In this document: positions 1 to 64,000 of the stretch, piece after piece
Layout of the letters: every line of letters starts with the position of its first letter
How positions within the stretch are numbered: the first letter of the stretch is position 1
From: Naegleria gruberi
Lineage: Eukaryota
Assembly: GCA_000004985.1 (NCBI GenBank)
Contig: GG738899.1
Length of the DNA: 64,000 nt
Direction: 5' to 3' (one strand)
Notes under the pieces: model-generated
What the model was told of the DNA's origin: nothing
Databases searched by the model: none
The model's input: the letters and a program-made list of their open reading frames with translations, nothing else
Made by a program: the position numbers and the translations under genes

Positions 1-786
1 AGAATGATACTCCCAAGGGTTGGTATTCTGGATTTGAAAGTAGTTACTTGTTCTTTGATGCTCTGACCTATCTTACTATCCATCACGAGAATAATGTCAT
101 TTGGAGTTATTGCTTCTGAGATTAGTTTCATTTCTTCAAAAAGTGATTCTTCTTGTATGGTTCTTGCAGAAGTGTCAACAATTATCAAGTCATAATTTTC
201 TTTTTTAAATGTTTCGACACCATCTTTTGCAATTTTGATGGGATCAGTTTCAAATACATTACCATAAAAGGGAATGGTATCTCTTAATGAATTATGTCTC
301 AGACTATCAAATGCTCCAGTACGAAATGTATTTGAGTTTACTATTGCACATTTGAAACCTTTCTTTTTATAAAACATTGCAAATTTGCTCGCTGTTGTTG
401 TTTTACCAGCTCCTCGTAAACCTATTTCAGTAAAATATTAATCGAATCTCTGTAAATTCTCAAAACTTACCAATAAATAAAATGACATTTTGCTTTCCCT
501 TGACAGGTTTGATCGCTTTCACTCCTGGATCAAATAATTTACACAATTCCTTCTTAAGTATTCGTTTTATATTTTTTTTTCTATTGACATCTTGTGACAT
601 GTTATCCAATTCTTCTTTAATTCCATTGTAAACCTGCACCACTTGTTCACAATTCACATCAGCTTCCAAAAGTGCCTTACTAATCTCTTTCAAAAATTTA
701 TTAACACTTTTATCATCCATAACACTTTGGGAATGTATTGTTAAAAGTGCGTTTGAAAGTTGGGAGCTCAATTCTGACAAAATCAT
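1..786 (-). CDS. SRP54: Signal recognition particle 54 kDa subunit (SRP54). 5' part of the gene: exons 471-786 and 1-421, intron about 422-470; the gene continues past the window start.
   Basis: Translation reads MILSELSSQLSNALLTIHSQ…LLEADVN…KGKQNVILFIG | LRGAGKTTTASKFAMFYKKKGFKCAIVNSNTFRTGAFDSL…YDLIIVDTSAR. This is the SRP54 N-domain plus GTPase domain (P-loop GxGKTTT, DTSxR motif). A 49-nt GTAAGT…ATAG intron restores the conserved IGLRGAGKTT junction. Confidence 0.9.
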
Positions 787-960
787 TTTTTTGCTTTTTT
801 TTTTAAAAAGGTTAAAAATAGAGAGAATTTGTTTTCAATTGATTTTAAGAGATTTTACAATGACGTCAACCAAAGGAGCAGAATTTCAAGTTACCGAATA
901 GATTCCGAAATGGAAAGATTTGAAATTTTGATTAAATTTAAATAAATTTAATTAAAAAAA

Positions 961-2277
961 ATGGAAAGAAAATCTCTGCTCGATCTATCCAGTGATGATT
1001 TACTAGAAATTTGCAAGTTTCTCTCACCTTGTGATATCTTCCGATTATCCCAAACCAATCACTTCATGTATTTTAACCAATTTGAAATTTCACAATCATC
1101 TTGTCGAATGTTTTTCGATTTAATCTCGAAACAAGTCTCCGATCACTTGGAAAATTCGTCATCACAAAAAGTTTGGTGGTTGAGTGATGAAGAAAAATTG
1201 TGGATGGAGAGGAAAATTCAAAATAGAAAAGATTGGAAGAATTTGTTGAGAGTTTATTTGAGGTTGAGTTATATTGAGTTAATGAACGAGAAATATGGAG
1301 AATGTGAATTTTTGATTTATCAACCTTTTGGAAATATTAGAAATGAAACGAATGAGCAAGAAGTTACTTGTTTGGGAGATTTGAAATTGGATTTTACATT
1401 ATCTGAAATGGATGATCCAGTATTGGTTCATGGATACAGAGATTCAGATGGAAATATCAAAATTTTCAATTGGGAAAGACAGAGCTCGAAAGTGAAAACA
1501 GAGCTAAATTTATCTATTCCAACAAAATCCTTACAAAAGAGAGAGTCATTCGTTATAGGCACAGATACAAATTTATTTCAAAGATTGGTTGAATTATGGA
1601 CACCCTATGATGATAGGTTTCATAATGTTATACGAACACAGGAATTCACAATACCTAACCGTGTTTTCAAAATTACAATTAATAAGAGGTCACAGGTCGT
1701 ATACGAAACTGGAAGAGCTCGTCTTAACAGTTTACAAAATTGCCCTTCCAAAATCCTGATTCACACAAAACCACCACGCATTGAACGTATATTCTCACTT
1801 TCTACATTGGCTTGTCATATTCCATTTTATCATGACTTGTTTTCTTTCGTCCTTTTCTCTTGGTTTTTTTATGAACGTTATTCTAGAAGCTTTTTCAGAC
1901 ATTCACAAGAATTATTGTCACATCCATTCAGACATCCATGTTTAGAGGGCCATGAAATGTATCAGTATGCTTACTTTGCAGGGTTTGTTGTTTTCAATGT
2001 ATTGTGTGGGGGAAGTGTTGGATTTATTATGGCTCTGTTGCCAGGAGTTATTTCTTCTGGTTTAAGCATCTTTTTAGGAAGGTTTTTGGATGATTGGGAA
2101 TATCCTGAATCGAGAGAATTGAGATCCACGTGGAATTTACTTGCATTTTTAGAAGTTGCCAATATGACTTCGAGTGTCATTTCAACTTTCGTGCGGAGTG
2201 AAAACTTATTGTTGTGGGCAGACACATGGAAGAATTCAATTTTGGAATATTTCAACTCTAAGAAGAGAAAGGAATAG
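961..2277 (+). CDS. F-box domain protein (438 aa) with a hydrophobic C-terminal half.
   Basis: The ATG at 961 is followed by LLDLSSDDLLEICKFLSPCDIFRLSQTNHFMYFN, an F-box-like motif. It lies 174 bp from the SRP54 start on the opposite strand, so the two share a bidirectional promoter. The C-terminal region is hydrophobic; unmodelled introns there are possible. Confidence 0.6.
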   Translation: MERKSLLDLSSDDLLEICKFLSPCDIFRLSQTNHFMYFNQFEISQSSCRMFFDLISKQVSDHLENSSSQKVWWLSDEEKLWMERKIQNRKDWKNLLRVYLRLSYIELMNEKYGECEFLIYQPFGNIRNETNEQEVTCLGDLKLDFTLSEMDDPVLVHGYRDSDGNIKIFNWERQSSKVKTELNLSIPTKSLQKRESFVIGTDTNLFQRLVELWTPYDDRFHNVIRTQEFTIPNRVFKITINKRSQVVYETGRARLNSLQNCPSKILIHTKPPRIERIFSLSTLACHIPFYHDLFSFVLFSWFFYERYSRSFFRHSQELLSHPFRHPCLEGHEMYQYAYFAGFVVFNVLCGGSVGFIMALLPGVISSGLSIFLGRFLDDWEYPESRELRSTWNLLAFLEVANMTSSVISTFVRSENLLLWADTWKNSILEYFNSKKRKE

Positions 2278-2281
2278 TTAT

Positions 2282-3541
2282 TTATTCGATTTTGACAAAG
2301 TATCTGCACTTTCTATTCTTGGACTTTTTAAAGAGAGAATCCAATGAGTACTTTTTGCTTGACTTTTTGATTGGAATTGAAACTCGTTCGCTTCTTCCTC
2401 TTTTAGAAGATTTGGAGTTGTTTCTATTCTTCTTGCTGGATTTCTTTCTTCTTGAAACCTTTTCTTTTCTTTGATTCTTTGCCTTCTTGAAGTATTTAAT
2501 TCCATTACTGAATTGTTTCACAGCATCTTTGATTTTGATCCATGTTTTCTTATTCTTGACTGCATGCTTAAGCTTTGATTTGATGAGTTTGAATCCACTC
2601 TTGACTCCCTTCTTGATGGCAGCCAATAATTGTTTACGATTCTTAATTAATTTAGTGGCTTTTTTCAAAGATTGCTTCAACAATTTGAAATTCTTTGGAT
2701 AGAAAATCTTTGGTGCCAATCCCAATAATTTGAAACCAGCTCTAAAGCTCAACAATCCATTGACAACATTCAATGTCTTTCTAACGATTTGGAATGCCTT
2801 ATTCTTGACAATTGGAGCTACTGCCTTTGCTGCCTTATTCTCAATTGGAGCCAGTTTAGTCATTGTAAACTTGCTAATTGCAGAACCAACCTTATTGGCA
2901 GCTCTTGCAATCTTTTTCATTCCCAATTTGTTGAGAATCTTGGAAATAGGACCTGCTATGAAATTTGCAACATTGGACACTTCTGTACTGTATGTTCCTA
3001 ATCCATTCAAGAAATTCATGGTTTCGCCTGTAACCATCAAGCCAGCAATTGCAACTTTTTGAACCCACAAAGTTTTCACTTTTGAATGTTTTGATTTCTT
3101 CTTTAAATATTGAACATCCTTCAATGAAGCTTTCAACAAATCTGCAGCTGGATGTTTAGCTCTTCTGAGGAAATCTTTTACAATGGCCAAGAGTTGTTGT
3201 CTCAATAGTTTGGCTGCTGGTGTTCTTTTTCTAAGAAGAGAATCAGCAATCTAACAAAATGTCAAAATGTCAGCAAATCAAAAGATATGTCATCAACTAA
3301 CCTTTTTAATATTGGCAGCTAGAATCAAAAACTTCTCAGAAATGATCAATTCTCTTTTTTTAGAAACTACATGTGTAAATTTCTTTACAATTTTACGAGT
3401 TCTGTTATCGATGGTGATGGAAGTTGGTTGGGATTTTGTTTGGATAGCATGCACATGCAAAATACAAACTAGAACAAGTAGCAAGATTGCAGAATAACAA
3501 AATCTTTTCATTTTTTTTAGATGTGGTAATGAAATTTCCAT
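2282..3541 (-). CDS. Secreted Lys/Ala-rich cationic repeat protein of about 400 aa. Exons 3302-3541 and 2282-3250, intron about 3251-3301.
   Basis: The N-terminus MEISLPHLKKMKRFCYSAILLLVLVCILHVHA is a signal peptide. A 51-nt intron (GTTAGT…TTAG) joins in frame (…LAANIKK|IADSLLRKR…). The body is a long run of amphipathic K/A-rich helices (AAKAVAPIVKNKAFQIVRK…, KSGFKLIKSKLKHAVKNKK…, GIKYFKKAKN) with a strongly basic tail. Total CDS is 1209 nt, which is 403 codons. Confidence 0.55.
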
Positions 3542-3660
3542 GGTGGTCGACTCTTTAGAGTTTGAAGTTGACAAGTGGCATTCACTGACAGCAGAAGCTC
3601 AACTTCAGTGGTCTGTGATGAAAGCACAACGATCTTACTAATGTTACCTTTAATATGATT

Positions 3661-6600
3661 TTAGTTGAGTTTGGATTGTTTAATAAGGTCATTCTTAGAG
3701 TCGAGAATATCATGATAGGATGAATACTCTGAAGTAAAAACTAATCTAGAATAGCTATCTTGCAGATTCATCAATAATTCAGTCTTTAGATCTTTGATAC
3801 ATTCAGTGATTCTTTGGTTATGTGGAGATTTACCTTCCTTGCTGTTAGAAAGTTCAACTGAATTCGAATCTAAGTCCTTGAGAATTGATAGCAAATTCTT
3901 TCTCAAGTTAGATGGGATATTGACCTCATTCACACTTCCACTTTTAATGTAGGTTTCAAATAATGTGGTAAAGAAACTCTTTAGCTCTTTGATTCCTCCA
4001 TTCAAAGCACATTCGTTTTGTTTCAGATAGGTGTATAATTGAACATTTTCCAATGAAAATTCCTTCTTACAAAACCATTCCATCAATGAACAGCCTTCTT
4101 CACTATCCAAAAAGGTTACCAATTCAGAAAATTCTTCTTTTGACTCGTTTGATTTTCTTAATTTGGAAACTAACAACACTAATAACGAATATCCACCAAA
4201 TACAAAACAATAACTAGCCAAATATAAAATTTCAAATGCCATTGAAACAGAATCATTCACAATCATTCTCTTTTGAGATGAAATTCCAGATAATCCAATT
4301 ATTTGATTACAAACAAGGAAAATAAAACACACAACAAAGAAAATCATTTCCACTCTAAAGTAAAGTGGTGAATCAACTCTCGAATACCAATTGACCACTT
4401 GTTTGGCAGGTAAGAGGACGAAATTTGTTTTCTTCTTTGTGTCCATGTTTGTAATTTTTGAAATGATTTCGTCCTTTTTCTGGAAGAAAGAAATGGAATA
4501 ATCCAAAATAATTAATCCAACAATTAGTAAACAAATGGAAAGAATGATACAAGTAAATGAAATGGAAACCACATAGGTGTAATCTCGCCCTACAAGAACA
4601 TTGGTTCTCACTAAAATAACCCACAACGTCCAAAACATTAAGTTTCCAATAAATCCACTAATTAAACTGAGTAACATTATTCTAGTCGAGAGGAAACTCT
4701 TCACTACTTTGAGCACTTTTTCTCCTTCCTTTTTCTCCTTAGAATTGGAAAATATTGCCAATTTGTGATAGAAATATTTCAACAACTCAAATCTCGTCAC
4801 TTGATACAAATACGAAATGAAAGCAGTGATTGTAATAGAGTTTACAATAATTGTAATGATATTAGATAAGATATTAGCTGCCAAATCACCATATTCCCAT
4901 GAAACTGAACTTGACTGAGGTCCATTCACTTGAACCTGTCCAGAAAGCAAAACACTCTTCTGTGTAACCAACAACAATGCTGTCTGAATAATCATTGCTG
5001 ACATTCCAATAAAAGGTGTCACGAATCTACTCTTCACAGGTTGATAATTCCTAAAAACAATCAACAGAACCATCAACACACATGACACTATAAAGAAAAT
5101 ACTGCCATACACAATCTGGGTAATGTAAATTCCTTGCAATTCTTTCGGTTCTCCCTTAGTTGTGTTAAATTCCACAAATGCTGAGAATAAAGTTGTGTGA
5201 TTGCATTGACATTGAATATTGAGAGAGTTTGAAGAGAGGAATTCACATCCGTTGGATTCCCATGATTGGCCAGTTTCGTTCCAGTATTTACAGGCGATGG
5301 AGGAGTTTAGGATAGTGTTGTTATTGAGTGGGAGAGTGATGATGAAAGGTTTGGTTAAATCTTTGATTTCTAATAAGTTTCCTTCTTTGTAAATAGAGAA
5401 TTCTGTAAATGAAGAGAGGGAGTTTGTTAGCGAGAAATTATCTGGTTTGATGTTTTTCGAATATTTGATAAGGGACATACCAAATTGTTTCGAATAACCA
5501 TTATACGAACTCATAACATTATCCAGATCAATTCGTACATCTTTAAAATTGGATTTTTCTCCACCTTCGGTTTGCTCATTCTTAATAAAGTTTGAAGTGT
5601 AGATATCTACACTGCCAGAAGTAAAAATCCTTTTAGAAATGGGAGGATTAGTATTCGAAAGTAACTGTGGTGGCTCACTAAGAATTGCCAATTTTGAAAC
5701 ATGATTGTAAATTCTCGATACATTAGTATTACCCTGATCTAGAATACTTGTAGTTGCCATGAGAATACTGTTCAAATCACTGCTGGAAACAATCTTTTCT
5801 TTTACGAAACCAAACGAATCAAACTGATTCTTATAATTACTTGTTAGATTCAAAAAGTATGAATCAAGCTTTTGAGCAATAACAGAGCTAGCCTCTACCG
5901 ATTTGGAATTCAACAAAACCTTCTTCAACGTGTCAATTACCTGTGATGGATTTTGTTGTGGGATTTCTAATGACTTTACAATTTCCAATAAAACAGAATT
6001 ATCTGACAGAGAATCATATGGAACGACTGTTGAAAGTTTGGAATCTGATTTCAATCTTTCTAATAGAGAAGCCTTTGGGTCAGGAAATGGTAAAACTGAA
6101 AGGTCTCCTGCAAGAGCTTCAATATATTCGAAACCTTGCGAATCTTTAAGAAACAGCATCATGGTTATGTTATTTGTAAAATAGGGAAGATAAACAGAAT
6201 CTATCGAGGCTGTTTCTGTAACATATCGAGTAATTCTCACATTGCTCATGTCCTTGTATTGGAAACCTAAGGCATATTGTAAAGGAGACAGATTAGTCAA
6301 TAAAATAATGTCAAAACTAAACTTTACAAGAGTCTTGAGAGCATAAACTGTTGAGTTTCCACTAACAATTGTGAATTGATTTCTCAATAGTTGTGGCTTT
6401 GAATAAACTGGAATTGTTTCTCGAACAGTTGTCATTTGTAAACCAGACGAAAGTGTAACCTCAAGAGTCAAATCCGAAACTGTTCTCAAAGATTCAACAG
6501 AGAATGATAGTAATGGATTGAATTTGACTGAACTAATTCCATCATATTCTCCTTTTGTAATTCCACTTCTTGTTGATTCTAAAATGGATGTTGTCATTGT

Positions 6601-8166
6601 GATGGAATATGTTAGTGGAATTGAGCATTTTCCAATACAATTAAAAAAACTGGAACCGTTCTGAATATATTGAATTCCTTGAATGATACTATCCAAGTTA
6701 TGATTCTTGTCCTTAATGAAATAGGAAGGAAATCCAAATTTGGTAATTATTGGTAAACTATGAATGGTTACGTTAAAAGTGATGGAATTTGAAATTATCT
6801 TTTTAGAGATGGTGCTATTTGCTTCCACTGCAAACGTGTAACTTGCATCTGTTATTGTAAAATTACTGAAATACGACCAATTGAACTGTGGTTGAGTAAT
6901 TTGTGGATTACAATTCAAACATTTCCAAACAAAGGAAATTGCATTCAATTCTAAAGCACTCAGTGCTCTATTACTTAAATCATAAGTATCCAATTTCAAT
7001 TCTAAATTATTTCCCCTACCAATATGATAATCATTCAAAGGTAAAGAGATTCGAATATATTGTCCATCACATATGTCTCCAAAATATCCCTCCGTACAAG
7101 CACATCCTCCTGTTAACGCTGTTGTGTTAAAAGAACAGTATCCATGTGATGAACAAGCTCTGACATCACTACTGGCATAAAAAACTTCATTTCCATTGAA
7201 AACTCCTTTACAAAGTAAATTTTGACATTTGGGTCCATTAACTTTTACATTGTCATTGACATCATAACAGAGACAAGTGCCATCTGGTAAACATTTGCCT
7301 TTTCCACTACAAACATTTGGATCATCTTGTCTTATTCCATGACAACTTGACACATTACAAATAGGTCCATAAAATCCACTCTTACATGTGCAATAATTGG
7401 TTGAGGTACAATTTCCATTTCCTGCACAAACATTCACATCATTCCACAGAATTCCATTACAACTGTGAGTCGCATTCTCACACTCACTTCCATTATAACC
7501 ATTATAACACTCACACCTATTATACGAAACACATTTTCCATTAGAATTACATGCACCATCATTAATAGTCTTTGAAAAACAAACTGGATATTCACAAAAA
7601 AGTCCAACATACATAGCTGGACCAGTTGGAGCATATTTCGTCACTGGATTCCAACATACATTTCCATTCGAATCATAAATAATCATCTTTCTATCAGCTC
7701 CAATGATCAATCGAAATGGTCCACTACCTCCCATAGGACATGCACTACTCAATTCATGGGCAAAACTTCCACCTTGAAAGAGTTTCAATTGACCATTTCC
7801 ATTATCCAATACCATAGTAAATCCTGAACCTGCAACAGTAACACTCGAATAATCATCATCCCCTGTATCTGCATTAACCAATTTGAGTTGACCATTCAAT
7901 GTGAGTGTCATGTACTCATTTTGTTGTGGATTATAGAGACGAGCACCTTCTTGGATAGTTCCATTTATGGATGAGTCAATATAATTACCAGAGGATAGAT
8001 CTAAACAAATGCAATTTCCACTACTGCTAGAACAGATACCATTACCAGAGCATGTGCGAGGATCATTATAGGCGTTGCAATTTAGAGCGGCCAAAGATTG
8101 GTCAACCAAAGGAAGACACTGGACAAGGAATAGACAGAGAAACAAGAGACAAAAGAAAGATCTCAT
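3661..8166 (-). CDS. Adhesion-GPCR-like 7TM receptor with a C-terminal RGS domain, 1501 aa. Domain order is signal peptide, bulb-type lectin, EGF-like ×4-5, long Ser/Asn-rich stalk, GAIN/GPS motif, 7TM, RGS. No intron seen.
   Basis: Signal peptide: MRSFFCLLFLCLFLVQC. B-lectin triplet motifs: LTLNGQLKLVNADTGD, MVLDNGNGQLKLF, MIIYDSNGNVCW. Cys-rich EGF modules: CxCxxGYxGxxC, for example CSGKGKCLPDGTCLCYD. GPS motif: CKYWNETGQSWESNGCEFLSSNSLNIQCQCNHTTLFSAF. Seven hydrophobic helices follow. RGS-like box: FSLENVQLYTYLKQ…EVNIPSNLRKNL. Confidence 0.8.
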   Translation of the reverse strand: MRSFFCLLFLCLFLVQCLPLVDQSLAALNCNAYNDPRTCSGNGICSSSSGNCICLDLSSGNYIDSSINGTIQEGARLYNPQQNEYMTLTLNGQLKLVNADTGDDDYSSVTVAGSGFTMVLDNGNGQLKLFQGGSFAHELSSACPMGGSGPFRLIIGADRKMIIYDSNGNVCWNPVTKYAPTGPAMYVGLFCEYPVCFSKTINDGACNSNGKCVSYNRCECYNGYNGSECENATHSCNGILWNDVNVCAGNGNCTSTNYCTCKSGFYGPICNVSSCHGIRQDDPNVCSGKGKCLPDGTCLCYDVNDNVKVNGPKCQNLLCKGVFNGNEVFYASSDVRACSSHGYCSFNTTALTGGCACTEGYFGDICDGQYIRISLPLNDYHIGRGNNLELKLDTYDLSNRALSALELNAISFVWKCLNCNPQITQPQFNWSYFSNFTITDASYTFAVEANSTISKKIISNSITFNVTIHSLPIITKFGFPSYFIKDKNHNLDSIIQGIQYIQNGSSFFNCIGKCSIPLTYSITMTTSILESTRSGITKGEYDGISSVKFNPLLSFSVESLRTVSDLTLEVTLSSGLQMTTVRETIPVYSKPQLLRNQFTIVSGNSTVYALKTLVKFSFDIILLTNLSPLQYALGFQYKDMSNVRITRYVTETASIDSVYLPYFTNNITMMLFLKDSQGFEYIEALAGDLSVLPFPDPKASLLERLKSDSKLSTVVPYDSLSDNSVLLEIVKSLEIPQQNPSQVIDTLKKVLLNSKSVEASSVIAQKLDSYFLNLTSNYKNQFDSFGFVKEKIVSSSDLNSILMATTSILDQGNTNVSRIYNHVSKLAILSEPPQLLSNTNPPISKRIFTSGSVDIYTSNFIKNEQTEGGEKSNFKDVRIDLDNVMSSYNGYSKQFGMSLIKYSKNIKPDNFSLTNSLSSFTEFSIYKEGNLLEIKDLTKPFIITLPLNNNTILNSSIACKYWNETGQSWESNGCEFLSSNSLNIQCQCNHTTLFSAFVEFNTTKGEPKELQGIYITQIVYGSIFFIVSCVLMVLLIVFRNYQPVKSRFVTPFIGMSAMIIQTALLLVTQKSVLLSGQVQVNGPQSSSVSWEYGDLAANILSNIITIIVNSITITAFISYLYQVTRFELLKYFYHKLAIFSNSKEKKEGEKVLKVVKSFLSTRIMLLSLISGFIGNLMFWTLWVILVRTNVLVGRDYTYVVSISFTCIILSICLLIVGLIILDYSISFFQKKDEIISKITNMDTKKKTNFVLLPAKQVVNWYSRVDSPLYFRVEMIFFVVCFIFLVCNQIIGLSGISSQKRMIVNDSVSMAFEILYLASYCFVFGGYSLLVLLVSKLRKSNESKEEFSELVTFLDSEEGCSLMEWFCKKEFSLENVQLYTYLKQNECALNGGIKELKSFFTTLFETYIKSGSVNEVNIPSNLRKNLLSILKDLDSNSVELSNSKEGKSPHNQRITECIKDLKTELLMNLQDSYSRLVFTSEYSSYHDILDSKNDLIKQSKLN

Positions 8167-8444
8167 AACTGCTGTGCTGCCTGGTTTGCTTGTGTTGTTT
8201 GATTTTTTTCAATGAGATTGCTGATTCATGATTGACCGTTCGAGTTGAAATCTGTGTTACCATCTTTTTTTCTGATTGGTCAATTTAGCCACATTCCACC
8301 GATTAAAAGACCAAAAATAAGATGCAATTATCATTCCATTGTCCAAGTAGTTGTTTTATGTTGAGCCTTTCAAATATTGTTAATTGCCTTTCTTGGAAAT
8401 TTGTGTGTTAATTATTTATTAAATAAATTGTAAAGTGTAAAAAA

Positions 8445-9954
8445 ATGTTAAAAAGAGGATTACGAATTGTACCCAAATCACAAAGGCCATCATGCTCTCT
8501 TTCCAAAACACCTAAATATCATCCTCATCATCACATTCATAATAATAATTTTTCATCTCCATCATCATCATCGGAGGGAATTAATAGAAAATATTCATCA
8601 TCATTAATTCATCATCATGATAATAATGAAAAGATACCAATTTCATTGTATTTTCATTGGCCATTCTGTTTATCCATTTGTTCCTATTGTGATTTTAATA
8701 GATATAAACGAAATTCTTCATCCATTGAATCGTTTGAGGAAAATTCACTCGGCAAACAAATGATGGACACTTATTTGAAGGTTTTGACACAAATTAAAGG
8801 AAAATTGGAGAATGATTTGGTGATTGGTGGTAATTTAGAGCAATATGAATTGGTTTCTGTGTTTTTTGGAGGTGGAACTCCATCAACAATGCATCCTTTG
8901 GCTATGGAAAAGATAATTTCACACGGATTGGAAATGTTTGGAAAGAGTAGAGAGGATGGAGTTGAAATTTCAATGGAGGCAAATCCAACTTCAATCGAGT
9001 ATGGAAAATTAAAGGATTTTCATAGAGCTGGAATTAACAGAGTGAGCATTGGAGTGCAAAGTTTTGATTCTGAATGTTTGAAGAGCTTGGGAAGAGAACA
9101 TTCAATTGAGGATGCTTTGAATGCTATAGATATTGCAAGGAATACATTTGGAGAGGATAGTATTTCAATAGATTTAATGTTTGGATTAGCTCAACATAAG
9201 AATAATCCGTCAATTTGGAAGAATTCTTTGGCAAAGGCACTTTCTCTGAATTTATCACACTTGTCATTGTATCAGTTGACAATTGAGAAGGGTACTAAAT
9301 TCCACAGATTATTTAATGTTGAAAAGGATTTACCAAATGAAGAAGAATCGAGTCATTTATATGAATTTACCATTGAAGAATGTAAAAAACATGGATTGGA
9401 AATGTATGAGGTTTCTAATTTTGCCAAACCTGGCAAAGAATGTAAACACAATATCATGTATTGGAAGTCAATTCATGATTTTATCGTAAGTTTTATTAAA
9501 TAACAAGGTATTCTCATTCAATACGAATTAGGGTGTTGGACCAGGAGCTCACGGAAGACTCACCAATCACAATACTAGGGAAAGATTCAGCACTATTCAA
9601 GTAATGAGACCAGAGGATTGGATTGAACAAGTAGATAATCAATTGAATCATATTCACAAACCATCTTTATTATTTGGAGATATTAAGGAAGAAAAGTTAA
9701 CAGAGGAACAACAAATTGAGGAATTATTCATGATGGGGCTCAGAATGCCAAAAGAAGGAGTGAGTGAAAGCTCTCTACGTGCTATCAATCCTGAACTTTC
9801 TTTTGAAAAACTATTGAATGCTAACATGATTAAACAATTGGAAAATCATGGATATATTAAATTAATCAAAGAGGAAAATGATAAAAGAATTGTAGCAACA
9901 ATGAGTGGAATTAGCGTACTGGATATTCTAATTGCCAATTTACTATCCAAGTAA
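8445..9954 (+). CDS. Radical-SAM HemN-like protein (RSAD1 / oxygen-independent coproporphyrinogen-III oxidase-like). Exons 8445-9485 and 9532-9954, intron about 9486-9531.
   Basis: The CxxxCxxC radical-SAM cluster motif is present as LYFHWPFCLSICSYCDFNRY. HemN-family motifs GGGTPS and GVGPGAHGR are also present, and the C-terminal HemN-C-like region follows. A 46-nt intron (GTAAGT…AATTAG) joins …SIHDFI|GVGPGAHGRL in frame. The N-terminal extension is His/Ser-rich and may be a targeting sequence. Confidence 0.85.
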
Positions 9955-10558
9955 TATTTCATTTAGAGAATCGAATTGCTCATCACCTGGAGTGGTATCA
10001 CCATTTCTGAAGAGAAGATCATGGAACGAGACTTAGTGAGTTTTTATTGAAATATCGGAGAATTGCCCTTCCTTTGATAATATCAATAACTTTGAATATT
10101 TGCAAGTCGTTTCGTCTCTAAATTTAAAGTAAAATCTAAAGCTTTGTCCATGGTGTGTGAATCTTTGCTACTGTTGATAATAAATAATTGAGAATTACAT
10201 GAGTTTCTGGAAAGCAGAAATGAACTTGAAATAGTTCTGGATTTTCTGGAAATGGTCTGAATGAGAAAAGTTTGGTATTGGCTAATTTGCACTTTTCTGG
10301 GTATGGAGTTAGTGAGGTTGGTCAATCTATGGTTCAAAAAGAGAAGAGGAACTGGAATATCAGTTATTGAAATAACAGTCTCTCAAACTTGTATGAATTA
10401 TAAATTTCCATTCCTCCTCCCTTCCGAATAGAGAATCAACAGGAGTTGAGGTTAATGTTGAAAAAGGAAGTTATCCCCAAAGTCAATAACTAAACGTGAT
10501 TTAATATTTTTAACAAACGTGACAAGTTGTTAATCTGTTTGCAACACAACAAAAAAAA

Positions 10559-12763
10559 ATGAACAGGTGCCACTTGGTCAACCATGTTTTTCTTTTTCTT
10601 CTCATTGTTGTTATTGTATTCACATGTGGTACATGTAATGGCAACATGTTGCTCCAAGGCAACGATCAAACAGTCTATTACACACTTTACAATAGCATTC
10701 ATCAGAAGGACTATGTATTTCCATATACCTTCCTAAAAGCTTACATGTTGAAAGATAACCCAAAATTACTTTCGTTTAATGTAACAAGGAGTGGCGTTAT
10801 TGATTTATTGAAAGATGAGAAGATGGTAAAAAGTTTAAGAATTGGAATTGTCTCCTCGTGGGATACGACTAAAGACTATCGACAGATCATGAATGATTTC
10901 TTTCGATTTTATCAGCTAGAACACATTGTTGAACAAGTTTCGTTTACAATAGGTAGATATGGCACCTGTCAAGCAAATATTTTCGATAATTTTGACATTA
11001 TTTTCTCACACAACCAAATGTTTTATATGTGGATAAGGATTTTTAGAAATGGGAATCGATCTTACAAGATGGACGACTTTTTATCAGTAACCCTAGCTCC
11101 ATTCTATGTATTTGTTATTACAGAACCTTTGGGACCAATAGAAGAGTATACGGTTCATAATCTTGTATGGAACACAACGTGTAATGATGATGGACTTGAT
11201 TTTATTTCACAACTTGTAAATATTGCTCGTTATGAAACTAAGGTGGAGTACTTTTTCTACACTTCTAAAAGTGGAAATGGCACTCTTTTTGAGAGAGAAG
11301 ACAGATTGTTTATGAGTAGTATGAATGGATTTGATATCATGTATGTTTCTTCACAAGTAGCAGATAATTGGAAGAACAAGATTGTAAACTATTACAATAT
11401 TAATGAAAATACCTCATACCAATCATATCTCCTTCCTCAATGCACCGCTTGTAAGAATGATTATTGTGAAGAGTTTGTATTTGCTGATACTGATTACTGG
11501 ATTATACCTGTAACTCTTTTAATGATCATTCATTATTGTGTAATTTTCTTCTCTGGCTCTTTCAGAACACCAGCATTGAAGATTCGTCTGCTCATACCAT
11601 ATCTGTTACCGATTATTGTTTTTTACTTTGAGATCCACTTTTCTATTATCATTGTTTATAGTTGTAAAAATGTCAGAAATGCCATTAGCGGTTTCATTCT
11701 GACAGGTGGTATTCTGACCTATGCTTTTACAATTATTAGAGTATACTATCTTAGAAACTTGTATCACATTATCAATACAAGAAATATTGAATCCTCTATT
11801 AGGAATATTGCATTCCAAAGAAAGATTTCAGGTCCTCTACCTGGAATATTGCTCACTGGAGGAATAGCATTAATGTTAGTTCCAATATTTGGTTCACCAT
11901 ATTTGGTAGCTATTAGCTCTATAGATGAAATGGATAATTCAGTAATAGTTTTAAATGCACTCTATGCTGTATACATTGGACTTGGATGTTCAATTGGTGG
12001 TATTGCCATAGTATTGGATCTGGTATTCAATAGGAGAAAGTTGAAAGAAAAAGGATTGAAATATGTCCTATTCTTTGATGATCCATTCTTGATTCGTTTA
12101 GAAGTTTTCCTTCTTTCGTTATGTATTGTATTCATTGTTCTAATTTCAATCCCTAGTATTGATTTTCATTCAGCAAGATTTTTCAGATTTATGATTTATG
12201 TCATTGTCATTCTAAACTCTGGTCTTCTTGTATCTTTCAAGCAAATTATTACAAAAGTTTTCAATAGAAAGAAGAAGAATGAAATTTCCAACTTGGAAGT
12301 TTACATGCAAAACTCTGCATTCCAAATAATGATGAAAGAGTATTGTGTGAAAGAAATGTCTTTGGAAAATTATAATTGTTACATGTTTTTGGAACGATTG
12401 AAAGAGAAGACAGATCAATTGATAGATTTGACAGTAATCCAACAATTGGAGAAGGATTACTTCGCGCTTAATTCCATCTATGAGTTGAATATTCCATCAA
12501 ATGTAAGAAAATCATTCTATGAATTACTGAAACAAGTTGAAGATTCACACGCTCAACTCTGTGAAATGGCAGAAAGTAACATGACAGGCATGAACACTTC
12601 TCATGAAAATTCCTCTATACCAAAATATTCTGATTTGATAGAACTTGTGAACATCAATATTATTAGTAATTTGGGGGATACACTCTCAAGGTTGGAAGTA
12701 ACGAACGAATATCAGGTCTGGCAAGAATTGTATGATATCCAATCTAAATCATCAGTAATTTAA
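10559..12763 (+). CDS. 7TM receptor with C-terminal RGS domain, 734 aa. Shorter paralogue of the large 7TM-RGS genes.
   Basis: Signal peptide MNRCHLVNHVFLFLLIVVIVFTCGTCNG. An extracellular region of about 290 aa has Cys pairs. Seven hydrophobic helices run from about 11500 to 12240. The C-terminal RGS box reads MKEYCVKEMSLENYNCYMFLERLK…IYELNIPSNVRKSFYELL. Confidence 0.75.
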   Translation: MNRCHLVNHVFLFLLIVVIVFTCGTCNGNMLLQGNDQTVYYTLYNSIHQKDYVFPYTFLKAYMLKDNPKLLSFNVTRSGVIDLLKDEKMVKSLRIGIVSSWDTTKDYRQIMNDFFRFYQLEHIVEQVSFTIGRYGTCQANIFDNFDIIFSHNQMFYMWIRIFRNGNRSYKMDDFLSVTLAPFYVFVITEPLGPIEEYTVHNLVWNTTCNDDGLDFISQLVNIARYETKVEYFFYTSKSGNGTLFEREDRLFMSSMNGFDIMYVSSQVADNWKNKIVNYYNINENTSYQSYLLPQCTACKNDYCEEFVFADTDYWIIPVTLLMIIHYCVIFFSGSFRTPALKIRLLIPYLLPIIVFYFEIHFSIIIVYSCKNVRNAISGFILTGGILTYAFTIIRVYYLRNLYHIINTRNIESSIRNIAFQRKISGPLPGILLTGGIALMLVPIFGSPYLVAISSIDEMDNSVIVLNALYAVYIGLGCSIGGIAIVLDLVFNRRKLKEKGLKYVLFFDDPFLIRLEVFLLSLCIVFIVLISIPSIDFHSARFFRFMIYVIVILNSGLLVSFKQIITKVFNRKKKNEISNLEVYMQNSAFQIMMKEYCVKEMSLENYNCYMFLERLKEKTDQLIDLTVIQQLEKDYFALNSIYELNIPSNVRKSFYELLKQVEDSHAQLCEMAESNMTGMNTSHENSSIPKYSDLIELVNINIISNLGDTLSRLEVTNEYQVWQELYDIQSKSSVI

Positions 12764-13014
12764 TAAATCTAAACTCATTCCGCACATAGGAATGATTAAT
12801 GTCCAATTGAGACTGGCATACAGTGGCTTAGAAATCATTACCAATTTACCAATTTGAAAACCTGATTGCAGTTTCTATAGGTTGGGCAAGTGGACCAGTC
12901 ATAGGAGGATTGCCAATTCTAGGTTGAATTGGGCCGATAGTTTGGAAAAGTCATATCCTAACAGTTGGATTTCAAAATTCCCACTCATTGAACCTTTTGG
13001 GAAAGATCTCCACA

Positions 13015-14343
13015 TTATTTAATAGTGCCTAAGGATTGGTATTTTCTATTTTGATATTTGTAATCCATGTACATATCCATTAATTCTCCAACATTCTTTA
13101 AAAGTTGATAGCAATGCTGCAAGTATTCCACATTTTCTTGCAGAGAGGAAGGTTCCAGCTCCTTCTTACTGTCTAGTACAACTGTTGGCTCTCTAAATTT
13201 TTGAACTATGAACCTTAGTTCATTAATTCGCTTCTTGAGCATGGTAATCAAACGATAATAAATATTGATGGGAGCAGATTGGTTGTTTGCTAGGAATGGT
13301 TCGTTTGATGTAATAGATTTCAATAATAACCTCGATGATTCAGTGTCATCGCTATCGTCCTTGTGGAATTTTTCAATTATGCCATCAACTCTTGTTAAAA
13401 CGTTCTGTTTCAAGTGAAATTTTCTTAGAAAATTCATAGCTAATGTATTAGAATATAGATTGGGATAATATTTGTAATATTCTTTTGATAAAAAGTAAGG
13501 AGAGTCTTCATCAAACTTGTGAACTAGCAGTCCAATTAAAAAGCACCATACAGGAATGAAATGTCTTGGAGATAAGCTGAATTCCTTCTTTGTTGGTACT
13601 AATATTGAAAGAATCTTGTCAATCAAATATTGAGATCCGTACACAGTTGCTGGCATATTTTTTCCTATGAATTTGAAAACAAATGATCGATTCAATTTCC
13701 TCAATTCTTCTGTATCTCCAATAAACTTCTCATTCAATTTGTCATCACTCTCTGTTGCAAAATAGAGATAGCAACCATTTAAATAATTATAACCAAATAA
13801 TGCCCAATATTGTGAATAAGTTGAATATCTCACAATAATCGCTTCTTCTACTCCTCCAATTATAATCCTAATCTTGGAATGATTTCCAGACTCTATGTTT
13901 CCGAATTGAAAAACAGTGAATGGATTATCTAAACTTTTTGTACGCCAAACCTCTTCCACAATAATTCTAGAAAGCACCATTTTGATCAACTGTTCAATGA
14001 AAGGTTCCTGTGTTAGGGATGGATGCGAAAATTGCAGAATATCTAAATCTAAATAATTCTGGCTCGGTAATCGTTCTTTTAAACTTTTTGAAACTCTGCA
14101 CTTGTATTCACTAAAGTGGTTTCTAATTTTGTGTTTCCAAAAGAGATCATTGTCGGAGATGATAGACGATGAAATATTTGTTTTTCCCTTTGTATTATTA
14201 CTCAAGAGGTGAAAGTAAAATTCCCACAATTGATTAGAATTGGCAATTTGATGCCACTCTTTACACACGAGGGATAATTTCACAGTGCGAGAATAATCAA
14301 GAAATGAAAAGATGGTGAAGAGAATGTCTTGCAGTTGACTCAT
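13015..14343 (-). CDS. F-box domain protein, 442 aa.
   Basis: ATG at 14343. The N-terminus LQDILFTIFSFLDYSRTVKLSLVCKEWHQIANSNQLWEFYF is an F-box. It converges 3'-to-3' with the 7TM-RGS gene about 250 bp away. Confidence 0.6.
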   Translation of the reverse strand: MSQLQDILFTIFSFLDYSRTVKLSLVCKEWHQIANSNQLWEFYFHLLSNNTKGKTNISSSIISDNDLFWKHKIRNHFSEYKCRVSKSLKERLPSQNYLDLDILQFSHPSLTQEPFIEQLIKMVLSRIIVEEVWRTKSLDNPFTVFQFGNIESGNHSKIRIIIGGVEEAIIVRYSTYSQYWALFGYNYLNGCYLYFATESDDKLNEKFIGDTEELRKLNRSFVFKFIGKNMPATVYGSQYLIDKILSILVPTKKEFSLSPRHFIPVWCFLIGLLVHKFDEDSPYFLSKEYYKYYPNLYSNTLAMNFLRKFHLKQNVLTRVDGIIEKFHKDDSDDTESSRLLLKSITSNEPFLANNQSAPINIYYRLITMLKKRINELRFIVQKFREPTVVLDSKKELEPSSLQENVEYLQHCYQLLKNVGELMDMYMDYKYQNRKYQSLGTIK

Positions 14344-14564
14344 TTTTTTTAAATGTTATTACACCACAATATTTACACTTCACCTCGTTTCTGAAGATCT
14401 AAAATTGATTTTTATTCCTCAAAGTAAACGAGATTTAATCTGTTTGGCATTAGGTCTTCTGGAAGGTTCCCAGCTCAACATTTCAATAATTAATTGGATG
14501 AGTTCTTCGTTTGTTGAGTGGAGTTTCAATTGTTCTTCGACTGAAGCATTCATTTCAGTTTCTG

Positions 14565-16394
14565 TCATGACTCTGAAGGTTGTTTTCTAATATGTGTAAG
14601 TATTATTGAACTGGAAATATTAAAACTTACCAAATCTCTGGTTATTAATTGATAGAAAATCAATCCTAATGAAAATATATCCGAAGCAAAAGATAATTCC
14701 TTATCGTTGTGTCTGCAATGATATTCAGGAATAAATACATTATATAACAATTGATTAGGTATGCCTTTTTCTAATTCTGAAACATCCATGACAGAGTCCA
14801 ATACTGAAATCATAATTTCCATACTCTGCCATGAGGAGAGATGGAAACGAATGTTTTCACAACATAAACCCAAGTGAACTTTCTTTCTCTCATGAATATG
14901 AACTACTGCATCACACAGTTGAGCCATCGCATTCTTGAGAAGAGAGGAAACAATCTTTTCCTCTGTGAGCTTATTTGATTTACAAAAGTCCAATAAGTTT
15001 CCTCCTTTCAAATGAGTAGTAATAATGTAAAAACTCCTCTCATCTGTAAATTCCTCTACCTTTTGAACAATATGTTCATGATGGAACTGATATTGCAAGA
15101 GCTGAATTTGTTAGTTTACAATTAAAATATAACAACTTACATTTTTACAAAATACTCCAAAGTGTAAAAACATGAATGTGGCAACTTCCTTGTCATTATT
15201 CTTGATATCAGCACAAAGGAAACTTATAATACCAGATTCTAAACCAGCAATGTCAATCTTTCTTATCATTTTGTATCTTCCATTGAGAAGAACAGACGAG
15301 TATCTCTTCTTATCATCTTTAGGAACAGCCTCACTTGTAGGATTGGTAACTGGAACTGGAAGTAATATTTGTTCTAATTGTTTCTCCAATGTGAAAAATC
15401 CATTATCTCTAAACGATTCTAATATTCTTACGACTTGATAAGCTTGAGGTCTGAGATAGGCCTTTCTTTGAAGCATGGAAATTACCAGTCTTTGTACGAG
15501 TGGAGGGAATCCATTTCTCTCCAATGTCTTACAAAGTCTGAAATGGGTCGCCGCTTGATTGTTTCTAATTGCTTCATGCATTAGGAATCTTTGACCGTTG
15601 ATTGTCAAATCTCTTTCTAGAGTTAATAACTCATAGAATACACATCCCAACGAAAATATATCACCTGACCTGTCAATTTTAAGATTAGAATCCATATATT
15701 CAGGAGCCATTGTTAATGGTGTTCCCTTTCTACTGACACTTGCTCTTGGATCCCATCTTGTCAACAAACCGAAATCTGAAATCTTACAGAATAGTTTACC
15801 ATTCTTTTCGGAATCAAGAAGAATATTCTCAGATTTCAAATCTCTATAGATGAAATTTTGGTAATGGAGCTGGTCTATTCCTGTTGAAATGTCAATTGCA
15901 AACGAAAGCCACTCTGGGTAATGTAAATAATTTGGATCGTTTCTATACTGATTCAAATGATCAAAAAGAGTTCCGTGAGGGATAAAGTTCATTACTACAT
16001 TGAGTCCATAATCATTGAACATTTCTCCTTTTCTCTCTACGAATTTCTTTACAATTGTTACCAAGTTCTTGTGATCAGATATTTTCATAACTAGATCCAA
16101 ATGTCTATTCATTTCCTTGATTTTATCCTGATCCATAACTTCAGTACATCGTTTAAGGGCTACAAATGAATGAGTAGTTCTGTCAAAACATTTAAAAACT
16201 GCTCCTTCAGTTCCTTCTCCCATCTTTTTCAAAATGATATAGTGGTTTCCATAGACGACCATATTTGGAGGTTTCCACTTTGGTCCATCAGTAGAAAGGC
16301 AATTCATGATAAGATGCTTTAGCAAAAGCAACCCCTTGTTTTCTATTGAAAGCTTGTTCAATTCCCTAATAAGAGTAATTCCAAAATTCCACAT
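14565..16394 (-). CDS. Tandem protein kinase plus C-terminal pseudokinase, 596 aa. Exons 15141-16394 and 14565-15101, intron about 15102-15140.
   Basis: Domain 1 has the Gly-loop GEGTEGAVFKC, VALK, catalytic YRDLKSENILL, DFGL and APEY. Domain 2 is kinase-like but degenerate: HLGLCCENI instead of HRDLKxxN, no DFG, and IPEYH where APE is expected (SDIFSLG conserved). A 39-nt intron (GTAAGT…TTCAG) joins …HFGVFCKN|LLQYQFHHEHIV… in frame. Total is 597 codons. The first ATG is at 16394; the track ORF begins upstream at a GTG. Confidence 0.8.
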
Positions 16395-16472
16395 GTGTGT
16401 ACTGATAAAGTTTGACACTTGTTTTTCTGAAATTCTAATATTGTGTTACTAGTAAATCCAATGCTATCTTAC

Positions 16473-19217
16473 TTACCTCTTGTTAAGAGTATTTGGTCCA
16501 GAAAATCCCTCCTTTTGGAAAAATTTTGAAATAGATTCCTCATGTGAACTCAAAATAGCTGATAATAAAATGTGCTGCTCAGAGTCTACATTGCAGAATG
16601 ATTTGGTGAATGCTTCCTTCTTTGATAATAGTTTGACAGCTAAACAAATTGTGATGGCTATAAAGACAGTTTCTGCTTTTGAAACATAATTGAAAGGAGT
16701 GTTCTTTAGCATACGGAACACGTCCTTCCTATTTTCCTTCACATTAGTTAGATTTAGAATTTGGAAGCAGTAAGATCTCATCTCTTCAAATGTTGTTGGA
16801 ATTACATTTTGTACAACGTTGAGGGTGTTTACAATATCTGTATCAGTATATTTTGATTGATCCGCAATATAATAGTACAACTCTGTTATCCATACTGTCA
16901 TGTTATTCTCAAAACAAAATTGAATTTCCTTTGAAAGAACGTGGGGCTTCATGTTGCTGAAATGATTTTCTCTGAATTGTTCCTTATCCTCCTCAATGCT
17001 GTTGCTTGATGTGATGGATTTGTAAAGGTCGGAAATGTGGTGATAAATCTCAAAATTTTCTCTCTTGGAAAGTTCCTCATTAGAGGTCAGTAAGGCATTT
17101 TCTTTGTCTTTTCATGGGTTAATAGATGCAAGAACATGAAACACTTACCAAAATTTTTAGAAATAATGTGATTGGTTACGAATAGTTTGTTAAAAGAATC
17201 AATACCCAAAAATTCCGAAAGAGTTTTTAAATCTCTTTCAGCACTCTCAGGAATTTGCTTATTGTAAAACATTGATTCATAATCTGAAGAATTGAACTCT
17301 CCAACCAATAGCTTATAAGCTGGCTGGCTGTTAATAAAACTGATAAATAAAGATGTCATTATGATATTTGAAGGTACTGTTACATAGTTTGCCTCTGGAT
17401 TATGAAGACCAGAAGGTAAATTTCCACTATGGGAAGCCATCATTTCGAAAAATGTTGTGCCCCCAATAGTTGTCTTTGAGAAATGAGACATGGATTTCTC
17501 AACTGGTTCAGGAGGGAGCTCCTTCGTAGAGTCAAAATAGTGACGACATCCAAAGAGCAGAGCCTTTGGTACGACAACAAGCTCTCCAGATTTGATCTTC
17601 TTCTTGTCGAGTGTGAAAATGTTTAAACTCTCTGGTGTTGAAATGTTTGCAGTCTCGGTAAAATGCATGAATGCATTGTGGGCAATTTGGAACCTTTCAT
17701 TGAAATACTTGTATACCCCAACAGCTTTGGTCAAGCCACAACTGTACAAAAATCTACCATGGGCTAAATAAATATTAAGTTATAATTATGCAACAATACC
17801 AAATACATACAATTCTTGAATATGGTATCTTCATCCACGGAAACAATGTTATGCTCGATTAATATTTGTTTTGGGATGTAAAAATCAGACGAGCCTCCTG
17901 TTTGATAAACTTTACCGTTCTGCGTAAGGAAAAAACATTCTCCAAATTTACTGCATTTCAAATCCTCAATTTCTATTCCATTTTCCTTAAAGAACGTTAT
18001 TTCCTTAGGTCCATTAAAGGTTCTAGCCAATCCGACTCCGAATATTCCACTCATATTATTTCCCAATCCCCAAATGGTTTGTCTGTCCTTGGCTAAACAC
18101 ATCAATGTTAAACCATCATCATCACTGCATTTTTTTCAATACGTAAGCAAAACTAATTGATGATTCAAGAAACAAACCTGCATGAAATTTTGATAATTTC
18201 CTTTCCAAACAAACTGGTCAGTACTCTAATACATAAGTTACTGGCAACTACTGCATTTTGAGGTTCTGTCAAGGTAGCCAAAAAAGGTGTCAATGTTTCT
18301 GTATCACCAGCGACAAGGACTGTTCCCTCAGCAGTCAAGAAGAAAACACTGTCATCTGTATTTACAGCATCCACAATTCCACTTGTTAAATGTGTAATAC
18401 TGTCGAGATGGAGTGAATTTGGTTTGGTATCGTAAGGCCCCTTGACGAAAATATTCAAACCACAAGCATATGCATTGTAGTCATCGGTGAGAAAAACTGT
18501 GGACCTCTTGAGAATACATATTTTTCTTACTTTTCTATTCTTGAAATTGTAACGGAGAAGAGATGGCACAACAGTGAGAGGCATATTGTGACCTAACCCC
18601 AATCTATAATCATCATTACAACCAGCAACCCAAATATGTTGATCTATTTCAAATTATAAATTCATCATTTTTTAAAAAATTGATAACCTACCACTAACGA
18701 AAAAAGAAGTTTCGTATTGTGAAAATACAGAATGAAATTTAGAAATATCCAAAGTATCTGAGTATTCCTTCTTCAATTGTACTCTGACAGTTGAGAAATC
18801 TTCAACATTTGGCAGCAAATGTTGTCCACAAACTTCATCACTTGATTTGGAAGAAACACAAAATGAATATCTCGATTGATTCAACAATTCATCCAACAAG
18901 ACATTTCTATCCTTATTTTGTTCATTGTCAATATTTAAATTAATTTTCTTTGCATTCTCTCTCACAATTTCAAACATGTAAATAACATCAGATTTAACAA
19001 ATGCCTTTTCTTCTTCCAATGCTGCTTCCTCTTCTTCCTTGTTAACAACAGTACCAATACTCGTATTGGCAGCATCACTAATGGACGCTGACAATGATGA
19101 TGAATTGGAAATTATCAGAGTTTTCCTGTTGAGTCCTCTCTTTAAATGTACAGGTTCGAATCGGTGAGCATTCGATCGGTTTCTATTCGGTCTCGAGAAG
19201 AAATCATCAAATTCCAT
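16473..19217 (-). CDS. RCC1-repeat (beta-propeller) protein with a C-terminal alpha-helical region (possibly BTB/BACK-like), 851 aa. Five exons: 18692-19217, 18178-18643, 17811-18124, 17149-17763, 16473-17107.
   Basis: The exons join in frame through four short introns: 18644-18691 (GTAGGT…AAATAG), 18125-18177 (GTTTGT…TGCAG), 17764-17810 (GTATGT…TTTAG) and 17108-17148 (GTAAGT…AAAAG). The summed CDS is 2556 nt, which is 852 codons. RCC1 signatures include HIWVAGCNDDYRLGLGH and TIWGLGNNMSGIFGVGL. The start codon is uncertain: the frame stays open upstream of the ATG at 19217 (see the in-frame TAA finding). Confidence 0.65.
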
Positions 19218-20060
19218 CAAGTAATCATTTGCTGATTTTTCCTCTTCTTTTTCTTCCAATATTGTTATTGGTGGTGATGAAGCTATTGTTGTAGATGAAG
19301 ATGGAGAGGTAGGTTGTGATGGAAATGAAGAGGGTGATGAAGAAGGTGAAACTGATGATTAGACCAATATTTTGTTTTTCAAATGTTTCATATTGTTAGG
19401 AACAGTGCTTGAAGATGGTGAATCTGGTCGAAACAATCCATCATCACCCAAATCTGTAGTGTCATCGATGGCACTTATTTCCGAGTCCATAGAGGCTAAC
19501 ATGCCTTTCATATTTTTTTATTAGATGGCTTGTTTCAATTTTTAAATTAGGCTTGGAGTGTTTAGGAGTCAACATGACATTTTACGAGACAATTTTGGAA
19601 TTATGCAGAGTTGGGGTAAGTTAGTGCATTGTGTTTGATAATGTTTGATTCAGAATAAAGCCTATTACCTTAACCGCTAAAATGGAAGAGGAATGTTTGG
19701 CTCTCAATCCATTGCATTATTAATAATAAACAATATTTGGTCCTAACCTGAGTGCTGTTTTTCGAGTTGGTGATGAGAGGGAAGAATTGAATTTTCAACA
19801 AAATTGTTTATATTCGTTTGAGGAACAAGATTGGAAGTGCAGAAGAGTTACATGGAAGATTTTGGTCTGTTCTAGAGAGAGGAGAAACGTGGGAGAAGGT
19901 GAATGTCACATGGTTGATCTTCAATGAGTTTATTGAATGAATACTGCTTTTATTTTGGATACTCTTGACTGTAGTGGTAAGTGTGATATTCATTATTGAA
20001 ATTAAATATTTTTGTAATTTGTTAAATATTTAAATTGTTTTTTTTTAATAATTTAAAAAA

Positions 20061-20516
20061 ATGAATACAAAGCAACAAGAGGATTCTTCAATGTCAAAAG
20101 AAGAGGTAGAATTGTTGAATAAACTCATGACGGATAAAACTTTAAATCCAACATCAAAAGAGGAATTACAAACAACACGTATCCCGAAGGATGATAGTAA
20201 ATTTCAACAATTACAAAAGGCACTAGATGATTGTTCAAAGAAGGCTCACACCTTCCTGTATTCATCAATTTCCTTGGGTGCTTCCGTTCCGATGGTTTTA
20301 ATTTTCAAAACAATGAAGCCTTTGTACATTTTACCACTTGTTGGTGGTGCTGTTGATTTGTACAAGAGCTCTCAAAATTGTAAGAATGAAAGAGAGGCTT
20401 TTGATACCTATTTGCTAAAGAGAAGAAAATGGGAATTACTCTCCGAAGCTAAGAGATTGGAAATGGAAAAGAATGCTCTCCAAGATGAATTACAAAAGAG
20501 AAGACAATCAAAATAA
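20061..20516 (+). CDS. Small hypothetical protein (151 aa) with a hydrophobic/Gly-rich helix and a C-terminal coiled coil.
   Basis: ATG at 20061. The sequence reads …SISLGASVPMVLIFKTMKPLYILPLVGGAVDLYK…EAKRLEMEKNALQDELQKRRQSK. No family was recognised. Confidence 0.45.
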   Translation: MNTKQQEDSSMSKEEVELLNKLMTDKTLNPTSKEELQTTRIPKDDSKFQQLQKALDDCSKKAHTFLYSSISLGASVPMVLIFKTMKPLYILPLVGGAVDLYKSSQNCKNEREAFDTYLLKRRKWELLSEAKRLEMEKNALQDELQKRRQSK

Positions 20517-21811
20517 TATGCTATCAACAATATATTGGCTGTGCTCATCAGAATTTAGGAACAATTTTGGAAATTGAAGTATATTGAACCCTGTGTGGAA
20601 AGAATATAATAATACGATTTTTCACCAATGTGTTAAATCAAATGTTGATTGATCGTGTTCTTGAACAACAGTAGTTATTATATTATAGGGAATAAAATAT
20701 CTATTTGTTGTGAACAACAGGTTCATCCCTTTTCGGAAAATTAAATCCCTTAATGATCAATCGTCACGATGCGTTGTTAGATGCAAAAACTCTAATTATT
20801 GCTTGATGAACTAGACAAATGTTGCCCTTACTATAGGAATGAATACAGAGCACTCATTCTCAAAATTAAGAGGCTACTTATTAAAGTAAAAGTTATAAGC
20901 AATTTTTGATCAATCTTCTATAGACTCTTGATTGGACAAATATGAGTTCTGTTTGCTCAAATTAAGATCACAGTACTACTTCTTTACTCTGTAAAGATGA
21001 ACCTCAACGTTGAGCAAAAAAAAATTGTTTCAAGCCGAAACTTTGGTACATTTAGGTGCATCTTTGAAAACTCGGGAAAACTCAAAACTAGTCTTGGCCG
21101 TATCTTGTTATTTAAGCATCCTAAAGTGGCTGCCTAACACTCTCAAACAAGGCAATGTTAATATAAGCAGCCCCAAAGCGGCAAGCTGCGCCCACAACAA
21201 ATCAAAGAAAGTGCCCCCTGCAAAATGTTATTAAGGCAAGAGTTAGAAAACCACTGGTAGAATATAGAATAATTGCCCTTATGCATAATTCTTATGGAAC
21301 AACTCTCTTGACCGTAATCCAAAGTACAATTCTGGCGCCGTGTGTCTTGCCATCTTTTCAGCCTTGATCAGATTTTGAAAGCTGTTTAATGTGTGGGTTA
21401 ATGAGCACAAACGTAAGATGCCATGTTTCGAAGTCAAATTAGGGCAAACGGTCGTTCAAGTTTGTTTGCTCAAACACAAATTGTAAATATTTATTCAACT
21501 CTAAAACAACACACACAACACTAATCAGCAGCAAGCGTCGAGATAGAACATTAGTGAGGAGCTTTTATCAACCTTTAATACAACAATTTCCTCTCTTAAA
21601 GAGTGTTTTCATATTGAAAATAAGACTCGCGACATTGTTAAATAACATCAACATCATCAATATCACTCGTCTTCAACCTTATTAAAATCGTATGAGCTTT
21701 GATATATCATTGTTCCTATTTTTAAAAAGCAACATCATCATCTTAATTTATATATATCAAATACAAGCATCAAATAATATATAACAAAAACCAATAACAT
21801 TATAAAACTCT

Positions 21812-22711
21812 ATGGGATCGTTCATGTGTACAAATGCCTCTGTTGCTCAGAAGGCACACAGAAAGGACGACTATAAAAATCCATTCGTTGAAAATGCAAA
21901 GGTGAGAAGACATCGACACAGAGAACGAGAGGCCAATAGAACTCTCTTTCATAAACCTAGGGGTAAGAAGGAAGTGGAAAACTTTCATGCCAATGATAGT
22001 CATATAGTTGAGCATCATGATTCACGAGGTAATGCCATAACAATACAAATACGGCATGCTAGGTCGATGAGTTGCTTGTCTGGCTTGGTTACTCAGCCCA
22101 ATAGGGAACTAGTGCCAAAGATTCCTAATGTTGAAAAACTCAAAGATGTTACCACACCAAAAGGAGAGACTCCTGATGTAATGATAGCCGAGAATGTAAA
22201 TAATGATAGAGCAAGTAATTGTAGTAATTTTGTCCCTGTTTTGTCTGCAAGGGATAAAGAACATGTTGCCTCAATATATGAAGTAACAAATGACGAGCAA
22301 GACCTGGAAAGATCTCCAATCAAGCTTAAAGATTTAAAATCCATCGACATGACCAATCATGATGAAGATAATTTCGATAATTTGGACCAAGGACATCAGG
22401 ATGATGAACACTACATGCACAAGGAATTTACGAGTATACAAAATGTTCACCATTTGAGAAGTAGAGTGAGTACCTCTAATTCCCTCAATAATCTCGAACA
22501 CAATCAGAGGAAAAGTTATTCCGAAAAGAACATTAGAAAAATTCTGAATGATTTCGAGAGCAATTCTCGACCTTTGACACCAGTCGATGATAAAAGATCT
22601 CAAAAGAGTTTAAGGTATCCTTCGAGAACTTCAATTTATTCCTCCCAAAGTCGTTCCTCAACATCAAGAGCCATGGAATTAATTTCTGTAAGTTCTGATA
22701 CAAAAGTGTGA
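21812..22711 (+). CDS. Hypothetical intrinsically disordered protein (299 aa), His/Asp/Ser-rich.
   Basis: A long ORF with an ATG and coding-like composition, sitting in an otherwise gene-poor 2.3-kb stretch. The N-terminus is MGSFMCT…. No recognisable domain. Confidence 0.4.
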   Translation: MGSFMCTNASVAQKAHRKDDYKNPFVENAKVRRHRHREREANRTLFHKPRGKKEVENFHANDSHIVEHHDSRGNAITIQIRHARSMSCLSGLVTQPNRELVPKIPNVEKLKDVTTPKGETPDVMIAENVNNDRASNCSNFVPVLSARDKEHVASIYEVTNDEQDLERSPIKLKDLKSIDMTNHDEDNFDNLDQGHQDDEHYMHKEFTSIQNVHHLRSRVSTSNSLNNLEHNQRKSYSEKNIRKILNDFESNSRPLTPVDDKRSQKSLRYPSRTSIYSSQSRSSTSRAMELISVSSDTKV

Positions 22712-22830
22712 TGATCACTTTGATATATCCCTATCTTTAAGTAATAGAGGATAGCAATTGTGAAAGGTAAAGTACTGCGAAAATGACAAGTGTTTTTGAG
22801 AATGGCAATTGTGATTGTTTTTGGTTACAA

Positions 22831-23955
22831 TTAGATACTCTCAACCTTTGCGTGAGCTTTCTCTTGAAGCTCCTTAAGTGGATGGAACAAAACCAAAATG
22901 AGAAAAGCATACATTAATTGACTTGAAGTATTAAAAAAGTGAAAAAATATTAGGATGTAGTTCCAATAAGCAGCAAATTGTAAAGAGATGGCACAGCAAA
23001 GTTCCACAAATAAAGTTCCAGAAACAACATAGAGGAGGAAGAGTGATTTTCTTAGATTTGTCTTTTTCAATCGATAGGATTCGTAAACTCCTGCCGCTTG
23101 AAGATTTAACTCAATTCCCTTTTCCTTATCTTGTGCTATATTATCCACCATTTTCTTAATTGCATTCTTTGATTTTCTCATCTTGTAAATAAACATGCAG
23201 CTAAATACCTTCAATCAAGTTTAGTTTCCAATTACAAATAATTCCACTTACATTACTGATAACAAATGTACCAAATGAAACAATTGCAATACAAATGGAG
23301 TAAGAGCCAAAGAATACAAACCATGTATAATCCTTTTCTCCATCATCCTTACTTTTTATGGAAATATTAAACAAGGATTGAAATCCAAAAATAATAAAAA
23401 AAGCAATAAAGCATATCGAAACAAGACTTGTATGAATTCCAAAGAATAGATTAGAAACTATTTTCCCCTTCCTTCCAATCATTCGAAAGTTACAACACAA
23501 CCGATAACTAGACCCAGCTCATTGATAAAAACCAATTTCGAATACACTACTTACTATGAAAAGGAAATACATATATAATTCAATTGTTGCGCAAAAATTG
23601 AAAGAACAGTAAACGCTCTGTCCAAACTCTTAAAAGTCGTGTACATGTCAAATTCCATAAAAATATCAAATTCTGAAATGATTCTGGCAGACACATTAAT
23701 TACCATACAAAAAAGCATGAGAATCAAACAAATAAACAATCCGTGTTGTATCTTATCTTTCAAACTTTTAAATTTCAAAATATAAGAAACAATGGAAGAA
23801 AGTAATAACATCAAGGCAATTAAAATAAATATCGGATTCATTGAAACAACTACTATTCCATAGGTTGAAAGAGAATTCTCTTCGATAAGACTACTACTAT
23901 TCGAAACTATGGATGCATTTGAGCTGGGTATTGTAGCTACAAGTAATTCGTGCAT
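22831..23955 (-). CDS. Multi-pass membrane protein. At least three coding blocks (23554-23955, about 23215-23500, 22831-23214); introns not resolved.
   Basis: Three consecutive minus-strand ORFs are rich in hydrophobic helices (…IFILIALMLLLSSIVSYIL…, …SICFIAFFIIFGFQSLF…, …FLLYVVSGTLFVELCCAISLQFAAYW…). A candidate splice of the first two is GTATTT…AAAATAG. Family unknown. Confidence 0.4.
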
Positions 23956-24204
23956 TTTTTCAAGAATAGTTTTTGAATTTTATGGAGATACCAGTAGTAC
24001 ATAAAACGTTATGCAAAACAGTATATTGAGGTTATCGCTGGAATAGTATATGAGTTGAATCAATTTTATTAAAGAGATGGAAGTGAATCTTCCTATTTGG
24101 TCAAGTAATCAATTCCTTATTGTCCAAATTCAAATCTTGATTTCTATTGATGATAACCTTCCGTCAACCTTCATATTGATGTTTCACATTTTGTGATACT
24201 GAAT

Positions 24205-24322
24205 GACTACGGCCATATCACGATGAATGCACCTCATCCCGTCCGATTTGAGAAGTTAAGCATCGTCGAGCTACATCAGTACTGAGGTTGGAGACAACTT
24301 GGGAACCTGTGGTGCTGTAGTC
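24205..24322 (+). rRNA. 5S rRNA gene, copy 1 (118 nt), followed by a T6 Pol III terminator.
   Basis: GACTACGGCCATATCACGATGAATGCACCTCATCCCGTCCGATTTGAGAAGTTAAGCATCGTCGAGCTACATCAGTACTGAGGTTGGAGACAACTTGGGAACCTGTGGTGCTGTAGTC. Helix I pairs the 5' and 3' ends. There are two substitutions relative to copies 2 and 3. Confidence 0.9.
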
Positions 24323-24357
24323 TTTTTTATTTTCAAAATTTTGCTCATATTATGAAA

Positions 24358-25799
24358 TTAAACAACATCTTTTTCTTCTCCACAAATTACTGGTTGCTTT
24401 TCTTCTCCATTAATACACAAATCAACTTGTTGGCTCACTTGATTTTTTCCTGCTTCCCTATTATCAATATTAACATTACTACATGTTTCAACAACTGCAA
24501 CAACTGCAGTATCTTCAATGAACTGAGGTATTTGTGCTCTCGGTGTCGTTGCATGATGACTCTGTCTACTCAGAGTACTAAATTTCTTATGCACCAAGGT
24601 GGAGGATGACAAATTATTTGCCGATCTTAAACTGTGAGGATGATCTATATTGTGAGATGAATGATTATTCTCAACAATATTGGTGGTTGCCTTCTTGCTC
24701 AATGCTCTAAAAGGAGTATACAGAGCTAAAGCAGTACAGGCAAATATTAAGATACCAAGAGAATTGCAAGTGGAATAACCCAAGGCAAAGTGAGCTGTCT
24801 GTGGATCTTCCTGGGCTACTCCAGAAGCAGCAGCAAACGCTTCGAATAGAAAACAGCCGAATAATCCACTTTGTAATACGAGGATTTTGATAATGGTTCT
24901 TCTCTTGTTTTGGTTTTCTATGGAAATTTTGGAGATTGTTTTGAGAACCACTGTTGCAGCAATCTATTGGTATGATGATTGAAATTATTGTTATTGGATT
25001 AATGAATATTGAGCTAGATCAATTACATGAGTCCACTTACAATTAATAAGGTAATTTGAATTCCAATTTGAATTATGAAAATAATAAGACACAATCCATA
25101 GACATAGGTAATAGATTCATCACTAATATATCCCAATCTCTGCACAATGGTCAGAACAGTAACCACCAAATTAATCACCACCAATAAAACTGAATTAATA
25201 ATTGTGAAAATTGAAACAATATTCACAAAATAGTGAACTTTTTTTGAATTTAACAATCCACTCGATAATCTAAATGTTTCCACAAATACAAGTGTAACAA
25301 ACCAAACAATAATAATCATGACTTGAATGTCCATGAGGACAATAAACAATTCGGCAGCCACAGAAATTACGTAAACTATAATTTCTCCCATGGTTATTCC
25401 CACATCGTGGGGAGTTATTCCCATAGTGTTATTATACCACAAGAATGTATCAAATCCCTCTCTAGCAGTAGTAGAATTACTCCCAGATTGTACCAGTTGG
25501 GCAAAATTCTGGAATTTCATTCCAAACGAAATGTTAAAACTGTCATAAATAATTCGAAATATCAAGACGAAACATTCCATGATACACATGATGAGCACTC
25601 CAATAATCATTCTCTTATGGTTCTTTGTGATGGTTTGATGTTTTTTGAGATAAAAGTAGATGATGTACATGACTAGACATAGAGAGAAGAAGAGTGCTGC
25701 AATGGCCAGTGAAATTTCAATATACGAAACTATGAGAGGCTCTATACGAAAGACAGTCGTTAACACTGATGGTAAAGATGAAGATGTGTCATTCTGCAT
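24358..25799 (-). CDS. Orphan multi-pass (about 7-8 TM) membrane protein of about 454 aa with a C-terminal soluble tail. Exons 25041-25799 and 24358-24963, intron about 24964-25040.
   Basis: A 77-nt intron (GTAAGT…CAATAG) joins …QITLLI|IAATVVLKTISK in frame. The total is 455 codons. Seven to eight predicted helices are followed by a tail of about 120 aa (…HHATTPRAQIPQFIEDTAVVAVVETC…). No family signature was recognised. It may be a GPCR-like protein. Confidence 0.5.
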
Positions 25800-26229
25800 T
25801 TTGTTTTGGTTGTATTATCGGCAGTGCCGAATCGTCACAGTGATTACATGATTTGATAGGAAGCACTTTGCCAAAATAGTCAAGCTAAACTTCTTATTGT
25901 GAAAGCACGTTAAATGGATTAATGACGTTTCATTTGCATTTACAGCTGTCTGTAATGATTCTGTGTTTAAAGAATAAATGAAGAATGCATAAAGAAAGAT
26001 ACATGGAGATTAAAGGATTTGAATTTGATGAAAGTGCTTACTGAGATAATGAGAAGCAGAAGTGTATAATCAGAATTTACAGTAATGTTGAATGCAGAGA
26101 CGGTCAACTAGAGTTATGTTCTATCAGTTTTCATCTTAATGTCACCATTCAATGAATGCAAAATTTGTTGATCTCAACATAGTTAAGGAAATGTGGATAA
26201 TAAATTAAAATTTTTGTATTGGGAATATT

Positions 26230-27819
26230 TTACAGTGATTTGAAATTTTGTTGATGTGTTGGCAAAGATAAGAACTCATTTGGATAATTTACAGAGCCAT
26301 TGGGTGGGATAGAGGCGTAGTATGATTGATTCAAAAATGGTGGAGGTACCAGAGAAGTATTATTATTTTGGGTGGAAGTTTCAATTTTTGTCTTCTTCTT
26401 TGGTTGTTTTTTTGGCTTTGGTGGAGGTTGTGGTTGAGTTGGAGGCTCTGCTATAGAACCTTCTTTTTCTCGTTCCTCTAATTCCTGTTTTTCTTTCTTT
26501 GACAAAAATCTGCCTCCAGGACCTCTAGCTCTTTTCTTTGCCCATTCGTGGCGAGAATTGTACTTGTAGGATTTGTCCTTATATTGCCCAGCATTTTTCA
26601 TTTGTTGTTCCAATTTAGCTCTGGCTACTCTTCTTTTCAAAATTCTTTGGTACTGTTTTGGATTTACATAAATTGTTCCTTCAACATTTTGTTGAGAGTT
26701 ATCTGCTTCAGCATTTGCTTGATTATTGGAATAGTCTTGAACTAGTGACTCTGGTTGCTCTTCTTCAGCACTTGTGGGTATTCCAGGTTGTTGTGAATAT
26801 TGATAGTAATTCCAATAGTGATGATTTGGATAAGAATACCAATGCATTTCAGGTTGGGAGTACAAAAAGTTAGGATCATGACTCATACCATTAGCAGCAA
26901 GATAAAAAGGTTGCATTATTCCATGTCCAGTCATTGCAGAAGAATGCAACATATTAGGATAGGAGTAAGCAGAAGTAGTAGAAGTAGGCAGACCATCAAG
27001 CTCATTCTCATATGCATGTTGTTGAAGAGTTGGTTGCTGTTGTTGGGTTGTGACTGGTCGTGCAGATGAGCTTCCCTTTTGGGTTGGATTGGATTGATTG
27101 GAAGAATTTGAGCTAACACGTTTCCTTTTCGGAGAGGTTTTTACAGTGGTTGTTTGAATCAAAGTACTACTCGGATCATTGATAGGAGTGGGAGCTGTGG
27201 CTGTAGTAGGAAGCTTGTTCAAAGGCAAAGATTTGACATTGTTTGTTTGTGAAATTATTGGTGATGGAATGGTTACGTTAGTAGTTGTAGTACTAATGCT
27301 ACTGAGTGCAGTGGCAGACACAACAGTTGAAGGGAGAGCAACAACAGCAGAGGACGAAGCCACATTGGTTGAAGGGAGAGCAAAAGGTGGAGGAAGGAAA
27401 GAACTTTCCATTGTCGATGATTGTTGTTGGAGTAAAAATTGAGTACCTCCTCTCATCATGGCTGCTGATGAAATTGCAGCTGACGATGATCCTCTACTAT
27501 TAATTGTAGAGGTACTACTGCTACTACTCGATGGCTTGAGAGGATCATGAAGAATTGATTGTTGTTGTTGCTGTTTGGGTGAGGAGTGAGTAGGGAGGAC
27601 AGAGAGAATTGATAGAGCAACCTGTTCATCACCAACCGATGATCTGTGATGAAGAGGATTTTCTTGATGATGATGGTGTTGATCCATAATTACAAACTCT
27701 CTTGGAGTTTGTATATTTGCATCATCATCACTACTGCTACTAATGAAGGAAGAATCGTCTTGATCGTCCTCTTCTTGATTACCAATCGGATCAACAACAC
27801 AAGTGTACTCTTCAGCCAT
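26230..27819 (-). CDS. CCAAT-binding factor subunit NF-YA / HAP2 homologue (529 aa) with long low-complexity tracts.
   Basis: The conserved NF-YA core is EGTIYVNPKQYQRILKRRVARAKLEQQ…YNSRHEWAKKRARGPGGRFL (subunit-interaction plus DNA-binding halves). It is flanked by poly-Q, poly-S and His runs and a Lys/Pro-rich C-terminus. Confidence 0.8.
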   Translation of the reverse strand: MAEEYTCVVDPIGNQEEDDQDDSSFISSSSDDDANIQTPREFVIMDQHHHHQENPLHHRSSVGDEQVALSILSVLPTHSSPKQQQQQSILHDPLKPSSSSSSTSTINSRGSSSAAISSAAMMRGGTQFLLQQQSSTMESSFLPPPFALPSTNVASSSAVVALPSTVVSATALSSISTTTTNVTIPSPIISQTNNVKSLPLNKLPTTATAPTPINDPSSTLIQTTTVKTSPKRKRVSSNSSNQSNPTQKGSSSARPVTTQQQQPTLQQHAYENELDGLPTSTTSAYSYPNMLHSSAMTGHGIMQPFYLAANGMSHDPNFLYSQPEMHWYSYPNHHYWNYYQYSQQPGIPTSAEEEQPESLVQDYSNNQANAEADNSQQNVEGTIYVNPKQYQRILKRRVARAKLEQQMKNAGQYKDKSYKYNSRHEWAKKRARGPGGRFLSKKEKQELEEREKEGSIAEPPTQPQPPPKPKKQPKKKTKIETSTQNNNTSLVPPPFLNQSYYASIPPNGSVNYPNEFLSLPTHQQNFKSL

Positions 27820-28118
27820 TAATTATATTGTGATGTAAAGTTGAGTTTGATTATGAGATTATCGGAAAGTAGTGGGCCGGACACAATGGATGACACAACA
27901 ATTCAATACTACTACTGTGTGTTGTAAAACCACTTATAATTATTGGAGAAATGTTTTGGTTGGTGGTTGAAGGAGTTCGATGATTGGATAAATTTTTTTA
28001 GGGATGAATAAAATAATTGGTTGTCCTAAATTTAGCTCATTTTACAATTTTTTAAATAGTAAGAACTATTTGAATGGTATGGATAACGAGATGAAAAGAG
28101 TATTTACTTTATTTACAC

Positions 28119-29243
28119 TCACTCGTCAAAGGAAATGGGTTTCTTGACATAGATTTGTCTGCAAACTGGACACTTTTGATTCTTACTCTCAATAAATTTC
28201 TCAAATGAACTCAAACACTTTTCATGAAATATGTGACCACAACTTGTGATGGTACACTTACGACCTTTGAATGCACACAGACAGATAGGACACTCCTCAT
28301 CTTTTTCTTCTCTTCCAAGGGCTTTCGACTCTACCTTATTCCATTGATCTTCTTGCATGTTAAGAATGAGAAGACTTTGTTTGACTTGTTCATCAATTCG
28401 TTTAAGAAAATCGTCCACATTCTTTTCATCCTGAATAACTCGTGATTCCAATCTTTCATTAATGCTCGATAATTTAGAGACGCAATATTTTTCATGCCTA
28501 TCTGGATATTTAGCAAAGTAGAGTCTCCTATATATTTTCCTCATCACATTTCCTCTACACAAGCTCTGTACCATTAAGGCACAAGTATTCTTTAGAAGAC
28601 TCAAATGAAGCTTGGTCTCCTTTCTTTGATAATCCTCTAATCTACACATTGGACAACTTCTCTTCCTCCAAATATTACATCTTTCAAAACTTTGCAAACA
28701 ATTCTGATGATACACATGTCCACAATTAGTAATACAAACAATATCATTAAATGCAAAAGATTCGAAACAAATAGGACATCCATCTTCCAAATGGCTCAAT
28801 CTATTTGTGACAAGGTTTCTTTCCACGTTATTCCACTGAGAATCTGTCAACTTTTTGGGAGGAGGTTCTTTGAGACCCATCTTTTGAGATAGAGTTGGTT
28901 TTCGTTTTGTGGGATCTTGTTCAAACTTTTTCTTCTTACCCAATAATCCGTGATTATTCAGAGATTCCGTAAACTCTTGTTGAAATGCAACTGCAGTCCA
29001 CAATTTTTCATTTTGCAAATAAGGCTTGTTAGTTGAGGAAGTAGAAGTGTTGGAAAATGGTAAACTTGTTTGTTTCTTGGTTGTATTTCCAGATACGAGA
29101 GACATTTTGTTGGAAGACATTATCGATGAGGAATAGTTACTCCTCGTAGGAGTCAACGATGATGGTGTTGTTGTGTTTCCATTCAATGACGAGGAAGAAG
29201 AGGACGAATTGGTGGCTGATGAATGTAGTGTCTTTTTTTTCAT
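28119..29243 (-). CDS. Double RING-H2 finger protein with an IQ-like motif (RNF32-like), 374 aa.
   Basis: Two RING-H2 motifs: CPICFESF…CGHVYHQNCL…CPMCR and CPICLCAF…CGHIFHEKCL…CPVCR. An IQ-like basic helix (…LMVQSLCRGNVMRKIYRRLYFAKY) lies between them. This matches the RNF32 architecture. Confidence 0.7.
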   Translation of the reverse strand: MKKKTLHSSATNSSSSSSSLNGNTTTPSSLTPTRSNYSSSIMSSNKMSLVSGNTTKKQTSLPFSNTSTSSTNKPYLQNEKLWTAVAFQQEFTESLNNHGLLGKKKKFEQDPTKRKPTLSQKMGLKEPPPKKLTDSQWNNVERNLVTNRLSHLEDGCPICFESFAFNDIVCITNCGHVYHQNCLQSFERCNIWRKRSCPMCRLEDYQRKETKLHLSLLKNTCALMVQSLCRGNVMRKIYRRLYFAKYPDRHEKYCVSKLSSINERLESRVIQDEKNVDDFLKRIDEQVKQSLLILNMQEDQWNKVESKALGREEKDEECPICLCAFKGRKCTITSCGHIFHEKCLSSFEKFIESKNQKCPVCRQIYVKKPISFDE

Positions 29244-29434
29244 CTTTTGGCGCCAATTTTAATCTTGTAAATACTTCAATATTTCATTTGGTTGTATTTT
29301 ATAAATTTCGAATAAGCAATTTTTGAAGTTAATACTTTCATTAATCCAACACTGTATTCTTTAATTATTTTCAAATTATTGTTCGTTGTATTAATATTTT
29401 TAATTATATTTTAAATAATTATTATCTTAAAAAA

Positions 29435-30449
29435 ATGATCTCAACACAAACCAAACGTTCAAGAGAACAATTTGAAGAAGACCAAAAAGCTTTTGATAAT
29501 TCTTCATTCGGAGAGGACTCTGTGGAAAATCCAAGTAAACAAAAGGTTGTAAGACCAGTTGTTATGTATAGACCAGGTAGGTAAACAAAAAGGAATAATA
29601 TGATGGAAATTTATGTGTGATGAAAATAATACAATTCAAGATCAAAATCAATTGGATTTATATAAACCAGGAAAGGAAGTCCGCGTCTTTGTTCCATCAA
29701 AATATTTATTATCACCAGATAAAAGTAAAGACAATAGAAAGATTTTTGGTACCGATATTTATAGTGATAGCACTGATATTATTCTTGCTTGTCAACATAT
29801 GGGTTTATTACAAGATCTTCCTCTAAGCAATTCTAAAGGAATTTTAGTTACAGTTTTAATTGAAAAACCACCAAGGTATGTCAATTAACAATTTCAAAAT
29901 GATATTTATTATTTTAGCAAATATGAAGCTACCTTCCGAAACAATGTTCGTTCAAGAAGTTGGACAAATATTTCTCATTCTGATTCTAATGCTTATAAAA
30001 TAATAGGAGTAAAAGCAATTGAAGATGATACTTTAGGACTTACTAAGCCTATCCCAGTCGACAAGTCGAATTTTAGTCATGGAATTGAACAACACAGATT
30101 CTTATCAAATGTTACTATTGTTTTTGGATTATCAGGAGAACCTGCTGTTAAATATACAATTAATTCTGTTACTGATAGAGGATACAATCACGATGACCTT
30201 ACAAGTTATCGTTTAAAGAATGGAGAAACATTAGTTTTGGAAACTGAGACATCCAGGTATTGGCTTGCATACCAAAAATCAAACTATGTTTGGTCCTCCG
30301 TAGATATGGACACTGCAGTTGTAACACCAATTTTTACAGATCTCGATTGGAAGGACATTAAATGGGGGCATGAATCTGTTCTAATCAAAGACCAAGAATA
30401 CAAATTGACCCTTACCTTTTTTAAATTGATTATTACACCATCTTTATAG
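29435..30449 (+). CDS. Conserved hypothetical protein, 302 aa, three exons: 29435-29576, 29641-29875, 29918-30449.
   Basis: Introns at about 29577-29640 (GTAGGT…TTCAAG) and 29876-29917 (GTATGT…TTTTAG) join the three blocks in frame, for 303 codons. Features include LYKPGKEVRVFVPSKYLLSPD…ILACQHMGLLQDLPL. No family assigned. Confidence 0.55.
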
Positions 30450-30701
30450 ATATAATAATAACTATTTTGTAAAAATAAAATAAATTATCCATAATCAATT
30501 AATATCCATGTTCAATTAATAATTGATTATTTATTTAAAAAATTTGTTGTAACAATTTCAATAATTTATTCTGGTAACCAACAAGAACTGCTGTTGTTGT
30601 TCATCAGATAAAAATAGACCAGTTCCTTCTTGATCAAATTCTTCAAAAAGAAAAAAATTGATCCAACACAATACACTACAACACACATAACAATTTGAAG
30701 A

Positions 30702-31955
30702 ATGGATCCAGAAGTAATTGAACAATTCAAGACCATCACTAATACAAACGACAGTGTTGCTCAATTCTATCTTGAAAGTGCTGGGGGAGATTTCGAGACA
30801 GCCATTACCAACTATTTTAGCAATGCTGAATCTGGAGCCTCTCACGGAGGAGTTTCTTCATTCACTGATGATGATGGAGATGTAAATATGACACCACAAG
30901 CTACTCCAATTTCTTCGGTACCATCCGGATCTTCAGGAGGAAGAACATTGGGAGGATCAAGTGTTCCATCATCAAATCAACCAACAACTTCATCAACATC
31001 ATCCAATAGTAGTAGTACTTCAAAGAAGCCTGTTACTAGTAGTGGAGGAGGTAGAAAGTTTGCATCACTCAGGGATTATAGTGGTGATGATGATGATGAA
31101 AAACCAAATTCTAAAGACAACAGGTATTATGCTGGCGGTAGTAGAAATTCTGGACAACAAATTATTGGTGCCAATGATAGTGACGATGATGATGACGAAA
31201 ATCACTTTGCTGATAAAGTTTTCAAAGCAGCTCAAGAAAGAGGAGCTAAAACCAGATCCGAATATGATGATGAATTGAAACAAAATAAGCCAAAGTTTGA
31301 AGGAAGTGGAAGAAGATTAGGTAACACTGAAGCATCTAGTTCTCTCATTAAAGCCGAAGAAAAGAAAAAGGAAAAGGAAGTCACAATTACATTCTGGGCC
31401 GATGGTTTCACTGTTGATGATGGTCCATTGAGACTTTATGATGATCCTCAAAATGTTCAATTCATGGAAGCAATCAATAGAGGATTTGCTCCAAGAGAAT
31501 TGGCAGAACCTGGTGTTGATATTGCTGTAAATTTACTCAATAGAAAGACTGATAAGTGGGCAGAACAACCAAAGCAATTTAAAGCCTTTGTTGGTTCTGG
31601 TAGATCTTTGGGAGCACCAACTTCCTCAAGCTCATCTTCAAGCTCATCAAGCTCATCTTCAAGTGTACCAAAAACTACTGTATCATCATCTAGCTCTTCA
31701 AATCTCAAAGTGGAAGTGGACAATAACAAGCCAACAACATCATTGCAAATAAGATTGGCCGATGGTGGTAGATTGGTTGGAAAATTCAATCTCACTCACA
31801 CAATTGGACATATTAGACAATTTATTAGACAATCTAAACCTTCTGCAGATTTTGATATCATGACACAATTCCCTAACAAGGTTCTGACAGATGACCATTT
31901 AACCATCGAAGAAGCAGGTCTTAAGGGAGCCACCATTATTCAAAAATTAAAATAA
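30702..31955 (+). CDS. p47 / NSFL1C (Shp1)-like p97 cofactor: UBA-like, SEP and UBX domains, 417 aa.
   Basis: N-terminal UBA-like region: MDPEVIEQFKTITNTNDSVAQFYLESAGGDFETAITNYF. SEP domain: EVTITFWADGFTVDDGPLRLYDDPQNVQFMEAINRGFAPREL. C-terminal UBX: TSLQIRLADGGRLVGKFNLTHTIGHIRQFI…. There are low-complexity Ser/Asp tracts. Confidence 0.85.
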   Translation: MDPEVIEQFKTITNTNDSVAQFYLESAGGDFETAITNYFSNAESGASHGGVSSFTDDDGDVNMTPQATPISSVPSGSSGGRTLGGSSVPSSNQPTTSSTSSNSSSTSKKPVTSSGGGRKFASLRDYSGDDDDEKPNSKDNRYYAGGSRNSGQQIIGANDSDDDDDENHFADKVFKAAQERGAKTRSEYDDELKQNKPKFEGSGRRLGNTEASSSLIKAEEKKKEKEVTITFWADGFTVDDGPLRLYDDPQNVQFMEAINRGFAPRELAEPGVDIAVNLLNRKTDKWAEQPKQFKAFVGSGRSLGAPTSSSSSSSSSSSSSSVPKTTVSSSSSSNLKVEVDNNKPTTSLQIRLADGGRLVGKFNLTHTIGHIRQFIRQSKPSADFDIMTQFPNKVLTDDHLTIEEAGLKGATIIQKLK

Positions 31956-32005
31956 ATTATAAATGTATTAATTAGTATAAATATGTTACAACAATCTTAA
32001 TAAGC

Positions 32006-33058
32006 TCAGAATTTTTCATACCACTTTACAGGGAGTTCTTGTAATAAATCTTTTTCTGGTTTTTGAGAAATCAGAGAGCAATGAAATTCCAAGTTTCCTC
32101 TTTTTCCAACTCTAAATTGACCTCCAACGAATGATAACTTTCCATTCCTGAGAACATTTTCTTGCAAATGTTGATTATTGATAGTGACATAGTTTTTCCA
32201 ACTCCAACCATTTTTCTCTTTTGAATTGAGTCTTCTGACAGTGTCATCTATCTCATCTAAAAACTTGTCAATTCCACCTGCAATAACTCTTTCATTATTG
32301 AGGCTGACAAGAGTTTCGTTTTCTTGAATTTTTCCATCTCTTGTTCCAATCAAATTAGTGTGCATGTAGAAATCGACAATTATTTCCCTTGAGGGATTGG
32401 TAGGATCTATAAATTTCATAACCATTGGATTGTTTCTGATAATATAAAAATTGTGAGTGGAATAATCGAAATTTCTTCCTGGACTTCTATTATAGCAAGT
32501 AAGAAAATAGTGAATTAAGAGAATTTCGTCTGAACCTATTGGGCTGGTTTCTAATGGTTTCTTGTTGAATGAGCTAATAGGAGTTTTTGAATTTTTCAAC
32601 AATATTTTACCATTTAGCTTTACAAATGGTTGTGATTGACCATTTTCAAGAGTTTCTTTCCATATCTTTTCATCCAAAAATTCAGAATTAATAATTTGAA
32701 AGAAAACACCATCCCTTTCTTTGTCCCAATACCAAAACACAAGCAAGAACGAGGAAACCATTAAACATAATACAAATAAATTACTGGTGTAGCTTGTTCG
32801 AAGTTTGCTCGCTGCAATTGTTATCACTGGTTCTCTTGCAACATGATTAGTATGGAATCTTCTCATCAAAGAGGATGCATGTTGTTGATTGACAGTTTTC
32901 CAAGTGTTGAATTTTTTATTGGATGAGTTAAAGATTGAAAATTTTGAATATTGGAATGGTGGAACAAAGAATGTTAATTTGTTCTTGTTTGCACAACCTC
33001 TAAGCAAGTTAGAAATTAATCTGGAGGATGATCTTACTGGTTTTAAGAGTTTATTCAT
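32006..33058 (-). CDS. Hypothetical single-pass membrane protein, 350 aa.
   Basis: ATG at 33058. TM helix LFVLCLMVSSFLLVFWYW. The luminal/extracellular domain is conserved-looking but unassigned. Confidence 0.45.
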   Translation of the reverse strand: MNKLLKPVRSSSRLISNLLRGCANKNKLTFFVPPFQYSKFSIFNSSNKKFNTWKTVNQQHASSLMRRFHTNHVAREPVITIAASKLRTSYTSNLFVLCLMVSSFLLVFWYWDKERDGVFFQIINSEFLDEKIWKETLENGQSQPFVKLNGKILLKNSKTPISSFNKKPLETSPIGSDEILLIHYFLTCYNRSPGRNFDYSTHNFYIIRNNPMVMKFIDPTNPSREIIVDFYMHTNLIGTRDGKIQENETLVSLNNERVIAGGIDKFLDEIDDTVRRLNSKEKNGWSWKNYVTINNQHLQENVLRNGKLSFVGGQFRVGKRGNLEFHCSLISQKPEKDLLQELPVKWYEKF

Positions 33059-33208
33059 TTTTTTGATGAAACGTATTGTTCAAGACTAATATTAGTCATA
33101 AATAGATTGGACACTGGCCAATCAAAACATCTACAAGGAGAATTACATAATCTCTTTAAAAATATGAAAGTAACACGCACAAAATAGTATGAGACACTAC
33201 AAAATGTA

Positions 33209-33281
33209 CTCCCCCTGGTGGGCTCGAACCACCGACCTGCAGATTAACAGTCTGACGCTCTACCGACTGAGCTAAGGGGGA
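33209..33281 (-). tRNA. tRNA-Asn (GTT)
   Basis: Cloverleaf: 7-bp acceptor (TCCCCCT/AGGGGGA), D-arm GCTC-AGTCGGTA-GAGC, anticodon loop CTGTTAA, variable loop AGGTC, T-arm GGTGG-TTCGAGC-CCACC, discriminator G. One U·C pair at the top of the anticodon stem. A T4 run follows on the minus strand. Confidence 0.8.
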
Positions 33282-33414
33282 TTACATAAAATAAAAAAGA
33301 GTTTTGATAAACACTACGAAGTTAAAGGCATAGATCCCTACATGGAGGTATAGAAATAAATTACAGAACTTTTTATTAAAATTTCAATTATTTATTTTGA
33401 AAAAGAAATGTTAA

Positions 33415-36400
33415 TTACATGGTTGAAGTACTAGTAGCAGGCTTCAATCCTTCACCAACATATCTAATGGCATGCTTATTTTGTGAAATGGCAATACGAA
33501 CAGTCTCCTTATTGATAAATCTTTCAGCAAGTCTTCTCAATACAAGTCCATTTGTAGAGACAGCAACCTTTACCATATCTTCACTGATACGGTTGGCATG
33601 TCTGATGAGGAATGGATTCTTCTTGATAATAGGGGTCATGAATTCAATGTCAGATCTGAGGAATCTTGAAGCATAACGAATGGAATTCACACATTGATTA
33701 GTGGCAACGGCAACGAGTTCCTTATCAAAGGTATATTCATTTGGAAGATAGTCCAACAATCTACCATTCTTCTTGAGAGCTAATTCGCACAATTCTCGGT
33801 TAATCTTGTTAGATTTCAAGAATTGAATGCAATTTCCATATCTCTTGACAGACTCTCTAACAAATTCATCATCATTTCTCAAAGATTCGTCCAAAAATTC
33901 GAATGATTTACCATTACTTGTCTTGAGTGAAATCTTGGCAATTTCCAAATCCTTCTTCAATTCTGATGGAGCAAACTTGACAGCCAATCCACAATTTTTT
34001 ACAGCATCCAAAACAATTTGCTTGGTGTTTTGCAAATCAGCAGAGGCAAACTTTAAGGCACGACCATTTACTGAAACTGCCTTTTGAACAATTTCGTAAT
34101 CACTTCTGAATGGAATTGCCAAATATTCCAAGGCAAGACCATTAATGGCAATTGCTAATAGTGCAAATTCTCTGTCTTGTTTGAGGGTTTCACTGGCATG
34201 TTTGAGGGATTTTCTATTCTTCTTGAAACAATCGAGGACAAACTTGGAATCACTCTTCAAATCATCAGAGGCGAGTTTGAGGATAGTAGCTCTGTGATTG
34301 ATTGCTTCCTTGATGTGAGAGGTGTCGAAGGATTGGTCAACCTTTTTTGGATTCTTACGAGCAAGTGAGAGTTTGACATCTGAATCTTGTTGTAATTCCT
34401 TAGAAAGATAAACGAATGATTTTCCACTTTGATTGAGAGCTACCAAAGCAACTTGTTTGTTATTTCTCATATCTTCAGATGCAAATCTAATGGCAGATCC
34501 ATTTTGCTTGACAGCTGCCAAAACAACACTCAAATTATTCTTCAAATCATTGGAAGCATAATCCAACAACAAACCATCCTTCTTGACAACTTTCAAGGTA
34601 ACTTGTTCATTGTTTTGCATTTCCTTAGAAATGAATTTGTAAGCGTCCTTACTGCTCTCAATAGCTCTCTCAACAATTTCCAAATCTTCCTTAAGATGTT
34701 CATTGAGATATTTGATAGAGTCTCCATTATTGGCAACTGCCTTCAATGCAAATTCTCTTTCATTTCTCAAATCGAGAGGTAAATATTGAAGAATTTCAAC
34801 ACCCTTATGATTCAAAGCAGCGTTAGCAATTTCCTTATCAATAATAGTACTACAGGCATATCTGATAGCAGTAGAGTCACATTCAACAGCATATTTTGTG
34901 AATTCCTTATCTTCCCACAAATCAATTGAGACATATTTCAAACTGTCATAGCTTTCCTTGACAGCAACTCTGGCATATTCCTTGTAATCCTTGGAATTTT
35001 CGTCCAAATATTTGAGTGAAGCTCCTTCATAGTACAAGGAAGCAAGAACAACATCTCTGTCACTTAACAAACTCTCGTGAACGTATCTGATGGCGCTTCT
35101 GTCAGTTTTCATAGCTGCCAATGCAATTTCCTTATCCTTGAGAATTTCCTCATCAAATACATATTGTAAACTGGAGCCATATTCTTGAATAGCTGTCATG
35201 ACAATTTCTCTATCTTTCTTAATATTTTCTGGAAGATATTCCAAAAGACATCCTTCAATTCTTACTAATTTCAGTAAAGCTTGTTTGTCATGTCTCAATG
35301 GATGATCAGGAAGTTTGGCCAAAACCAAAGGTTGCTTTACAAGAGCTTCACTAATAAATTCAGGATCATTTCTGAATTTTTCTGGAACATACTTGATATT
35401 ATCTCTATTTTCAATCACAGCTCTGAGGCAGAGTTCTCTATCATTCATAATATCATCGTGACTGATAAAGTATTCTAAACCACATGAAGGCAAGGCAATC
35501 TTGACAAGTTTTGGATCATTTCTCAATTCGAAAGGAATATAATTAATGGAATACTTGCTGGACTGAATGGCAGTCATGTAAACATCTCTTTGTAAGGCAA
35601 GATGAAGTGGTGCATACTTGATTAAATCTCCACTCTTTCTAATGGCAGTCATGAGAATTTCCTTATCATTCAATAATTCAACTGGAAGATATTCGTAGAC
35701 GTTTGGTTCCTTTTCAATAATTCTCATAACAAATTCTCTATCTCTTTGGAGTTCAGCACTGGCATATCTGAATGCTGTATAATAATTCTCCACAGCTGTT
35801 GTGACAATATATCGATCATTGGTGAATTTGGAACCAGCAAAGAGAAGTGCACCTCCACTGCATCTCACAGCTTCCAATACAATTTCATAATCTTCTCTCA
35901 ATTCAAGAGCAGCAAATGCAAGAGCATCACCATTTTCTTGAACTGCAATTTTGACAATTTCTCTGTCAGCTTTGAGTTCTTCACTGGCATATTCTAAACA
36001 TCTTCCATCAAGATATACTGCAAACTTTACAAAATCTCTATTAGAAAGAAATTCTGGATCAACAATGGCATCAATAGATCTTTCCTTGACAGCTGTCATT
36101 ACAACTTGAAGATTGCTTGCAAATTCCTTGCAGGCATGTTCAAAAACGTAACTGCTGTCTCTAACACAAATCTTGACAAGCTCTGCATCTGAAAGATGAG
36201 TTTCATCATCAATATATCTCAAAATAGATCCATCCATTTTCAATGCCTTCTTAACAATTTCTCTATCAGATTGCAACTCTGATGGGAAGTAACGAATGTA
36301 ACTGCACTTTAAGGCATTCATGTAAATCTCAGCGTCATTCTTGAAATGTTCACACTCCTGTAAGACACTTCCATTGTTCTTGATGAGTCTCTTGATGAAA

Positions 36401-38745
36401 TCTCTGTCACTCAATAATTCCTCTGAGAGAATCTTTGGTTCAACGGCAATTCCATGATCGAGTAATTTGGTCATGAATTCTCTGTCTTCTCCTAATTTTG
36501 TATCAATATCGTTGAATCCATACTGATTGGTAAGGAGTGAGAGTAGAGCAATTTCTCTATCTCCCTTAAACTTTGGCAAATCTTCAATGTTTCCACCATT
36601 AAATTGACAAACTGTTTTGGCAAATTCTCTGTCGCTTCTGAGTCTTTCAGAAGCAAATTTGAGAGAATTATAATTGCCCTTACCTGACCAGAGAACAATC
36701 TTTTCATCATCTTTTTGTTGCTTGGTAACATATTCAAGAACTCTTCCATCATTTTCCAATGCAACCATTACAAGAGAAATGTCTTTTTTCAATTCATCAC
36801 TGGCATGAGCAAATGCTCTACCATCCATTCTAATTGCAGTTGAGACAATTTCTCTATCATTCTTGAGTTCTTTAGAGGTATACTCCAAAGCATCTCCTGA
36901 TTTCATTACTGCTCTCAACACGACCCCTCTGTCATTCTTGAGGTCACTCGAAGCATACTCCAATGCTGAGCCATTTTCAGAGACTGCCATCAGGACAATT
37001 TCCTTATCGTTTTTGAGCTCAGCAGAGGCAAATTCAAGTTCTCTACCGTTATTCTTGACCAATTCCATAACAATCTCTCTGTCATTCTTCATTTCATCAT
37101 TCAAATATTCCAGGATAGAGCCCCATCTTGAGAAGCTAGATTTGAGTTTGATTATTTGCAAACATAAATCTCTATCATTCTTGATATTATCTGAAACATA
37201 TTGTAAAGCATTAGTGTTCGAAGAGAGGGCAAGCTTTACAATTTCAAAATCATCTTTCAATTCATCAGAAGCATAAGCAAGAGCTGAACCATCTTGTCTG
37301 ACAGCTTGTTTGACAATCTCTCTGTCAGATTTAACTTCTTCTGGGGCAAATTCCAAAGCAGAACCACGAACCTTGATAGCAGCCTTAACAATTTCAATAT
37401 TTTCTTTGATTTCATCAGAGGCATACTCTAAAACTGAGCCATTCTTTCTGAGTGCCTTCTTGACAATTTCAATATTATTCTTGATATCATCTGAGAGATA
37501 GCTGAGAGCTCTTGGATCTTCTTCGAGGGCAATTAATGCAATTTCCTCATCATTCTTCAAATTATCTGAAGCATATTCAACAATACGACCATTCTTTCTA
37601 ACAGCCATTTTGACAATTTCTCTATCATCTTTCAAGGAATCATCAACGTATTCCAATACATCTGCATTAATCTTGATAGCTTGTTTCACAAACTCTCTAT
37701 CTTGTTTCAATTCATCAGAAACATATCCACATGCTCTGGCATTACTAGAAATGGCAGCAAGGGCAATTTCCTGATCAGATTTAAACTCATCCACAACATA
37801 TTCCATCACATATCCATCTGATTTGACAGCTTTCAACACCAAATCTCTATCACTTTGCAATTCTTCTGGTATTTCCCTTAAATCACTTCCATTTACCAGT
37901 AAAACAGCTTCAACCACTTCACGATCCTGTTTCAATTCATCAGATAAATCGCTCACTAATGAACCGAAAAAGAATGAACATCCTTCTTCCTTTACACCTT
38001 TCAAAACCTTCAAACAAAGATCCTTTTCAGTTCTGAACTTTGGATGAGCATGTGAAAAAACAGTTCCATTATATGACTTGGCAATTGCACTAATCACAAT
38101 ATCAATGTCAGCTTTCAATTCTTCTGGACAAAATTCAAGTGCAGAGCCACTCTTATCCAAAGCTATGAGTGCCAATTCTTTATCTTCTCTCAATTCTTCT
38201 GATGCAAATTGGAAAGCATCTCCATCATTCTGAACTGCAATTTTCACAATTTCATAATCAGCTTTCAATTCATCAGATAAATATTCCAAATTAGAACCAG
38301 CATCTTCAAGAACAATTAGTGCAATTTCTCTGTCGTTTTTCAATTCGTCTGATGCATATTTGATGGATGATTTATCTTCTTTAATGGCCAATAGAACTAA
38401 TTCTTTATCATTTCGTAAAGAATCGGATGCATTTTCTAATAAATTGCCTCGTTTAGGGAGAGCTTTCAAAAACACTAGTTTACAATCATTGTCTGGGAAT
38501 GGATTTTCTGTTAAAAAATCGTCAACGGCAAAGTAATCATCATCAATTCGTCCAAAAGCTTCGAATAATTGTTCCAAATGTTCGAAAGCTTGTTTCTGAC
38601 GATTAACAACTTGATTACGTAAATAGATTCGATGATTTAACAGAATGGAATATGCAGAATTATTGTTGCCATCACATGAATGATCATAGCTTGATCCTCC
38701 ATTAGCGTTCAATGTGACAATTCTAGCATCTTCAAAGTTTGACAT
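33415..38745 (-). CDS. Giant intronless repeat protein (1776 aa). About 45 tandem ~36-38-aa repeats of DUF4116 type.
   Basis: Repeat consensus: …(D/N)(R/K)E(I/V)(V/A)L.AV..(N/D)G.AL.YAS.(E/D)LK.D… repeated across almost the whole ORF (DREIALIVLEDAGSNLEYLSDELKADYEIVKIAVQNDGDAFQFASEELREDKELALIALDKSGSALEFCPEELK…). DNA-level repeats have diverged. Flanked by the two tRNA genes. Confidence 0.8.
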   Translation of the reverse strand: MSNFEDARIVTLNANGGSSYDHSCDGNNNSAYSILLNHRIYLRNQVVNRQKQAFEHLEQLFEAFGRIDDDYFAVDDFLTENPFPDNDCKLVFLKALPKRGNLLENASDSLRNDKELVLLAIKEDKSSIKYASDELKNDREIALIVLEDAGSNLEYLSDELKADYEIVKIAVQNDGDAFQFASEELREDKELALIALDKSGSALEFCPEELKADIDIVISAIAKSYNGTVFSHAHPKFRTEKDLCLKVLKGVKEEGCSFFFGSLVSDLSDELKQDREVVEAVLLVNGSDLREIPEELQSDRDLVLKAVKSDGYVMEYVVDEFKSDQEIALAAISSNARACGYVSDELKQDREFVKQAIKINADVLEYVDDSLKDDREIVKMAVRKNGRIVEYASDNLKNDEEIALIALEEDPRALSYLSDDIKNNIEIVKKALRKNGSVLEYASDEIKENIEIVKAAIKVRGSALEFAPEEVKSDREIVKQAVRQDGSALAYASDELKDDFEIVKLALSSNTNALQYVSDNIKNDRDLCLQIIKLKSSFSRWGSILEYLNDEMKNDREIVMELVKNNGRELEFASAELKNDKEIVLMAVSENGSALEYASSDLKNDRGVVLRAVMKSGDALEYTSKELKNDREIVSTAIRMDGRAFAHASDELKKDISLVMVALENDGRVLEYVTKQQKDDEKIVLWSGKGNYNSLKFASERLRSDREFAKTVCQFNGGNIEDLPKFKGDREIALLSLLTNQYGFNDIDTKLGEDREFMTKLLDHGIAVEPKILSEELLSDRDFIKRLIKNNGSVLQECEHFKNDAEIYMNALKCSYIRYFPSELQSDREIVKKALKMDGSILRYIDDETHLSDAELVKICVRDSSYVFEHACKEFASNLQVVMTAVKERSIDAIVDPEFLSNRDFVKFAVYLDGRCLEYASEELKADREIVKIAVQENGDALAFAALELREDYEIVLEAVRCSGGALLFAGSKFTNDRYIVTTAVENYYTAFRYASAELQRDREFVMRIIEKEPNVYEYLPVELLNDKEILMTAIRKSGDLIKYAPLHLALQRDVYMTAIQSSKYSINYIPFELRNDPKLVKIALPSCGLEYFISHDDIMNDRELCLRAVIENRDNIKYVPEKFRNDPEFISEALVKQPLVLAKLPDHPLRHDKQALLKLVRIEGCLLEYLPENIKKDREIVMTAIQEYGSSLQYVFDEEILKDKEIALAAMKTDRSAIRYVHESLLSDRDVVLASLYYEGASLKYLDENSKDYKEYARVAVKESYDSLKYVSIDLWEDKEFTKYAVECDSTAIRYACSTIIDKEIANAALNHKGVEILQYLPLDLRNEREFALKAVANNGDSIKYLNEHLKEDLEIVERAIESSKDAYKFISKEMQNNEQVTLKVVKKDGLLLDYASNDLKNNLSVVLAAVKQNGSAIRFASEDMRNNKQVALVALNQSGKSFVYLSKELQQDSDVKLSLARKNPKKVDQSFDTSHIKEAINHRATILKLASDDLKSDSKFVLDCFKKNRKSLKHASETLKQDREFALLAIAINGLALEYLAIPFRSDYEIVQKAVSVNGRALKFASADLQNTKQIVLDAVKNCGLAVKFAPSELKKDLEIAKISLKTSNGKSFEFLDESLRNDDEFVRESVKRYGNCIQFLKSNKINRELCELALKKNGRLLDYLPNEYTFDKELVAVATNQCVNSIRYASRFLRSDIEFMTPIIKKNPFLIRHANRISEDMVKVAVSTNGLVLRRLAERFINKETVRIAISQNKHAIRYVGEGLKPATSTSTM

Positions 38746-38990
38746 TTTTTATGTGTTTGAATTTTGACGTTTTCCTTTATCACATTTAAAGCAACCAAGA
38801 ATAGATTTGGTTTGATGTTAAAAAACTTTGAGTCGACGTTCACTGACTTGGTTCATTATTGTCGCCCTTACAAGTTATGAAAAGTTCGCAAATTGATTGC
38901 AAGTTGAACGAATAAGATCTAATAATGTTAAAAAGTCACAGTTTTTTACAACAATGTTCAGCTTTTGGTAACCAAAAAACTAAAAACATT

Positions 38991-39064
38991 TACCGACAAT
39001 GGGGCTCGAACCCACGACCCCAGGATTAGAAGTCCTGTGCTCTATCCAACTGAGCTATGACGGC
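38991..39064 (-). tRNA. tRNA-Arg (TCT), with an imperfect acceptor stem.
   Basis: GCCGTCATAGCTCAGTTGGATAGAGCACAGGACTTCTAATCCTGGGGTCGTGGGTTCGAGCCCCATTGTCGGTA. Perfect anticodon stem CAGGA/TCCTG with loop CTTCTAA. Canonical D and T arms. The acceptor has a G·U and a U·U pair. T5/T6 runs follow immediately on the minus strand. Possibly a slightly degenerate copy. Confidence 0.65.
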
Positions 39065-39441
39065 ATCACATAGAAATGGGTCAAAGGATTAAATTCTTAC
39101 TATTCACCTCAGACCACAAAGTAGGTATACCGTAGGTACCCACACTTTAATATTCTTTGAAATTTTATGGTGCATATTTATCTTGAAACATTGAAACAGA
39201 GCTATCATTGCAATTTGATTCCAGAAATGTTTAAGGTGTTACTCATGATAATGTGCTTAAATTTTGGTACGATTGTAGCCCCTTACAATAAATCTTCTAT
39301 TTTTAAAGGTCATGACATAAGGGTGAACTTTGCGCCATAAAACAAGATAAAACACGCCAAGATCTTGCTGAGACAAAATTTCAACAACAAAAAAACAAAT
39401 TAATTGATAATAATCATAATTATAATAATAATAATTAGAAA

Positions 39442-40509
39442 ATGATTAATAATAACACTGCCAACACTAATGCTTCCGAACCAATTGGAATTAAATTAAA
39501 TTATATAATGAAGAAGCATGATGATGATCAAATTATTGAACAAAGTTTGCCTTCCTTCTCTCCATTGGAAAATCTTCAAGATTTGAAAGATTATATTGAA
39601 AAGCAATTTAATTCAAATTTGATGAATGATGAAGAACCAAAATCCGTCAAGATTGTTAAAGTTAAGGATTTCAAGGCAAAATCTGGTAAAAAGTTTAGAG
39701 CCCTTCATACTGATGAAGATTGGACCAATTCTATTAATTCCATTCTTCAACATCGTCTTGATTCCTCTACCACAACTTCTGTTGAACCATTCATTGTTGA
39801 TTTCAAGATTAGAATGAAAAAATCCAAGAAGGATAAAGTTTCTAATGATAAGAGTGAAAGAAAAGCTGAAAGAGAGCTCAAGAAACAAGAACGTCAAGAA
39901 AAACGTCGTTTCCAAAATGAAGAATCTCAAAAGATTCATGCTGATGATGTAATTCTTGTAGATGAAAGTACTGGAATTGCATCCAAGATGAATCCAGAAA
40001 TTAGTAGAATTATCATTGATGGTAATAATCTCTTCTTCCAAACCAGTACTTTGAGAGGTTTAATTCTAAAGAGTAAGAAGAAACACCAAGTTGAAGAATT
40101 ACTAGTTCATATGGCTAAAAAGTATTCTCAATTCTCTGAAACAACTTTCAATCAAAAATTGAATTTAATGCATGTTGTTTTCGATGCTTCAAGCAATCAA
40201 GTTAATGGTACTTCCAATGATGGAACATTTGTTGTTTCATCTGCCAAGAAGGAAGGTTTCACCATTGCTGATGATATGCTTGTTGAATTAGCAAATAGAC
40301 AAAATATTGCTGGCACTTTGGATTCTTGTCTATTTGTTACATCTGATAGAGGATTGAGAGAACGTTTGAAGTCCATTGGAGCTAAATGTATCAAGTCTGG
40401 AAGATGGATGGCATTTGCTCATGCTCATCTTTGTCCAAATGCATCCACTACTTCAATTGATGACTGGACTGCTCAATTATTGAGTGAAGTTACTAATGAA
40501 AGTAACTAA
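39442..40509 (+). CDS. Putative NYN/PIN-like nuclease-domain protein, 355 aa.
   Basis: N-terminal acidic/basic low-complexity region. C-terminal half has IIIDGNNLFF…MHVVFDASSN…CLFVTSDRGLRERLKSIGAKCIKSGRWM, a PIN/NYN-like pattern of acidic residues. Assignment is tentative. Confidence 0.45.
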   Translation: MINNNTANTNASEPIGIKLNYIMKKHDDDQIIEQSLPSFSPLENLQDLKDYIEKQFNSNLMNDEEPKSVKIVKVKDFKAKSGKKFRALHTDEDWTNSINSILQHRLDSSTTTSVEPFIVDFKIRMKKSKKDKVSNDKSERKAERELKKQERQEKRRFQNEESQKIHADDVILVDESTGIASKMNPEISRIIIDGNNLFFQTSTLRGLILKSKKKHQVEELLVHMAKKYSQFSETTFNQKLNLMHVVFDASSNQVNGTSNDGTFVVSSAKKEGFTIADDMLVELANRQNIAGTLDSCLFVTSDRGLRERLKSIGAKCIKSGRWMAFAHAHLCPNASTTSIDDWTAQLLSEVTNESN

Positions 40510-41470
40510 ATTGAGATTTTAATATTAAGATGGCACAAAGATTATCCTTAATATTCATTAATTAATAAATATTGTATTGATTACAACCCTCTAAATTGTT
40601 ATCAAAAGAATCCTTTCATGGCAGTAAAAGCAACAAGAGTTTCTGTTCAAATCCTAGAATTAACAGGAAGGGTGAAGGTAAACTGACAAAACTGTTCCTT
40701 TAACAACCCAACAATTTATTTGTTTTTATCAATCTCCACTGTTGAGTTTACAAACAAAAAACCGTGTCTTTGTTTGGGCACTCTTGTTTTGCAACTCAAG
40801 AATTCCCAAGTCTGAGACGAAAAAAAATACCTCCATTCACTCATGACCAAATTGCTTGAATGAAAATATCTACCTGCCTTTCAAAGAAAGGCAGCTGCAA
40901 ATCAAATGTTGTTGCTCTGAATTCAACACAGTCGAAAGAGCATGTAAGCCAACAATATCAGAACTATTGTAAAGATATACACCGCCTCATACAACATGTC
41001 ATCTTGGTTGTATACAACAGACAACGCATACTCCATCCCTTTTCTTTTTACAACCAATCTTCCTCGAATGGTAAAGAACATTCCTGATCAACATTCCTCT
41101 TCTTGATTTTAACTCCATGATTAGAAACACTAGTTTTGTTAACATGATCTTCATCAACTAATCATATCCCAGCACATGCCACATGTGAGAGTTATTATAA
41201 CAACAAGTTAAGTTACAACATCCATATACATGCAACAGATAAATGGCGGAATGTCCAAAAATGGATAAAAAAGAAGGTTTCTCTCTAAAGGCAAACACAA
41301 AAAAGCTAAAGACATGCTGATGGATTGAAATGTTTTGGGAGGACGCAACGTTTTCACACAATAATAGTAGTAGTACTCTGTGGTGATGAGGTGATTATCA
41401 CAATAATAAGGAGGTGGACAGATGCGTTCCACTAGTATTTTCACAACACAAAAAAACACAAACAACAACA

Positions 41471-41980
41471 ATGCAAACAGTACAACCAACAACAATCACC
41501 AATATTTCAGAACGTGAAGACATGATGGTGGATGCATACATATCACAACACCATAACACACATCTGCCACTTGCCAATACAAATTATTCACAAACTAGAA
41601 TAATTGTTAACATGAATATTCATCCAATATCCATGCATGCATTCGATTCAACAACATGTCCAGACCCTTTCAAAGATACTCTTGAATACTATTGCAAAAT
41701 TGGAATCTTCATCAATAACTTGCCACAATTTCACAATGAGCAAACATTCTTTGTTTTCTACATTCAAAACAAGCAAACCCTCGAATACAAGGAATGGATA
41801 AGATTTGAAGGAGCTGATGGTAATTATAAGGATATTTGCTTTGGATCACTCTTCTTGAATTATATGGAAGCTATGAATTTACTCAATTCTACATGTAGAA
41901 TGGTAATGATACATGGATCACATCAGAGATCACGTGAACAGGCAGTAGAATTGCGCACTACACTTGCTTATAAGGGTTAA
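41471..41980 (+). CDS. Hypothetical protein (about 170 aa from the first ATG).
   Basis: ORF with coding-like composition: …CPDPFKDTLEYYCKIGIFINNLPQFHNEQTFFVFYIQNKQTLEYKEWIRFEGADGNY…. No family recognised. Confidence 0.35.
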   Translation: MQTVQPTTITNISEREDMMVDAYISQHHNTHLPLANTNYSQTRIIVNMNIHPISMHAFDSTTCPDPFKDTLEYYCKIGIFINNLPQFHNEQTFFVFYIQNKQTLEYKEWIRFEGADGNYKDICFGSLFLNYMEAMNLLNSTCRMVMIHGSHQRSREQAVELRTTLAYKG

Positions 41981-42720
41981 TGACATGCTGTTATTGAAAA
42001 TAATAATTAGTAATGATATTGATCAAGCCTCAATATTGAGTTTTAGAAAGCTAATGAGAAATGATCTCATAGTTCCAATTTTTGCAGAGTTTTAAATTAA
42101 AAATAATAAAAATATATTTAAATAAAATAATAATAATATAATAATTAAATTAATAGCAATAAGTGGCTCGGATAATTTTTTTAAAGTATTTGTTTGTTAT
42201 TTTCATCATGATGAAATGTTTCCCGCCATCTTCCTTAAAAAAATGAAATGATTCGGAAGCCTTGAACTTCTTAATACTCTAACTCAAAAATTGCAAGACT
42301 TTTTCGAGAGATCAACGTTGATTCACCATCAAGCTATTTGTAATCTGAACTGTAGTAGGAGGAGAATGGAACAATGATGAACAAGAAAATACAAAAGTGG
42401 AAAGTAAAATTATTTAAAATCAATTGGTGAACCAACACGTTCAACAAAACCAGATGTTGCATCAACACCAAAGGCATCATTCATATAATTAATAATTGAA
42501 TAATAATATTACAATAATTGAATGGATTCACATGTGAAGAACTGAAAATTGTTGCTATTGTGTACTGGTATTTGGAACATTATTGTCTTGTGTCAGCCAT
42601 TGTTCTTTAAGGATCTCATCAATCAACAAGTGATCCTGTCCGTTAAAAAATATTTTATTGGAAAGTAGAAAAAAATACGAAACCGTTAAATTAAAACCAA
42701 GTGAAACTCGCTTGATCACA

Positions 42721-44591
42721 ATGCCTAGTATTCCCAAGTTGAGTCTTGGTCATCAAAGACAAGCTTCTGTTGACACAACCCATTCTAACAATTCTTCAGA
42801 CGAAACAACTTCTAATTCTTCTTCAACTCTTAGCAATAATTTTCTGAGTGGAACTATTTCATCCGACAATTTAATTTCACAATTCATTGAACCGTTGAGT
42901 AATGCAAGAAAATCTAACGCCAAAATTCATTGGAAGTGTGTCCATGTGATTTCACATCCTGATTTTGAAAGAAAGTAAGTGTGATGATCAAATTTAAAAT
43001 ATTAACTTTAACAAGTGCTTTAGATGATGATTCCTCCTATCATACTACCTTACAGCTTATTCCATTCAGCAGTATGGATGTTGCCACACAAAAATCTAGA
43101 TTTGCCATTATTCACTCCAGTAAGAAGGGTGTTTCAGTGTTGGAATTAATTAATGAACTTACTCAATCAACAGATAATAAGATTGGAAATCAATGGATTG
43201 TAAAGTATCACACAAAATTAGAGTCCAATGGTTTCGGATCAAGTGCAGTATTAACAAAACAAACTACAGAAAAGAAGGAAAAGATTGTTTTCTTTGGTGG
43301 TTACTTCCATGAAAATCAAGAGAGTAATGACAAGTCTTCCTTGTTCCAATCTCAACAAAGATACTCTCTTGAATCCATTAGTCACAATAGAACCCTAACC
43401 AGTAGAATGAAAAAGCTATTCAAATCCTCGAAAGGAGATGTATCTGCTTGTCCTCACCCATCTAACATGTTTTTCAAATACAGATTTGATAAGTATGAGT
43501 TTGGTTTTTCGAAATCTGGGGAAGAAAATTCAGGATCTGAAAAAACACTATCCAGAAAGCCATCATTCATGACTGGTACAACCAATTACTGGCCTGCAAC
43601 TCATGCTAACCACAAAATTTTGAGTGTTGGAAAAGAAATTTATGTATTTGGAGGACATTACATGAAGTGGAATGAACTTACTGAAGATAATCAAAACGAT
43701 GCAGAGAAGAGGACATCTTTTGTCTATATTTTCGATACAAAGAGAAAGAAGTTTGAACAGCCAAAGTTAGTAAGCTTTACACTTCCAAAACCTCAATCAT
43801 CAGTTAGTACTACTGTCAGCACTGATTCACTTGATAGTGCTTCAACACCAACAGCAGAAACACATAAGGATATTCAACTTCCAATTGAAAATGAAGTTGA
43901 TTCAAAGCAAAAGGAAAGAAGAAATTTCTTACTTGATAGTATTAAATCTTTCAGTAGAGAAAGAAAGAACTCATTCCATGATGGAGATAAAATGATGACA
44001 GACCTTCGTGATATTGCTCCAATGAATAGATTTGGTCACAATGTTGTAAATGTAAACGGTGTAGCATATATTTATGGTGGTAAATTAAGAAAGCAATACA
44101 ATAGTGGTAATCCAGACCAAGTCAATCCTCATTCAGATGATTCTGTTTACAGCTTTAATTTCAGAACTGGTCAATTCTCTAGGTTAAGAATTAAAAGCCA
44201 TGACAAGCCACATCCTAGAATGTTCCATGCCATGGTTGAAATTCCAGAAAACAATTGTTTCCTTATGATGGGTGGTCAAAATGTAACAGAGCAAGTTCTT
44301 GAAGATGAAACACTAAGTATGATGATGGAAGAAGTTAAAATGAAAAAGGGGACTGAAACAGAGGCAACAAACTTCTTGGATGATTGTTATGTTTTCGATA
44401 TTCTGAGATCAGAATGGTCAAAAGTCAAACAAAGTGGTCACTTGCCACTCAATGCATCAAACTTTGGATTTGAACATGAAGCAACTAGAGTACCTGTTGC
44501 CCTAGCTAGAACTAAGGAAGGAGATTTCTTGTGTGTTGTAAAGAATGGTCTTGGATCATTGGAAGTCTATTTAGGACAATCTAATTTTTAA
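42721..44591 (+). CDS. Kelch-repeat beta-propeller protein, 609 aa. Exons 42721-42974 and 43016-44591, intron about 42975-43015.
   Basis: A 41-nt intron (GTAAGT…AACAAG, phase 2) joins …HPDFER(N)ALDDD… in frame, for 610 codons. Repeated Kelch blades carry GG/W motifs (IVFFGGYFHEN, IYVFGGHYMKWNE, AYIYGGKLRK, FLMMGGQNV). The N-terminus is Ser/Thr-rich. Confidence 0.7.
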
Positions 44592-44731
44592 ATTAAATTT
44601 TATTTACATTAAATCCTTAAGAAATGATTAATTTGGATCAGAGTTCTATTTAAAGAATTGATTAATTAATCAGTGGAATAGATGGTAGTGAGGCAAACAT
44701 TTTATTGGATAGGCTTCCTCTCAAGCTTATT

Positions 44732-47700
44732 TTACATTAAATTGGATTGTTTCAATAATTCTTCTCTGCTGTTACTGGAAGTGGAATATTCTTCAAACTC
44801 TTGTGTATAGAAAAATCTAGAGAAAGTATCTGATAGATTGATTAATATTTGATCTGTAAGGGATTTGATATTATCAACAACCATATCAGATAAATTTGCA
44901 GGAAGGGAGTTCTTTTTTGTTTTGGAAACTGATTGCTTCTCGTCTACTAATTCGAGATTATTTGCATTTTTCAACTTTGCCACCATTGAGGCAAAAGATT
45001 TTCTGCAATCAGATGGAATATTCACTTCCCTAATAGAACCAGATTTCACATAATCATCATAAATATTGTTAATAAACTCTATTATTTCTGCCAGTCCCTT
45101 TTCGATAATATTGGAGTTTTTGGTTAAATGTAAATAGAGTTGAAGATTTTCAAGTGAAAACTCTTTTCTGCAGAAACTATCAAATATCTTTAGGAATATT
45201 GGATTTTCTAGGTATTGATTGATTTCTACCTTCTCTTGTTCATTCTTTTCACCATTCCACACTTTCATTCTTTGGGCTAACAATACAAGAAGGGAATAAC
45301 CTCCATACACTAGCATGTATGTAACAATATGTAATACCTCGAAAATGATTGAAACCGAGTCATAGGTCACTACAGTTCTTACTATAGCCAATGGTGCTAA
45401 TTTTGTTTCGGTATAACCTGTTAGTAACAGCCTATAGTTAAGACTAGCCATTCCCAAAGCTTGTACAATGACAAGGAAAATAAATGAAATAACAAACAAA
45501 ATCATTTCAGCTCTGAAGAACAGTGGAGAATCAGCCTCTACAAACCAAGAAAAGAGGAAATTGAAAACCTTACCCAAAATATTTTGAGCTTTCATCTTTT
45601 GAGATTCTTTAGATCTGTTGGTTGTTTCATTCTTGTTCAAATTTCTCTGATACCATGTCATTATCAAATCTACTGAAAATATACAACAAACAGCAAAACC
45701 AATAAATAGAATTGCAACAGTATAAGAAATGGAAACTATTTGGGTGTATTCAGGGCCAGTAATCACGTTTGTTCTAACTAAAATAACCCACAAAGTCCAA
45801 TATGCTAAATTGATAAATGCAAAAGTAATCAACATAATGCTGTAGAATTTTGCAGATATCAGATGCTTGATAAAGTGAAGAAATCTACTTGCAGTCACCT
45901 TATCGTTCATTAAGGATAATTCATTATAGAAATATTTTAAAAATTCAAATCTCATAACCTGATACAAGTATGTCATGATTGCACACAGGGTTATGGTGTT
46001 TACAATAATTGTAATAATATTTGCCAATATAGAGGAAGCTAGATAACTATTGGCATCGTTTGATTGGGTAGAGGAAATCAAAACACTTCGTTGAACAATG
46101 AGTAGAAGAGAGCTTTGGGTAATCAAAGCTGCCATTCCCAAGAAAGGGGTTGTGAATCTGCTCTTTACAGGTTGTTTGTTAGCATTCAAAGCTAATCCTA
46201 TCAAGACTGCAACAGCACAAATCAAGTAAACTGAACCTAGGGCAATCTGAGTACCATGAACACCAATAAATTGATCGACATATGGTTCAAATGTAATACC
46301 CACAGGAACTTGCTCTATAAAAGCAGAAAATAAAGTGGTATGAGTACAAGAGCAAACAATTTCACCAGTTGCCGAGTTTAAGGATTTCAAAGTGCAACCG
46401 TCAGTATCCCATTTGGACATGGTTTCATTCCAATATTTACAAATGATTCTACTATTATTGCTAGAGCTAATGGGGGTGTTTGAATTGAATGAAATTGAAA
46501 AAGGTTTCACAAGGCTCTTCAAATTCATGCTGTTGCCGTTCCTATGCATTGTGAAATCCTTAGCATTGGCAGCGAAGGTGGCATTAGTCTCTGGATACAC
46601 TATTCCATTAAAGGATACTACAGATAAACCAACTTCAGTGGAGAAGGAGGAGTATTGTGCAAGAATGGAATCAGCTTCAAATAAAATTGAGTCAAACCGA
46701 TTTGTTACCGTTGAAGTTGAAGCACTGTCTTTCGAAAAACTTGAGTATGTAATATTAATATTGGCTGAAGTTATAATTGTTGAAGGCAAGAGTGTATCAC
46801 TTGAAGTAAGGAGGGTTGGTATTGAGGAAATTACTAAAAGTGAAGACAATTTGGTCGCTAAACGACTATCCAATCCCTTTTGAACTAAATTGGATGATGT
46901 TGAAAGAATCGTTTTCGTATCTTCATCTGAGATCTTGGAAGACACAAATCCCTGTTGGCTCTTTTGAGTTTTGTAAGAATTTACAGAATTTCCAAGGTAA
47001 GAATCCAGGTTTTGTATAATTAAATTGGACACAGAGGTAGTGAGATTTTTTTCAGACATAGAATACAGTGATCCAAGTCCAACTGTTGGATTTTCCGCTG
47101 AAATAGTGAAATTCTGCATAGCCATTAACAGTAATTGGTCATATTCATCCGATGATCCAGTGAATGATGAGTCATATGGAACCACTTTAGCAATTCTTGA
47201 ATCGGTCTTCATTAGAGACATTGCCTCACTTGGGGTGCTGTAGAATCTAAGCATTGTCACAACTGATTGAACTAAAACTGACTGTACATTAGATAAGTTA
47301 TCCTTTGCAAAGACCACCAAGTCTGTTGGCTTGTTTTGTTCCATATTTTTTGTGAAAGGCAAATAAGTCAGTAATTGTTGGCCCATAGGTACAAATTCAG
47401 TTAATCGTAGAGTCTGGTTGTTGTAAACAATACCTATTGCAAAAGAAAGCGGGGATTGATCTGCAGAGAAAATTTTCCAGTCGCTTTCGTTTTCCTGAAT
47501 ACTAAACAAGGTATACAGACCAACTCCTCTGTTAGGAGATATATTTAGATTTGAATTTGATGACTTTCTAATTATTGAGCTGGCTACAGGAATGGTGTGA
47601 TTAATCACCATAGTGTTTTGGATAGCACCAGTAATTGTAAAGGAAAGGGTAGCAAAATTAGTAGAACCTTCAAGTTTTACCAATCCTTTGACATTAACAA

Positions 47701-49564
47701 AGGGGTTGAGACTAATACTGGTGAAATTAGAGTTTTTGTTTGCTGTTCCTCTTGTAGTAATTTGATCAGAGCTTGAATATATTCTTTCCTCATACACAAG
47801 CTTCCATGAAATAGAGATGATAGTTGAACAGCTATTACATTCGTTTTGGTTAATTAATGCCAAAAATCTTTTTGTGTCAATGTTGAATCCTGTCAGGACA
47901 CTGTCAATCATTTGATTTTGTGATAGGGATATAGCTTTGATTATATCAGTAACATTGGAGGTGCTATCAAAACTTGAATTATTTGCATAAGTTGAATTGA
48001 ATGTGCTATTATCTACCCCAATTGGTGGTATTACAGTAACTGTAAAATTAACAGAATTAGAGGTTCTAATTATTGCTCCTTCTTGTATATGATTCACCCT
48101 AACAGTTACAATGAAGGTTCCAAGGCTTGAAGCATTAAATAACAATGAACTGAAATTATTATCAATTGGCATTGCACATTTTTCGCAATTCCATATAAAA
48201 TTAATCCCATTAGTAATAGTTTCTGAAACATTAATCTGTAGAACTTGAGATTTTCCTATCTCAACATCATAATTTGAATTAATTGCATTGATAAGAAAAG
48301 ATGAATTGAATTGGCATTGATTTCCCACGAATCCTACTCTACAACTGCATGTATCAGTTTTTGCGCAGTTGCCTCTTCCACTGCAAACAGATGAGTCGTT
48401 TGATAATTTTCCATAACAATAACTTATCAGACATTGTGGATCTGAGCTATTTGTATCACAATTCATTAAATTGAGTCTTCCTATCTGTAGGGTATTCGTA
48501 TCTGTGAAATAGAGAGTTCCGTTTGAATGGACATATAATCCAACAGGTTTGCTAACAGAGATTCCATATTTAGATTCTGCCAATATCGTTCTTATTGTAT
48601 TCTTCTCTATATTAAATACTTTGATTTTTCCTGAATCAGTATCAGCAATATATAGCATTTTACCATCTGGACTCAAAGCTATCCCTTGAGGATTATTCAA
48701 GTTGTGACTAAGAGGATCCAAAGCATCATTTTCAGAAGTGAAAGGGTTTTCTCCTGACCCCACAACAGTTTCCAATAATTTGCTAGAAACGTTATATCTC
48801 TTGATCAAGTTTGTTTCACTATCACAAATGTAGAGGATATCACTTGAAGACATTGCCAGAGAAGTTGGTTTTTGTAGGCCTCCTTGTTGTATCCCTAAAT
48901 CAATCTCAATCTCATTTACAAATCCATCCGTGCCAACTCTAAATATCTTGTCATTGCTGGTAACATAAAGAATTGAGGAATAGAGAGCCAATCCCTTTGG
49001 TTCAATAAGATTAATATGCGCCTTATCATAAGGTGGCGCATATTCAGCCGACCTGTTTCCACTTCCAACATAGTTTTGCAATATCCCTGATGATAGTACT
49101 AGTTTTTTGATGAAATCATTATTAGTGTCAGTAAATAGTACAGTATCCGAATCCATAAAAACAACAGAAGATGGTGAATTTAGAGGAGAAGTAGGACCAA
49201 AAGCAGAACCACCAAGGTCAATAGTAGCATTACCTGAATAACCTGCTCCAGCCAAAACATATGCTGGTGCACCATTATCTGAGAAAAACAACAATCTATG
49301 ACTTCCACTATCAACAACAATAATTGTGTTAGCATCCTTAACTAAAACCGAAGTTGGAGACTTTAAAAGTGAAGTATCCACTGGAAACAAATCCGCCGAT
49401 GTTACAACAGTAGTATCAATAATTGTTGTATTGACATCGATAAGTTCTGGAGGAAGAGGAATTGGTGTTGGTGAGGGTCCAGGAGCCGGCGCAAAATCAG
49501 CAACGATAACTGATGTCAGAACAAGCACAAGAACCAAAAGAAATAGAGGTGTGTATCTTGACAT
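44732..49564 (-). CDS. Adhesion-GPCR-like 7TM receptor with a C-terminal RGS domain, 1610 aa. Domain order is signal peptide, NHL-type beta-propeller repeats, EGF-like module, long Ser/Thr/Asn-rich stalk, GAIN/GPS motif, 7TM, RGS. Paralogue of 3661-8166.
   Basis: Signal peptide: MSRYTPLFLLVLVLVLTSVIVA. NHL-like blades: LYVTSNDKIFRV, LYICDSETNLIKRYNV, LYIADTDSGKIKVFNIEKN, LYFTDTNTLQIGRLNL. EGF module: CSGRGNCAKTDTCSCRVGFVGNQC. GPS motif: CKYWNETMSKWDTDGCTLKSLNSATGEIVCSCTHTTLFSAF. Seven TM helices. RGS box: FSLENLQLYLHL…REVNIPSDCRKSF. Confidence 0.8.
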   Translation of the reverse strand: MSRYTPLFLLVLVLVLTSVIVADFAPAPGPSPTPIPLPPELIDVNTTIIDTTVVTSADLFPVDTSLLKSPTSVLVKDANTIIVVDSGSHRLLFFSDNGAPAYVLAGAGYSGNATIDLGGSAFGPTSPLNSPSSVVFMDSDTVLFTDTNNDFIKKLVLSSGILQNYVGSGNRSAEYAPPYDKAHINLIEPKGLALYSSILYVTSNDKIFRVGTDGFVNEIEIDLGIQQGGLQKPTSLAMSSSDILYICDSETNLIKRYNVSSKLLETVVGSGENPFTSENDALDPLSHNLNNPQGIALSPDGKMLYIADTDSGKIKVFNIEKNTIRTILAESKYGISVSKPVGLYVHSNGTLYFTDTNTLQIGRLNLMNCDTNSSDPQCLISYCYGKLSNDSSVCSGRGNCAKTDTCSCRVGFVGNQCQFNSSFLINAINSNYDVEIGKSQVLQINVSETITNGINFIWNCEKCAMPIDNNFSSLLFNASSLGTFIVTVRVNHIQEGAIIRTSNSVNFTVTVIPPIGVDNSTFNSTYANNSSFDSTSNVTDIIKAISLSQNQMIDSVLTGFNIDTKRFLALINQNECNSCSTIISISWKLVYEERIYSSSDQITTRGTANKNSNFTSISLNPFVNVKGLVKLEGSTNFATLSFTITGAIQNTMVINHTIPVASSIIRKSSNSNLNISPNRGVGLYTLFSIQENESDWKIFSADQSPLSFAIGIVYNNQTLRLTEFVPMGQQLLTYLPFTKNMEQNKPTDLVVFAKDNLSNVQSVLVQSVVTMLRFYSTPSEAMSLMKTDSRIAKVVPYDSSFTGSSDEYDQLLLMAMQNFTISAENPTVGLGSLYSMSEKNLTTSVSNLIIQNLDSYLGNSVNSYKTQKSQQGFVSSKISDEDTKTILSTSSNLVQKGLDSRLATKLSSLLVISSIPTLLTSSDTLLPSTIITSANINITYSSFSKDSASTSTVTNRFDSILFEADSILAQYSSFSTEVGLSVVSFNGIVYPETNATFAANAKDFTMHRNGNSMNLKSLVKPFSISFNSNTPISSSNNSRIICKYWNETMSKWDTDGCTLKSLNSATGEIVCSCTHTTLFSAFIEQVPVGITFEPYVDQFIGVHGTQIALGSVYLICAVAVLIGLALNANKQPVKSRFTTPFLGMAALITQSSLLLIVQRSVLISSTQSNDANSYLASSILANIITIIVNTITLCAIMTYLYQVMRFEFLKYFYNELSLMNDKVTASRFLHFIKHLISAKFYSIMLITFAFINLAYWTLWVILVRTNVITGPEYTQIVSISYTVAILFIGFAVCCIFSVDLIMTWYQRNLNKNETTNRSKESQKMKAQNILGKVFNFLFSWFVEADSPLFFRAEMILFVISFIFLVIVQALGMASLNYRLLLTGYTETKLAPLAIVRTVVTYDSVSIIFEVLHIVTYMLVYGGYSLLVLLAQRMKVWNGEKNEQEKVEINQYLENPIFLKIFDSFCRKEFSLENLQLYLHLTKNSNIIEKGLAEIIEFINNIYDDYVKSGSIREVNIPSDCRKSFASMVAKLKNANNLELVDEKQSVSKTKKNSLPANLSDMVVDNIKSLTDQILINLSDTFSRFFYTQEFEEYSTSSNSREELLKQSNLM

Positions 49565-50964
49565 GCTTTTTTTTCTAATATGATTGTTGACACGATTAAT
49601 TGACCTGCCGAAATCACATGAGTTCTGCAGTGCAGAAATTTTTAGTTACTTGGCGAATTTGCTTTACCTTCCAAACTAAATATGATTGTAATCATATCTT
49701 TTTACGTAACATCCTGTCCGTTGTATTTAATTTTTTGATGAACCACCTTAAACCTCACAGTGATCAGACGTTTTAATTTCCGAAAATAAATTCATGATGA
49801 AAAATAAGGTACGATGCTTGTTATTAATGTTTTTGCATTTTTTTTAAGGTTTCCAGAAAATCTTTTACAATAAAATACAAAACTCTCTGAGATCTCCTTA
49901 ACAATGAGTTTGAGATTCAACAAAAACCCCATTCCTTTTCAGATTCAAATTGACAATTATCCTCGATCTACAGTTTACAGTAAATCGTATAAAAGGAGTT
50001 GAACATTTGAGATTGAATCACACCCTTGATCTATATGACTTTAATGAATAAAATAAAGTTTAGTACTTGTTACAAATAACATTCCAAGGCAAAGAGAAGG
50101 AAACCGTACTGGAGTCCATGTATTATATACTATCTATGTCTCAATTTGTGACTAATCTCCATGGGTTATAAAATGGTATTGTTTAGTATATGGACTATAC
50201 AATCAAGTTCATTAGATAAGCGACCTCACCCCAAGTACATATTTGTATAAGATGAATTGTATAAAAAAAGCTAATTGAGACAAATGATACAAGGATCCTT
50301 ACCACACATCTCTATTAATTGAAATAGATAGAAGGAAGCCATTCTTGGAGTTTATTAAATATGAAAGAGGATTCTCCCATACTATACTACTGTATGATTT
50401 GAAAGAATCCTCTAAAACAATAATAAGGCACTTTTATGTACACAAAATGCATTTTCCACATTTTTAGTTTATTTATTTTAATTACATTGACGAGATTTAA
50501 TGAATACAGATCAACAGGATTTACTTCATCACTTAAGATACAATTATTACACCTCATTCATTCTTAATATAATTGTTCACCACTCATCATTGCAAGTCGA
50601 CACAAAATCATATCATCCAATTATATTAATTGTAACTAAGATCCACTTACTCTTTCAAACCTTCTCTTCATCACTCACCAATATCCTGCCATCACGGATT
50701 TCCATTGTTTTTCGTTTTATTGTCGCTACGTCTCATCATGAACAAAAATGGATTTTTTATGGCAATGCATCTTGTTAAAGTCACTATAAGAAAAGAGCAC
50801 GGGATTCTCAACAGCTAGAACCTCCGTACTGTTAGTTAAGTCTTATGACAACGTTTTATTATTTGAAAAGGTTTAAAAGGTACAAAATGCAATGATTCTC
50901 AGGACATATCAAAAAAAAACAAATCAATACAATCTGTTTCTCTAATATCTTTAAAAGAATAACA

Positions 50965-51525
50965 ATGAAGCAAATTAACGAACTAGTACAGCTGAGTCAT
51001 GCCGCTGCTTCTGATTCTCAATCAGAATCAAATTCATCATCATGGATACAACCAGGATTAAAAGGCAATCAACTTTCTATTCCTTCAAGTTTAGTTGCCC
51101 CAAAACGTCAAAGACGTTCCACAGACCATTCCAAAGTTATCGTAAAGAATTATAAGAATACTAGTAGTGATAATGGAGCCATTCTTACTCACTTTAAATC
51201 ACTTGCCTACAAACCACAAAAGCGTTTGAGAAAGAAGAAGAAGGCTGACCCAAAGTTAGTCGACTTTTTATGGCGTCAAATTGATTCTGCTGATATTCAT
51301 GCTGTTTCTGTCTTTGGTGACTGTCAACAATCAAGTGGTTGGTGTTGTGCAACAAACAAATATCATGCTGGTCATCATCATTTTGCTTGTGTGAATCATA
51401 AAACAACCAAAGCAAAGAAAGCACAAGACTATATGAATCCTTCCTCTTCCACAAGTACAAGCAGTGATGAAGACGGTAAAAAGATGCAGAGAACATCCAT
51501 CTCTATCAGAGAATTGTTACTTTAA
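50965..51525 (+). CDS. Hypothetical protein (186 aa), basic, with a Cys/His cluster.
   Basis: ATG ORF: …KRQRRSTDHSKVIVKNYK…DFLWRQIDSADIHAVSVFGDCQQSSGWCCATNKYHAGHHHFACVNHKT…. Possibly a small zinc-binding module. Unassigned. Confidence 0.35.
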   Translation: MKQINELVQLSHAAASDSQSESNSSSWIQPGLKGNQLSIPSSLVAPKRQRRSTDHSKVIVKNYKNTSSDNGAILTHFKSLAYKPQKRLRKKKKADPKLVDFLWRQIDSADIHAVSVFGDCQQSSGWCCATNKYHAGHHHFACVNHKTTKAKKAQDYMNPSSSTSTSSDEDGKKMQRTSISIRELLL

Positions 51526-52545
51526 TGCTTTGAACGATCGAGAATCCTCTCACATTTTTGGCGAATACGATATCCGATACGAGTTGAACGATGAACGAAC
51601 TGACCACTACTTGAATAACAGCATTGTGCTACTTGAAACAGAGTCTAAAGTTGTTGTAATCAGCATTGCTCTCTAATTGTTGTAATTTTAAAATAAATAC
51701 AAATTGAAAAACAAATAATACTCAAATAACGTATTTTTCTTTTATTCTCCAATTCAAGGATGATAACACATCATATTGTATTTTCTTTGAAAATCTTGTC
51801 TCAACACTAACATTTTCATATAAGGAATGCAAGAAGGTTGATAATAAACTAACTGCTTGCGTAAATATAATTTTCTCAATCTTCCCATTTGGAAGCTCGG
51901 GTTCCACGTCTAGCCAGAAAGACCTCACGCATCGGTACGTTGTGCCTTAATTCGCTACAAATTTGGGGATGGGTCAGATTACTTATAAGACTTGAGGAAA
52001 CACTATAAATTGATGGCACAAATCAATTCATATTTGCACCAATCAAAACAAAAACAAATCTAAAATATCTTCCATTAAAGAAATTGTCCAACCATTCTAT
52101 ACCAAGTGTTTGATTGTTAATGAAGATGGTGTTGAAAAAGTTGCTCCATTGAAGGAGGCCCTTACTTGCTGATTCATTCGAATCTATTAACATTTCTGAA
52201 ACCAAGCAAAAGGCTAAATTAATTGGACAAGTTCAATTCTTCTGGTAATAAATTCCAAATCTTGCTTGGTCTATCCAGGAAATGTTGCAAGATGGCAATA
52301 AGGTTATTGTCAGATCAATTGCCACTGGTAATCCAAAGGGTAATTTTATGGGAATTGAATGTGATGGCCCTAAGGCATTCAAGATTATGACCATTGATAT
52401 TAACACAGTTGAAAATAATCAAATTGCCAAGGTTCACCATTTGGAGGAATCGATCAAACAATTGCAACAATAAGGACGTGAGCAAATAAAACTCACAATT
52501 TAAGATCTTCTTAATGTTACATATCATCGGATTTTCTTAACTCTT

Positions 52546-53649
52546 TCAGCAACATCTTCTATGAACAATGGTAGGTCCACTCTCTTCATATTCTTCTCTT
52601 TTGATACACATGTTATTAAAGTTCGATAAGGATGCAAATATGCAACCTCCCTTCCAAGTAAGATAATTTCTATTTGGTAAATCTTTAACGTGTATCTTCA
52701 TTGTTGGTGCTAATTCACTCAATTCCTTGTGCATTCTCTCAGCAAATCCCCTAAACATAGTCGTTCCACCAGCCAAGACTATATTAGAAAAGAATTCTCT
52801 CCTCATATCCAAGTCAGATTTTCCAATAGAGTTGAAAACTATTTCAGCAACACCTGCTTCCTCCATTCCAAAAATATTTGGACTAAACAATACTTCTGTG
52901 CTTTTAAATCGTTCCTTTCCAATATTTATGATGGTCCCATCTGGTAATTCATAATCAATTAAAATGGATTCCTCGCTTAATTTAAGCTCTTCCTCATAAT
53001 TCAGAGCAACGTAGCCGAACAATTCCTTAATTTCTCTTACAATTCTTTTTTCTGATGTTGTTCTAAACTCATAATTTCTTGACTTGAATAACTCCACCAT
53101 ATTATCCACTATAACATCTCTGGACACAAATTTCAATTCCAAAACTGAATTATGGAGAGCATGACCTTCATAAATAGGAATAGCTCTCGTACAACTCTCT
53201 CCACCATCCAGAACTACTCCAGTGGTATTTCCTGATCCGTACAAGGCCAACACACCCTGTAAAGCAACATACATTCCTCCAAAATTGAAATCTTCAAACA
53301 TTATTTGAGTCATCTTTTCTCGATGACTTTTCGGAACGCCACAATTTTCACTCATTAAAATTAATTCATCTTCTCTCGATCCATTAAATTTATTAAATCC
53401 ATAATTCCAAATTCTTGTCATATCATCCCAATCAGTGATGATTCCATACTCCATCGGGTATCTTGCCTGAATAATTCCTCCCTTATTGGCTGCATCCTCT
53501 CCCACATAATCACCCTTATCACCATATCCTTGCCAATTATAAATTTGTTTAGGTTTTCCTAATAGCGTCGGAAAGTCTAGAGGTAATTCAGAGTTAGAGT
53601 AGCCGAGTTTGATCTTGAAGGAACCATTATCAACAATGAGTGTTTGCAT
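52546..53649 (-). CDS. Actin-family protein (divergent actin / Arp1-like), 367 aa.
   Basis: About 50% identity to actin by eye across the whole length: LIVDNGSFKIKLGY…YVGEDAANKGGIIQARYPMEYGIITDWDDMTRIW…HREKMTQIMFEDFN…YEGHALHNSVLELKFVSRDV…ELPDGTIINIGKERFKSTEVLF…VLAGGTTMFRGFAERMHKEL…KGGCIFASLS…EYEESGPTIVHRRC. Confidence 0.85.
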   Translation of the reverse strand: MQTLIVDNGSFKIKLGYSNSELPLDFPTLLGKPKQIYNWQGYGDKGDYVGEDAANKGGIIQARYPMEYGIITDWDDMTRIWNYGFNKFNGSREDELILMSENCGVPKSHREKMTQIMFEDFNFGGMYVALQGVLALYGSGNTTGVVLDGGESCTRAIPIYEGHALHNSVLELKFVSRDVIVDNMVELFKSRNYEFRTTSEKRIVREIKELFGYVALNYEEELKLSEESILIDYELPDGTIINIGKERFKSTEVLFSPNIFGMEEAGVAEIVFNSIGKSDLDMRREFFSNIVLAGGTTMFRGFAERMHKELSELAPTMKIHVKDLPNRNYLTWKGGCIFASLSNFNNMCIKREEYEESGPTIVHRRCC

Positions 53650-53746
53650 TTTTTGATCTTTTAAAATTGTTTGGAAAATTGTAAAGTGTCATCATCAACA
53701 TCATCTTTCAAACATTATCAAAAAAATTGTCATTGCATTGTATTAG

Positions 53747-55181
53747 ATGATGAGAAGTTCCCTTGCCAAGTGTTCAAATAGGCTCCATAATGCCTTGAAA
53801 AAACAATCCGTTCCAATGAATTTTCTTCTTTCCGATAAAACAATATTGCCAAATGTCATTACTCAACAATTGACAAGAGAATACAATTCAAGATCAAATA
53901 TTTTGATGAATGAAAGTGCACTTCCAAAGGTTGAGAAACCATTGGCTGAAATACCATTGGAAGGAAAAACTGATTTGGAAATTAAAGATCCATCATTGAT
54001 CTTTGCTCGTGTGATCAAACATTTGGAAGATAAATTCGGAAGAAAGAGATTATACTTTCCAAAGGAAATTTATTGGCTAGTTGGAGCTCCAGGAGCGTAG
54101 GTTTAATTTTAATTCATTGTTGTGACCATTCATTATCTTTAGTGGAAAAGGAACAATGTTAAAATTTATTAATTCACAACGTGGTTTGACATCCAAGCCA
54201 ATTACTGTTAGTGATTTGTTGAATAGTGAGGAAATGAAAAAGATTAAAGATTCTGGAAGATTGATTAGTGATGCTCAAGTGATTGAAGCTGTTTTTACCA
54301 AATTGTTGGATCCAGAATATGAGAATGGTGTGATTGTGGATGGCTTTCCTCGTACTCCTGTTCAAGCTCAATGTATTGCCTTACTTTATGATTTAATGTT
54401 GCAATTTAGACATGAATTTCAATCAGACTCGGTTGTATCTCAAAAATTTAGAAGACCTAGCTTTAGACTTTGTGTCTTGTTTGTTGATGAAAAGATTTCA
54501 GTTGAAAGACAACTCAGTAGAGGAAGAAAAATTATTGAAATGAATAGAATTGCTACAGAAACTGGATATGGGAATCTTCAAGAAGTTAGAAGCACTGATG
54601 TTGATGATGACGCTGCCAAGCTCAGATACAAATACTTTAGAGACACCATTTATGAATCCATCAAGAGCTTGCAAGATAAATTCCCTTACAATTTCATTGA
54701 TGCTTCAGGATCAGTTGAAGACACTGCTGAAAATATTACCAAGGAATTGGCCTACCAATCCTCATTAGAATTGGGTAAAACTACTTTTGATTTAATTTCA
54801 TCCATTCCAACAGCTGATGAAATTACCATGCATGCCAGACAATTACTTGTTAGAAGACTTGATGGATACTCCTCTAGAAATGCTGAACTCTTCAAGAAAG
54901 TTCTCCAAGTCATCAAATCTGAATTTATACACATTCTCCAAAGACAAGCACTATCTGGAGTTGCAATTATTAGAAGTGAAAATCCTGTTTTCAAGGAAAA
55001 TCCACTTGCAGTTAATATTTTAATGGACGTACTAACTGAGAGAGGATTCCAAGTCATTCTCGATTATGAAAGAAAATTAGTACCATCAAGAGTTGATCCT
55101 TTTGATCACTCAATCATTCACGAACCTGTTCGAATTTTCCACTTTGAAATTCAATTTGAAAAACCAAGAATTAGAGAATAA
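53747..55181 (+). CDS. Adenylate-kinase-domain protein with a C-terminal extension, 462 aa. Exons 53747-54096 and 54143-55181, intron about 54097-54142.
   Basis: A 46-nt intron (GTAGGT…CTTTAG) reconstitutes the AK P-loop WLVGAPGAGKGT across the junction. AK core motifs VIVDGFPRTPVQAQ and LID-region RGR are present. Total is 463 codons. The additional 150-aa helical C-terminus is reminiscent of flagellar/long AK isoforms. Confidence 0.75.
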
Positions 55182-55542
55182 TCTTGTATTTAATATTGTA
55201 TTATAGGGCTATTTGAATAAACAGATAGGGTCTCCTTTTGCCATTCGTTGACATTAAACGATACTAATCGATTATTTCATCATGATTTTGTACTACTTAG
55301 ACCCTTTTTGGTTTTTTGTAATTTTGGATGCCAGAAATTTGACGAAGTACAAAAAAATTTGATGGTGCTGGGAAACAACTAAAAATAATTTCCAGCAAAA
55401 ACAATCGTGAAAAAAAATTGAATTAACATCACACCCTCTTACTCTGCCCAAAAGAAAAACTGGGCATAAATCTAGGCTTGATTGAAACTCTTTCGGAACA
55501 AGATCAAACTCTATTGTATTATTATTCACTTTACAACATATC

Positions 55543-56187
55543 ATGAACCCATATAACAATTTTCAAACTTCATATTTTCAGTCGGATTTCCATCCTGACA
55601 ATTATAATAATAGTGGTGAAAATCCTAAACGGAAACGAGATGAATACGAATCATATAAATTCATTGATGATGAAGAGCAAATATCATCAGATAGTGAAGA
55701 AGATGAAGAATTGCAATTAATGCAAGGATATCAACCTGATAGAAAACGAACAAAAAGTTCAACATCAACCATTCCCTCTACCAACCTCCACAATAACCTT
55801 TCCCTCCAATCACCACAACAACACTTTTTAAATAATAATAATAACATTCATCACCACAACAATGAGAGTGGATCTATTGTTGAAAACAATCAAGAAGATG
55901 TTATTGATGGTGATTGTATGATGGACGATGAAGAAAGTTACCTTCAACAAGAAGAACCAAGCCTTTTTGTTCCACCTAACTTGCAAAATGATCCCTACTC
56001 AATCCAACAGTTCGAATACAAGAGAAGACAAGTGTATAATCATTACCGAATAGAGAAAGAACGAAAGATGGAAGAGATAGAATTGAAACAATCTATGAAA
56101 CAAGGAGAAACAAACTTTAGATTGAATCCAATACTTCGATATTTACACAATGAAAGGAAAAACAGAATAAATAGCCCGTTTGAATAA
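55543..56187 (+). CDS. Hypothetical acidic low-complexity protein (214 aa).
   Basis: ATG ORF with acidic Ser/Glu tracts (SDSEEDEELQ) and a basic/helical C-terminus (…FEYKRRQVYNHYRIEKERKMEEIELKQ…). No domain recognised. Confidence 0.4.
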   Translation: MNPYNNFQTSYFQSDFHPDNYNNSGENPKRKRDEYESYKFIDDEEQISSDSEEDEELQLMQGYQPDRKRTKSSTSTIPSTNLHNNLSLQSPQQHFLNNNNNIHHHNNESGSIVENNQEDVIDGDCMMDDEESYLQQEEPSLFVPPNLQNDPYSIQQFEYKRRQVYNHYRIEKERKMEEIELKQSMKQGETNFRLNPILRYLHNERKNRINSPFE

Positions 56188-56856
56188 TATAATTTACCCT
56201 TTAATTCAAATAGGTAACAAAGTGGGTCCAATTTGATTTTTCCCTTCCGTGAACTAGTTGTACTCCACAAATTAATAACATAATTTGTATTGTAGAAAAT
56301 TAGGATCAAGTTTATAAAATCGTCTCTTGACTCGTTTATGGTCTTTCCAAAACTTCCATATGATGCTTGGTGGCACTACCCCAAATGAGGAGAGTAGAAT
56401 AGACGAGGAAAGCTGGACCAGCATCAATCAACAATCTTCTACCTCTGACCCAGAGTCTCTTTGGCATTCCGTCAAAGAAGTGCTTGAAAACGTGTTGGTG
56501 GTTTGGTGAAACGTGTCTGTGGACTCTTCCCTTCAACATCTAAACAATCCATAGTAGTAAAATTATTAATATTATTCCGCAATTTGTTGTTGGAAAATTA
56601 TTGTTGTTGATATTGTTGTTGTTAACAATCAGTTATTATTATTAATAGTAAAATGATGAAGTAAATATATTAATTCATATTGATATCAATTATCCAATAA
56701 CACAAAGCAGAGAGAGTAAAAATTTGGTCAGATAGCGTCAGATGGGGATGTTGCGAAAAATAAGACGTACCTTTGTTGTTTTATTATTTTTTAAGGATTT
56801 TACAATAAATTCTCCAAACAGCAAACAACCAAGCAAATGCCTCTTTTGAAATAAAA

Positions 56857-57266
56857 ATGGTTCGTATGGGAGAAAGAGCATCTCGCTTCACAATTCTTGT
56901 GATGTTTTCGAGTATGCTTGTTGCTAATTTATTTGTAATGGGAAAAGCTATTAGTGGAGAACCTATTCGTATGTAGATTTTTATGAAAATAGTAGTTTTA
57001 ATTATTTTCTAAATCAATTTATTGATGACAATATATTTGTAGGTATCAAAGGCTTTGAAACAAAAGAAGAAGGAAGAAGAACACTTTCCAGATTGTATGA
57101 AATTGATAGTTATGATAAATTAAAACAAGAATTTCTTGACTCATTCAAACCATCAACAAAATCGGAAGAGGAAATTCAAAGAGAAATTGAAGTTATCAGT
57201 GAAAAGGAATCAGCAACTAAAATTAAAGAGGATGATGAAACATTCTACGTTAAAATTAAGAAATAA
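56857..57266 (+). CDS. Small secreted or signal-anchored protein of about 111 aa. Exons 56857-56968 and 57043-57266, intron about 56969-57042.
   Basis: MVRMGERASRFTILVMFSSMLVANLFVMGKAISGEPIR|IKGFETKEEGRRTLSRLYEIDSYDKLKQEFLDSF…ETFYVKIKK. A 74-nt intron (GTATGT…TTTGTAG) joins in frame, for 112 codons. It is not in the ORF track because both exons are under 60 aa. Confidence 0.45.
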
Positions 57267-57858
57267 TTTTATACAAATTGATTGGGCATGAATAACAGTG
57301 GAAGACAATTGTTACAAACCTTTATGAAAAGGAACAATTATTTTAATTATTTGTTGATAGGAGTTATTTCATTCACTGACGAAATGTTCTTATGGAAATC
57401 ATCAAGTTTTTTACTCATTGGAGAAATAAAAGAGAATATTGATAGCAAATTCATTTCCGTGCTACTCTTCAAGTATTGTAAACGATATCTTCAACAATGT
57501 GTTATCATTATAATATATTAATTATTATCATCTTCCCACCTATTGATATATTATAAAACTGTGTGAGTTTTAAGATTTCAATGTAAATCCAAAATATTTG
57601 TTTTAAGGGCTTCAACACCTATGGTCATCAACTTGTTTTTGAACTTCCATAGTTTCATAGAGTTCTAGTCTATGATTGAAGAATAAGCACTTCTTGCCCA
57701 CAGTTGAACTACTGGCCGTATTATGCAAACACCGAACGGAAAGGAAATCGAACGCATTAATTAAGCAGCTCAAAAAACATTCAATTTCATGTAATCATCA
57801 TCCTCGCTACTCGATGCTTTATATCTTTTCACAAACAAAAAAAACATTCAAATTCATA

Positions 57859-59402
57859 ATGACCCATCCAATGAATAATTCTCATGAAGAACATCTCCCT
57901 CATGGTGAGGAGAGGGATGAGGATGCAATTTTCACAACATTGGAGTGTGATGAAATTATCACAGCCAACCATAAAGATAAATATCACACCAATAGACTCT
58001 GTTGGAATAGAGCAATTAATGCATTTCCGAGAGTTATTACCTACTGTAAAACTGTTGAACATGTTCGTAAGTGCATTGCTTTTGCAAGAGAGCATGCATT
58101 ACCAATCAGAATTAGGTCTGGGGCTCACAGTTATGAGGGATTTTCAACGGGAGATGAGGTCATGATCATTGATGTGAGTCGTATGAAAAGTATTGAACTC
58201 GATATGCAAAAGTTGGAGGCAAGAATTGGTGCAGGTGTTCAAAATATTGAAATATTCACAGCACTCAAAGATAAAGGACTGATTGCTGTTGGTGGGGCAT
58301 GTCCAACTGTGGGTGTTTGTGGCTTTGTTATGGGTAAGTGTTTATTAGTAGTCACTTGTTTACTAATGTAACATTGTACATGCAATTATCAATCTATTGA
58401 AATAATGAAGGTGGTGGTTGGTCCTTCTCTTCAAGATACTTTGGTCTTGGGTGTGACAGTGTTATCGAGTTTGAAATTGTTGACTATGAAGGGAATTTAT
58501 TAACAGTCAACTCTGAATCCCATCCAGAATTGTTTTGGGCATGTAGGGGAGCAGGTGCTGGAAATTTTGGAATTTGTGTCTCAATGAAACTGAAAGTTTA
58601 CAATACATTTGATAGAGCAACACTGATTACCTTAAATTATCCAAATTGTTGCGAGAAGAAAATTGTTTCGAAAATTAAGGCATGGCAAAACTTTTTCAAA
58701 ACTTGTGATTTGAGATTTAATGGGAAAATTAATATTTATAATTGTTCAAAGGATGGAATTGGATTTAACTTTCTGATAGTGTTTTATGGAGGTGCAGATG
58801 AGGCCCACTCGTTGCTTCAACCATTACTGAATGATTGCTGTCCAGAGTATGAACCTTCGATAACAGCAGTGAAATATCCAGATTCATCCATTGATTTATC
58901 AATGCAAGAGTCATCAGTTTATAATACCTTAAAGACGATATGTGATATTCATCCAGATTATGAGAGTTTTAAATCAACAGGAGGATTTATGAGTAGAGAT
59001 TTAGAGACAGAAGAAATTCAAAATCTAATTGAGATTGTGAAAAGGAAAGCAACTGGGTGTACATATACAGCATTTTCTATTTATGGTTTGGAAGGAAATA
59101 TTCGAAAAGTTCCTCATGATTCGACAGCATTCCCATATAGGCAAGCTCAACAAATGATTGGACTCCAAACACAATGGGAGGATGAGCAATATGCAAAGGA
59201 GAATAAGGAATGGCTTGTTGATACAATTTTTAAACATATTCTACCAATAACTGATGGATTTTTTACAAACTTTCCCTTAATTGAATTGAAGGATTATAGA
59301 AAACAGTATTATGGAAGAGAAGAGTGGAGACAAGAGAAACTCTCAAAAGTTAAATATCAATATGATCCATTAAGAATTTTCTCTCATTCTCAAGGAGTGT
59401 AG
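57859..59402 (+). CDS. FAD-linked oxidoreductase, berberine-bridge-enzyme-like, 488 aa. Exons 57859-58333 and 58411-59402, intron about 58334-58410.
   Basis: FAD-binding PCMH-type region (…VEHVRKCIAFAREHALPIRIRSGAHSYEGFS…IDVSRMKSIELD…ARIGAGVQNIEIF…LIAVGGACPTVGVCGFVMG|GGGWSF…). C-terminal BBE-like domain (…EWRQEKLSKVKYQYDPLRIFSHSQG). A 77-nt intron (GTAAGT…ATGAAG) joins in frame, for 489 codons. Confidence 0.8.
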
Positions 59403-59586
59403 AACCTATAAAGAGCTAGCCCTTCTTTCACAACTAGAAATATTTGGTTTAATTGCACAACAGACTGACTTATTGAAAATGAATTAAATATAATCTCTTT
59501 AATTTTGATTTTGTCTTTTGTTATTCAATTCGAAATTTATTTAAATCTAATAGTTGATGTGAATGATCTCCGTAATATGTTGCTTG

Positions 59587-60096
59587 TTACAAGACATACA
59601 TGCAAATGATTGTATAAATACCCAAACTAACAGTACTCAATAATCCCCAAAACCAAACCAATGTTCTCCAAGGTTGTAAATTGAACCAATACATGAAAAA
59701 GTAGACCATTCTGGAAAGGGTAAAGCTTGCCATCAGAATATTCCCCACAATGGCATTCCACAAGGAATATTGAGGATCAGTAGTTGAGTTATAGCTCATT
59801 GTTGAGACAATAACATATGGAATTGCAATCATGATGAATGGCAAAACATTTTCAATATCATTTCTGTGAATGTTGCCAGCTAATTCAGCACGAGAGGCCC
59901 ATGAGGAAGGTTTCTGATCTTCGAGAGAGGAATCACTATTGTTAACTCCTTGCTTTTGTTTCTTTTTGGTGGCCATGGTATCAATCATTTTAGAAACACC
60001 TGTAATTTGAGCAGCAATGAATACACGAAACATTAGGAGAAAGACGTTATAGACGAATCCTTGAAGGACAGCATTGTAGAGAATGAGTGGTTGCAT
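59587..60096 (-). CDS. MAPEG family / microsomal glutathione S-transferase (MGST1-like), 169 aa.
   Basis: RAELAGNIHRNDIENVLPFIMIAIPY…PQYSLWNAIVGNILMASFTLSRMVYFFMY aligns with the MGST1 core (ERVRRAHLNDLENIxPF…). Four TM helices. Confidence 0.8.
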   Translation of the reverse strand: MQPLILYNAVLQGFVYNVFLLMFRVFIAAQITGVSKMIDTMATKKKQKQGVNNSDSSLEDQKPSSWASRAELAGNIHRNDIENVLPFIMIAIPYVIVSTMSYNSTTDPQYSLWNAIVGNILMASFTLSRMVYFFMYWFNLQPWRTLVWFWGLLSTVSLGIYTIICMYVL

Positions 60097-60455
60097 TTTG
60101 TTTGTTCTTTCACACCAGACTGTCTCGTTGAGCTATTTGAACTGTTTTGAATAAGTGTCAGCAAAAACAACATACATCCTCCCGCCCGTAGATCTTTAAA
60201 TGGAGGCGGGGTCTTTATTGAATTAGTGCGGCCAATAAGAACGTCCACAGTTCTGAGAACTATGCCTATTGGTATTTGTAACAATGTGCATTTCCTTTAT
60301 GAAGATGATGTTAATTTGTTTGAATGAGCAATCTTTAAAAAACCCACTCCAATTAATAATACAAAGCACTGCTCAAGAGTGTAGCATATCGATATGCTTC
60401 ACATGGTACTAACAGAATTGATCAAGTTGATATCTGGCATTTTATGATAATAGAT

Positions 60456-60573
60456 GGCTACGGCCATATCACGATGAATGCACCTCATCCCGTCCGATTT
60501 GAGAAGTTAAGCATCGTCGAGCCACATCAGTACTGAGGTTGGAGACAACTTGGGAACCTGTGGTGCTGTAGTC
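60456..60573 (+). rRNA. 5S rRNA gene, copy 2 (118 nt), followed by a T5 terminator.
   Basis: GGCTACGGCCATATCACGATGAATGCACCTCATCCCGTCCGATTTGAGAAGTTAAGCATCGTCGAGCCACATCAGTACTGAGGTTGGAGACAACTTGGGAACCTGTGGTGCTGTAGTC. Upstream element TTTTATGATAATAGAT|GG. Confidence 0.9.
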
Positions 60574-61188
60574 TTTTTAATTTCGATTTAATTTATGTGT
60601 TGTTATCTTATTGTTTTTACAACTTTAAATATTGAAATGTAGAGATATTGAAAATGGAAATGTACAAATATGTGAAGAAAATTAAATACAAATCATTTGA
60701 CAATTTAAAGAACTTTATTGAAAAACTTGTAAAATTCAATCTTATCCAAATTGTTTGGGTTGTTGTTTACTATTAGGGAGACTCTTTTAACTGCTGTGGA
60801 TTCACATTACTGCAAATACTTGGTTACAATCAGGGATTACCTCACTCTACATTAATTATCAACCCTCTCGCCACTCTTTCTAGAACGATTTGATTGGACA
60901 AGAGGGCTCAATGAATCTATTAATATACTCGACTGAAGATTCATTGTAGTAGGTTTCTTTTTTTTTAATTGAACAAGAGACAATTTTCACATTCAAGCCA
61001 GCTCACTTTCTATTTATATTTTAGGAAATGCCACTTTCAACTTTTGAAGCAAACATTCATGAATGTAATTTTCATTTGATCAACAAGTTCATAGGAAGGA
61101 TCAATATCAGTTATATCTGTCTTTGTAAAAGAATAAGGAAGTATATTAATTGTACAATGTTCTATTTATTTTTATTTTTATAATGAAT

Positions 61189-61240
61189 GGCTACGGCCAT
61201 AGCAAGATGAAAGCACATCATCTCAATTAGGAACCTATCT
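61189..61240 (+). pseudogene. Internally deleted 5S rRNA-derived copy (about 52 nt), with the upstream promoter-like element and T-run retained.
   Basis: GGCTACGGCCATAGCAAGATGAAAGCACATCATC…TCAATTAGGAACCTATCTTTTTG is 5S positions 1 to about 35 fused to the 3' terminus. About 65 nt including the internal A/C-box region are missing. Upstream is TTTTTATAATGAAT|GG. Confidence 0.6.
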
Positions 61241-61857
61241 TTTTGCCTTATTGATTTTTCAACCTGGGTAAGTTGGCCTAGTTGTCCACTTCCATTTCAC
61301 AGATTATTATAGTATTTGTGCAAAGAATGAGGAAATTCTCCACTTTATTAGTTGTTTCTTACAACTTTCAGGAGGAAGTTCTTAAAAATTGTGAGCTGAT
61401 CTTGAAGCCATGATGGAAATTGCTCTTCCACCTCAATAATTAATCAAGTCAACATTCAATTATTTTCTTGAATCGAAATTTATATTTTTCACACATAAAA
61501 GTACCACAATTTTTTAACCTCACTTTTCACACATTCAAAACCAATATCATAAACCTCACAAATCAAACTTGATAAAGCCATTGACTGTACTTCTACAGGA
61601 TCTTTTCTGTAGGAATACATAAACTCGACTTTTTTGAGTCAATCTGACCTTTGAGGTTAACCAAGATGAAGACTCTGTAGTCACATATCTTGAGCATGAT
61701 ATCGAACTGGAAACATGCTTCGCTGTAGGTTTCCTCGTTCATAGATGATTGCTGCATTCCTTACCAGCCATGGTTTGTGAATGGGGGATTTGTGAACATG
61801 CAGATTGGTACCTTAATTTTTTTAATAATTAATAGAAACTTAAACAATTTCAACGTC

Positions 61858-61899
61858 CTATGGCAGCATTTCAAGTTCTAGGAACCTATGTTTCTTTTG
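61858..61899 (+). pseudogene. Second, more diverged 5S-derived fragment sharing the same deletion junction.
   Basis: CTATGGCAGCATTTCAAGTTCTAGGAACCTATGTTTCTTTTG shares the CTAyGGC…AGCA…TAGGAACCTAT-TTTCTTTTG junction with the 61189 copy, where the intact gene reads GGGAACCTGTGGTGCTGTAGTC. Same orientation. Confidence 0.4.
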
Positions 61900-62738
61900 T
61901 TGCTTTGCACTTATCAACCAAGATCTATTTGGAACTTTCTTTGCATTAATAGGTACAAAGTGAAAGTCGCCTTAAAAAACTGACTAATAACATCATAAAA
62001 TTAGATTTAGAACAGACAATTACTGAAATTGTAAAACATTGAAAGTTTAATGATTGTTTGTAGGGTTGTATGCAACATTTCTTCTCCAGTATGAACGTTT
62101 CCTCTCAACCAAATATTTGGAGAATGAAACACAATGACCTTGTTTTACATGATGTTCAAAATCATTGTCACTAATTACTTCATAAACATTTTCTTTACAA
62201 ACAGCACAAAACGAAACTCCGTACGAAACCTCAATAAATTGTCTAAGGGAAATGAAAGAGTTCTTCACTATCTTGGCCAACAGATTGAAAAAACTCCCAA
62301 ACTTTAATTGAAACTTCCATTTCAGAGTTGGCTCTATTTTTAAAGAAAGAATTATACCATAATGAAATGAATGTTTTCAACAATCTGAAGCTAAGAGAGA
62401 TTGCAAACCAATACTGATTTTGAGGCATGTGTAATTCTAACATCACTATCAGCTCGTATTCTACCACTAAACCATCGACGCTTCTTATTAGTCTATCAAA
62501 TATTATAATAATAGATAGTGTGATTTAATAAACTGTCATCAATGAAGTGTTGGTGGCGAAACTCCACCCATGCCTTTTTTACCTCCTGTTAAAATTACAT
62601 TAAGAATTTGAATGGAACATCATAAGTTTTATCTGGTTCAAAACCATCAATTTTCGAATGGTGTTTTAGTACTCACTCACAAATTAAACTATAACAAATT
62701 AAGAGATAGCTCATTATCTTAATTTTGATATTAACAAT

Positions 62739-62856
62739 GGCTACGGCCATATCACGATGAATGCACCTCATCCCGTCCGATTTGAGAAGGTAAGCATCGT
62801 CGAGCCACATCAGTACTGAGGTTGGAGACAACTTGGGAACCTGTGGTGCTGTAGTC
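62739..62856 (+). rRNA. 5S rRNA gene, copy 3 (118 nt), followed by a T5 terminator.
   Basis: Identical to copy 2 except one substitution (GAGAAGgTAAGC). Upstream element TTTTGATATTAACAAT|GG. Confidence 0.9.
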
Positions 62857-62892
62857 TTTTTAATTCAAAATATCAAAGTAAAATGAAATTTT

Positions 62893-63836
62893 TTATTTTA
62901 AATATAAATTGGATGTATTAAATAAACATTTACAATTTAATTCTAATTTATCAAATTTATATTGTTCAAGTACAGTGGTATCAAATTGTAATTCTTGTAA
63001 AATCAAACATTCAACAGTTAATTCATTTAAATTTAAAGGAATATTTAATTTTTTTAAATCATATTCAATAATTGTTAATTTTTTTAAATTACATAAATTA
63101 TTTAAATTAACTATTGTAGTTCCTAATTCTTCTAAATGTAATATTTCTAAATTAATCATATTATTTATAATATTAATTTCAGTTAAATAACATCCAGTTA
63201 AAGATAATTCAGTTAAATTTAATTTTGAAATTGCATTTAAAAAATTAAAATAATTTAATTGTTCTAATTCTGATTTAAATATTAAACTTTTTAAATTATT
63301 TAAATGAATAATACCTTCACCATTTAATTCTGTATCTGTAAATGATAATTTTGTTAATTTGGTTAAATATTTTAAATTAATTTCATTTTCAATTTCATTA
63401 CAATATAATTCTTTTAAATTATTTAATTTAGATAATAGAATAATATCCAATTCATTTAAATTAATTGATAAATGTAAAATTGATAAATTATTTAAATTAT
63501 TTAAATATGGTAATACTAAAATGTTTAAATAATAGAAGAAACCCTTAACATACCTTTTATATCACCTTTTAATTCATATATAGAATTAATGTAATTATTA
63601 TTTTCACAAAATTTAATAAAACTATTAATGTATTTAAATCTGCTATTATATTTGATATTAATAATTGATTTGTAATTTAATTTATTACAAATAATAACAT
63701 TCCATTCTTTTGATATTATTCTTAAATATTTACAACAATATTCAAAGGTAAAATATTTAAATAAATGTTCTATCAATATTTCCGATGGAATGTTCGGTGA
63801 GGAGGAATAATTAATCATATGAACTGAGGATGACAT
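62893..63836 (-). CDS. F-box / leucine-rich-repeat protein, 301 aa, extremely AT-rich. Exons 63554-63836 and 62893-63515, intron about 63516-63553.
   Basis: Exon 1 is MSSSVHMINYSSSPNIPSEILIEHLFKYF…, an F-box-like N-terminus. A 38-nt intron (GTATGT…TTTTAG, phase 1) joins to an LRR body (…LNNLNNLSILHLSINLNELDIILLSKLNNLKELYCNEIENEINLKYLTKL…LNLTELSLTGC…). Total is 302 codons. Coding GC is about 15-20% with nearly all third positions A/T, unlike every other gene in the window. Confidence 0.6.
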
Positions 63837-64000
63837 TTTTTTTAATAATGAAAAACAATTGATTGGAAATTCACATCAATTCCAGAATTACAGAAAAACC
63901 AGAAACATTTCGAACAAAAACCGAACACATGATGATTGTGGAATTACTTTATATGATTTCCCTCCCTTCTTCCTGTTAGATTGTTTAATTGTGTAGTGGA

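Follow-up and report, generated by a model that had tools for sequence, protein, structure and literature searches.

The locus considered here lies within a 64-kb stretch of Naegleria gruberi DNA (the whole of the stretch analysed, hereafter the window) and consists of a minus-strand gene of two exons running from 3541 to 2282, that is, 403 codons including the stop, with a product of 402 amino acids (table 1). The initial annotation had given the same coordinates and codon count, and start, stop and translation bear them out. Read unspliced, the open reading frame (ORF; 3574..3293) terminates within the intron, and an HMM of ten homologues from Naegleria, the window protein excluded, spans residues 37–371 unbroken at the splice junction (hmmsearch: 287 bits, E = 1.6e-89). 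A 3.7-kb metagenome contig, 98.7% identical to the locus, keeps the ORF intact, with GTAAGT at the 5' splice site versus GTTAGT in the window gene, and the pN/pS ratio against this copy is 0.22 (only 11 substitutions). The gene is real, and its model is supported by the intact copy, the HMM alignment and the pN/pS ratio; a spurious ORF was rejected, as the exon of 969 nt is open in DNA of 33% GC and has conserved counterparts in a second strain and other genera. As for the start, initiation at the alternative ATG at 3511 would give an n-region as short as that of the rest of the family, so that the protein may be 392 amino acids long.

Table 1. Features of the gene and its product (positions in the window).
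Feature	Position	Strand	Basis
Start codon ATG	3541	-	translation
Predicted signal peptide, residues 1–32 (MEISLPHLKKMKRFCYSAILLLVLVCILHVHA), predicted cleavage after VHA	3446..3541	-	sequence and (-3,-1) rule
Alternative in-frame ATG (MKRFCYS...), A-run before it	3509..3511	-	comparison with family N-termini
Exon 1, codons 1–80: start, signal-peptide-like segment, beginning of conserved family region	3302..3541	-	translation; homologue HMM from residue 37 across junction
Intron, 51 nt, GT..AG (GTTAGT...TTGTTAG)	3251..3301	-	unspliced frame stops inside; homology unbroken across junction
Exon 2, codons 81–402 and TAA stop (2284..2282)	2282..3250	-	ORF list, translation
Conserved family region, residues 37–334, intron-interrupted; single non-repetitive all-helical unit	2489..3433	-	phmmer, alignments, hmmsearch
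Helices with HPxxD motif (HPAAD), residues 81–120	3131..3250	-	AlphaFold2 pLDDT 65–80, column conservation
Nearly uncharged Gly/Thr/Ser/Asn-rich segment, residues 139–185	2936..3076	-	charge/hydropathy scan, column conservation
(I/L)GTYS family motif, here LGTYS, within residues 139–185	3001..2987	-	column conservation
Most confidently modelled helices, residues 170–230	2801..2983	-	AlphaFold2 pLDDT 76–90
APIVKNKAFQ motif, mostly within residues 170–230, running past that part	2818..2789	-	column conservation
Lys-rich amphipathic helices, residues 260–334, weakly conserved in sequence	2489..2713	-	hydrophobic moments, Fourier, alignment
C-terminal basic low-complexity tail, residues 335–402 (K/S/R/N-rich)	2285..2488	-	predicted largely non-helical, low model confidence

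No family name had seemed to apply to this protein. Indeed, Pfam returned only sub-threshold matches for it (Ac76, RSB_motif, WH2, CFAP126) and nothing in common across all 22 family sequences, but the protein does have relatives. A word-indexed homologue search with the full protein retrieved solely the 98%-identical metagenome copy, its list of candidates having probably been swamped by low-complexity words, and a trimmed-core profile recovered only three members; the family was revealed by an exhaustive HMMER search. Against 1.84 billion representatives, phmmer found 21 proteins at E ≤ 1e-3, one being a 99%-identical metagenome copy and the other 20 non-identical relatives with E-values from 2.5e-51 to 9.5e-07. 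All named relatives belong to Heterolobosea and are annotated as ‘hypothetical’: five from N. gruberi (NAEGRDRAFT_82053 (XP_002669685.1), _70206, _66957, _48300 and _63440), three from N. lovaniensis (C9374_008815, _003269 and _013835), one from N. fowleri (FDP41_010275) and one from Acrasis kona (AKO1_006519), the rest coming from metagenomes or transcriptomes. On sequence comparison, the window gene belongs to an unnamed family, so far known from Heterolobosea alone. What appeared to be an orphan thereby becomes part of a definable family with diagnostic motifs, currently devoid of a Pfam model and of a name. None of the six family locus tags searched was found in the literature, and searches on Naegleria antimicrobial peptides (AMPs), encystment, secretome and lysine-rich secreted proteins returned nothing relevant.

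The family comprises at least five paralogues in N. gruberi, none of them within the 64-kb window (tblastn; the best other match, at E = 0.19, falls inside a GPCR gene at 45272..45424). The window protein is 28–45% identical to family members and 35–43% identical to its annotated Naegleria homologues, the product of a neighbouring HemW-like gene being 61–62% identical to its counterparts in N. fowleri and N. lovaniensis. In our judgement, fast divergence combined with paralogues is a pattern that would fit secreted effector, defence or surface proteins.

Family members share a common layout, i.e. a signal peptide, one helical region of approximately 300 amino acids and a hypervariable, low-complexity tail that is always basic. 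The family motifs are HPxxD, (I/L)GTYS and APxVK(S/N)KxFQ..LNVV, represented in the window protein by HPAAD, LGTYS and APIVKNKAFQIVRKTLNVV. The C-terminal half of the chain is cationic in the family: among the members analysed, charges range from +10 to +26 in the core (155 residues) and from +12 to +65 in the tail, about 14 positions being kept basic across the family; the post-core C-terminal segment of the window protein reaches +37 over 109 residues. A basic tail of differing composition was found in every analysed member with a complete C-terminus (K/S-, R/S/G-, G/H- or P/R-rich among paralogues), and some homologue tails form arrays, such as the GHGSS repeats of NAEGRDRAFT_70206, the SSYRAPS repeats of homologue P0016 and the APRxAPR repeats of homologue P0015. 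The window protein is the most Lys-rich of the members with a complete N-terminus (20% K; 22% in its near-identical truncated copy P0001). Its basic character extends to the N-terminal third, a region that is neutral or acidic in most relatives (-9 to +5; NAEGRDRAFT_63440 has +16) but charged +24 here, and the variable linker, which most of the relatives aligned have in an acidic or Gln-rich form, reads KKKSKHSKVK. The tail, which was initially described as strongly basic and is indeed K/S/R-rich with KKSSKK-type K/S motifs, does not have the terminal (K/R)(K/R)GG(K/R)-type ending of several relatives.

At the other end of the protein, the sequence MEISLPHLKKMKR-FCYSAILLLVLVCIL-HVHA|IQ combines a basic n-region, a hydrophobic core of 11–15 residues, V at -3 and A at -1, and its maximum 12-residue Kyte–Doolittle hydropathy (3.3) is similar to that of the other members whose N-terminus is complete. 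Signal peptides were judged by eye with the (-3,-1) rule of thumb; by this rule the N-terminus resembles a signal peptide, as proposed initially, and a similar hydrophobic start is found in the 13 homologues that are complete at this end, which makes 14 members with the window protein.

The protein is predicted to be all-helical. Its AlphaFold2 model is of low overall confidence (mean pLDDT 54, pTM 0.41), the conserved helices being modelled as a moderately confident packed bundle, and fold comparison of this model gave only generic matches, none of them specific. AlphaFold models are also available under the UniProt entries D2W1X3, D2VMN9, D2VDL1, D2VBX2, D2V3P6 and A0A6A5CC76. Searches of the PDB retrieved nothing significant, either with the single sequence (best match the mitoribosomal protein bL20m, phmmer E = 0.57) or with a profile (a designed coiled coil at E = 0.008, ApoA-IV at E = 0.3). 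A mitoribosomal protein was rejected, the bL20m match being marginal and accompanied by no ribosomal-protein domain, and so was a WH2 domain, matched in one of the 22 family sequences and scoring 14.2 bits against a cut-off of 23.1 over residues 284–315.

In composition (402 amino acids), the protein is dominated by K (20.1%), L (10.9%), A (8.5%), S (8.2%) and I (8.0%), with 103 K + R against 16 D + E, a net charge of about +87 and a pI of 11.2 for the mature form. Two of its three cysteines lie inside the signal peptide, which leaves one in the mature chain, and most homologues have none. The initial annotation had described the product as made of almost nothing but Lys/Ala/Ile-rich amphipathic segments resembling cecropin- or magainin-type peptides. 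Its strongly cationic and amphipathic-helical character is clear: the 18-residue hydrophobic moment at 100 degrees averages 0.355 versus 0.238 ± 0.022 in shuffled sequences (z about 5.4; maximum 0.73), a value reached by none of 500 shuffles, and the moment spectrum peaks at 100 degrees. Cationic-amphipathic spans make up 14% of the protein, versus at most 3.6% in 22 other ORFs of the window. ‘Almost nothing but’ is nevertheless an overstatement, since residues 139–185 are nearly uncharged and count as one of the parts that the family conserves best. The likeness to cecropin and magainin is likewise partial. Some spans do have AMP-like moments (0.6–0.73), but the three segments quoted as examples reach 0.43, 0.36 and 0.30, versus 0.51–0.89 for magainin, cecropin, melittin and LL-37 by the same measure. 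One of these segments, KSGFKLIKSKLKHAVKNKK, falls within residues 260–334, where hydrophobicity has a period of 3.5 residues and a Fourier power of 12.4 versus a shuffle 95th percentile of 9.6.

With a HeliQuest-type discriminant, eight 18-mers of the protein obtain D values of 1.4–2.9, all above 1.34, with moments of 0.45–0.62 (Fauchère–Pliska scale) and charges of +2 to +7. However, AMP-like scores are to be expected of any helical protein rich in Lys, so that antibacterial action is not established by cationic amphipathicity alone. Moreover, the amphipathic spans are low in mean hydrophobicity, which implies narrow hydrophobic faces and fits electrostatic binding to surfaces better than insertion into membranes.

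The central idea of the initial annotation, a polyprotein precursor cut into several membrane-active peptides, is not supported by the sequence analyses. Comparison of the protein with itself (blastp) gave no off-diagonal match, hhalign among four sub-alignments gave probabilities of at most 2.1%, and TRF found just two trivial two-copy arrays in the DNA of the gene. There are no acidic propieces or spacers (16 D + E in 402 residues, and no 18-residue span with a charge below -1), and the whole mature chain aligns with its homologues as a single unit. The search for dibasic processing sites, which had been suggested as a check, was equally negative: adjacent basic pairs number 29 in the whole protein and 16 in the core, versus 16.6 expected there from composition, and the only dibasic column pair conserved across the family is K-A in the window protein. 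Cationic amphipathicity alone is thus a poor indicator of an AMP polyprotein.

Linear cationic alpha-helical AMP precursors (cecropin and the multi-copy magainin/PGLa type) resemble the protein in that a signal peptide is followed by amphipathic helical segments rich in Lys, whose charge and moment here are AMP-like, but the window protein shows neither tandem copies, acidic spacers, enriched or conserved dibasic sites nor sequence homology to them. Cathelicidins share with it a signal peptide followed by a conserved domain and then by a fast-diversifying cationic C-terminus; in the present family, however, the domain is all-helical and itself cationic rather than a cystatin-like cathelin; it shows no homology to theirs, and the protein is not known to be cleaved in such a way. 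The hallmark of a SAPLIP domain is a set of six conserved cysteines. A SAPLIP identity was rejected, with no Pfam saposin match at E ≤ 10 and a single cysteine in the mature protein; what the latter shares with naegleriapore and prosaposin-like precursors is the genus and a predicted secretory nature. Naegleriapores themselves are antimicrobial peptides derived from multi-domain precursors in Naegleria (PMC11542183).

Exchangeable apolipoproteins (ApoA-I, ApoA-IV, ApoE and apolipophorin III) are likewise all-helical and amphipathic and, as predicted here, secreted, and the modelled bundle could open on lipid. Yet Pfam gave no Apolipoprotein match, and the window protein has no 11/22-mer repeats and no internal duplication, its sole coherent period being about 3.5–3.75 residues, and it is overwhelmingly cationic where class A helices are zwitterionic. 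An apolipoprotein-like 11-mer periodicity, hinted at by the spacing of prolines (23, 34, 11, 34), was unsupported by Fourier analysis. Linker histone H1 is another very Lys-rich protein with a basic tail, but neither the window protein nor the 22 family sequences gave a match to the winged-helix Linker_histone model of Pfam, and this identity was rejected; furthermore, the family has a conserved N-terminal signal peptide, and the tail of the window protein is K/S/N/R-rich, not K/A/P-rich.

Our best guess, which we advance tentatively and by inference, is that the protein stays intact, is secreted or reaches phagosomes, and binds to membranes or surfaces that are anionic. The protein would enter the secretory pathway, shed its signal peptide and work as an intact polycation of approximately 42 kDa, not as a peptide precursor. 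The conserved helices would make a soluble helical bundle, and the Lys-rich amphipathic helices, together with a disordered tail, would attach to polyanionic surfaces. Since the amoeba feeds on bacteria, these would most likely be bacterial envelopes or membranes, either in phagosomes or extracellularly, and prey might be coated, agglutinated or permeabilised. If this role is true, lineage-specific secreted polycations distinct from naegleriapores would exist in Naegleria-like amoebae, including the pathogen N. fowleri (FDP41_010275), and would provide new candidates for bacterial handling or for surface and cyst-wall building. A more ambitious version, in which a conserved helical carrier joined to a rapidly diversifying polycationic tail constitutes a class of proteins, so far overlooked and with no relation to naegleriapores, that protists use to kill prey or to defend themselves as hosts, seems doubtful to us. 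Such proteins might act intact or after release of the tail, and would then be analogous in function to cathelicidins while being confined to Heterolobosea.

A serious rival, to which we give a smaller though real chance, is a structural or adhesive role outside the cell, in the cyst wall, the matrix or the surface coat. The helical domain would then self-assemble or bind wall polysaccharide, and the basic Ser-rich tail, possibly glycosylated or phosphorylated, would attach to acidic glycans or to the substrate. The named hosts of the family, Naegleria and Acrasis, are both heteroloboseans that form cysts; signal peptides occur family-wide, the tandem low-complexity arrays of homologue tails (S/G/H/P/Y-rich) recall wall and adhesive proteins, and the KKSSKK-type motifs of the window tail would also fit. 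However, Pfam detects no carbohydrate-binding or Cys-rich module, and the window tail itself has no tandem repeats. None of the present results directly contradicts such a structural role, under which the value of the finding would be modest and mainly annotational.

Release of active peptides, either as initially proposed or in a cathelicidin-like manner, with proteases freeing cationic helices and/or the tail to kill bacteria, is in our opinion improbable. The eight AMP-like 18-mers, the 29 adjacent basic pairs and the joining of a conserved domain to a hypervariable cationic tail are consistent with it, as are the tails of homologues P0015 (Pro/Arg-rich) and P0023 (Gly/His-rich), which resemble low-complexity AMP classes. 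The multi-domain precursors of naegleriapores offer a precedent (PMC11542183). Against such a precursor stand the lack of repeated modules and acidic propieces in the window protein, dibasic pairs at chance level with no conserved cleavage sites, and the moments of the quoted segments, which lie below those of classical AMPs. In addition, the supposed ‘peptides’ are the most conserved parts of the protein and are modelled as a packed bundle.

Still more improbable is a role in packaging polyanions, with the protein acting, in the lumen of a compartment of secretory or lysosome-related type, as the counter-ion of polyphosphate, nucleic acids or acidic glycans. The net charge of about +87 would suit this function, as would the conservation of tail charge but not of tail sequence, and the R/S/G-rich, RGG-like tails of some homologues resemble nucleic-acid-binding or protamine-like sequences. 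This reasoning is nonetheless purely compositional and leaves the conserved motifs of the helical domain unexplained.

Finally, a non-secreted protein, be it a nuclear, nucleolar or ribosome-associated basic (histone-H1-like) protein or an uncleaved signal-anchor membrane protein, is the least probable reading: its KKKSKHSK and RRKKSSKK clusters do look like nuclear localisation signals, the marginal bL20m match points the same way and the hydrophobic stretch could span up to 20 residues if two His are counted, but no linker-histone or ribosomal-protein domain accompanies them, and the hydrophobic N-terminal segment with its short basic n-region and small -1 residue recurs in 14 members, including the distant ones from Acrasis and marine samples. 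Even if the segment were left uncleaved, its more basic N-terminal flank and the positive-inside rule would place most of the chain on the lumenal side.

The gene product, a 402-residue protein and an apparent orphan, clearly belongs to an unnamed, uncharacterised family that is confined to Heterolobosea. Motifs diagnose this family, for which Pfam has no model; no other tested family fits the protein. A word-indexed homologue search with this window protein retrieved a metagenome copy as its sole match. An exhaustive phmmer search of 1.84 billion cluster representatives, with residues 81-334 as query, returned 21 proteins at E <=1e-3, 15 of them at <=1e-10. Cluster look-up placed family members in N. 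gruberi (NAEGRDRAFT_82053, _70206, _66957, _48300, _63440), N. lovaniensis (C9374_008815, _003269, _013835), N. fowleri (FDP41_010275) and Acrasis kona (AKO1_006519, AKO1_006399), alongside metagenome sequences and one marine-transcriptome sequence. All named members are annotated as hypothetical or predicted, and no paper in the searchable literature mentions any of the six family locus tags sought. The initial annotation had seen no family name that would obviously apply; indeed, Pfam gave no match above threshold for the window protein and none shared by 22 family sequences.

Features of the target gene and of the genes discussed with it
Feature	Coordinates	Strand	Details
Target gene	2282..3541	-	2 exons
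Exon 1	3541..3302	-	80 codons, ATG at 3541
Intron	3301..3251	-	51 nt, GTTAGT...TTGTTAG
Exon 2	3250..2282	-	323 codons, TAA at end
WH2-like stretch	2597..2692	-	residues 284-315
Convergent ORF, 438 aa	961..2277	+	stop at 2277, 4 nt from target stop
Receptor-like protein, 1501 aa	3661..8166	-	GPS, RGS
HemW-like radical-SAM protein	8445..9503	+	homology
DUF4116 protein, 1776 aa	33415..38745	-	34 repeats, Pfam 1257 bits
Receptor-like protein, 1610 aa	44732..49564	-	GPS, RGS

The gene is real, as had been proposed from the sequence, and the spliced model accounts exactly for the 403 codons (stop included) counted at that time. The unspliced frame stops within the intron (ORF 3574..3293), and translation from a further in-frame ATG (3511, after an A-run) would yield 392 residues beginning MKRFCYS. 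In L001, a 3723-bp metagenome contig (ENA ERZ929261) from a strain with 98.7% identity to window positions 852..4575, the spliced ORF is unbroken, with six synonymous and five non-synonymous differences and GTAAGT as the 5' splice site. The resulting pN/pS is 0.22, versus 0.35 and 0.05 for the two adjoining genes (small counts). With the window protein left out, an HMM of ten full-length Naegleria homologues matched residues 37-371 as one unbroken domain (287 bits, E 1.6e-89); since this alignment runs across the exon junction, the gene model is settled. The prokaryote-style gene call on L001 cuts the product to 302 residues by placing the start after the intron, which illustrates how metagenome catalogues come to mis-call eukaryotic genes of this kind.

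Members of the family share a common plan. The window protein begins MEISLPHLKKMKR / FCYSAILLLVLVCIL / HVHA|IQ. This start shows signal-peptide n-, h- and c-regions, and positions -3 and -1 are V and A; the signal peptide claimed initially is thereby upheld as a prediction, both peptide and cleavage site being judged by rule. A similar N-terminus is found in 13 homologues with a complete start, and several homologues lacking one appear to be 5'-truncated gene calls, demonstrably so for P0001, the near-identical metagenome copy. A short alternating-hydrophobic stretch follows (TSITID in the window protein), then, in order, the helix motifs ..IP.., HPxxD..L...L, a variable linker, (I/L)GTYS..SK...F..G.V...L.K.G and AP.E.K.AKK.AP.VKSK.FQ..R..LNVV, and finally less conserved basic amphipathic helices and a low-complexity tail. 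In each member analysed the core is cationic, carrying +10 to +26 over 155 residues. The stretch ahead of it carries +24 in the window protein versus -9 to +5 in most relatives, where it is neutral or acidic, which makes the window protein an extreme, lysine-enriched member. At 35-43% identity to annotated Naegleria relatives, versus 61-62% between the HemW-like housekeeping neighbour and its closest matches (N. fowleri and N. lovaniensis), it also evolves faster.

The strongly basic tail noted initially is a family trait: tails are basic in all members (+12 to +65) and vary in composition, from K/S in the window protein to R/S/G/N, G/H/S, P/R/A or S/Y/R/P in others. APRxAPR repeats occur in the tail of homologue P0015 and SSYRAPS repeats in that of P0016, while N. 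gruberi NAEGRDRAFT_70206 has GHGSS repeats and a His-rich stretch; the tails of P0015, P0016 and P0023 are radically unlike, no pair being alignable. Several homologues (P0002, P0003, P0005, P0008/P0023, P0011, P0017) have (K/R)(K/R)GG(K/R)(K/R/S)-like C-termini (..SGRR, ..GGGRS, ..RRGGRR, ..KRRGGK, ..KKKGGG, ..NRGGRR), which resemble Gly-plus-basic signals for C-terminal processing or amidation. The window protein ends ..KCRYFVKIE, without this motif.

The predicted mature protein (370 residues, 41.8 kDa, pI 11.2) derives from a chain rich in K (20.1%), L (10.9%), A (8.5%), S (8.2%) and I (8.0%), with 103 K+R versus 16 D+E. The helical amphipathicity is genuine: at 100 degrees, the maximum of the angular spectrum, 18-residue moments average 0.355 versus 0.238 +/- 0.022 in shuffles (0 of 500 reach it). 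It is an outlier in the window, with 20% K versus 2.7-10.7% in 22 other ORFs and 14% cationic-amphipathic 18-residue windows versus at most 3.6%. Both AlphaFold2 runs predicted helix throughout as far as roughly residue 350, followed by a tail that is mostly non-helical. The cationic amphipathic chain of the initial annotation stands, with two qualifications: residues 139-185 are almost uncharged, and the moments of its three quoted peptides (0.43, 0.36 and 0.30) lie below the range of 0.51-0.89 that magainin 2, cecropin A, melittin and LL-37 give on the same measure. AMP-like values are reached elsewhere in the protein, at residues 191-208, 266-283, 287-304 and 320-337.

Searches against known folds were negative in PDB by sequence and profile (designed coiled coil, E 0.008; ApoA-IV, E 0.3), and the 11/22-mer periodicity that would suit an apolipoprotein was not found. 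The top Foldseek matches were BAR-like long helices (E >=0.03, TM-scores <=0.34). Residues 284-315 (NRKQLLAAIKKGVKSGFKLIK) resemble the WH2 actin-binding motif below threshold (14.2 bits versus a cut-off of 23.1), probably by chance since relatives do not share the similarity.

We tentatively favour an intact polycation, secreted or in the phagosome lumen, that would bind to anionic surfaces, among which bacterial envelopes or membranes are the most plausible. The evidence weighed is the conserved, predicted ER targeting, the positive charge kept in core and tail while tail sequence varies, the amphipathic helices with narrow hydrophobic faces, and the multiple fast-evolving paralogues in bacterivorous amoebae. 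A serious if less likely rival is a protein of the wall or matrix with a structural or adhesive role; it is favoured by the repeat-rich tails (S/G/H/P/Y) that some homologues carry.

A processed precursor, including cathelicidin-like release of the tail, is improbable and has no positive support. In a precursor of several antimicrobial peptides one would expect modules to repeat and to be flanked by conserved cleavage sites, usually with acidic spacers as well. The window protein, first proposed as such a polyprotein, shows none of these: blastp of the protein against itself gave no off-diagonal alignment, hhalign among four family sub-alignments no internal duplication (probability <=2.1%), and TRF no relevant tandem repeat in the gene. 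Adjacent basic pairs in the core occur at expectation (16 versus 16.6), the one dibasic column pair conserved in the family is K-A here, and net charge stays at or above -1 in every 18-residue window. Unlike the naegleriapores, the saposin-like multi-peptide precursors known from Naegleria (PMC11542183), the mature protein contains a single cysteine and matched no saposin domain. The first interpretation is partly supported: the secretory-type N-terminus and the cationic amphipathic chain hold, the polyprotein does not. Polyanion packaging is highly improbable, and a non-secreted protein the least probable reading; the histone H1-like linker protein once considered is rejected, no linker-histone domain being found.

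The gene is tightly packed between its neighbours. Its 3' UTR must overlap that of the convergent ORF, given the distance between their stops; this ORF has an F-box-like N-terminus by eye, a hydrophobic C-terminal half and no Pfam match, and is conserved in L001 (pN/pS 0.35). Upstream, the 1501-residue gene ends 119 nt from the target ATG. Its product and the 1610-residue protein are adhesion-GPCR-like proteins fused to RGS; in addition to extracellular EGF/teneurin-like or NHL repeats, each has a GPS motif, what appear to be multiple hydrophobic spans (GPS-7TM-RGS receptors) and a C-terminal RGS domain. For the HemW-like protein, no N. gruberi entry is among the matches listed, and the next-best named matches are alphaproteobacterial HemW (42-48%), consistent with a mitochondrial-type origin. 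DUF4116 is strongly expanded in Naegleria; the repeat protein, together with the HemW-like match, points to a heterolobosean of the Naegleria clade, although exact-sequence look-ups with three neighbouring proteins gave no match. GC content falls to 24.5% at 62001..64000 versus about 33% elsewhere. The skew of GC is unusually strong at two places, 26001..28000 (+0.27, where the NF-YA-like gene lies) and 36-38 kb (-0.25, where the DUF4116 gene lies).

What the first reader, a model, noticed from the sequence alone, without database searches (positions are those of the whole stretch)
24189..24322. Dispersed 5S rRNA genes with a conserved upstream element
Three intact 118-nt 5S genes (24205, 60456, 62739) lie on the plus strand, far from each other and from any 18S/28S. 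All end in T5-6. The 20 nt upstream of each shares TTTTnTGATAnT…AAT immediately before +1 (TTTTGTGATACTGAAT|GA, TTTTATGATAATAGAT|GG, TTTTGATATTAACAAT|GG). The truncated copy at 61189 retains the same element (TTTTTATAATGAAT|GG). This suggests an upstream, TATA-like promoter element for Pol III 5S transcription, in addition to or instead of the internal control region. The 5S core (…CTGAGGTTGGAGACAACTTGGGAAC…) resembles the dictyostelid 5S, which in D. discoideum sits on the extrachromosomal rDNA. Dispersed chromosomal copies would be a different organisation.
Basis: partly seen in the sequence, partly recalled or inferred. Interest (0 to 1): 0.55.

Follow-up and report, generated by a model that had tools for sequence, protein, structure and literature searches.

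The report
Dispersed Naegleria gruberi 5S rRNA genes
These are three ordinary, intact 5S ribosomal RNA genes (plus one broken copy) from the chromosomes of the amoeba Naegleria gruberi; they share a short conserved stretch just upstream that is probably a promoter element, but the genes, their scattering and an upstream "TATA box" were already reported in 2012.

Summary
Rfam finds three full-length 5S rRNA genes (24205-24323, 60456-60574, 62739-62857, + strand, 102-105 bits against a threshold of 38). Each ends in a run of 5-6 T. A 5S relic lies at 61189-61244.

The window is Naegleria gruberi scaffold_55, not a dictyostelid. A window protein is 100% identical to an N. gruberi protein. The three genes match, base for base in spacing, three entries of Table S1 of PMC3369914 (2012). 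That paper listed 279 N. gruberi 5S genes, off the rDNA plasmid, with an internal control region and an upstream TATA box. My re-analysis of that table shows 117 scaffolds and a median spacing of about 34 kb, so the genes are dispersed.

The upstream similarity is real and sharply bounded. In-register identity over -30..-1 exceeds all 20,000 AT-matched random sets, while -60..-31 is at background. The consensus is GTT.A..TT....ATTTT...ATA.T..AT. Whether this reflects promoter constraint or shared descent cannot be settled with five sequences. One independent Naegleria-type copy keeps the -30 block and the AT before +1 but lacks the ATTTTnTGATA core. Box A (+50) and box C (+80) are present, so "instead of the internal promoter" is not supported.

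Verdict: known in outline, low interest.

The parts
24175..24204 (+). Conserved upstream block of 5S copy A (-30..-1): ATTGATGTTTCACATTTTGTGATACTGAAT
   Evidence: 21/30 in-register identity with copy B, background beyond -30. Set-level test 0/20,000. Exact ATTTTGTGATA at 24188-24198, i.e. -17..-7.
24205..24323 (+). 5S rRNA gene, copy A (= Naegr1 scaffold_55 216208-216324, R33451)
   Evidence: RF00001 103.5 bits, model 1-120. Table S1 of PMC3369914. Box A consensus at +50, box C-like at +80. G2A and C68T relative to B keep pairs.
24323..24328 (+). T6 run, Pol III-type terminator of copy A
   Evidence: Sequence GTAGTCT|TTTTTA.
60426..60455 (+). Conserved upstream block of 5S copy B: GTTGATATCTGGCATTTTATGATAATAGAT
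   Evidence: GTTGATAT at 60426-60433. ATTTTATGATA at 60439-60449.
60456..60574 (+). 5S rRNA gene, copy B (= scaffold_55 252459-252575, R33734), followed by a T5 run (60574-60578)
   Evidence: RF00001 105.4 bits. Table S1. Box A at +50 and box C-like at +80.
61159..61188 (+). Upstream block retained by the 5S relic: GTTCTATTTATTTTTATTTTTATAATGAAT
   Evidence: 7-8/10 identity with A, B and C over -10..-1. D2 family.
61189..61244 (+). Internally deleted 5S pseudogene: 5S nt 1-36 (32/36) joined to AATTAGGAACCT (about nt 93-104), then ATC and a T5 run. It lacks box A, the IE and most of box C.
   Evidence: blastn E = 9e-5. Global alignment.
62709..62738 (+). Upstream block of 5S copy C: GCTCATTATCTTAATTTTGATATTAACAAT (ATTTT in register, GATA shifted by 2 nt)
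   Evidence: B and C are 94% identical over 144 nt only (D1).
62739..62857 (+). 5S rRNA gene, copy C (= scaffold_55 254742-254858, R33452), followed by a T5 run (62857-62861). Its single substitution T52G breaks a pair and removes the box A consensus match.
   Evidence: RF00001 102.1 bits with a non-canonical pair flagged. Box A test. Table S1.

Best explanation
These are functional nuclear 5S rRNA genes of Naegleria gruberi. They belong to a family of about 279 copies scattered singly or in loose pairs over the chromosomes, while 18S/5.8S/28S sit on the multicopy extrachromosomal rDNA circle. Each copy is a self-contained RNA polymerase III unit of about 150-160 bp. It has an internal control region (box A at +50, box C-like at +80), a T5-6 terminator, and a conserved AT-rich block within 30 bp upstream: GTTGAwAT near -30, ATTTT..(G/T)ATA at -17..-7, and A-T at -2/-1 before the +1 G. 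Shown here: gene identity, integrity, organism, dispersal, and the bounded, non-random upstream similarity. Inferred: the upstream block helps TFIIIB/TBP placement and start-site choice. This is as in Arabidopsis, where a TATA-like motif 28 bp upstream is needed for 5S transcription, and as with the TATA boxes at -30/-24 of S. pombe and plant tRNA genes. Dispersed copies with unrelated surroundings would have to carry such a signal themselves. I put about 0.97 on 'genuine N. gruberi 5S genes' and about 0.55 on 'the upstream block is a selected promoter element'.
For: Rfam scores of 102-105 bits over the full model, with substitutions in copy A that keep pairs. A window protein is 100% identical to an N. 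gruberi protein on a 331-kb contig. Spacings of 36,251 and 2,283 bp are identical to three scaffold_55 entries in Table S1 of PMC3369914. That table gives 279 hits on 117 scaffolds, a median gap of 33.9 kb and no fixed period. The N. gruberi rDNA circle carries only 5.8S, 18S and 28S (PMC5805870). Box A is exact at +50 in A and B, and box C matches 16/18 at +80. Upstream identity over -30..-1 is about 6.5 sd above AT-matched random sets, at background over -60..-31, and downstream only the first 10 nt are similar. 15 of 30 columns agree in at least 4 of 5 sequences. There is no longer shared flank and no target-site duplication. The independent Naegleria-type copy L003 shares GTTGAAAT at -30..-23 and AGAT before +1. 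Precedents: PMC5887818, PMC7279448, PMC3369914.
Against: Only five flanks could be examined. B, C and the relic lie within 2.3 kb and may be local duplicates. The relic, which is presumably not under selection, keeps the block, so descent alone can preserve it. L003 lacks the ATTTTnTGATA core. That core at -17..-7 lies closer to +1 than the usual TBP site (-30/-24). No canonical TATAAA sits at -30 in copies A and B. No expression data were available. The two tRNA genes in the window do not carry the same block in the same register.
Confidence: 0.6

Rival explanations
1. The upstream block is only a relic of the duplicated unit. 5S copies spread by DNA-level duplication of a roughly 160-bp segment (-30 to +10 past the gene). 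The gene body is kept uniform by selection or gene conversion, while the short co-duplicated flank is decaying neutrally and has no promoter role. Transcription relies on the internal control region alone.
For: The internally deleted pseudogene keeps the block (7-8/10 identity over -10..-1). B, the relic and C are neighbours within 2.3 kb. Identity is graded (A-B 21/30, others 13-17/30). L003 lacks the proximal core. Box A and box C are present.
Against: The genes are 98-100% identical, yet flanks beyond -30 are at random-level identity for all pairs, including A, which lies 36 kb away. If age had erased those flanks, it should have erased an unconstrained -30..-1 as well. Agreement is concentrated in particular columns (ATTTT, ATA, AT before +1) and is not spread evenly. 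No target-site duplications or larger repeat mark a mobile unit. Upstream elements are required for 5S transcription in other eukaryotes.
Confidence: 0.3
2. The resemblance is a by-product of AT-rich intergenic DNA and has no meaning.
For: Local GC of the flanks is 10-27%. The core ATTTTNTGATA is not enriched in the window overall (20 matches at one mismatch or fewer, against 30.8 expected). GTTGAWAT is not enriched either (17 against 12.9).
Against: With AT-matched nulls, 0 of 20,000 random sets reach the observed in-register identity over -30..-1 or -18..-1, while -60..-31 is at background. A-B share 14 of 18 positions (null P = 7e-5). Two of the three exact core matches in 64 kb fall at exactly -17 of a 5S gene.
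Confidence: 0.02
3. The copies are silent pseudogenes and the active 5S gene is elsewhere, for example on the rDNA circle.
For: No expression data were available here. Copy C carries a change in box A.
Against: The fully sequenced N. gruberi rDNA circle encodes only 5.8S, 18S and 28S (PMC5805870). PMC3369914 found 5S only on nuclear scaffolds. The copies score 102-105 bits over the full model, and the variant positions in A preserve pairing.
Confidence: 0.03

Closest known systems
Naegleria gruberi 5S rRNA gene family as catalogued in PMC3369914 (PLoS One 2012;7:e36878), Table S1 and Fig. 2
   Same: These are the same genes: scaffold_55 entries R33451, R33734 and R33452. That paper already states that the genes are not on the rDNA unit, have an ICR and an upstream TATA box, and that no TFIIIA homolog was found while TFIIIB and TFIIIC were.
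   Different: That paper searched for a TATAAA core within 60 bp and showed one gene. It gives no positional consensus or statistics in the text I could read. Its Table 1 scores the genes as 'tandem', which its own Table S1 does not support. Here the shared block is delimited to -30..-1 and given a consensus.
Arabidopsis thaliana 5S rRNA genes (type 1 Pol III promoter plus upstream TATA-like motif at -28)
   Same: Internal promoter (boxes A, IE, C), a T-stretch terminator and a required AT-rich upstream motif about 30 bp before +1 (PMC5887818).
   Different: The Arabidopsis genes are in long tandem arrays of 500-bp units, whereas these are dispersed. The strongest conservation here is nearer +1 (-17..-7). 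Function has not been tested here.
Dispersed 5S genes of Yarrowia lipolytica (108 copies) and Schizosaccharomyces pombe (about 30 copies)
   Same: 5S genes lie outside the rDNA unit and are scattered over the genome. Relics with internal or terminal deletions accompany the intact copies (PMC2566860).
   Different: Half of the Yarrowia copies are fused 3' of tRNA genes and are TFIIIA-independent. No tRNA gene precedes any of the copies here.
[quoted passage not shown]
   Same: Both organisms keep the large rRNA genes on a multicopy extrachromosomal element (PMC5391098; PMC5805870).
   Different: In Dictyostelium the 5S gene is on that element. In Naegleria it is chromosomal and dispersed.
Trichomonas vaginalis 5S genes (TATA box plus ICR)
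   Same: A protist 5S gene reported with both an upstream TATA box and an ICR (as cited in PMC3369914).
   Different: That paper scores the T. vaginalis genes as tandemly arranged. TFIIIA was found there but not in N. gruberi.

Membership tests
5S rRNA (Rfam RF00001) | Covariance-model score above the curated gathering threshold over the full-length model | tested here: met
   102.1-105.4 bits against 38, model 1-120/120, for all three copies. The relic at 61189 does not reach any threshold.
5S rRNA (Rfam RF00001) | Variation between copies preserves the secondary structure | tested here: met
   A: G2A turns G-U into A-U and C68T keeps a G-U pair. C: T52G is flagged as breaking one pair (alignments).
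Pol III type 1 (5S) promoter | Box A at about +50..+64 | tested here: met
   The consensus NSYYAANCNNNNNNN (from PMC3369914) matches exactly at +50 in A and B. It is lost in C through T52G.
Pol III type 1 (5S) promoter | Intermediate element at about +67..+72 | tested here: inconclusive
   The loose consensus SNNRRN matches at +61 and +78 but not at +67. The consensus is too degenerate to decide.
Pol III type 1 (5S) promoter | Box C at about +80..+97 | tested here: met
   GAGGTTGGAGACAACTTG at +80 matches 16 of 18 consensus positions in all three copies.
Pol III type 1 (5S) promoter | Recognition of the ICR by TFIIIA | not testable with these tools
   PMC3369914 reports no TFIIIA homolog in N. 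gruberi by BLASTp/PSI-BLAST. I could not search the N. gruberi proteome.
Pol III type 1 (5S) promoter | Termination at a run of 4 or more T immediately after the gene | tested here: met
   T6, T5 and T5.
5S genes with an upstream TATA-like promoter element (Arabidopsis / S. pombe type) | AT-rich TATA-like motif centred near -30/-24, conserved among copies | tested here: inconclusive
   -30..-19 is only weakly above null for the four window copies (30 against 22.4, P about 0.05) and clearer with L003 added (57 against 37.4, P about 0.002). The consensus is GTTGAwAT and is not TATAAA. The stronger block is at -17..-7.
5S genes with an upstream TATA-like promoter element (Arabidopsis / S. pombe type) | The upstream element is required for transcription | not testable with these tools
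   This needs mutagenesis with in vitro or in vivo transcription.
   The window is N. gruberi scaffold_55. The genes lie among protein-coding genes.
Tandem 5S rDNA array | Head-to-tail copies at a constant period | tested here: not met
   Window spacings are 36,251 and 2,283 bp, with unrelated spacers that include a U3 gene. Genome-wide there are 117 scaffolds, a median gap of 33.9 kb and no common period.

The most novel reading that the evidence does not exclude
Naegleria may use a gene-external proximal element (ATTTTnTGATAaT, with a '-10-like' GATAAT/TATAAT at -10..-5) as the main determinant of Pol III initiation on 5S genes, and perhaps on U3. This would compensate for the reported absence of TFIIIA. 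5S transcription would then be largely upstream-driven and TFIIIA-independent, and even the ICR-less relic at 61189-61244 could yield a short transcript.
Probability: 0.1. Interest if true: 0.5.

Novelty: already known. Interest (0 to 1): 0.15.

Why it matters
The finding matters little. It confirms that in Naegleria the 5S genes are nuclear, numerous and dispersed, while the other rRNA genes sit on about 4,000 copies of an extrachromosomal circle. [quoted passage not shown] The delimited 30-bp upstream block gives a concrete, testable candidate for a Pol III upstream element in a heterolobosean in which TFIIIA has not been found. Upstream elements at 5S genes are long established in plants, fungi, insects and other protists, so a positive result would extend the known picture, not change it.

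Tried and rejected
1. I tried to recover more Naegleria 5S copies with flanks.
- The single metagenome scan with a 27-nt 5S core gave six contigs. Only one of them (L003) is Naegleria-type.
- Two genome-contig scans and two viral-contig scans with Naegleria-specific 5' and 3' patterns gave nothing.

2. I tried to reach the rest of the N. gruberi scaffold. The look-up of encoding contigs failed for two window ORFs and for the NCBI protein P0001. The N. gruberi assembly is evidently not in that index.

3. I tried comparative footprinting at orthologous loci. The NF-YA loci of N. fowleri (L007/L008) and N. lovaniensis (L010) hold no 5S or any other Rfam RNA within +/-10 kb. Copy A is therefore not syntenic. 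I ran no further search on further loci, because the expected yield was below one 5S copy.

4. I considered that the 5S-snRNA clusters on L001, L002, L004 and L006 were relatives that might explain the 5S-U3 linkage here. I rejected this. Their 5S sequences share only the conserved loop C segment, and their GC content is 42-55%.

5. I considered a larger mobile element or retroposition with target-site duplications, and found no support.

6. I considered chance AT-richness, and rejected it.

7. The other 10-11-nt seed hits of 5S in the window (22452, 34774, 42741 and others) are chance matches with E above 1.

8. The N. gruberi genome paper is not held in the library.

Full report
**Observation.** An Rfam scan of the whole window finds three full-length 5S rRNA genes on the + strand. 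They lie at 24205-24323 (103.5 bits), 60456-60574 (105.4 bits) and 62739-62857 (102.1 bits). The gathering score is 38, and each match covers model positions 1-120. The same scan finds a U3 snoRNA (61581-61809, + strand) and two tRNA genes, and no large rRNA gene. The genes are 119 nt by Rfam's boundaries. Copy A differs from B by G2A and C68T, and both changes keep base pairs. Copy C differs by T52G, which breaks one pair. The truncated copy is real: 61189-61222 is 88% identical to 5S nt 1-34 (E = 9e-5). The other short seed hits in the window are chance matches.

**Organism.** The window is 33.6% GC and carries long uninterrupted ORFs. The NF-YA-domain ORF at 26230-27819 (- strand) is 100% identical to an NCBI 'predicted protein [Naegleria gruberi]' on a 331,038-bp contig. 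The best other hits are N. fowleri (34%) and N. lovaniensis (38%). Table S1 of PMC3369914 lists putative N. gruberi 5S genes on scaffold_55 at 216208, 252459 and 254742. The spacings of 36,251 and 2,283 bp equal those between the window copies exactly. The window is therefore N. gruberi scaffold_55, roughly 192,002-256,001. Dictyostelium keeps its 5S gene on its extrachromosomal rDNA palindrome (PMC5391098). The Naegleria rDNA circle (14,007 bp in N. gruberi EGB, 3,000-5,000 copies) encodes only 5.8S, 18S and 28S (PMC5805870).

**What was already known.** PMC3369914 (2012) surveyed the N. gruberi 5S system in silico. It reported the following:
- 279 putative genes.
- The genes are not located with the rDNA unit.
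- An ICR is present.
- An upstream TATA box is present. It was found by looking for a TATAAA core within 60 bp, and one gene is shown in the paper's Fig. 2.
- TFIIIB and TFIIIC are present, and TFIIIA was not found.

Its Table 1 scores the genes as tandemly arranged. I transcribed its Table S1 and found 279 hits on 117 scaffolds. The median distance between neighbours on the same scaffold is 33.9 kb. Only 22 gaps are 3 kb or less, and there is no common period. Scattered 5S genes are also known in Yarrowia lipolytica (108 copies plus relics) and S. pombe (about 30 copies) (PMC2566860).

**The upstream element.**
- In-register identity between copies is at background (about 3 per 10 nt) from -100 to -31 and rises only in the last 30 nt. 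A against B gives 7, 7 and 7 of 10 in the three blocks. The other pairs give 4-8.
- I compared against sets of random AT-matched (30% GC or less) stretches from the window. The sum-of-pairs identity of the four window copies is 98 against 56.1 +/- 6.5 over -30..-1 (0 of 20,000 random sets reach it). It is 68 against 33.6 +/- 5.1 over -18..-1 (0 of 20,000). It is 30 against 22.4 over -30..-19 (P about 0.05). It is 47 against 50.6 over -60..-31.
- A MAFFT alignment introduces no gaps among the 5S flanks.
- The consensus, with at least 4 of 5 sequences agreeing, is GTT.A..TT....ATTTT...ATA.T..AT.
- The core ATTTTNTGATA is not common in the window: 20 matches at one mismatch or fewer, against 30.8 expected. 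Two of its three exact occurrences lie at exactly -17 of a 5S gene.
- Downstream, only the T-run and the next few bases are alike.
- There is no longer gapped homology in 500 nt of flank on either side, and there are no target-site duplications.
- Copies B and C share only 144 nt.

The shared unit therefore runs from about -30 to about +10 past the gene.

**Independent copies.**
- Five of them carry a different 5S that shares only the conserved loop C segment. Four of these (L001, L002, L004, L006) pack it with snRNA, U3 or SRP genes. All five come from GC-richer organisms.
- One contig, L003 (36% GC), has a 5S with a single mismatch to copy B.
- The L003 flank has GTTGAAAT at -30..-23 and AGAT before +1, as in copy B. 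It lacks the ATTTTnTGATA core. Adding it raises the significance of the -30..-19 block (57 against 37.4, P about 0.002).
- Scans of the prokaryotic genome and viral collections found nothing.
- The N. fowleri and N. lovaniensis NF-YA loci hold no 5S within +/-10 kb.

The family-wide logo that would settle the matter could not be made.

**Internal promoter and terminator.** I used the consensus sequences quoted in PMC3369914. Box A matches exactly at +50 in A and B and is lost in C through its only substitution. Box C matches 16 of 18 positions at +80. The intermediate element is undecidable. These positions fit the type 1 Pol III promoter (box A +50..+60, IE +67..+72, box C +80..+90; PMC7279448).

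**The relic.** Region 61189-61244 aligns as 5S nt 1-36 (32/36), joined to AATTAGGAACCT (about nt 93-104), then ATC and five T. It is an internally deleted copy without an ICR. It keeps the upstream block, with 7-8 of 10 identity over -10..-1. This cuts both ways. It shows that the block travels with the gene, and it also shows that descent without selection can preserve it for a while.

**Mechanism.** Shown: these are intact, dispersed nuclear 5S genes, each with an ICR-like interior, a T-run and a short conserved upstream block. Inferred: the ICR recruits TFIIIC, through TFIIIA or an unidentified substitute. TFIIIB/TBP binds the AT-rich upstream block and fixes initiation at the G that follows the invariant A-T. 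Pol III terminates in the T-run. Precedents are the TATA-like motif 28 bp upstream that Arabidopsis 5S transcription needs (PMC5887818), the TATA boxes at -30/-24 of S. pombe and plant tRNA genes (PMC7279448), and the TATA-plus-ICR arrangement reported for T. vaginalis and N. gruberi (PMC3369914). The main rival is that the block is a neutral remnant of the duplicated unit (about 0.3). Against it, the flanks beyond -30 are fully randomised even though the genes are 98-100% identical, and agreement is concentrated in particular columns. Chance AT-richness and 'silent pseudogenes' are effectively excluded.

**Novelty and score.** The genes, their location off the rDNA, their number and the idea of ICR plus upstream TATA are all published. 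What is added here is the delimitation and statistics of the 30-bp block, the correction from 'tandem' to 'dispersed', and the anatomy of the relic. Interest is low (0.15). The most novel reading not excluded is that the unusually proximal block (-17..-5, with GATAAT/TATAAT at -10..-5, and GATA at the same offset before U3) is a Naegleria-specific Pol III element that substitutes for a missing TFIIIA. I give this a probability of about 0.1.

Noticed in passing
window 61581-61809 (+), flanks 61560-61830: A U3 snoRNA gene (RF00012, 76 bits) lies between the 5S relic and 5S copy C, in a 2.8-kb, 29% GC stretch without long ORFs. A T7 run begins 8 nt after its 3' end, in a context (TTTTTTTAAT) that resembles the 5S terminators. 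TTGATAAAG precedes it, with GATA at -10..-7, the same offset as in 5S copies A and B. This hints that U3 is transcribed by Pol III here, as in plants, and may share a proximal element with 5S.
   Followed up: partly
window 61860-61905 (+): ATGGCAGCATTTCAAGTTCTAGGAACCTATGTTTCTTTTGTTGC resembles the tail of the 5S relic (TAGGAACCTATCTTT against TAGGAACCTATGTTT; D9). It may be a second, more decayed 5S remnant just downstream of U3. The alignment to 5S is too fragmentary to be sure.
   Followed up: partly
window 62790 (copy C, gene position 52): The only difference between copy C and copy B (T52G) falls in the conserved GUUAAGC segment. It breaks a base pair and abolishes the box A consensus match. 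Copy C may be a weaker or inactive gene, and reads carrying this variant would tell which.
   Followed up: partly
window 33282-33300 and 39066-39085 (- strand, upstream of tRNA-Asn and tRNA-Arg): Both tRNA genes are preceded, directly before the mature 5' end, by a similar AT-rich string: ttATTTTATGTAA| and cATTTCTATGTGA|. It is reminiscent of the 5S core ATTTTnTGATA but lies in a different register. With two genes this may be chance.
   Followed up: no
L001, L002, L004, L006 (metagenome contigs Ga0075111_1048119, Ga0307929_1030839, Ga0307987_1029065, Ga0233403_10017539): Contigs of 1-2.3 kb from unidentified, GC-richer (42-55%) eukaryotes carry a 5S gene tightly packed with small RNA genes. 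L006 holds U6, U5, U1, U2, U4 and SRP RNA. L004 holds U3, U6 and U5. L001 and L002 hold U6, and L002 also carries a second, cut-off 5S about 1 kb away. They share only a 27-nt 5S segment with Naegleria.
   Followed up: partly
literature: PMC3369914 Table 1 against its Table S1; PMC5805870 and other CERE papers: The 2012 survey scores N. gruberi 5S genes as 'tandem', but its own coordinates show 117 scaffolds and a median gap of about 34 kb. [quoted passage not shown] This overlooks the nuclear 5S genes.
   Followed up: yes
L008 (N. fowleri) and L010 (N. lovaniensis), whole loci: Gene order around NF-YA (NAAA-beta, NF-YA, Ras/Arf-type GTPase, WD40 genes, AP endonuclease) is shared between N. 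fowleri and N. lovaniensis. Neither locus carries a 5S gene or any other Rfam RNA within +/-10 kb, unlike N. gruberi, where 5S copy A lies 2 kb from NF-YA.
   Followed up: partly
window 47915-47925 (+): The third exact ATTTTGTGATA in the window lies inside the 1610-aa ORF 44732-49564 (- strand), and Rfam finds no RNA gene there. I take it as a chance occurrence.
   Followed up: no

Follow-up and report, generated by a model that had tools for sequence, protein, structure and literature searches.

The 64,000-nucleotide stretch of Naegleria gruberi contig GG738899.1 analyzed here (the window) contains a 4.8 kb unbroken open reading frame (ORF) that raises two questions: what kind of receptor it encodes and whether it belongs, as claimed in a preliminary description of the window, to a locally expanded family in which sensing modules are swapped on a conserved chassis. 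This gene, referred to here as A (44732..49564, minus strand, as for all its features given below), is an intact N. gruberi cell-surface receptor gene, with a single exon that starts at ATG and codes for an NHL-EGF-stalk-GAIN/GPS-7TM-RGS protein of 1610 aa. Its product matches the NCBI entry "predicted protein [Naegleria gruberi]" with 100% identity and full coverage. We also considered a pseudogene or an annotation artifact, which was ruled out by the uninterrupted ORF, the invariant functional residues and the exact match to the NCBI model.

Three Pfam domains (NHL, GPS and RGS) were found in A above their gathering cut-offs, and hydropathy analysis revealed a signal peptide (residues 1-22, 49499..49564; N-terminal hydrophobic segment, KD 2.76) and seven transmembrane (TM) segments between residues 1100 and 1431. 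The N terminus is placed outside by the signal peptide, the distribution of N-x-S/T sequons (29 counted in the ectodomain versus 2 in the tail) and the richness in K/R of the intracellular loops ICL1 and ICL3, following the positive-inside pattern. The 1610-aa NHL-EGF-GPS-7TM-RGS receptor of the preliminary description is thus borne out by the ORF, the Pfam matches and the seven TM segments, with a weak match for the single EGF, and the four strings quoted from it are all present in the protein (LYVTSNDKIFRV at residue 199, LYIADTDSGKIKVFN at 304, LYFTDTNTLQIGRL at 351 and CSCTHTTLFSAF at 1071). TRF retrieved no tandem repeats. A homolog search with the full-length protein was dominated by bacterial NHL proteins, and the paralog in the same window (gene B, see below) was absent from the matches. 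No relative more than 50% identical and no close ortholog of A were found in the searched collections; its closest relatives share 36 to 40% protein identity, so that synonymous sites are saturated.

The N-terminal module is a six-bladed NHL beta-propeller (about residues 62-366, 48467..49381), detected by Pfam NHL at 5.2e-15 (55.1 bits versus a cut-off of 20), with partial Pfam matches to SGL/lactonase propellers. The blades number six in the AF2 model, each made of four strands, with pLDDT values mostly above 90, and the Foldseek matches were Pizza6, NHLRC2, Thin, TRIM71 and the teneurin NHL domain (TMt of up to 0.86, E values down to 1e-16), with TMt values of 0.84 to 0.86 for the six-bladed Pizza6 and 0.75 to 0.81 for the NHL domains of Thin and TRIM71. 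The NHL assignment proposed earlier was therefore upheld by both the HMM search and the model. The propeller is followed by a single EGF-like domain (residues 378-419, 48308..48433), which gave weak matches to Pfam EGF_2 and EGF_Teneurin (0.01 to 0.014) and is 40 to 47% identical to the EGFs of paralogs. It is at this EGF that the collinear homology between A and B begins.

Downstream of the EGF there is a family-specific beta-rich stalk (residues 425-769, 47258..48292), recognized by its homology to the stalks of paralogs and by the AF2 model, in which residues 550-772 are beta-rich with a pLDDT of 80 to 90 and residues 419-540 are of low confidence. The stalk alone had no direct match in Pfam. 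Homologous stalks are present in B, P0046, P0047, P0053, P0064 and others, and the stalk of A aligns to the region of P0064 that corresponds to a Pfam REJ match (8.5e-7); by this transitive homology only, its second half can be described as REJ-like. Pfam REJ was detected in 4 of 28 family members (best E value of 2.9e-31), and a PKD domain in one of the 28.

The stalk leads into a GAIN domain (residues 770-1085, 46310..47257) composed of subdomain A, which is helical, and subdomain B, a beta-sandwich, and its GPS motif (Pfam GPS, 2e-8, residues 1041-1080, window positions 46325-46444) lies directly upstream of TM1, the arrangement expected of an adhesion G-protein-coupled receptor (GPCR). The final beta-strand of the modeled domain is the Stachel-like TTLFSAFI, from which a candidate Stachel peptide can be derived in synthetic form (TTLFSAFIEQVP). 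The putative autoproteolysis triad H1075-T1076↓T1077 (46334..46342), located within the GPS motif, fits the H-X-S/T triad given as canonical in PMC13062082, with cleavage itself being a prediction, and the residue at -1 is Thr, not the usual Leu/Met/Ile. Conservation of the motif was evaluated in 72 members: the His and the Thr at +1 are present in all 72, Thr at -1 in 69, F+3 in 71 and F+6 in 70. The four Cys, the two Trp and the H-T-T of the GPS are kept in 69 to 72 of the 72 sequences, and likewise the F+3/F+6/hydrophobic+7 pattern. A literature search for the GAIN domain in Naegleria retrieved no paper.

The seven-transmembrane (7TM) domain that follows (residues 1093-1437, 45254..46288) has a GPCR fold, with seven long helices modeled by AF2 at a pLDDT of about 85 to 95. 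The secretin/adhesion-type domain (Pfam 7tm_2) was not found in A, the isolated 7TM region gave nothing meaningful against Pfam and it showed no similarity specific to the 7TM domains of adhesion or secretin-class receptors, so Stachel docking cannot be transferred to A by homology. The cytosolic C terminus is an RGS box (residues 1448-1606, 44747..45223), supported by Pfam RGS (residues 1450-1535, 1.2e-8, 35.8 bits versus a cut-off of 23.9), by phmmer and PDB profile matches to RGS5, RGS10 and RGS16 (down to 5e-14, with about 1e-13 for the PDB profiles) and by Foldseek matches to RGS8, RGS1 and RGS16 (TMt of 0.65 to 0.72, with 0.72 for RGS8). Its motifs EFSLEN, EVNIPS and DTFSRF align with EFSEEN, EVNID and DSYSRF of RGS5/RGS10. 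Residues E1468, E1472, N1473, N1515, N1576 and R1583 are invariant in the alignment of 28 family sequences, and all of them except N1576 correspond to residues that contact Galpha in the RGS4-Gialpha1 complex. Some 30 residues are inserted in the box between EVNIPS and DTFSRF, and this insertion was modeled at low confidence (pLDDT of <50 at chassis residues 776-780). Homology to the assayed N. fowleri proteins (see below) suggests that the box acts as a GTPase-accelerating protein (GAP).

The preliminary description had counted three family members within 46 kb of the window. The first of the two neighbors, B (3661..8166, minus strand, 1501 aa), has a lectin-like N terminus and at least three EGFs upstream of the same stalk-GAIN/GPS-7TM-RGS series, with Pfam GPS and RGS as in A. 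Both proteins align from the EGF to the C terminus (about 31 to 36% identity over 1343 aa, E=3e-164), with identities of 30% in the stalk, 32 to 37% in the GAIN domain, 43% in the 7TM and 38% in the RGS box, confirming the common chassis that had been proposed. Judged by this collinearity from the last EGF onward, B is a true paralog of A. Their N-terminal modules are unrelated. The lectin module attributed to B did not appear directly, as its N terminus had no lectin match in Pfam. Nevertheless, this region is homologous to those of P0050, P0052 and P0055, and P0050 has a sub-threshold B_lectin match (9.5e-6), so that a bulb-lectin-like nature can be inferred through the sub-threshold matches of its paralogs.

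The case of the second neighbor, C (10559..12763, plus strand, 734 aa), is different, and the pairwise alignment that united A and B extended only to its tail. The whole protein had neither a GPS nor an RGS match in Pfam, and the tail alone gave a weak RGS match (0.018). Hydropathy indicates about seven hydrophobic segments between residues 306 and 565. Similarity to A was limited to the RGS-like tail, extending no further upstream than the final TM helix (30% over 189 aa, 4e-14), and no significant alignment was found outside the tail. The relative closest to C is P0163 of N. gruberi, with which it shares 38% identity over 653 aa. Lacking both a GPS motif and a homologous stalk, C belongs to a different, GPS-less 7TM-RGS subfamily, and the claim of three members is not supported.

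To place A and B in a wider frame, a profile built on A residues 770-1610 was used for a family search. At least 72 representative sequences covered the chassis from GPS to RGS, and the ectodomains mounted on it included NHL, EGF, lectin-like, REJ, PKD or RCC1-like modules, which supports family-wide module shuffling on a conserved chassis. This part of the preliminary description (sensing module swapped, chassis kept) stood. Twenty members were identified in N. gruberi, namely, A, B and 18 others distributed over at least 14 other scaffolds. N. fowleri members were also recovered (P0052 at 2.5e-173 over the full profile, P0089 at 1.1e-50, and P0199), and NHL-bearing members occur in both N. 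fowleri and Willaertia.

In the tree, A and B fall inside a seven-member subclade with 99.5% bootstrap support, with only 15% for their sisterhood, and the best paralogs of A (P0047) and B (P0046) are both on other scaffolds. Together with the dispersal of the family, this leaves the proposed local expansion at most weakly supported. The N. gruberi genome is reportedly about 41 Mb. If this size and some 40 genes in the family are assumed, chance alone would place about 1.4 gene pairs within 37 kb, so the proximity of A and B is not significant on its own. Considering only the five N. gruberi genes of the subclade, the expectation is about 0.02, and their proximity gives a weak hint of a tandem duplication long ago. 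The statement that the lectin had been replaced by NHL holds in that the N-terminal modules differ, but not in its direction: P0046 and P0048, the nearest relatives of A and B, carry NHL propellers, and for this reason the lectin in B, rather than the NHL in A, may be the replacement. A and B are probably old paralogs from a single subclade of a large family, scattered over the genome, whose diversification would have come from exchange of the modules N-terminal to the last EGF.

As for its function, A is probably a type-I-oriented 7TM-RGS receptor in which the GAP activity of the RGS box brakes Galpha and an external cue is read as a change in that activity. From outside in, its parts would be the six-bladed propeller with one EGF, the REJ-like stalk, the GAIN domain, the 7TM and the cytosolic RGS, with the last GAIN strand (T1077-LFSAFI) as a Stachel-like tethered peptide. 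The RGS tail would keep membrane Galpha in the GDP state, a brake that would matter given that spontaneous GTP loading occurs in some Naegleria Galpha subunits. When the propeller engages a ligand or a surface, perhaps with release of the ectodomain at H-T↓T and exposure of the Stachel, the 7TM conformation or the location of the receptor might change and, with it, the access of the RGS box to Galpha. The cue would in this way alter GAP activity and not nucleotide exchange. Autoproteolysis and Stachel signaling in A are inferred from the features of the GPS described above.

A bolder version, which we propose only tentatively and think unlikely to hold in full, would treat these proteins as "inverse adhesion GPCRs", with a GAIN/Stachel switch placed on a non-class-B 7TM of a discoban family and controlling a fused GAP instead of a guanine nucleotide exchange factor (GEF). 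Under force or ligand acting on the propeller, the N-terminal fragment would come off at H-T↓T, and the exposed TTxFSAF would switch the action of the RGS box on a self-activating Galpha. If this were true, the GAIN-7TM tethered-agonist unit would be far older than Metazoa/Amorphea and would not be bound to one 7TM class. Less probable still is a self-limiting conventional GPCR, in which the 7TM, activated by Stachel or ligand, would be the GEF for a slow-exchanging Galpha and the RGS tail a built-in off-switch that sharpens termination. Such a role is disfavored by the lack of sequence similarity of A to any of the GPCR classes with established coupling to G proteins, and we know of no GEF activity for AtRGS1, the best-studied 7TM-RGS protein (also summarized in PMC9283941).

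The RGS box itself bears on a further alternative, an adhesion or scaffold protein signaling independently of G proteins, whose non-GAP RGS-like tail would dock partners in the manner of the RGS-homology domains of GRK and axin. GAP function has been lost in some RGS-homology domains (de Mendoza et al. 2014, PMC3971589), and the insertion in the box of A is unusual; however, every canonical Galpha-contact motif is present and invariant in the 28 members, and the isolated RGS boxes of N. fowleri 7TM proteins are canonical GAPs sensitive to the switch-1 G-to-S change (PMC9283941), making this a very improbable reading. We give hardly any credence to a channel-partnered relative of polycystin-1 or PKDREJ, which the REJ-like stalk, the GPS and the REJ and PKD matches within the family might recall, since A has seven TM helices and not eleven, no PLAT or polycystin-cation-channel match and an RGS box at its C terminus.

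The preferred reading, a receptor that modulates a GAP, can be compared with several known systems. The propeller has the same six-bladed fold and repeat signature as those of teneurins, NHLRC2 and TRIM-NHL proteins, and the pairing of NHL with EGF_Teneurin in paralogs of A recalls the module pairing of teneurins; unlike in all of these, in A the propeller sits at the N terminus of a 7TM protein as its sensing module. Compared to metazoan adhesion GPCRs (ADGRL3/latrophilin, ADGRB3/BAI3, ADGRG6/GPR126 and ADGRE5/CD97), the 7TM of A is not detectably 7tm_2, its GPS has Thr at -1 and its output in the cytosol would come from a fused GAP and not solely from G-protein activation. Seven TM helices with a cytosolic RGS are also found in AtRGS1 and other 7TM-RGS proteins from plants, Trichomonas, chytrids and filastereans. 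Unlike A, AtRGS1 is, to our knowledge, practically devoid of an ectodomain and has no GAIN/GPS domain. Receptors of the 7TM-RGS type are thought to be the main readout of cues where Galpha self-activates, and we know of no ligand or gating mechanism for those outside plants. For the AtRGS1 type, it has been proposed that they restrain self-activating Galpha and that an extracellular cue relieves or modulates the GAP (PMC9283941, PMC3971589).

The closest counterpart comes from the sister species N. fowleri, in which 28 7TM RGS proteins have been described, several with GPS, EGF and lectin domains (Bosch et al. 2022, J Biol Chem, PMC9283941). Their RGS domains are GAPs on NfGalpha2, 3, 5 and 7, self-activating subunits included (PMC9283941). 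Nf 7TM RGS1-4 and the 24 others share with A the architecture class (a complex EGF-bearing ectodomain, GPS, 7TM and C-terminal RGS), and the N. fowleri proteins P0052, P0089 and P0199 belong to the same HMM family. That study names EGF and lectin/carbohydrate-binding ectodomains, the words "NHL" and "propeller" have zero occurrences in it, and the GAIN fold, the H-T↓T signature and the REJ-like stalk were outside its analysis (PMC9283941). Since the receptor family is already published for N. fowleri, A is a member of it and not a new kind of system. Its genomic value lies in extending the N. fowleri family to N. gruberi and in documenting a modular ectodomain repertoire. As a clean, intron-free and full-length case from a Naegleria species that is non-pathogenic and can be cultured, A offers a convenient construct with which to ask whether GAIN cleavage and signaling by a tethered peptide can regulate a GAP, since it combines an NHL propeller, a well-defined fold for ligand binding, with a GAIN domain whose H-T↓T/Stachel signature is invariant in the family and an RGS box whose catalytic contacts are intact.

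Gene A (44732-49564, minus strand) is an unbroken 1,610-codon frame with an ATG start, lying in eukaryotic DNA of low GC content (about 33%) with densely packed genes. The gene is already deposited, without a name, and its product is identical over its full length (100%) to an NCBI entry, "predicted protein [Naegleria gruberi]," from a 331-kb scaffold. All four peptides quoted in the preliminary description occur in this product, at residues 199, 304, 351, and 1071. Pfam searches gave NHL above threshold (5.2e-15), partial matches to SGL and lactonase (both six-bladed-propeller families), a weak match to a single EGF (0.01), GPS at residues 1041-1080 (2e-8), and RGS at residues 1450-1535 (1.2e-8). 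Hydropathy revealed a signal peptide at the N terminus and seven hydrophobic segments, all within residues 1100 to 1431. The ectodomain contains 29 N-x-S/T sequons and the tail 2, and K/R residues cluster in ICL1 and ICL3, a topology consistent with an ectodomain outside and an RGS box inside.

As for the surroundings, a Kelch-repeat propeller gene (42981-44591, plus strand) is convergent with gene A, their stop codons only ~140 bp apart, and 3 kb upstream of the gene A start is a conventional actin gene (52546-53649, minus strand; Pfam Actin, 6e-95). Elsewhere in the window, a 1,776-amino-acid ORF (33415-38745, minus strand) contains 37 DUF4116 repeats (Pfam E = 0, 1,257 bits) and has a tRNA on each side (33209-33281 and 38990-39065, both minus strand), namely, tRNA-Asn(GTT) and tRNA-Arg(TCT). 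FAD_binding_4 and BBE domains in consecutive same-strand ORFs (57676-58371 and 58530-59402, plus strand) probably belong to one intron-split berberine-bridge-enzyme-like oxidase gene. GC skew reaches +0.27 at 26001-28000, over an NF-YA-like gene (26230-27819), and GC content falls to 24.5% in the final 2 kb (62001-64000).

An AlphaFold2 model of residues 23 to 775 (pLDDT of 73) contains six propeller blades of four strands apiece, with pLDDT above 90, that match the NHL propellers Pizza6, NHLRC2, Thin, TRIM71, and teneurin (TMt up to 0.86); together with the Pfam match, this bears out the NHL assignment. C-terminal to the propeller come the EGF, a low-confidence segment, and a confident beta-rich domain (550-772). 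The stalk gave no direct Pfam match and aligns with a region of the family member P0064 in which Pfam detects a REJ domain, a domain found in 4 of 28 family members (best E value of 2.9e-31). Since the link runs through P0064, the stalk may be called REJ-like only transitively.

A separate model, covering residues 770 to 1610 and built from a 28-sequence family alignment (mean pLDDT of 81.9), shows in order about seven helices, a beta-sandwich whose final strand is TTLFSAFI, seven long membrane helices, and a helical bundle. When it was compared to the PDB with Foldseek, adhesion-GPCR GAIN domains ranked first, the best being inactive CD97 (1.8e-8), with BAI2, BAI3, CELSR1, ADGRL3, and GPR126 at 1e-7 to 3e-5; the tail matched RGS8, RGS1, and RGS16 (TMt of 0.65 to 0.72). 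The family profile searched against PDB sequences found RGS5, RGS10, and RGS16 at about 1e-13 and ADGRL3 at 7e-12, the latter match running from GAIN subdomain B through the GPS into TM1. At the level of predicted structure, the GAIN fold is thereby confirmed. The 7TM part has a generic GPCR fold that is not of class B2, and Pfam 7tm_2 matched none of the family members examined.

Conservation at the GPS was counted over 72 family sequences spanning GPS to RGS. The cysteines C1057, C1071, and C1073, as well as W1052, G1056, H1075, T1076, T1077, F1079, and F1082, are kept in 69 to 72 of them, and the resulting F+3/F+6/hydrophobic+7 pattern is one we take to resemble the tethered-agonist pattern of adhesion GPCRs. 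PMC13062082 gives H-X-S/T as the canonical motif for autoproteolysis, so that the H-T|T of gene A fits, although a Thr at -1 is unusual. From this residue conservation, GAIN cleavage and Stachel signaling would be predicted. In the RGS box, EFSLEN and EVNIPS align with EFSEEN and EVNID of RGS5, and DTFSRF aligns with DSYSRF of RGS10. Residues E1468, E1472, N1473, N1515, N1576, and R1583, invariant in 28 members, correspond to the Galpha-contact positions of the RGS4-Gialpha1 complex. Four further residues are invariant in 28 members: R1205, at the cytosolic end of TM3; D1299, close to the same end of TM5; and F1350-R1351, preceding TM6. E1353, which completes F1350-R1351-x-E1353, is common to genes A and B. 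These charged residues at the cytosolic TM3/TM5/TM6 ends (window positions about 45504-45952) are placed in a way that recalls the DRY/ionic-lock arrangement of class A GPCRs.

A profile of the GAIN/GPS-7TM-RGS chassis of genes A and B, used in an exhaustive HMMER search, retrieved 669 representatives at E<=1e-3 and 84 at E<=1e-30, the latter mostly spanning the entire GAIN-7TM-RGS profile. The best matches were N. gruberi paralogs scattered over many scaffolds and proteins from N. lovaniensis, N. fowleri, Willaertia magna, and metagenomes. NHL-like propellers occur at differing positions in about 10 further members and were confirmed by Pfam in P0046 and P0048 (N. gruberi), P0089 (N. fowleri), and P0108 (Willaertia), the last with the same NHL-EGF-GPS-7TM-RGS order; the NHL variant is therefore neither unique to gene A nor specific to N. 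gruberi. About 48 members carry EGF arrays, and others carry REJ, PKD, or RCC1-like propellers. The proposal that sensing modules are exchanged on a conserved chassis is thus supported across the family.

Gene B (3661-8166, minus strand; 1,501 amino acids) aligns collinearly with gene A from the EGF to the C terminus (E = 3e-164), with identities of 40% in the EGF, 30% in the stalk, 32% in GAIN-A, 37% in GAIN-B/GPS, 43% in the 7TM, and 38% in the RGS; gene B has no counterpart of the propeller. Residues 25 to 200 or so of gene B look like a three-lobed bulb-type (B_lectin) domain. The first 175 residues share homology with modules of the family members P0050, P0052 (N. fowleri), P0055, and P0072. 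As Pfam sees B_lectin only in such modules of paralogs (P0050, 9.5e-6, below the gathering cutoff) and gave no lectin match for the gene B copy, a lectin identity is plausible, with weak support.

Gene C (10559-12763, plus strand; 734 amino acids), 2.4 kb from gene B with a radical-SAM gene (8445-9503) intervening, had been counted as a third member. Its product carries a signal peptide and about seven hydrophobic segments as well as an RGS-like tail, but Pfam found no GPS, and similarity to gene A is confined to the tail (4e-14), with nothing significant outside it. Its closest relatives are GPS-less proteins of 600 to 700 amino acids from N. gruberi and Willaertia (best, N. gruberi P0163, 38% identity over 653 amino acids). 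Gene C is a 7TM-RGS protein of a separate subfamily, outside the GPS chassis family, and contributes nothing to the argument for local expansion.

For genes A and B, support for local expansion is weak. The chassis of gene A matches the paralogs P0047, P0046, P0049, and P0048 better than gene B, whose own best match is P0046, and these lie on 665-, 381-, and 694-kb scaffolds rather than the 331-kb scaffold of the pair. Bootstrapping of an NJ tree gave 99.5% support to the subclade {A, B, P0046, P0047, P0048, P0049, P0051} and 96.5% to {P0046, P0047, P0048}, with only 15% for A and B as sisters. For a genome of about 41 Mb and a family of about 40 genes, we estimate that chance alone would place one or two pairs of members within 37 kb of each other; for two of the five N. 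gruberi subclade genes to be as close as A and B, the expectation is about 0.02, so their proximity may stem from a tandem duplication long ago. Overall, the family looks old and dispersed, not like the product of a local burst. A second GPS-7TM-RGS pair, P0060 (EFC37047) and P0065 (EFC37054), lies a few genes apart on a 209,908-bp N. gruberi scaffold; like A and B, they are non-sisters in the chassis tree.

N. fowleri encodes 28 7TM RGS proteins, several with GPS, EGF repeats, and lectin/carbohydrate-binding domains "reminiscent of the adhesion GPCRs," and the isolated RGS domains of these proteins are canonical GAPs on several NfGalpha, self-activating ones included (PMC9283941). The best-supported reading of gene A follows from this: by homology, the tail should be a membrane-anchored GAP on Galpha, whose activity or access to Galpha would respond to changes at the propeller and in the GAIN domain. 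The fuller version, a GAP gated by GAIN and Stachel, we consider rather unlikely as a whole. Rival readings make the protein a GPCR of the GEF type that carries its own off-switch, or a scaffold whose RGS box is non-catalytic. A third rival, a polycystin-like protein, is disfavored, since there are seven TM helices and no PLAT domain.

Gene A belongs to the Naegleria 7TM-RGS family, and its architecture class is already known, from 7TM-RGS proteins in general (Bradford 2013 and Anantharaman 2011, as cited in PMC3971589) to the 2022 N. fowleri study (PMC9283941), which makes no mention of an NHL propeller subtype. What is added here is this subtype, the predicted GAIN fold with a family-invariant H-T|T/Stachel-like signature, the putative REJ-like stalk, and the assignment of the 7TM to a generic fold. 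The protein is like adhesion GPCRs at its extracellular end, although it is not class B2, and like AtRGS1 at its cytosolic end.

Follow-up and report, generated by a model that had tools for sequence, protein, structure and literature searches.

Two 5S rRNA genes, an internally deleted 5S copy and a U3 snoRNA gene in an intergenic island of Naegleria gruberi

Overview of the locus

The region at 60.1-62.9 kb of the window, by which we mean the whole 64-kb stretch of DNA that was analysed (Naegleria gruberi scaffold_55:192004-256003), is ordinary non-coding DNA. Its contents are a pair of working 5S rRNA genes, a U3 snoRNA gene and a dead 5S copy, T1. Judged from the sequence, the two intact 5S genes are probably functional and T1 is probably silent. 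The explanation that best accounts for the locus as a whole is an intergenic island of small-RNA genes, 2.8 kb long and free of protein genes, with the history proposed below, and we consider this probably correct. There is no ORF longer than 83 aa in the region. A protein gene in the spacer was considered and dropped, as the 77-aa ORF at 62047-62280 (minus strand) has no database protein homologue and its zinc-finger matches all remain below threshold.

Compared with the published 5S catalogue, the internally deleted pseudogene T1 and the U3 snoRNA gene are new, whereas the intact 5S genes were already known. An earlier note on this DNA had described a cluster of four co-oriented 5S elements, two intact genes flanking two truncated copies. 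Both intact genes and the first truncated copy are real, but the second, T2, is absent from all 5S searches.

The intact 5S rRNA genes

N. gruberi has 279 putative dispersed 5S copies (PMC3369914, Table S1), and the three intact 5S genes of the window are found in that table at their exact coordinates. A neighbouring protein also shows 100% identity to one from N. gruberi. Genes A and B are located in the island while the third is a singleton:

60456..60574, + strand: 5S gene A, intact and full length (Rfam RF00001, 105.4 bits; scaffold_55:252459 in Table S1, PMC3369914)
60574-60578, + strand: terminator of 5S gene A, a T5 run
60416..60455, + strand: upstream flank of 5S gene A, similar to those of T1 and the remaining 5S copies
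60439-60449, + strand: TATA-like motif ATTTTATGATA in the flank of 5S gene A
62739..62857, + strand: 5S gene B, intact (Rfam RF00001, 102.1 bits; scaffold_55:254742 in Table S1, PMC3369914)
62857-62861, + strand: terminator of 5S gene B, a T5 run
24205..24323, + strand: third intact 5S gene, 36 kb away (Rfam, 103.5 bits; scaffold_55:216208 in Table S1, PMC3369914)

All three pass the RF00001 gathering score of 38 with full-length structure and differ among themselves at 3 positions only, with T52G being the sole difference between gene B and gene A. Box A of the intact gene lies at about +50-64 and box C at about +80-99. The 5S genes of N. gruberi have been described as having a TATA box upstream, an internal control region and terminators made of T runs (PMC3369914). 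Both genes of the island would presumably be transcribed by RNA polymerase III, each of them being equipped with a TATA-like element upstream, an internal control region and a T5 terminator of its own.

T1, an internally deleted 5S copy

The dead copy and its flank are located as follows:

61189..61244, + strand: T1, internally deleted 5S copy, best read as a pseudogene
61148..61188, + strand: flank upstream of T1, which shares homology with the corresponding flanks of the intact genes and has TTATTTTTATAATGAAT directly before +1

In sensitive searches, 61175-61224 matches the 5S gene and the flank upstream of it (E=2e-8 with blastn, E=3e-9 with nhmmer). T1 is identical to 5S positions 1-36 at 31 of 36 sites and continues with CAA-TTAGGAACCT, which matches 5S 91-104, followed by C and a T5 run at 61240-61244; its 3' piece CAATTAGGAACCTAT resembles 5S 91-106. 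What is missing corresponds approximately to 5S 36-90 and 107-117, about 66 nt in all (about 55 internal and 11 near the 3' end), and with these parts box A, IE, half of box C and the 3' strand of helix I are lost. The previous description of both middle elements as lacking about 65 nt including the internal promoter is correct for T1; T2 has no detectable 5S homology. A 3'-part match combined with a T5 run within 15 nt occurs in 0.13% of random window 40-mers (P ~0.001), a criterion picked after the data were seen; the tail match by itself, without the T5 criterion, gives P of 0.09-0.14.

The upstream region is also conserved. The flank and start of gene A (60416-60489) align with those of T1 (61148-61222) at 73% over 75 columns, and the summed similarity of the T1 flank to the three intact flanks exceeds that of AT-matched random 40-mers (P=0.007). 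A promoter-like upstream flank and a T5 run are retained in T1, in keeping with the promoter motif and terminator that had been suggested; T2 is without a T5 run. Neither T1 nor T2 has an Rfam 5S match even at E<=10, and therefore neither of them is a 5S gene. That T1 is a gene split by an insertion was ruled out, as no 3' remainder of a 5S gene is found anywhere nearby. The most plausible reading of T1 is that of a local 5S gene duplicate which has decayed into a non-functional pseudogene. It may nevertheless be transcribed from upstream, since the promoter-like flank and the T5 run are kept and, according to the published 5S study (PMC3369914), no TFIIIA was found in N. gruberi.

A different reading takes T1, with or without T2, as a 5S-derived mobile or Pol III element, either SINE-like or a mini-gene, which would be driven by the upstream TATA and yield an RNA of ~53 nt. 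5S-derived SINEs, e.g. SINE3 of zebrafish and some mammalian ones, have a head that keeps boxes A, IE and C, followed by a body and a LINE-related or simple-repeat tail, and they are flanked by target-site duplications and present in many copies. T1 is like them in being 5S-related, in lying outside a normal gene and in ending on a T run; it also keeps the +1 region and ~40 nt of upstream flank like that of the active genes, and with TFIIIA reportedly not found in N. gruberi (PMC3369914), upstream elements may matter more. The promoter-bearing head, the tail, the target-site duplications and the many copies, by contrast, were not found in T1 where tested. The internal promoter boxes are missing, an A-rich or LINE-like tail is absent with TTTTTGCCTTATTGATT coming after T1, and no further copy of the T1 unit or its junction exists in the 64-kb window. 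No k-mer of at least 8 nt is shared by the two sides of T1, and thus no target-site duplication of that length; for T2 there is a single AT-rich 8-mer. In addition, the TATA-like motif of T1 has drifted from TGATA to TTATA, the predicted RNA fold is no more stable than that of shuffled sequence (z=-1.56), and the published list is without entries of ~50-60 nt, the shortest one being 80 nt (PMC3369914, Table S1). The SINE-like element that the earlier note had offered finds no match in these features, and we consider a mobile or mini-gene nature of T1 highly improbable.

T2 and the shared junction

The claimed second truncated copy, which the earlier note had placed at 61858, is situated 50 nt downstream of the U3 gene:

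61860..61898, + strand: T2, claimed truncated 5S copy (no 5S match; no T5 run)

5S searches by blastn (word 7, E<=50), nhmmer --max (E<=100) and Rfam (E<=10) return nothing for T2, and its best local match to the 5S gene is equalled by 19% of random segments. The earlier note had linked it to T1 through a shared deletion junction. The exact 11-mer TAGGAACCTAT is indeed common to T1 (61228) and T2 (61879) and extends to 14/15, but two further 15-nt pairs at 14/15, D9 and D10, which are meaningless, are found in the same 2.8 kb. All that T2 has in common with T1 is TAGGAACCTAT(g)TTT and a weak collinear similarity. The latter had been noticed for the downstream part and does run collinearly to TCAACC, but with 62% over 92 columns and a self-BLAST E=0.17 it is at the level of the chance pairs, and this E value from a 2.8-kb self-comparison is optimistic given the AT-rich DNA. 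The identical-junction argument rests on an 11-mer match of a kind that arises by chance in about 1 in 12-20 tries in this AT-rich sequence.

If local decay accounted for both elements, one internal deletion would have been followed by duplication of the truncated unit, giving rise to T1 and T2, with T2 decaying further or losing its 5' end. This is consistent with the 11-mer occurring nowhere else in 64 kb, with T1 and T2 lying on the same strand 651 nt apart, and with a similarity that is collinear from the AT-rich upstream part onwards. The gapped alignment of CATCATCTCAA..TAGGAACCTATCTTT with CAGCATTTCAAGTTCTAGGAACCTATGTTT crosses both T1 junctions, and its score is attained by only 1-2 of 2156 window tiles. 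However, a plainly unrelated site at 19663 (minus strand) outscores T2 under 1/-1/-2/-1 scoring, 4.7%-8% of comparable 60-nt window segments have an 11-mer of this kind in common with a site no more than 1.5 kb away, and tests on the flanks alone are inconsistent (P=0.03-0.8). T2 also lacks 5S homology of its own and a T5 run, and its fold is worse than that of shuffles. The 27-nt 5S head is 86% conserved in T1 and unrecognisable in T2, yet the tail is 93% identical, which is odd for uniform neutral decay. A single deletion with subsequent duplication, as put forward in the earlier note, is unproven because it depends wholly on T2 being homologous, and we regard it as doubtful. The similarity of T2 to T1, and with it the case for homology, falls on the borderline and is not clearly absent (P of roughly 0.03-0.17 across the tests); T2 is a chance resemblance, or else a relic whose decay has gone too far for proof, and in either case no recognisable 5S element. 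Insertion of the U3 segment between the 15-nt direct repeats at 61228 and 61879, these being a target-site duplication, was rejected in view of the equal chance repeats D9 and D10.

A loose pair rather than an array

With T2 dropped, three supported elements remain, with starts at 60456, 61189 and 62739. The intervals are 733 and 1550 nt, the longer one containing the U3 gene, and therefore there is no period, contrary to the quasi-periodic spacing of 670-880 bp that had been proposed. A self-comparison had been named beforehand as the check for spacer periodicity. Self-BLAST of 60100-62900 together with a repeat search shows that the repeat is confined to the gene, 25-40 nt ahead of it and 8 nt behind it, with the spacers being unrelated. 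This result and Tandem Repeats Finder rule out a tandem 5S array, and since the spacers are unrelated, genes A and B (pair distance 2283 nt) form a loose cluster. From the proposed decaying tandem array, only the decayed local duplicate is present in the form of T1; the spacers do not fit, and part of the "spacer" is in fact the U3 gene.

This arrangement is in line with the 5S family of N. gruberi in general. Among the neighbour distances in the published table, 38/162 are below 6 kb and 22/162 below 3 kb, 29 pairs of 5S genes are separated by less than 4 kb, and 15 entries are partial with 80-106 nt (PMC3369914, Table S1). In this genome it is normal for 5S genes to form loose pairs at distances of 1.5-4 kb and for partial copies to exist, and the window genes, as a loose pair of catalogued entries, conform to this. 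The published account differs in scoring the arrangement as "tandem", whereas the spacers here are unrelated, and it does not describe the U3 gene or the content of pair spacers (PMC3369914); T1 (scaffold_55 ~253192) is missing from its Table S1.

Copies in unrelated flanks and a defective member with clear partial homology, as found here, are the marks of a dispersed family. For filamentous fungi, truncated 5S pseudogenes in such families, whose coding region is not intact and which are unable to fold into the 5S structure, are described by Rooney and Ward (2005) as cited in PMC5555474. The island is like these birth-and-death families in that they are dispersed with many defective members, and T1 likewise is without an intact coding region or a 5S structure. 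It is unlike them in belonging to another lineage and in that T1 is an internal-deletion copy with both ends kept, whereas the fungal pseudogenes are reportedly mostly end-truncated.

In the history that we propose, the 5S genes would belong to the dispersed family of ~279 copies, members of which would commonly lie 1.5-4 kb from one another as loose pairs whose spacers are unrelated. The likeness between copies would be restricted to the gene and ~25-40 nt of flank, kept by selection and/or gene conversion. T1 would have originated when a 5S gene and the flank upstream of it were duplicated locally at the DNA level, and it would afterwards have lost ~55 nt internally and 11 nt near the 3' end.

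The U3 snoRNA gene and its placement

Between T1 and T2 lies a gene that had been overlooked:

61581..61809, + strand: U3 snoRNA gene, full length (Rfam RF00012, 76.1 bits, E=8e-15, model positions 1-219)

The score is to be compared with the RF00012 gathering score of 34. Boxes A, C', B and C are matched in the alignment, which shows CAGGA-UCUUUUCUGUAG, GAUGAAGA, AGCAUGA and AGAUGAU, and box D reads CAGA in place of CUGA. The gene has an internal T6 run at 61630-61635, and a T7 run follows past its 3' end at 61817-61823. It starts 1007 nt past one 5S gene, and the next 5S gene begins 930 nt beyond it. 5S-pair intervals make up ~0.2% of the genome (from the distances in Table S1, PMC3369914), which makes random placement unlikely; the chance of U3 falling exactly inside a 5S pair in that case can be roughly estimated as 0.2-0.5%. 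This hints at a non-random linkage for which the best explanation of the locus does not account.

Linkage of U3 to other small-RNA genes is known from Discoba, with U3-U5 and U3-tRNA pairs in Euglena and tRNA-U3 in trypanosomatids (PMC2784804). The arrangement in Naegleria, a relative, is alike in that U3 is found among other small stable-RNA genes, but unlike in that the partner is 5S rRNA, ~1 kb off and in the same orientation, with the proximity seen at the level of sequence. By analogy, the series 5S-(relic)-U3-5S could be a functional module in which the flanking, Pol III-bound 5S genes support or insulate U3 expression. The unlikely position under random placement and the T7 run after the 3' end would fit with this, as would the reports that U3 is transcribed by Pol III in trypanosomatids, other protists and plants and that trypanosomatid U3 depends on a linked tRNA gene (PMC2784804). 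On the other hand, this is a single locus whose probability was estimated after the fact, the distances of ~1 kb are far above those in trypanosomatids (93-105 bp), and here the 5S genes share one orientation instead of being divergent. The internal T6 run of U3 should stop Pol III, because the 5S genes here terminate at T5. A tRNA-like companion upstream of U3 in the trypanosomatid style was sought with Rfam and not found at E<=10. A functional module is thus improbable. It is also quite improbable that loose Naegleria 5S pairs recurrently enclose small nucleolar or other stable-RNA genes as co-regulated or co-amplified islands, with promoter-bearing relics like T1 giving rise to ~53-nt RNAs from their upstream element.

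Syntenic loci were sought via four proteins of the window and its paralogues, and only one homologue came with DNA, a metagenome contig of 1.3 kb that has no flanking sequence. A metagenome scan for a Naegleria-type 5S head pattern tolerating the changes of T1 gave three loci, all from other eukaryotes, including a tRNA cluster with 5S and a true tight 5S array; scans of prokaryote-genome and viral collections gave no match.

Implications

Beyond annotation the importance of the locus is slight: what had been taken as a "four-element cluster" becomes two catalogued 5S genes, one unlisted pseudogene and one unannotated U3 gene. If the position of U3 within a 5S pair should prove to recur genome-wide, this would inform our understanding of small-RNA gene organisation in a heterolobosean.

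The intact 5S rRNA genes and their family

The window (G+C 33.6%) carries long uninterrupted ORFs and, at Rfam gathering thresholds, two tRNA genes besides three 5S genes and one U3 snoRNA gene. The elements discussed here are as follows:

24205-24323 (+), 5S rRNA gene, full-length (Rfam, 102-105 bits), scaffold_55:216208
60456-60574 (+), 5S rRNA gene A, full-length (Rfam, 102-105 bits), scaffold_55:252459
61189-61244 (+), T1, truncated 5S-derived copy
61581-61809 (+), U3 snoRNA gene, full-length (Rfam, 76.1 bits against a gathering threshold of 34, E=8e-15)
62739-62857 (+), 5S rRNA gene B, full-length (Rfam, 102-105 bits), scaffold_55:254742
24188-24198, 60439-60449 and 62723-62735, upstream motif sites of the 5S genes; T1 counterpart at 61172-61188

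Adding 192003 to the three 5S starts gives exactly the scaffold_55 entries 216208, 252459 and 254742 of Table S1 in PMC3369914, which places the window at scaffold_55:192004-256003, + strand. The genes are identical apart from T52G in gene B, which lies in the conserved box A-like segment AGTTAAGC and breaks one base pair in the Rfam alignment, and G2A, by which a G-U pair becomes A-U, and C68T in the copy at 24205. Upstream they have in common the motif ATTTT(R)TGATA, whose end lies some 7-9 nt ahead of +1 and which probably corresponds to the TATA-like promoter element described in PMC3369914; a further TTGATNT about 10 nt farther upstream is common to the two closest copies. Next to a tRNA-Arg gene, the stretch GGCTACAATCGTACCAAAATTTAAGCACATTATC at 39247-39288(-) bears a weak resemblance to the 5S head that is not significant (nhmmer E=89).

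For N. gruberi, PMC3369914 counts 279 putative 5S genes on 117 scaffolds, describes a TATA box, T-run terminators and an internal control region for them, and reports that TFIIIA was not found. Among the 162 distances between 5S neighbours within scaffolds, computed from Table S1 of that paper, 38 fall below 6 kb and 22 below 3 kb, where random placement in 41 Mb would be expected to give roughly 6-7 below 6 kb. The table also holds 15 partial entries (80-106 nt), three of which have an intact gene less than 5 kb away. As the A-B pair, at 2283 nt, is one of the 38 distances, loose pairing and partial copies are typical of this species.

A truncated copy between genes A and B

T1 matches the 5S 5' end at 30/34 positions in pairwise alignment and is recovered by blastn (word 7; 61175-61222, E=2e-8) and nhmmer (61177-61224, E=3e-9). 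Self-BLAST carries the homology upstream of +1, aligning 61148-61222 with 60416-60489 and 61166-61222 with 62714-62772; the 40 nt upstream are closer to the three intact flanks than AT-matched random 40-mers (P=0.007), and the upstream motif has drifted to TTTTTATAAT. After 5S position 36 the copy continues with CAATTAGGAACCTAT, then C and T5. Taken alone, this tail resembles 5S 91-104 only weakly (P 0.09-0.14), and a match of its type with T5 within 15 nt occurs in 15 of 11839 random 40-mers (0.13%), by a criterion picked post hoc with the data already seen. Because of the 5' match, the upstream flank and the rarity of tail plus T5, T1 is accepted as an internally deleted 5S copy lacking about 5S 36-90 and 107-117, some 66 nt in all. 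The earlier note's description of about 65 missing nucleotides, internal promoter included, thus holds: box A (~+50-64) and half of box C (~+80-99) are gone, as is the 3' strand of helix I. Since homology extends upstream of +1, the alignments point to an origin by DNA-level duplication rather than retroposition.

A potential 56-nt T1 RNA does not fold better than shuffled sequence (z=-1.56). T1 is absent from the 5S list in PMC3369914. In filamentous fungi with dispersed 5S families, too, truncated 5S pseudogenes are the rule (Rooney and Ward 2005, cited after PMC5555474).

The claimed second copy

T2, near 61858 and 3' of the U3 gene, had been proposed as a second truncated 5S copy, which could not be established: it is missed as 5S by blastn (E<=50), nhmmer --max (E<=100) and Rfam (E<=10). 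A permissive Rfam scan of 60300-63000 (E<=10) gave no 5S hit for T1 or T2 and added only noise. Random window segments do as well against 5S as the best local match of T2 in 19% of cases. The supposed 5S head of T2 cannot be recognised, although that of T1 is 86% conserved, and T2 lacks a T5 run. The sole link is to the tail of T1, through the exact 11-mer TAGGAACCTAT (in the window only at 61228 and 61879), extending to 14/15; a repeat search found two further 15-nt pairs at 14/15, D9 and D10, without meaning in the same 2.8 kb. Collinear alignment of 61172-61257 with 61817-61906 gives 62% over 92 columns at E=0.17, level with unrelated pairs in the self-BLAST and optimistic for AT-rich DNA.

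How unusual the T1-T2 similarity looks varies by test: among 60-nt segments, 4.7% of those lying outside repetitive ORFs and 8.4% over the whole window have an exact, G/C-containing 11-mer partner on the same strand no more than 1.5 kb away; the gapped score is matched by 1-2 of 2156 window tiles (about 0.03-0.07 once corrected for ~50-100 cluster tiles); for the flanks without the core, P ranges from 0.03 to 0.8; and a plainly unrelated site, 19663(-), outscores T2 under 1/-1/-2/-1 scoring. On these comparisons it seems rather unlikely that T2 is the true remnant of a unit like T1, and for that reason the argument from an identical junction to one deletion followed by duplication is possible but unproven, given E=0.17 and the equally good chance pairs.

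The 9-mer TTATCAACC occurs six times in the window (1317, 5039(-), 21565, 51836(-), 60856 and 61911) against 0.77 expected, and 0 of 100 shuffles reach six. Two sites lie in the 5S/U3 island, one being the "downstream similarity" formerly ascribed to T2; codon usage or base composition may account for the excess.

Array, mobile element or local decay

A decaying tandem array would be expected to repeat its spacers. Between genes A and B, similarity covers 144 nt at 94% identity, taking in the gene with 17 nt before it and 8 nt after it, and the self-comparison for spacer periodicity proposed earlier finds only genes and short flanks repeated. When all copies are aligned together with 100 nt of flank, the spacers prove unrelated; self-BLAST of the cluster yields nothing further above chance, and Tandem Repeats Finder only short AT-rich runs. 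With T2 removed, the supposed periodicity of ~670-880 bp becomes intervals of 733 and 1550 nt. The array is rejected on its unrelated spacers, uneven intervals and lack of a tandem repeat. Within the window, the alternative of a SINE-like element fails for T1, which has no internal promoter, no tail and no target-site duplication of at least 8 nt; there is no further copy of its unit in these 64 kb, and searching public collections yielded nothing beyond unrelated 5S loci. Of the four-element cluster in the earlier note, the two intact genes and T1 stand, and of its interpretations, local decay of a duplicate.

Among the loci returned, metagenome contig Ga0075463_10066925 (572-1160) has three head-to-tail 5S genes separated by only 61 and 179 nt; here an unrelated eukaryote does have a closely packed tandem array. 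In another metagenome locus a single 5S gene accompanies a dense cluster of tRNA genes.

The U3 gene and neighbouring genes

The U3 gene, 1007 nt past gene A and 930 nt ahead of gene B, lies inside the described cluster and was overlooked there. U3 is reported to be transcribed by Pol III in trypanosomatids, other protists and plants, and in trypanosomatids to rely on a tRNA gene that lies 93-105 bp upstream in divergent orientation (PMC2784804). The Rfam scan of 60300-63000 (E<=10) finds no tRNA-like element at the Naegleria gene. The 3' end of the gene is followed, 8 nt on, by T7 (61817-61823). An internal T6 run (61630-61635) argues against Pol III transcription of this U3, as the 5S genes here stop at T5. 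As intervals between paired 5S genes cover only ~0.2% of the genome, a U3 gene inside one is improbable by chance (roughly 0.2-0.5% under random placement, an estimate made post hoc for a single locus). The placement may point to linkage of 5S and U3 in Naegleria, which is offered as a lead only.

No ORF over 83 aa lies in 60100-62890; a 77-aa ORF at 62047-62280(-) has sub-threshold Pfam hits only, and a search of 5.8 billion proteins turned up no homologue for it. Adjoining the island is a MAPEG-family gene (microsomal glutathione S-transferase-like; 59587-60096(-)), its ORF 100% identical to an N. gruberi predicted protein; an 88%-identical paralogue on another scaffold suggests segmental duplication. 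On the other side, a very AT-rich leucine-rich-repeat-like ORF pair (62893-63836(-)), broken at 63451-63524 by an intron or frameshift, has no Pfam hit over cut-off and a composition sharply unlike neighbouring genes (G+C 13-25% versus 34% for the window). Farther away, 33415-38745(-) is an uninterrupted 1776-aa ORF of nearly all DUF4116 repeats (36 matched stretches, 1257 bits).

The locus has little broader significance: it is an ordinary member of the known dispersed 5S family, to which come the T1 pseudogene, missing from the published list, and the overlooked U3 gene.

Follow-up and report, generated by a model that had tools for sequence, protein, structure and literature searches.

How a gene of extreme AT content came to lie among the ordinary genes of Naegleria gruberi is the question raised by one end of a 64,000-nt stretch of contig GG738899.1 (assembly GCA_000004985.1), here referred to as the window. 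A preliminary description of this DNA had singled out positions 62893-63836 as a two-exon F-box/LRR gene of unusual composition next to a 5S cluster and had proposed a recent acquisition from a more AT-rich genome, a rapidly evolving family, or a distinct isochore as possible causes. We analyzed the composition of the locus, the structure of the gene, the encoded protein, and its relatives, and then weighed these and other explanations against each other.

An AT-rich island that is out of register with the gene

The compositional anomaly was confirmed and lies far beyond chance. The GC content of 62893-63836 is 15.8% compared with 33.7% (standard deviation, 2.6) in segments of the same length elsewhere in the window, where the lowest segment without overlap with the island reaches 27.8%, and the 35 other open reading frames (ORFs) of at least 150 codons range from 31.8 to 39.6%. 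The earlier statement that the gene, at a GC content of about 15 to 20%, is an outlier among its neighbors was therefore correct. The edges of the anomaly were placed by maximum-likelihood two-boundary segmentation of positions 61001-64000, together with a 30-nt GC profile and binomial tests on sub-segments, as follows:

62859-63781, no strand assigned: AT island, 923 bp, 14.2% GC compared with 33.0% outside
63782-63836, minus strand: first 18 codons of the gene (MSSSVHMINYSSSPNIPS), host-like composition, 40% GC

The island starts where a 5S gene ends and stops at a point 55 nt inside the coding sequence (CDS). Its edges are sharp and out of register with the CDS, and both flanks are back at 30-33% GC within tens of bases (30% in the 5′ flank). 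Of the first 55 nt of the CDS, 22 are G or C, which has a probability of 2.4e-6 under the composition of the island and of 0.89 under that of the host, so that the gene is a compositional mosaic. The placement of the anomaly on the F-box/LRR gene consequently holds for the composition as such but not for its boundaries, as the island and the CDS do not coincide. The non-ORF DNA of the window contains 31% GC, with 18.5% in the lowest 200-nt chunk; the island is therefore set apart from the intergenic DNA of the host, and the data speak against a regional mutation bias. The remaining 63 kb of the window showed no second AT island. Clearly, the DNA of the island has a history different from that of its neighbors.

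Within the CDS, GC content is 19.5% at first, 19.5% at second, and 7.3% at third codon positions (15.5% overall), compared with 30.0 ± 4.4% (minimum, 22.6%) at the third positions of the 35 other ORFs. When the same protein was redrawn 20,000 times with the synonymous usage of the window, GC3 was 31.5 ± 2.5% (minimum, 22.6%), which places the gene at z = −9.6. Leucine is encoded by TTA in 51 of 56 cases (host, 25%), lysine by AAA in all 26 (host, 55%), and phenylalanine by TTT in all 13 (host, 60%), in full agreement with the earlier observation that third positions are nearly all A or T. The codon-adaptation comparison proposed alongside that of GC3 yielded a CAI-like index of 0.84 for the gene versus 0.705 ± 0.044; the codons are the commonest of the host, applied more strictly. 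Moreover, FYMINK residues account for 46% of the protein (host, 33 ± 4%; maximum, 41%) and GARP residues for 4% (host, 16 ± 3.5%; minimum, 9%), and AT pressure has therefore shaped the protein sequence beyond the choice of codons. A dinucleotide-specific signature was absent, with a (CpA+TpG)/(ApC+GpT) index of 1.44 in the island and 1.50 in the rest of the window; RIP was rejected on the basis of this index and of the lack of a second copy in the window.

Structure of the gene

The gene lies on the minus strand in two exons, with the start codon at 63836-63834, the stop codon at 62895-62893, and a spliced CDS of 906 nt (301 amino acids and a stop):

63554-63836, minus strand: exon 1, 283 nt, codons 1-94 and the first base of codon 95, from translation and splice reconstruction
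63516-63553, minus strand: predicted spliceosomal intron, 38 nt, phase 1, GTATGT…TTTTAG, 24% GC, joining both frames
62893-63515, minus strand: exon 2, 623 nt, from the rest of codon 95 to codon 301 and the TAA stop at 62893-62895
63020-63506, minus strand: old internal duplication, 63020-63305 against 63229-63506, 68% identity, offset of about 209 nt (about three LRRs)

Both the intact two-exon ORF and the canonical 38-nt intron of the preliminary description were recovered. The ATG at 63834-63836 is the first start codon past an upstream in-frame stop, and since in-frame Met codons before residue 213 occur solely within the first 18 codons, translation must start in DNA of normal GC content. 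The ORF is not a product of chance. Its longest open frame spans 222 codons, compared with a maximum of 123 in 3,000 Markov-1 random sequences of the same composition, and the probability of a stop at the composition of the island is 11% per codon.

The hexamer GTA[ATG]GT occurs once in the 944-nt gene, at the intron donor, and a consensus, in-phase intron would arise by chance in the zone open in both frames with a probability of about 0.001, on which basis a frameshifted pseudogene was rejected. Four other introns inferred in the window are 39-48 nt long, read GTAAGT/GTATGT/GTAGGT…YAG, and contain 17-24% GC. By its donor, length, composition, and restoration of the frame, the segment 63516-63553 is predicted to be a spliceosomal intron of the host type. 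A blastn comparison between the island and the window brought out the internal duplication (E = 1e-10). Highly identical tandem repeats were absent from the island, and a recent tandem-repeat expansion was rejected on this ground.

A predicted LRR solenoid behind an F-box-like motif

The protein of 301 residues would run from a short leader rich in Ser through a degenerate motif resembling an F-box and a linker to about ten divergent LRRs, encoded as follows:

63666-63788, minus strand: F-box-like motif, residues 17-57 (PSEILIEHLFKYFTFEYCCKYLRIISKEWNVIICNKLNYKS), from an ad hoc HMM, with helices in the AlphaFold model
62917-63584, minus strand, with the intron within the span: LRR solenoid, residues ~85-294, about 10 repeats of 20-27 residues

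A phmmer search of 1.84 billion representative proteins returned 123 matches, all through residues ~90-260 (best E value, 1.2e-12). All 28 of the matches examined are LRR proteins, and the E values are corrected for composition. AlphaFold, run with a multiple sequence alignment that consisted of LRR proteins, predicted ten beta-strands spaced 20-27 residues apart at a pLDDT of 80-95; the single-sequence model had a pLDDT of 43. With Foldseek, the model matched internalin A (3.7e-8), SDS22, Roco-LRR, and FBXL17. Pfam found no family in the whole protein at E ≤ 1, and the C-terminal part, with 12.6 bits for LRR_4 (E = 0.18), stayed below the LRR cut-off of 27. The FNIP repeat (PF05725), mentioned in the preliminary description for its abundance in AT-rich giant viruses and Dictyostelium, had no match in the protein. 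Collectively, the phmmer and AlphaFold/Foldseek results support a divergent LRR solenoid as the predicted fold of the C-terminal two thirds.

Residues 17-57 read PSEILIEHLF…IISKEWNVII, the pattern sought being LPxE(I/L)L…(V/I)(C/S)KxW…(L/I). An ad hoc F-box HMM, made from 14 canonical F-boxes, scored 11.2 bits, which none of 2,000 shuffles reached (maximum, 7.4), and AlphaFold placed helices at residues 18-28 and 31-44, at a pLDDT of just 40-62. The Pfam F-box models (PF00646/PF12937) matched neither the whole protein nor residues 1-94 or 11-57, even at E ≤ 10, and PDB sequence searches listed no F-box protein among their matches. These data argue only weakly for an F-box; of the original F-box/LRR assignment, the LRR part stands and the F-box part is tentative.

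An orphan that is missing from the reference proteome

No specific homologue was found among the 1.84 billion representatives, and no match extended outside the LRR region. A word-indexed search of 5.8 billion proteins gave nothing specific for the full protein; the N-terminal 111 residues shared words with only 2 proteins, neither of which scored. Likewise, no relative was found in IMG/VR, JGI metagenomes, or GTDB genomes, the PDB sequence search returned nothing specific, and exact look-ups of both exon ORFs, in the form expected from prokaryotic gene calling, had no match. No paralogues were detected in the window by tblastn or blastn. The ten best phmmer matches proved on cluster look-up to be unnamed metagenome proteins only, and no recognizable viral protein was present among the best matches examined. 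The search for giant-virus or amoebozoan relatives that the preliminary description had recommended has thus yielded no homologue from giant viruses, Dictyostelium, or elsewhere. The intron, the use of TGG without an in-frame TGA, and the lack of database matches all speak against an origin from mitochondria or bacteria.

The gene is also absent from the published N. gruberi proteome, although that proteome is in the databases searched, and a spliced gene of 301 codons was probably missed because of its composition. Since this gene is itself missing, AT-rich genes like it may escape annotation, and others may be absent from the reference proteome as well.

The surroundings of the gene

The window encodes DUF4116 and GPS-RGS proteins, and the product of the neighboring MAPEG gene is 100% identical to an N. 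gruberi protein at NCBI, an 88% paralogue being matched as well. RNA genes recognized near the island include the following:

62739-62857, plus strand: 5S rRNA gene (Rfam RF00001, 102 bits), convergent with the LRR gene
61581-61809: U3 snoRNA gene, near the 5S genes at 60456 and 62739

The 3′ end of this 5S gene lies 35 nt from the stop codon of the LRR gene and forms the left edge of the island; beyond the 5′ end of the gene, the window holds 164 nt of DNA. What had been described as a 5S cluster is really a set of three dispersed 5S genes (24205, 60456, and 62739) and the U3 snoRNA gene. In an alignment of the three 5S copies, homology did not extend beyond the gene itself, the T-run, and a short motif upstream. 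The flanks of the copies are unrelated, and the idea that an insertion could be read from them was rejected.

Origin of the gene body

The explanation that we tentatively favor, at somewhat less than even confidence, holds that the gene is a functional orphan and that its body was acquired from an extremely AT-rich source. The gene would be a real, spliced, nuclear N. gruberi gene. Its body, a 0.92-kb segment that begins at codon 19 and includes the intron and the 3′ end, would have been under an AT pressure much stronger than elsewhere in the window, which shaped both its synonymous sites and its amino acid make-up, and what precedes it (the upstream DNA and codons 1-18, start codon included) would be ordinary Naegleria DNA. 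Most likely, the body would stem from an extremely AT-rich genome, be it an unsampled giant virus, another mobile element, or an AT-rich eukaryote, and would then have been joined to a native 5′ end beside the 5S gene and kept by selection. We infer the foreign origin and the type of donor, and in the same way expression and SCF function; as neither donor nor homologue was found, composition alone has to carry the case for a foreign origin. The presence of a spliceosomal intron of the host type speaks against a viral import that was both recent and unmodified. If it was gained after transfer, the time elapsed should have sufficed for a drift of the composition toward the host, which counts against import; if a virus or mobile element brought it, the donor would have replicated in, or passed through, the nucleus.

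The F-box/LRR families of giant viruses (Klosneuvirinae, Naegleriavirus) are similar to the gene in that their proteins, of about 300-450 amino acids, carry a short N-terminal motif and LRRs, contain 44% FYMINK residues (46% here), and strictly use A/T-ending codons. Structural matches to giant-virus F-box and LRR proteins reached E = 4e-8 to 1e-5, scores no better than those for bacterial LRR proteins. Nine LRR genes lie at one end of the Naegleriavirus genome (PMC11043551), and a 1.15-Mb viral contig related to this virus encodes tandem families of 340-450 amino acids with a short conserved N-terminal motif followed by LRRs. In contrast, there is no sequence similarity to these families (BLASTP against a Naegleriavirus-like LRR protein gave E = 0.37, no pairwise similarity), and the 23 ORFs of a Naegleriavirus-like contig have 26.2 ± 1.4% GC and a GC3 of 22.5 ± 3.0% (minimum, 16.6%), compared with 15.5% and 7.3% for the gene. 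Moreover, viral LRR proteins of similar composition are recognized by Pfam LRR_6/LRR_4 at 54-81 bits compared with 12.6 bits for the N. gruberi protein, and the gene stands alone among host genes and carries a spliceosomal intron. Cytoplasmic mimivirids are not known to carry spliceosomal introns. As for self-splicing introns, none were found in Naegleriavirus (PMC11043551).

No viral hallmark gene lies beside the island, whose neighbors are 5S, U3, and host genes (164 nt being visible beyond the gene), no terminal or flanking inverted repeats were found at the island beyond low-complexity matches, and reading of the upstream sequence revealed no mimivirus-type AAAATTGA promoter in sense orientation. 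There are no reports of endogenized DNA of giant viruses in Naegleria (PMC11043551; PMC11702301), and viral genes are not enriched among the methylated genes of N. gruberi (PMC12344493). The endogenized viral islands of Acanthamoeba likewise show a sharp local departure in GC content that coincides with coding sequence (PMC11702301), whereas the N. gruberi island is a single gene body with neither a hallmark gene nor flanking repeats. Acquisition from a more AT-rich genome, as first proposed, thus remains the leading idea, but stripped of its viral or Dictyostelium relatives and FNIP repeats and with a GC3 far below that of the virus. We would not readily expect the gene to be domesticated from an unsampled Naegleria virus or mobile element of ~15% GC, or to be the tip of a hidden class of AT-rich genes that masking excludes from all Naegleria annotations.

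The main rival to an imported body is local, methylation-driven C→T drift, in which a native gene would sit in a small patch of raised C→T mutation through methylcytosine deamination and its frame would be held by purifying selection on a tolerant LRR scaffold; we consider it possible but rather improbable. The 447 hypermethylated regions of N. gruberi, which carry H3K9me3/H3K27me3 and methylation in each of the four CX contexts, lie on repeats and silent genes (PMC12344493), the CpA/TpG index is exactly what context-free deamination would leave, the host-type intron and host-like 5′ end suit a native gene, and the LRR consensus (L, N, I) has AT-rich codons and tolerates drift. However, methylated N. 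gruberi genes are mostly silent (PMC12344493), and a silent gene would not keep a frame of 301 codons at 11% stops per codon. Such a patch would also need to start abruptly 55 nt into the CDS and to spare the promoter side, and no native ancestor or paralogue is detectable. The gene would be native, too, as a member of a fast-evolving N. gruberi family of AT-rich F-box-like/LRR genes with the odd composition as a family trait, invisible because low-complexity masking and gene-model training exclude such genes, an account that we find unlikely. It agrees with the absence of the gene from databases that hold the N. gruberi proteome, in which similar genes could therefore be missed, with the host-type intron and the use of the commonest host codons, and with the old internal duplication, which shows that the repeat array grew in place. 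Nevertheless, the other 63 kb of the window contain no second island or paralogue, and relatives are likewise lacking among metagenome genes called by methods not trained on eukaryotes. The GC3 of 7% is below the GC content of host introns (17-24%) and non-ORF DNA (31%), so that host mutation bias alone cannot produce it, and codon selection would not spare the first 18 codons or shift GC1 and GC2 so strongly.

Little credence can be given to a de novo birth from AT-rich periodic DNA that encodes LxxLxLxxN-like units and was captured behind an existing start codon. The orphan status, the degenerate repeats below the Pfam LRR cut-offs, the mosaic 5′ end, and the internal duplication would all suit such a birth, but native noncoding DNA has 31% GC (18.5% at its lowest) and not 14%, there is no high-identity tandem repeat, genuine LRR proteins were matched at E = 1e-12 after composition correction, the AlphaFold solenoid is confident, and the F-box-like motif lies at the expected N-terminal position. 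That the island is an assembly artefact, or a contaminant fused to Naegleria sequence, might be suspected from the composition, unlike that of the rest of the window, and from the mere 164 nt that separate the gene from the window end. It is nonetheless very improbable, given that the frame runs unbroken from the host-like codons 1-18 into the island, that the intron is of the local type, that the left edge abuts an intact 5S gene, and that no database organism matches the sequence. Finally, the contact of the island with the 3′ end of the 5S gene is what an isochore or Pol III-linked domain around 5S/U3 would have in its favor, and the preliminary description had invoked a distinct isochore to explain this proximity. 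The window data refute it and leave it scarcely any credibility: the island measures 0.92 kb and not tens of kilobases, both its flanks have normal GC, the region 60100-62858, with two 5S genes and U3, contains 27-40% GC per 100 nt, and the flanks of the other two 5S genes are ordinary, the one at 24205 being followed downstream, after 34 nt, by the end of a convergent ORF of normal GC.

If the body is foreign, it points to a very AT-rich partner of Naegleria not yet known, a virus or another organism, and it would mean that single-gene captures can slip past the homology-based screens applied to such genomes so far. A native body would show that patches of a protist genome the size of a gene are able to reach 14% GC by drift and yet stay under selection, and context-free cytosine methylation in N. 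gruberi would be a testable cause.

Predicted function

By its architecture, the protein would most likely be a substrate-recruiting adaptor of an SCF-type ubiquitin ligase, with Skp1 bound through the putative F-box and the target through the LRR solenoid. It resembles FBXL-type SCF receptors (Skp2, FBXL17, TIR1) in the order of a motif at the N-terminal F-box position, a linker, and an LRR solenoid, and differs from them in reaching no Pfam F-box or LRR cut-off and in having no sequence homologue. Furthermore, FBXL repeats are 26 residues long and contain cysteine, whereas the repeats here span 20-27 residues and match internalin/SDS22-like repeats best. Bacterial internalin/SDS22-like and planctomycete-type LRR proteins indeed provide the best sequence matches (E = 1e-12 to 1e-3, residues ~90-260) and fold matches, but the similarity is generic to the repeats, these proteins are long, multidomain, and of normal composition, and the N-terminal part is found in none of them. 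Among the PDB matches of the model, the top TM-score belongs to FBXL17 (6wcq_B; TMq, 0.51).

An AT-rich gene with an open reading frame and a predicted intron

The region 62893-63836 contains 15.8% GC, compared with a window mean of 33.7% (sd 2.6 across sliding windows of equal length), and the lowest equal-length window that does not overlap it still reaches 27.8%. The region corresponds to a single gene, referred to here as the AT-rich gene, with the following predicted structure:

63554-63836, minus strand: exon 1
63516-63553, minus strand: predicted intron of 38 nt (GTATGT…TTTTAG)
62893-63515, minus strand: exon 2

GC content at its first, second and third codon positions is 19.5%, 19.5% and 7.3%, whereas GC3 of the 35 other window ORFs of at least 150 codons is 30.0 ± 4.4% (minimum, 22.6%). 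When synonymous codons for the same protein were redrawn 20,000 times from the window's own usage, GC3 was 31.5 ± 2.5% and never fell below 22.6%, which places the observed value at z = −9.6. Leucine is encoded by TTA in 51 of 56 cases, and AAA, GAA and TTT account for all lysines (26/26), glutamates (26/26) and phenylalanines (13/13), respectively. Besides codon choice, amino acid usage is shifted: FYMINK residues make up 46% of the protein versus 33 ± 4% in the other ORFs (maximum, 41%), and GARP residues 4% versus 16 ± 3.5% (minimum, 9%). The preliminary description of an extreme compositional outlier, with third positions almost purely A/T, was therefore accurate.

Most of the gene lies in a low-GC segment, hereafter the island, whose composition gives each random codon a 0.11 probability of being a stop. 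The island's longest open frame spans 222 codons, compared with a maximum of 123 in 3,000 Markov-1 sequences simulated with the island's composition. The gene is real, and its reading frame has clearly been kept open. Its two halves lie in different frames and must therefore be joined across an intron or a frameshift. The 944-nt gene has a single GTA[ATG]GT hexamer, which falls exactly at the frame junction, and a consensus donor followed 30 to 60 nt downstream by an in-phase YAG acceptor would arise by chance with a probability of ~0.001 (45-nt zone, both frames open). Four other window introns, deduced from ORF joins, are 39 to 48 nt long, start with GTAAGT, GTATGT or GTAGGT, end with YAG and contain 17 to 24% GC. 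Because of these features, the junction appears to be a host-type intron rather than a frameshift, in line with the intact ORF and 38-nt intron proposed earlier. The predicted product has 301 residues.

The island is a sharply bounded DNA segment adjoining a 5S rRNA gene

Maximum-likelihood segmentation delimited the island to 62859-63781, with 14.2% GC versus 33.0% outside. The window contains the following noncoding RNA genes:

24205-24323, plus strand: 5S rRNA gene, dispersed copy
60456-60574, plus strand: 5S rRNA gene, dispersed copy
61581-61809, plus strand: U3 snoRNA gene, between the last two 5S genes
62739-62857, plus strand: 5S rRNA gene, dispersed copy, adjoining the island

The left edge of the island directly follows the 3′ end of the 5S gene at 62739-62857, and the 35-nt spacer between the 5S gene and the AT-rich gene (11% GC) belongs to the island. 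The right edge lies 55 nt inside the coding sequence: the first 18 codons, MSSSVHMINYSSSPNIPS, contain 40% GC (P = 2.4 × 10−6 under island composition), and the 164 nt upstream of the gene contain 30%. Met codons ahead of residue 213 are confined to this normal-GC part, where translation must therefore start. The island limits thus differ from the ends of the coding sequence, which makes the gene a compositional mosaic and the island a property of a DNA segment rather than of the whole coding sequence. At 38 nt and 24% GC, the intron is statistically compatible with island and host composition alike.

The three 5S copies are nuclear, dispersed on one strand and differ by 1 or 2 bases; outside the gene, they are alike only in a short upstream motif (ATTTTnTGATA-like, ~10 to 25 nt before the gene) and in the T-run terminator. 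The 5S gene at 24205-24323 is followed, after 34 nt, by the end of a convergent 197-aa ORF with normal GC (24358-24951, minus strand), and tight packing against 5S genes is therefore ordinary in the N. gruberi genome. The AT-rich gene is arranged likewise, convergent with its 5S neighbor and ~35 nt away. In such an arrangement, the 3′ UTR would need to be no longer than ~35 nt or else run antisense into the 5S gene. Two adjacent ORFs of 74 and 77 aa (62047-62467, minus strand), located between U3 and the last 5S gene, may form a small spliced gene, and the 77-aa ORF carries a CxxC…HxxxxxH pattern that recalls a zinc finger.

The product is a divergent LRR protein with an F-box-like N terminus

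A word-indexed search of 5.8 billion proteins with the full protein returned nothing at an E value of ≤1e-3, and its N-terminal 111 residues shared a word with only two proteins, neither scoring at ≤10. No relative was found in IMG/VR, JGI metagenomes or GTDB genomes. Because its own product is absent from databases in which N. gruberi proteins are present, the gene is evidently unannotated, likely because AT-rich low-complexity DNA was masked or poorly scored in gene models.

Neither the whole protein nor its N terminus matched Pfam, and the C-terminal part reached no more than 12.6 bits with LRR_4. A phmmer search, run exhaustively against 1.84 billion representatives, yielded 123 matches at an E value of ≤1e-3 (best, 1.2e-12), all running through residues ~90 to 260. 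The 28 that were fetched are long LRR proteins of internalin and planctomycete types, none of which covers the N terminus; the 10 looked up came from metagenomes and Logan assemblies, almost without protein names. With these LRR matches as the input alignment, AlphaFold predicted a solenoid of ten evenly spaced strands (pLDDT of 80 to 95 over residues 70 to 290), which Foldseek matched to internalin A, SDS22, the Roco LRR domain and the F-box/LRR protein FBXL17, the last with the best TM-score among these. The LRR assignment, as judged from these matches and the predicted fold, is sound, and the repeats are unusually divergent. A ~290-nt block within 63020-63506 is duplicated at a ~209-nt offset with 68% identity, so that an old duplication of about three repeats accounts for part of the array; the gene contains no recent tandem expansion.

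The F-box half of the earlier F-box/LRR assignment fared less well. Residues 17 to 57 (PSEILIEHLF…IISKEWNVII) match the classical F-box pattern by eye and score 11.2 bits with a small ad hoc HMM of 14 canonical F-boxes, a value reached by none of 2,000 shuffles (maximum, 7.4). Pfam and PDB sequence searches returned no F-box match, and the AlphaFold model is of low confidence there. We therefore term this region F-box-like, with much weaker support than for the LRRs.

Comparison with giant-virus LRR genes

One end of the Naegleriavirus genome is reported to carry nine LRR genes, and a 23-nt repeat unit is described for this virus as well (PMC11043551). A search of IMG/VR with the exact unit, AATATAACAGATGATGGATTAAA, led to a 1.15-Mb viral contig, IMGVR_UViG_3300024991_000079, in which the unit lies in frame (NITDDGLK; 668-690 of contig segment L002) within an ORF (320-1558) for a 412-residue LRR protein. 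This protein is one member of a tandemly arranged family in which LRRs follow a conserved N-terminal motif, an architecture resembling that of the AT-rich gene's protein. However, BLASTP between the two proteins gave an E value of only 0.37, and the viral proteins match Pfam LRR_6 and LRR_4 strongly, in contrast to the 12.6 bits above. Furthermore, 23 ORFs of the viral contig have 26.2 ± 1.4% GC and a GC3 of 22.5 ± 3.0% (minimum, 16.6%), whereas the AT-rich gene has 15.5% and 7.3%. In structural comparisons, giant-virus LRR and F-box proteins (E values of 4e-8 to 1e-5) did not outscore LRR proteins from bacteria and eukaryotes. According to published work, no endogenization has been observed in Naegleria (PMC11043551; PMC11702301), and methylated N. 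gruberi genes are not enriched in viral genes (PMC12344493). Taken together, these data do not support a Naegleriavirus-like donor, and the giant-virus homologue sought after the preliminary description did not emerge.

The 23-nt unit was described as part of a noncoding, MIMIVIRE-like repeat region (PMC11043551). Since it lies in frame in an LRR gene of a related virus, the Naegleriavirus "repeat region" may represent an LRR gene, decayed or missed in annotation, instead of a defense array.

Origin of the AT-rich segment

Collectively, the finding is real: an intact, unannotated orphan gene with a predicted intron and an F-box-like LRR product, associated with a sharply bounded segment of 14% GC. 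Both kinds involved, a (putative) LRR adaptor gene and a compositional island, are already known. Our leading explanation, held tentatively and at less than even probability, is that an extremely AT-rich source supplied the gene body by import and that this body became joined to a native 5′ end. The donor, if any, could still be an unsampled one far more AT-rich than a Naegleriavirus-like virus. Local methylation-driven, context-free drift from GC to AT is less probable but a serious rival: N. gruberi has 447 heterochromatic regions with cytosines methylated in all dinucleotide contexts (PMC12344493), and context-free deamination would fit the absence of a dinucleotide signature in the island, yet methylated genes are mostly silent (PMC12344493) while this frame was clearly kept open, and the drift would need to stop abruptly inside the coding sequence. 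RIP-like mutation is not supported by the dinucleotide index (1.44 versus 1.50 in the rest of the window).

Compared with import and fusion, membership in a hidden native family is unlikely; the 64-kb window holds no paralogue. De novo birth, an artefact and an isochore take smaller shares still. Native noncoding DNA, at 31% GC, is an unlikely origin. The distinct isochore, or 5S-linked domain, put forward earlier to explain the 5S proximity was rejected, as the island measures 0.92 kb, the 5S-U3-5S stretch on its left has normal GC and so does the ORF ending 34 nt from the 24205 5S gene.

Other genes of the window

The MAPEG/microsomal glutathione S-transferase ORF at 59587-60096 (minus strand) matches an NCBI entry from a 331-kb contig, "predicted protein [Naegleria gruberi]", with 100% identity across 169 residues. 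An N. gruberi paralogue with 88% identity lies on another contig, of 397 kb; the pair may reflect a segmental duplication, in which case the neighborhood might exist there in a second copy. The 529-aa NF-YA-domain ORF at 26230-27819 (minus strand) is encoded identically on a 1.8-kb contig of an ENA metagenome assembly (ERZ929261, run ERR1078381, PRJEB11402), which places an N. gruberi-like organism or its DNA in the sample. Of four other window proteins, none was found in the ERZ929261 assembly. Further ORFs fitting Naegleria, besides NF-YA, are an actin-family protein, a DUF4116-repeat protein and two large GPS/RGS proteins. The DUF4116 protein is a single 1,776-aa ORF (33415-38745, minus strand) made up almost entirely of repeats (36 matched stretches, 1,257 bits). 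The GPS/RGS proteins are very large, intron-poor ORFs of 1,501 and 1,610 aa (3661-8166 and 44732-49564, both minus strand), in each of which an RGS domain follows a GPS autoproteolysis motif, and they resemble fusions of RGS with adhesion-GPCR-like receptors. Their extracellular-type modules differ, being EGF/teneurin-like in one and an NHL/SGL beta-propeller in the other.
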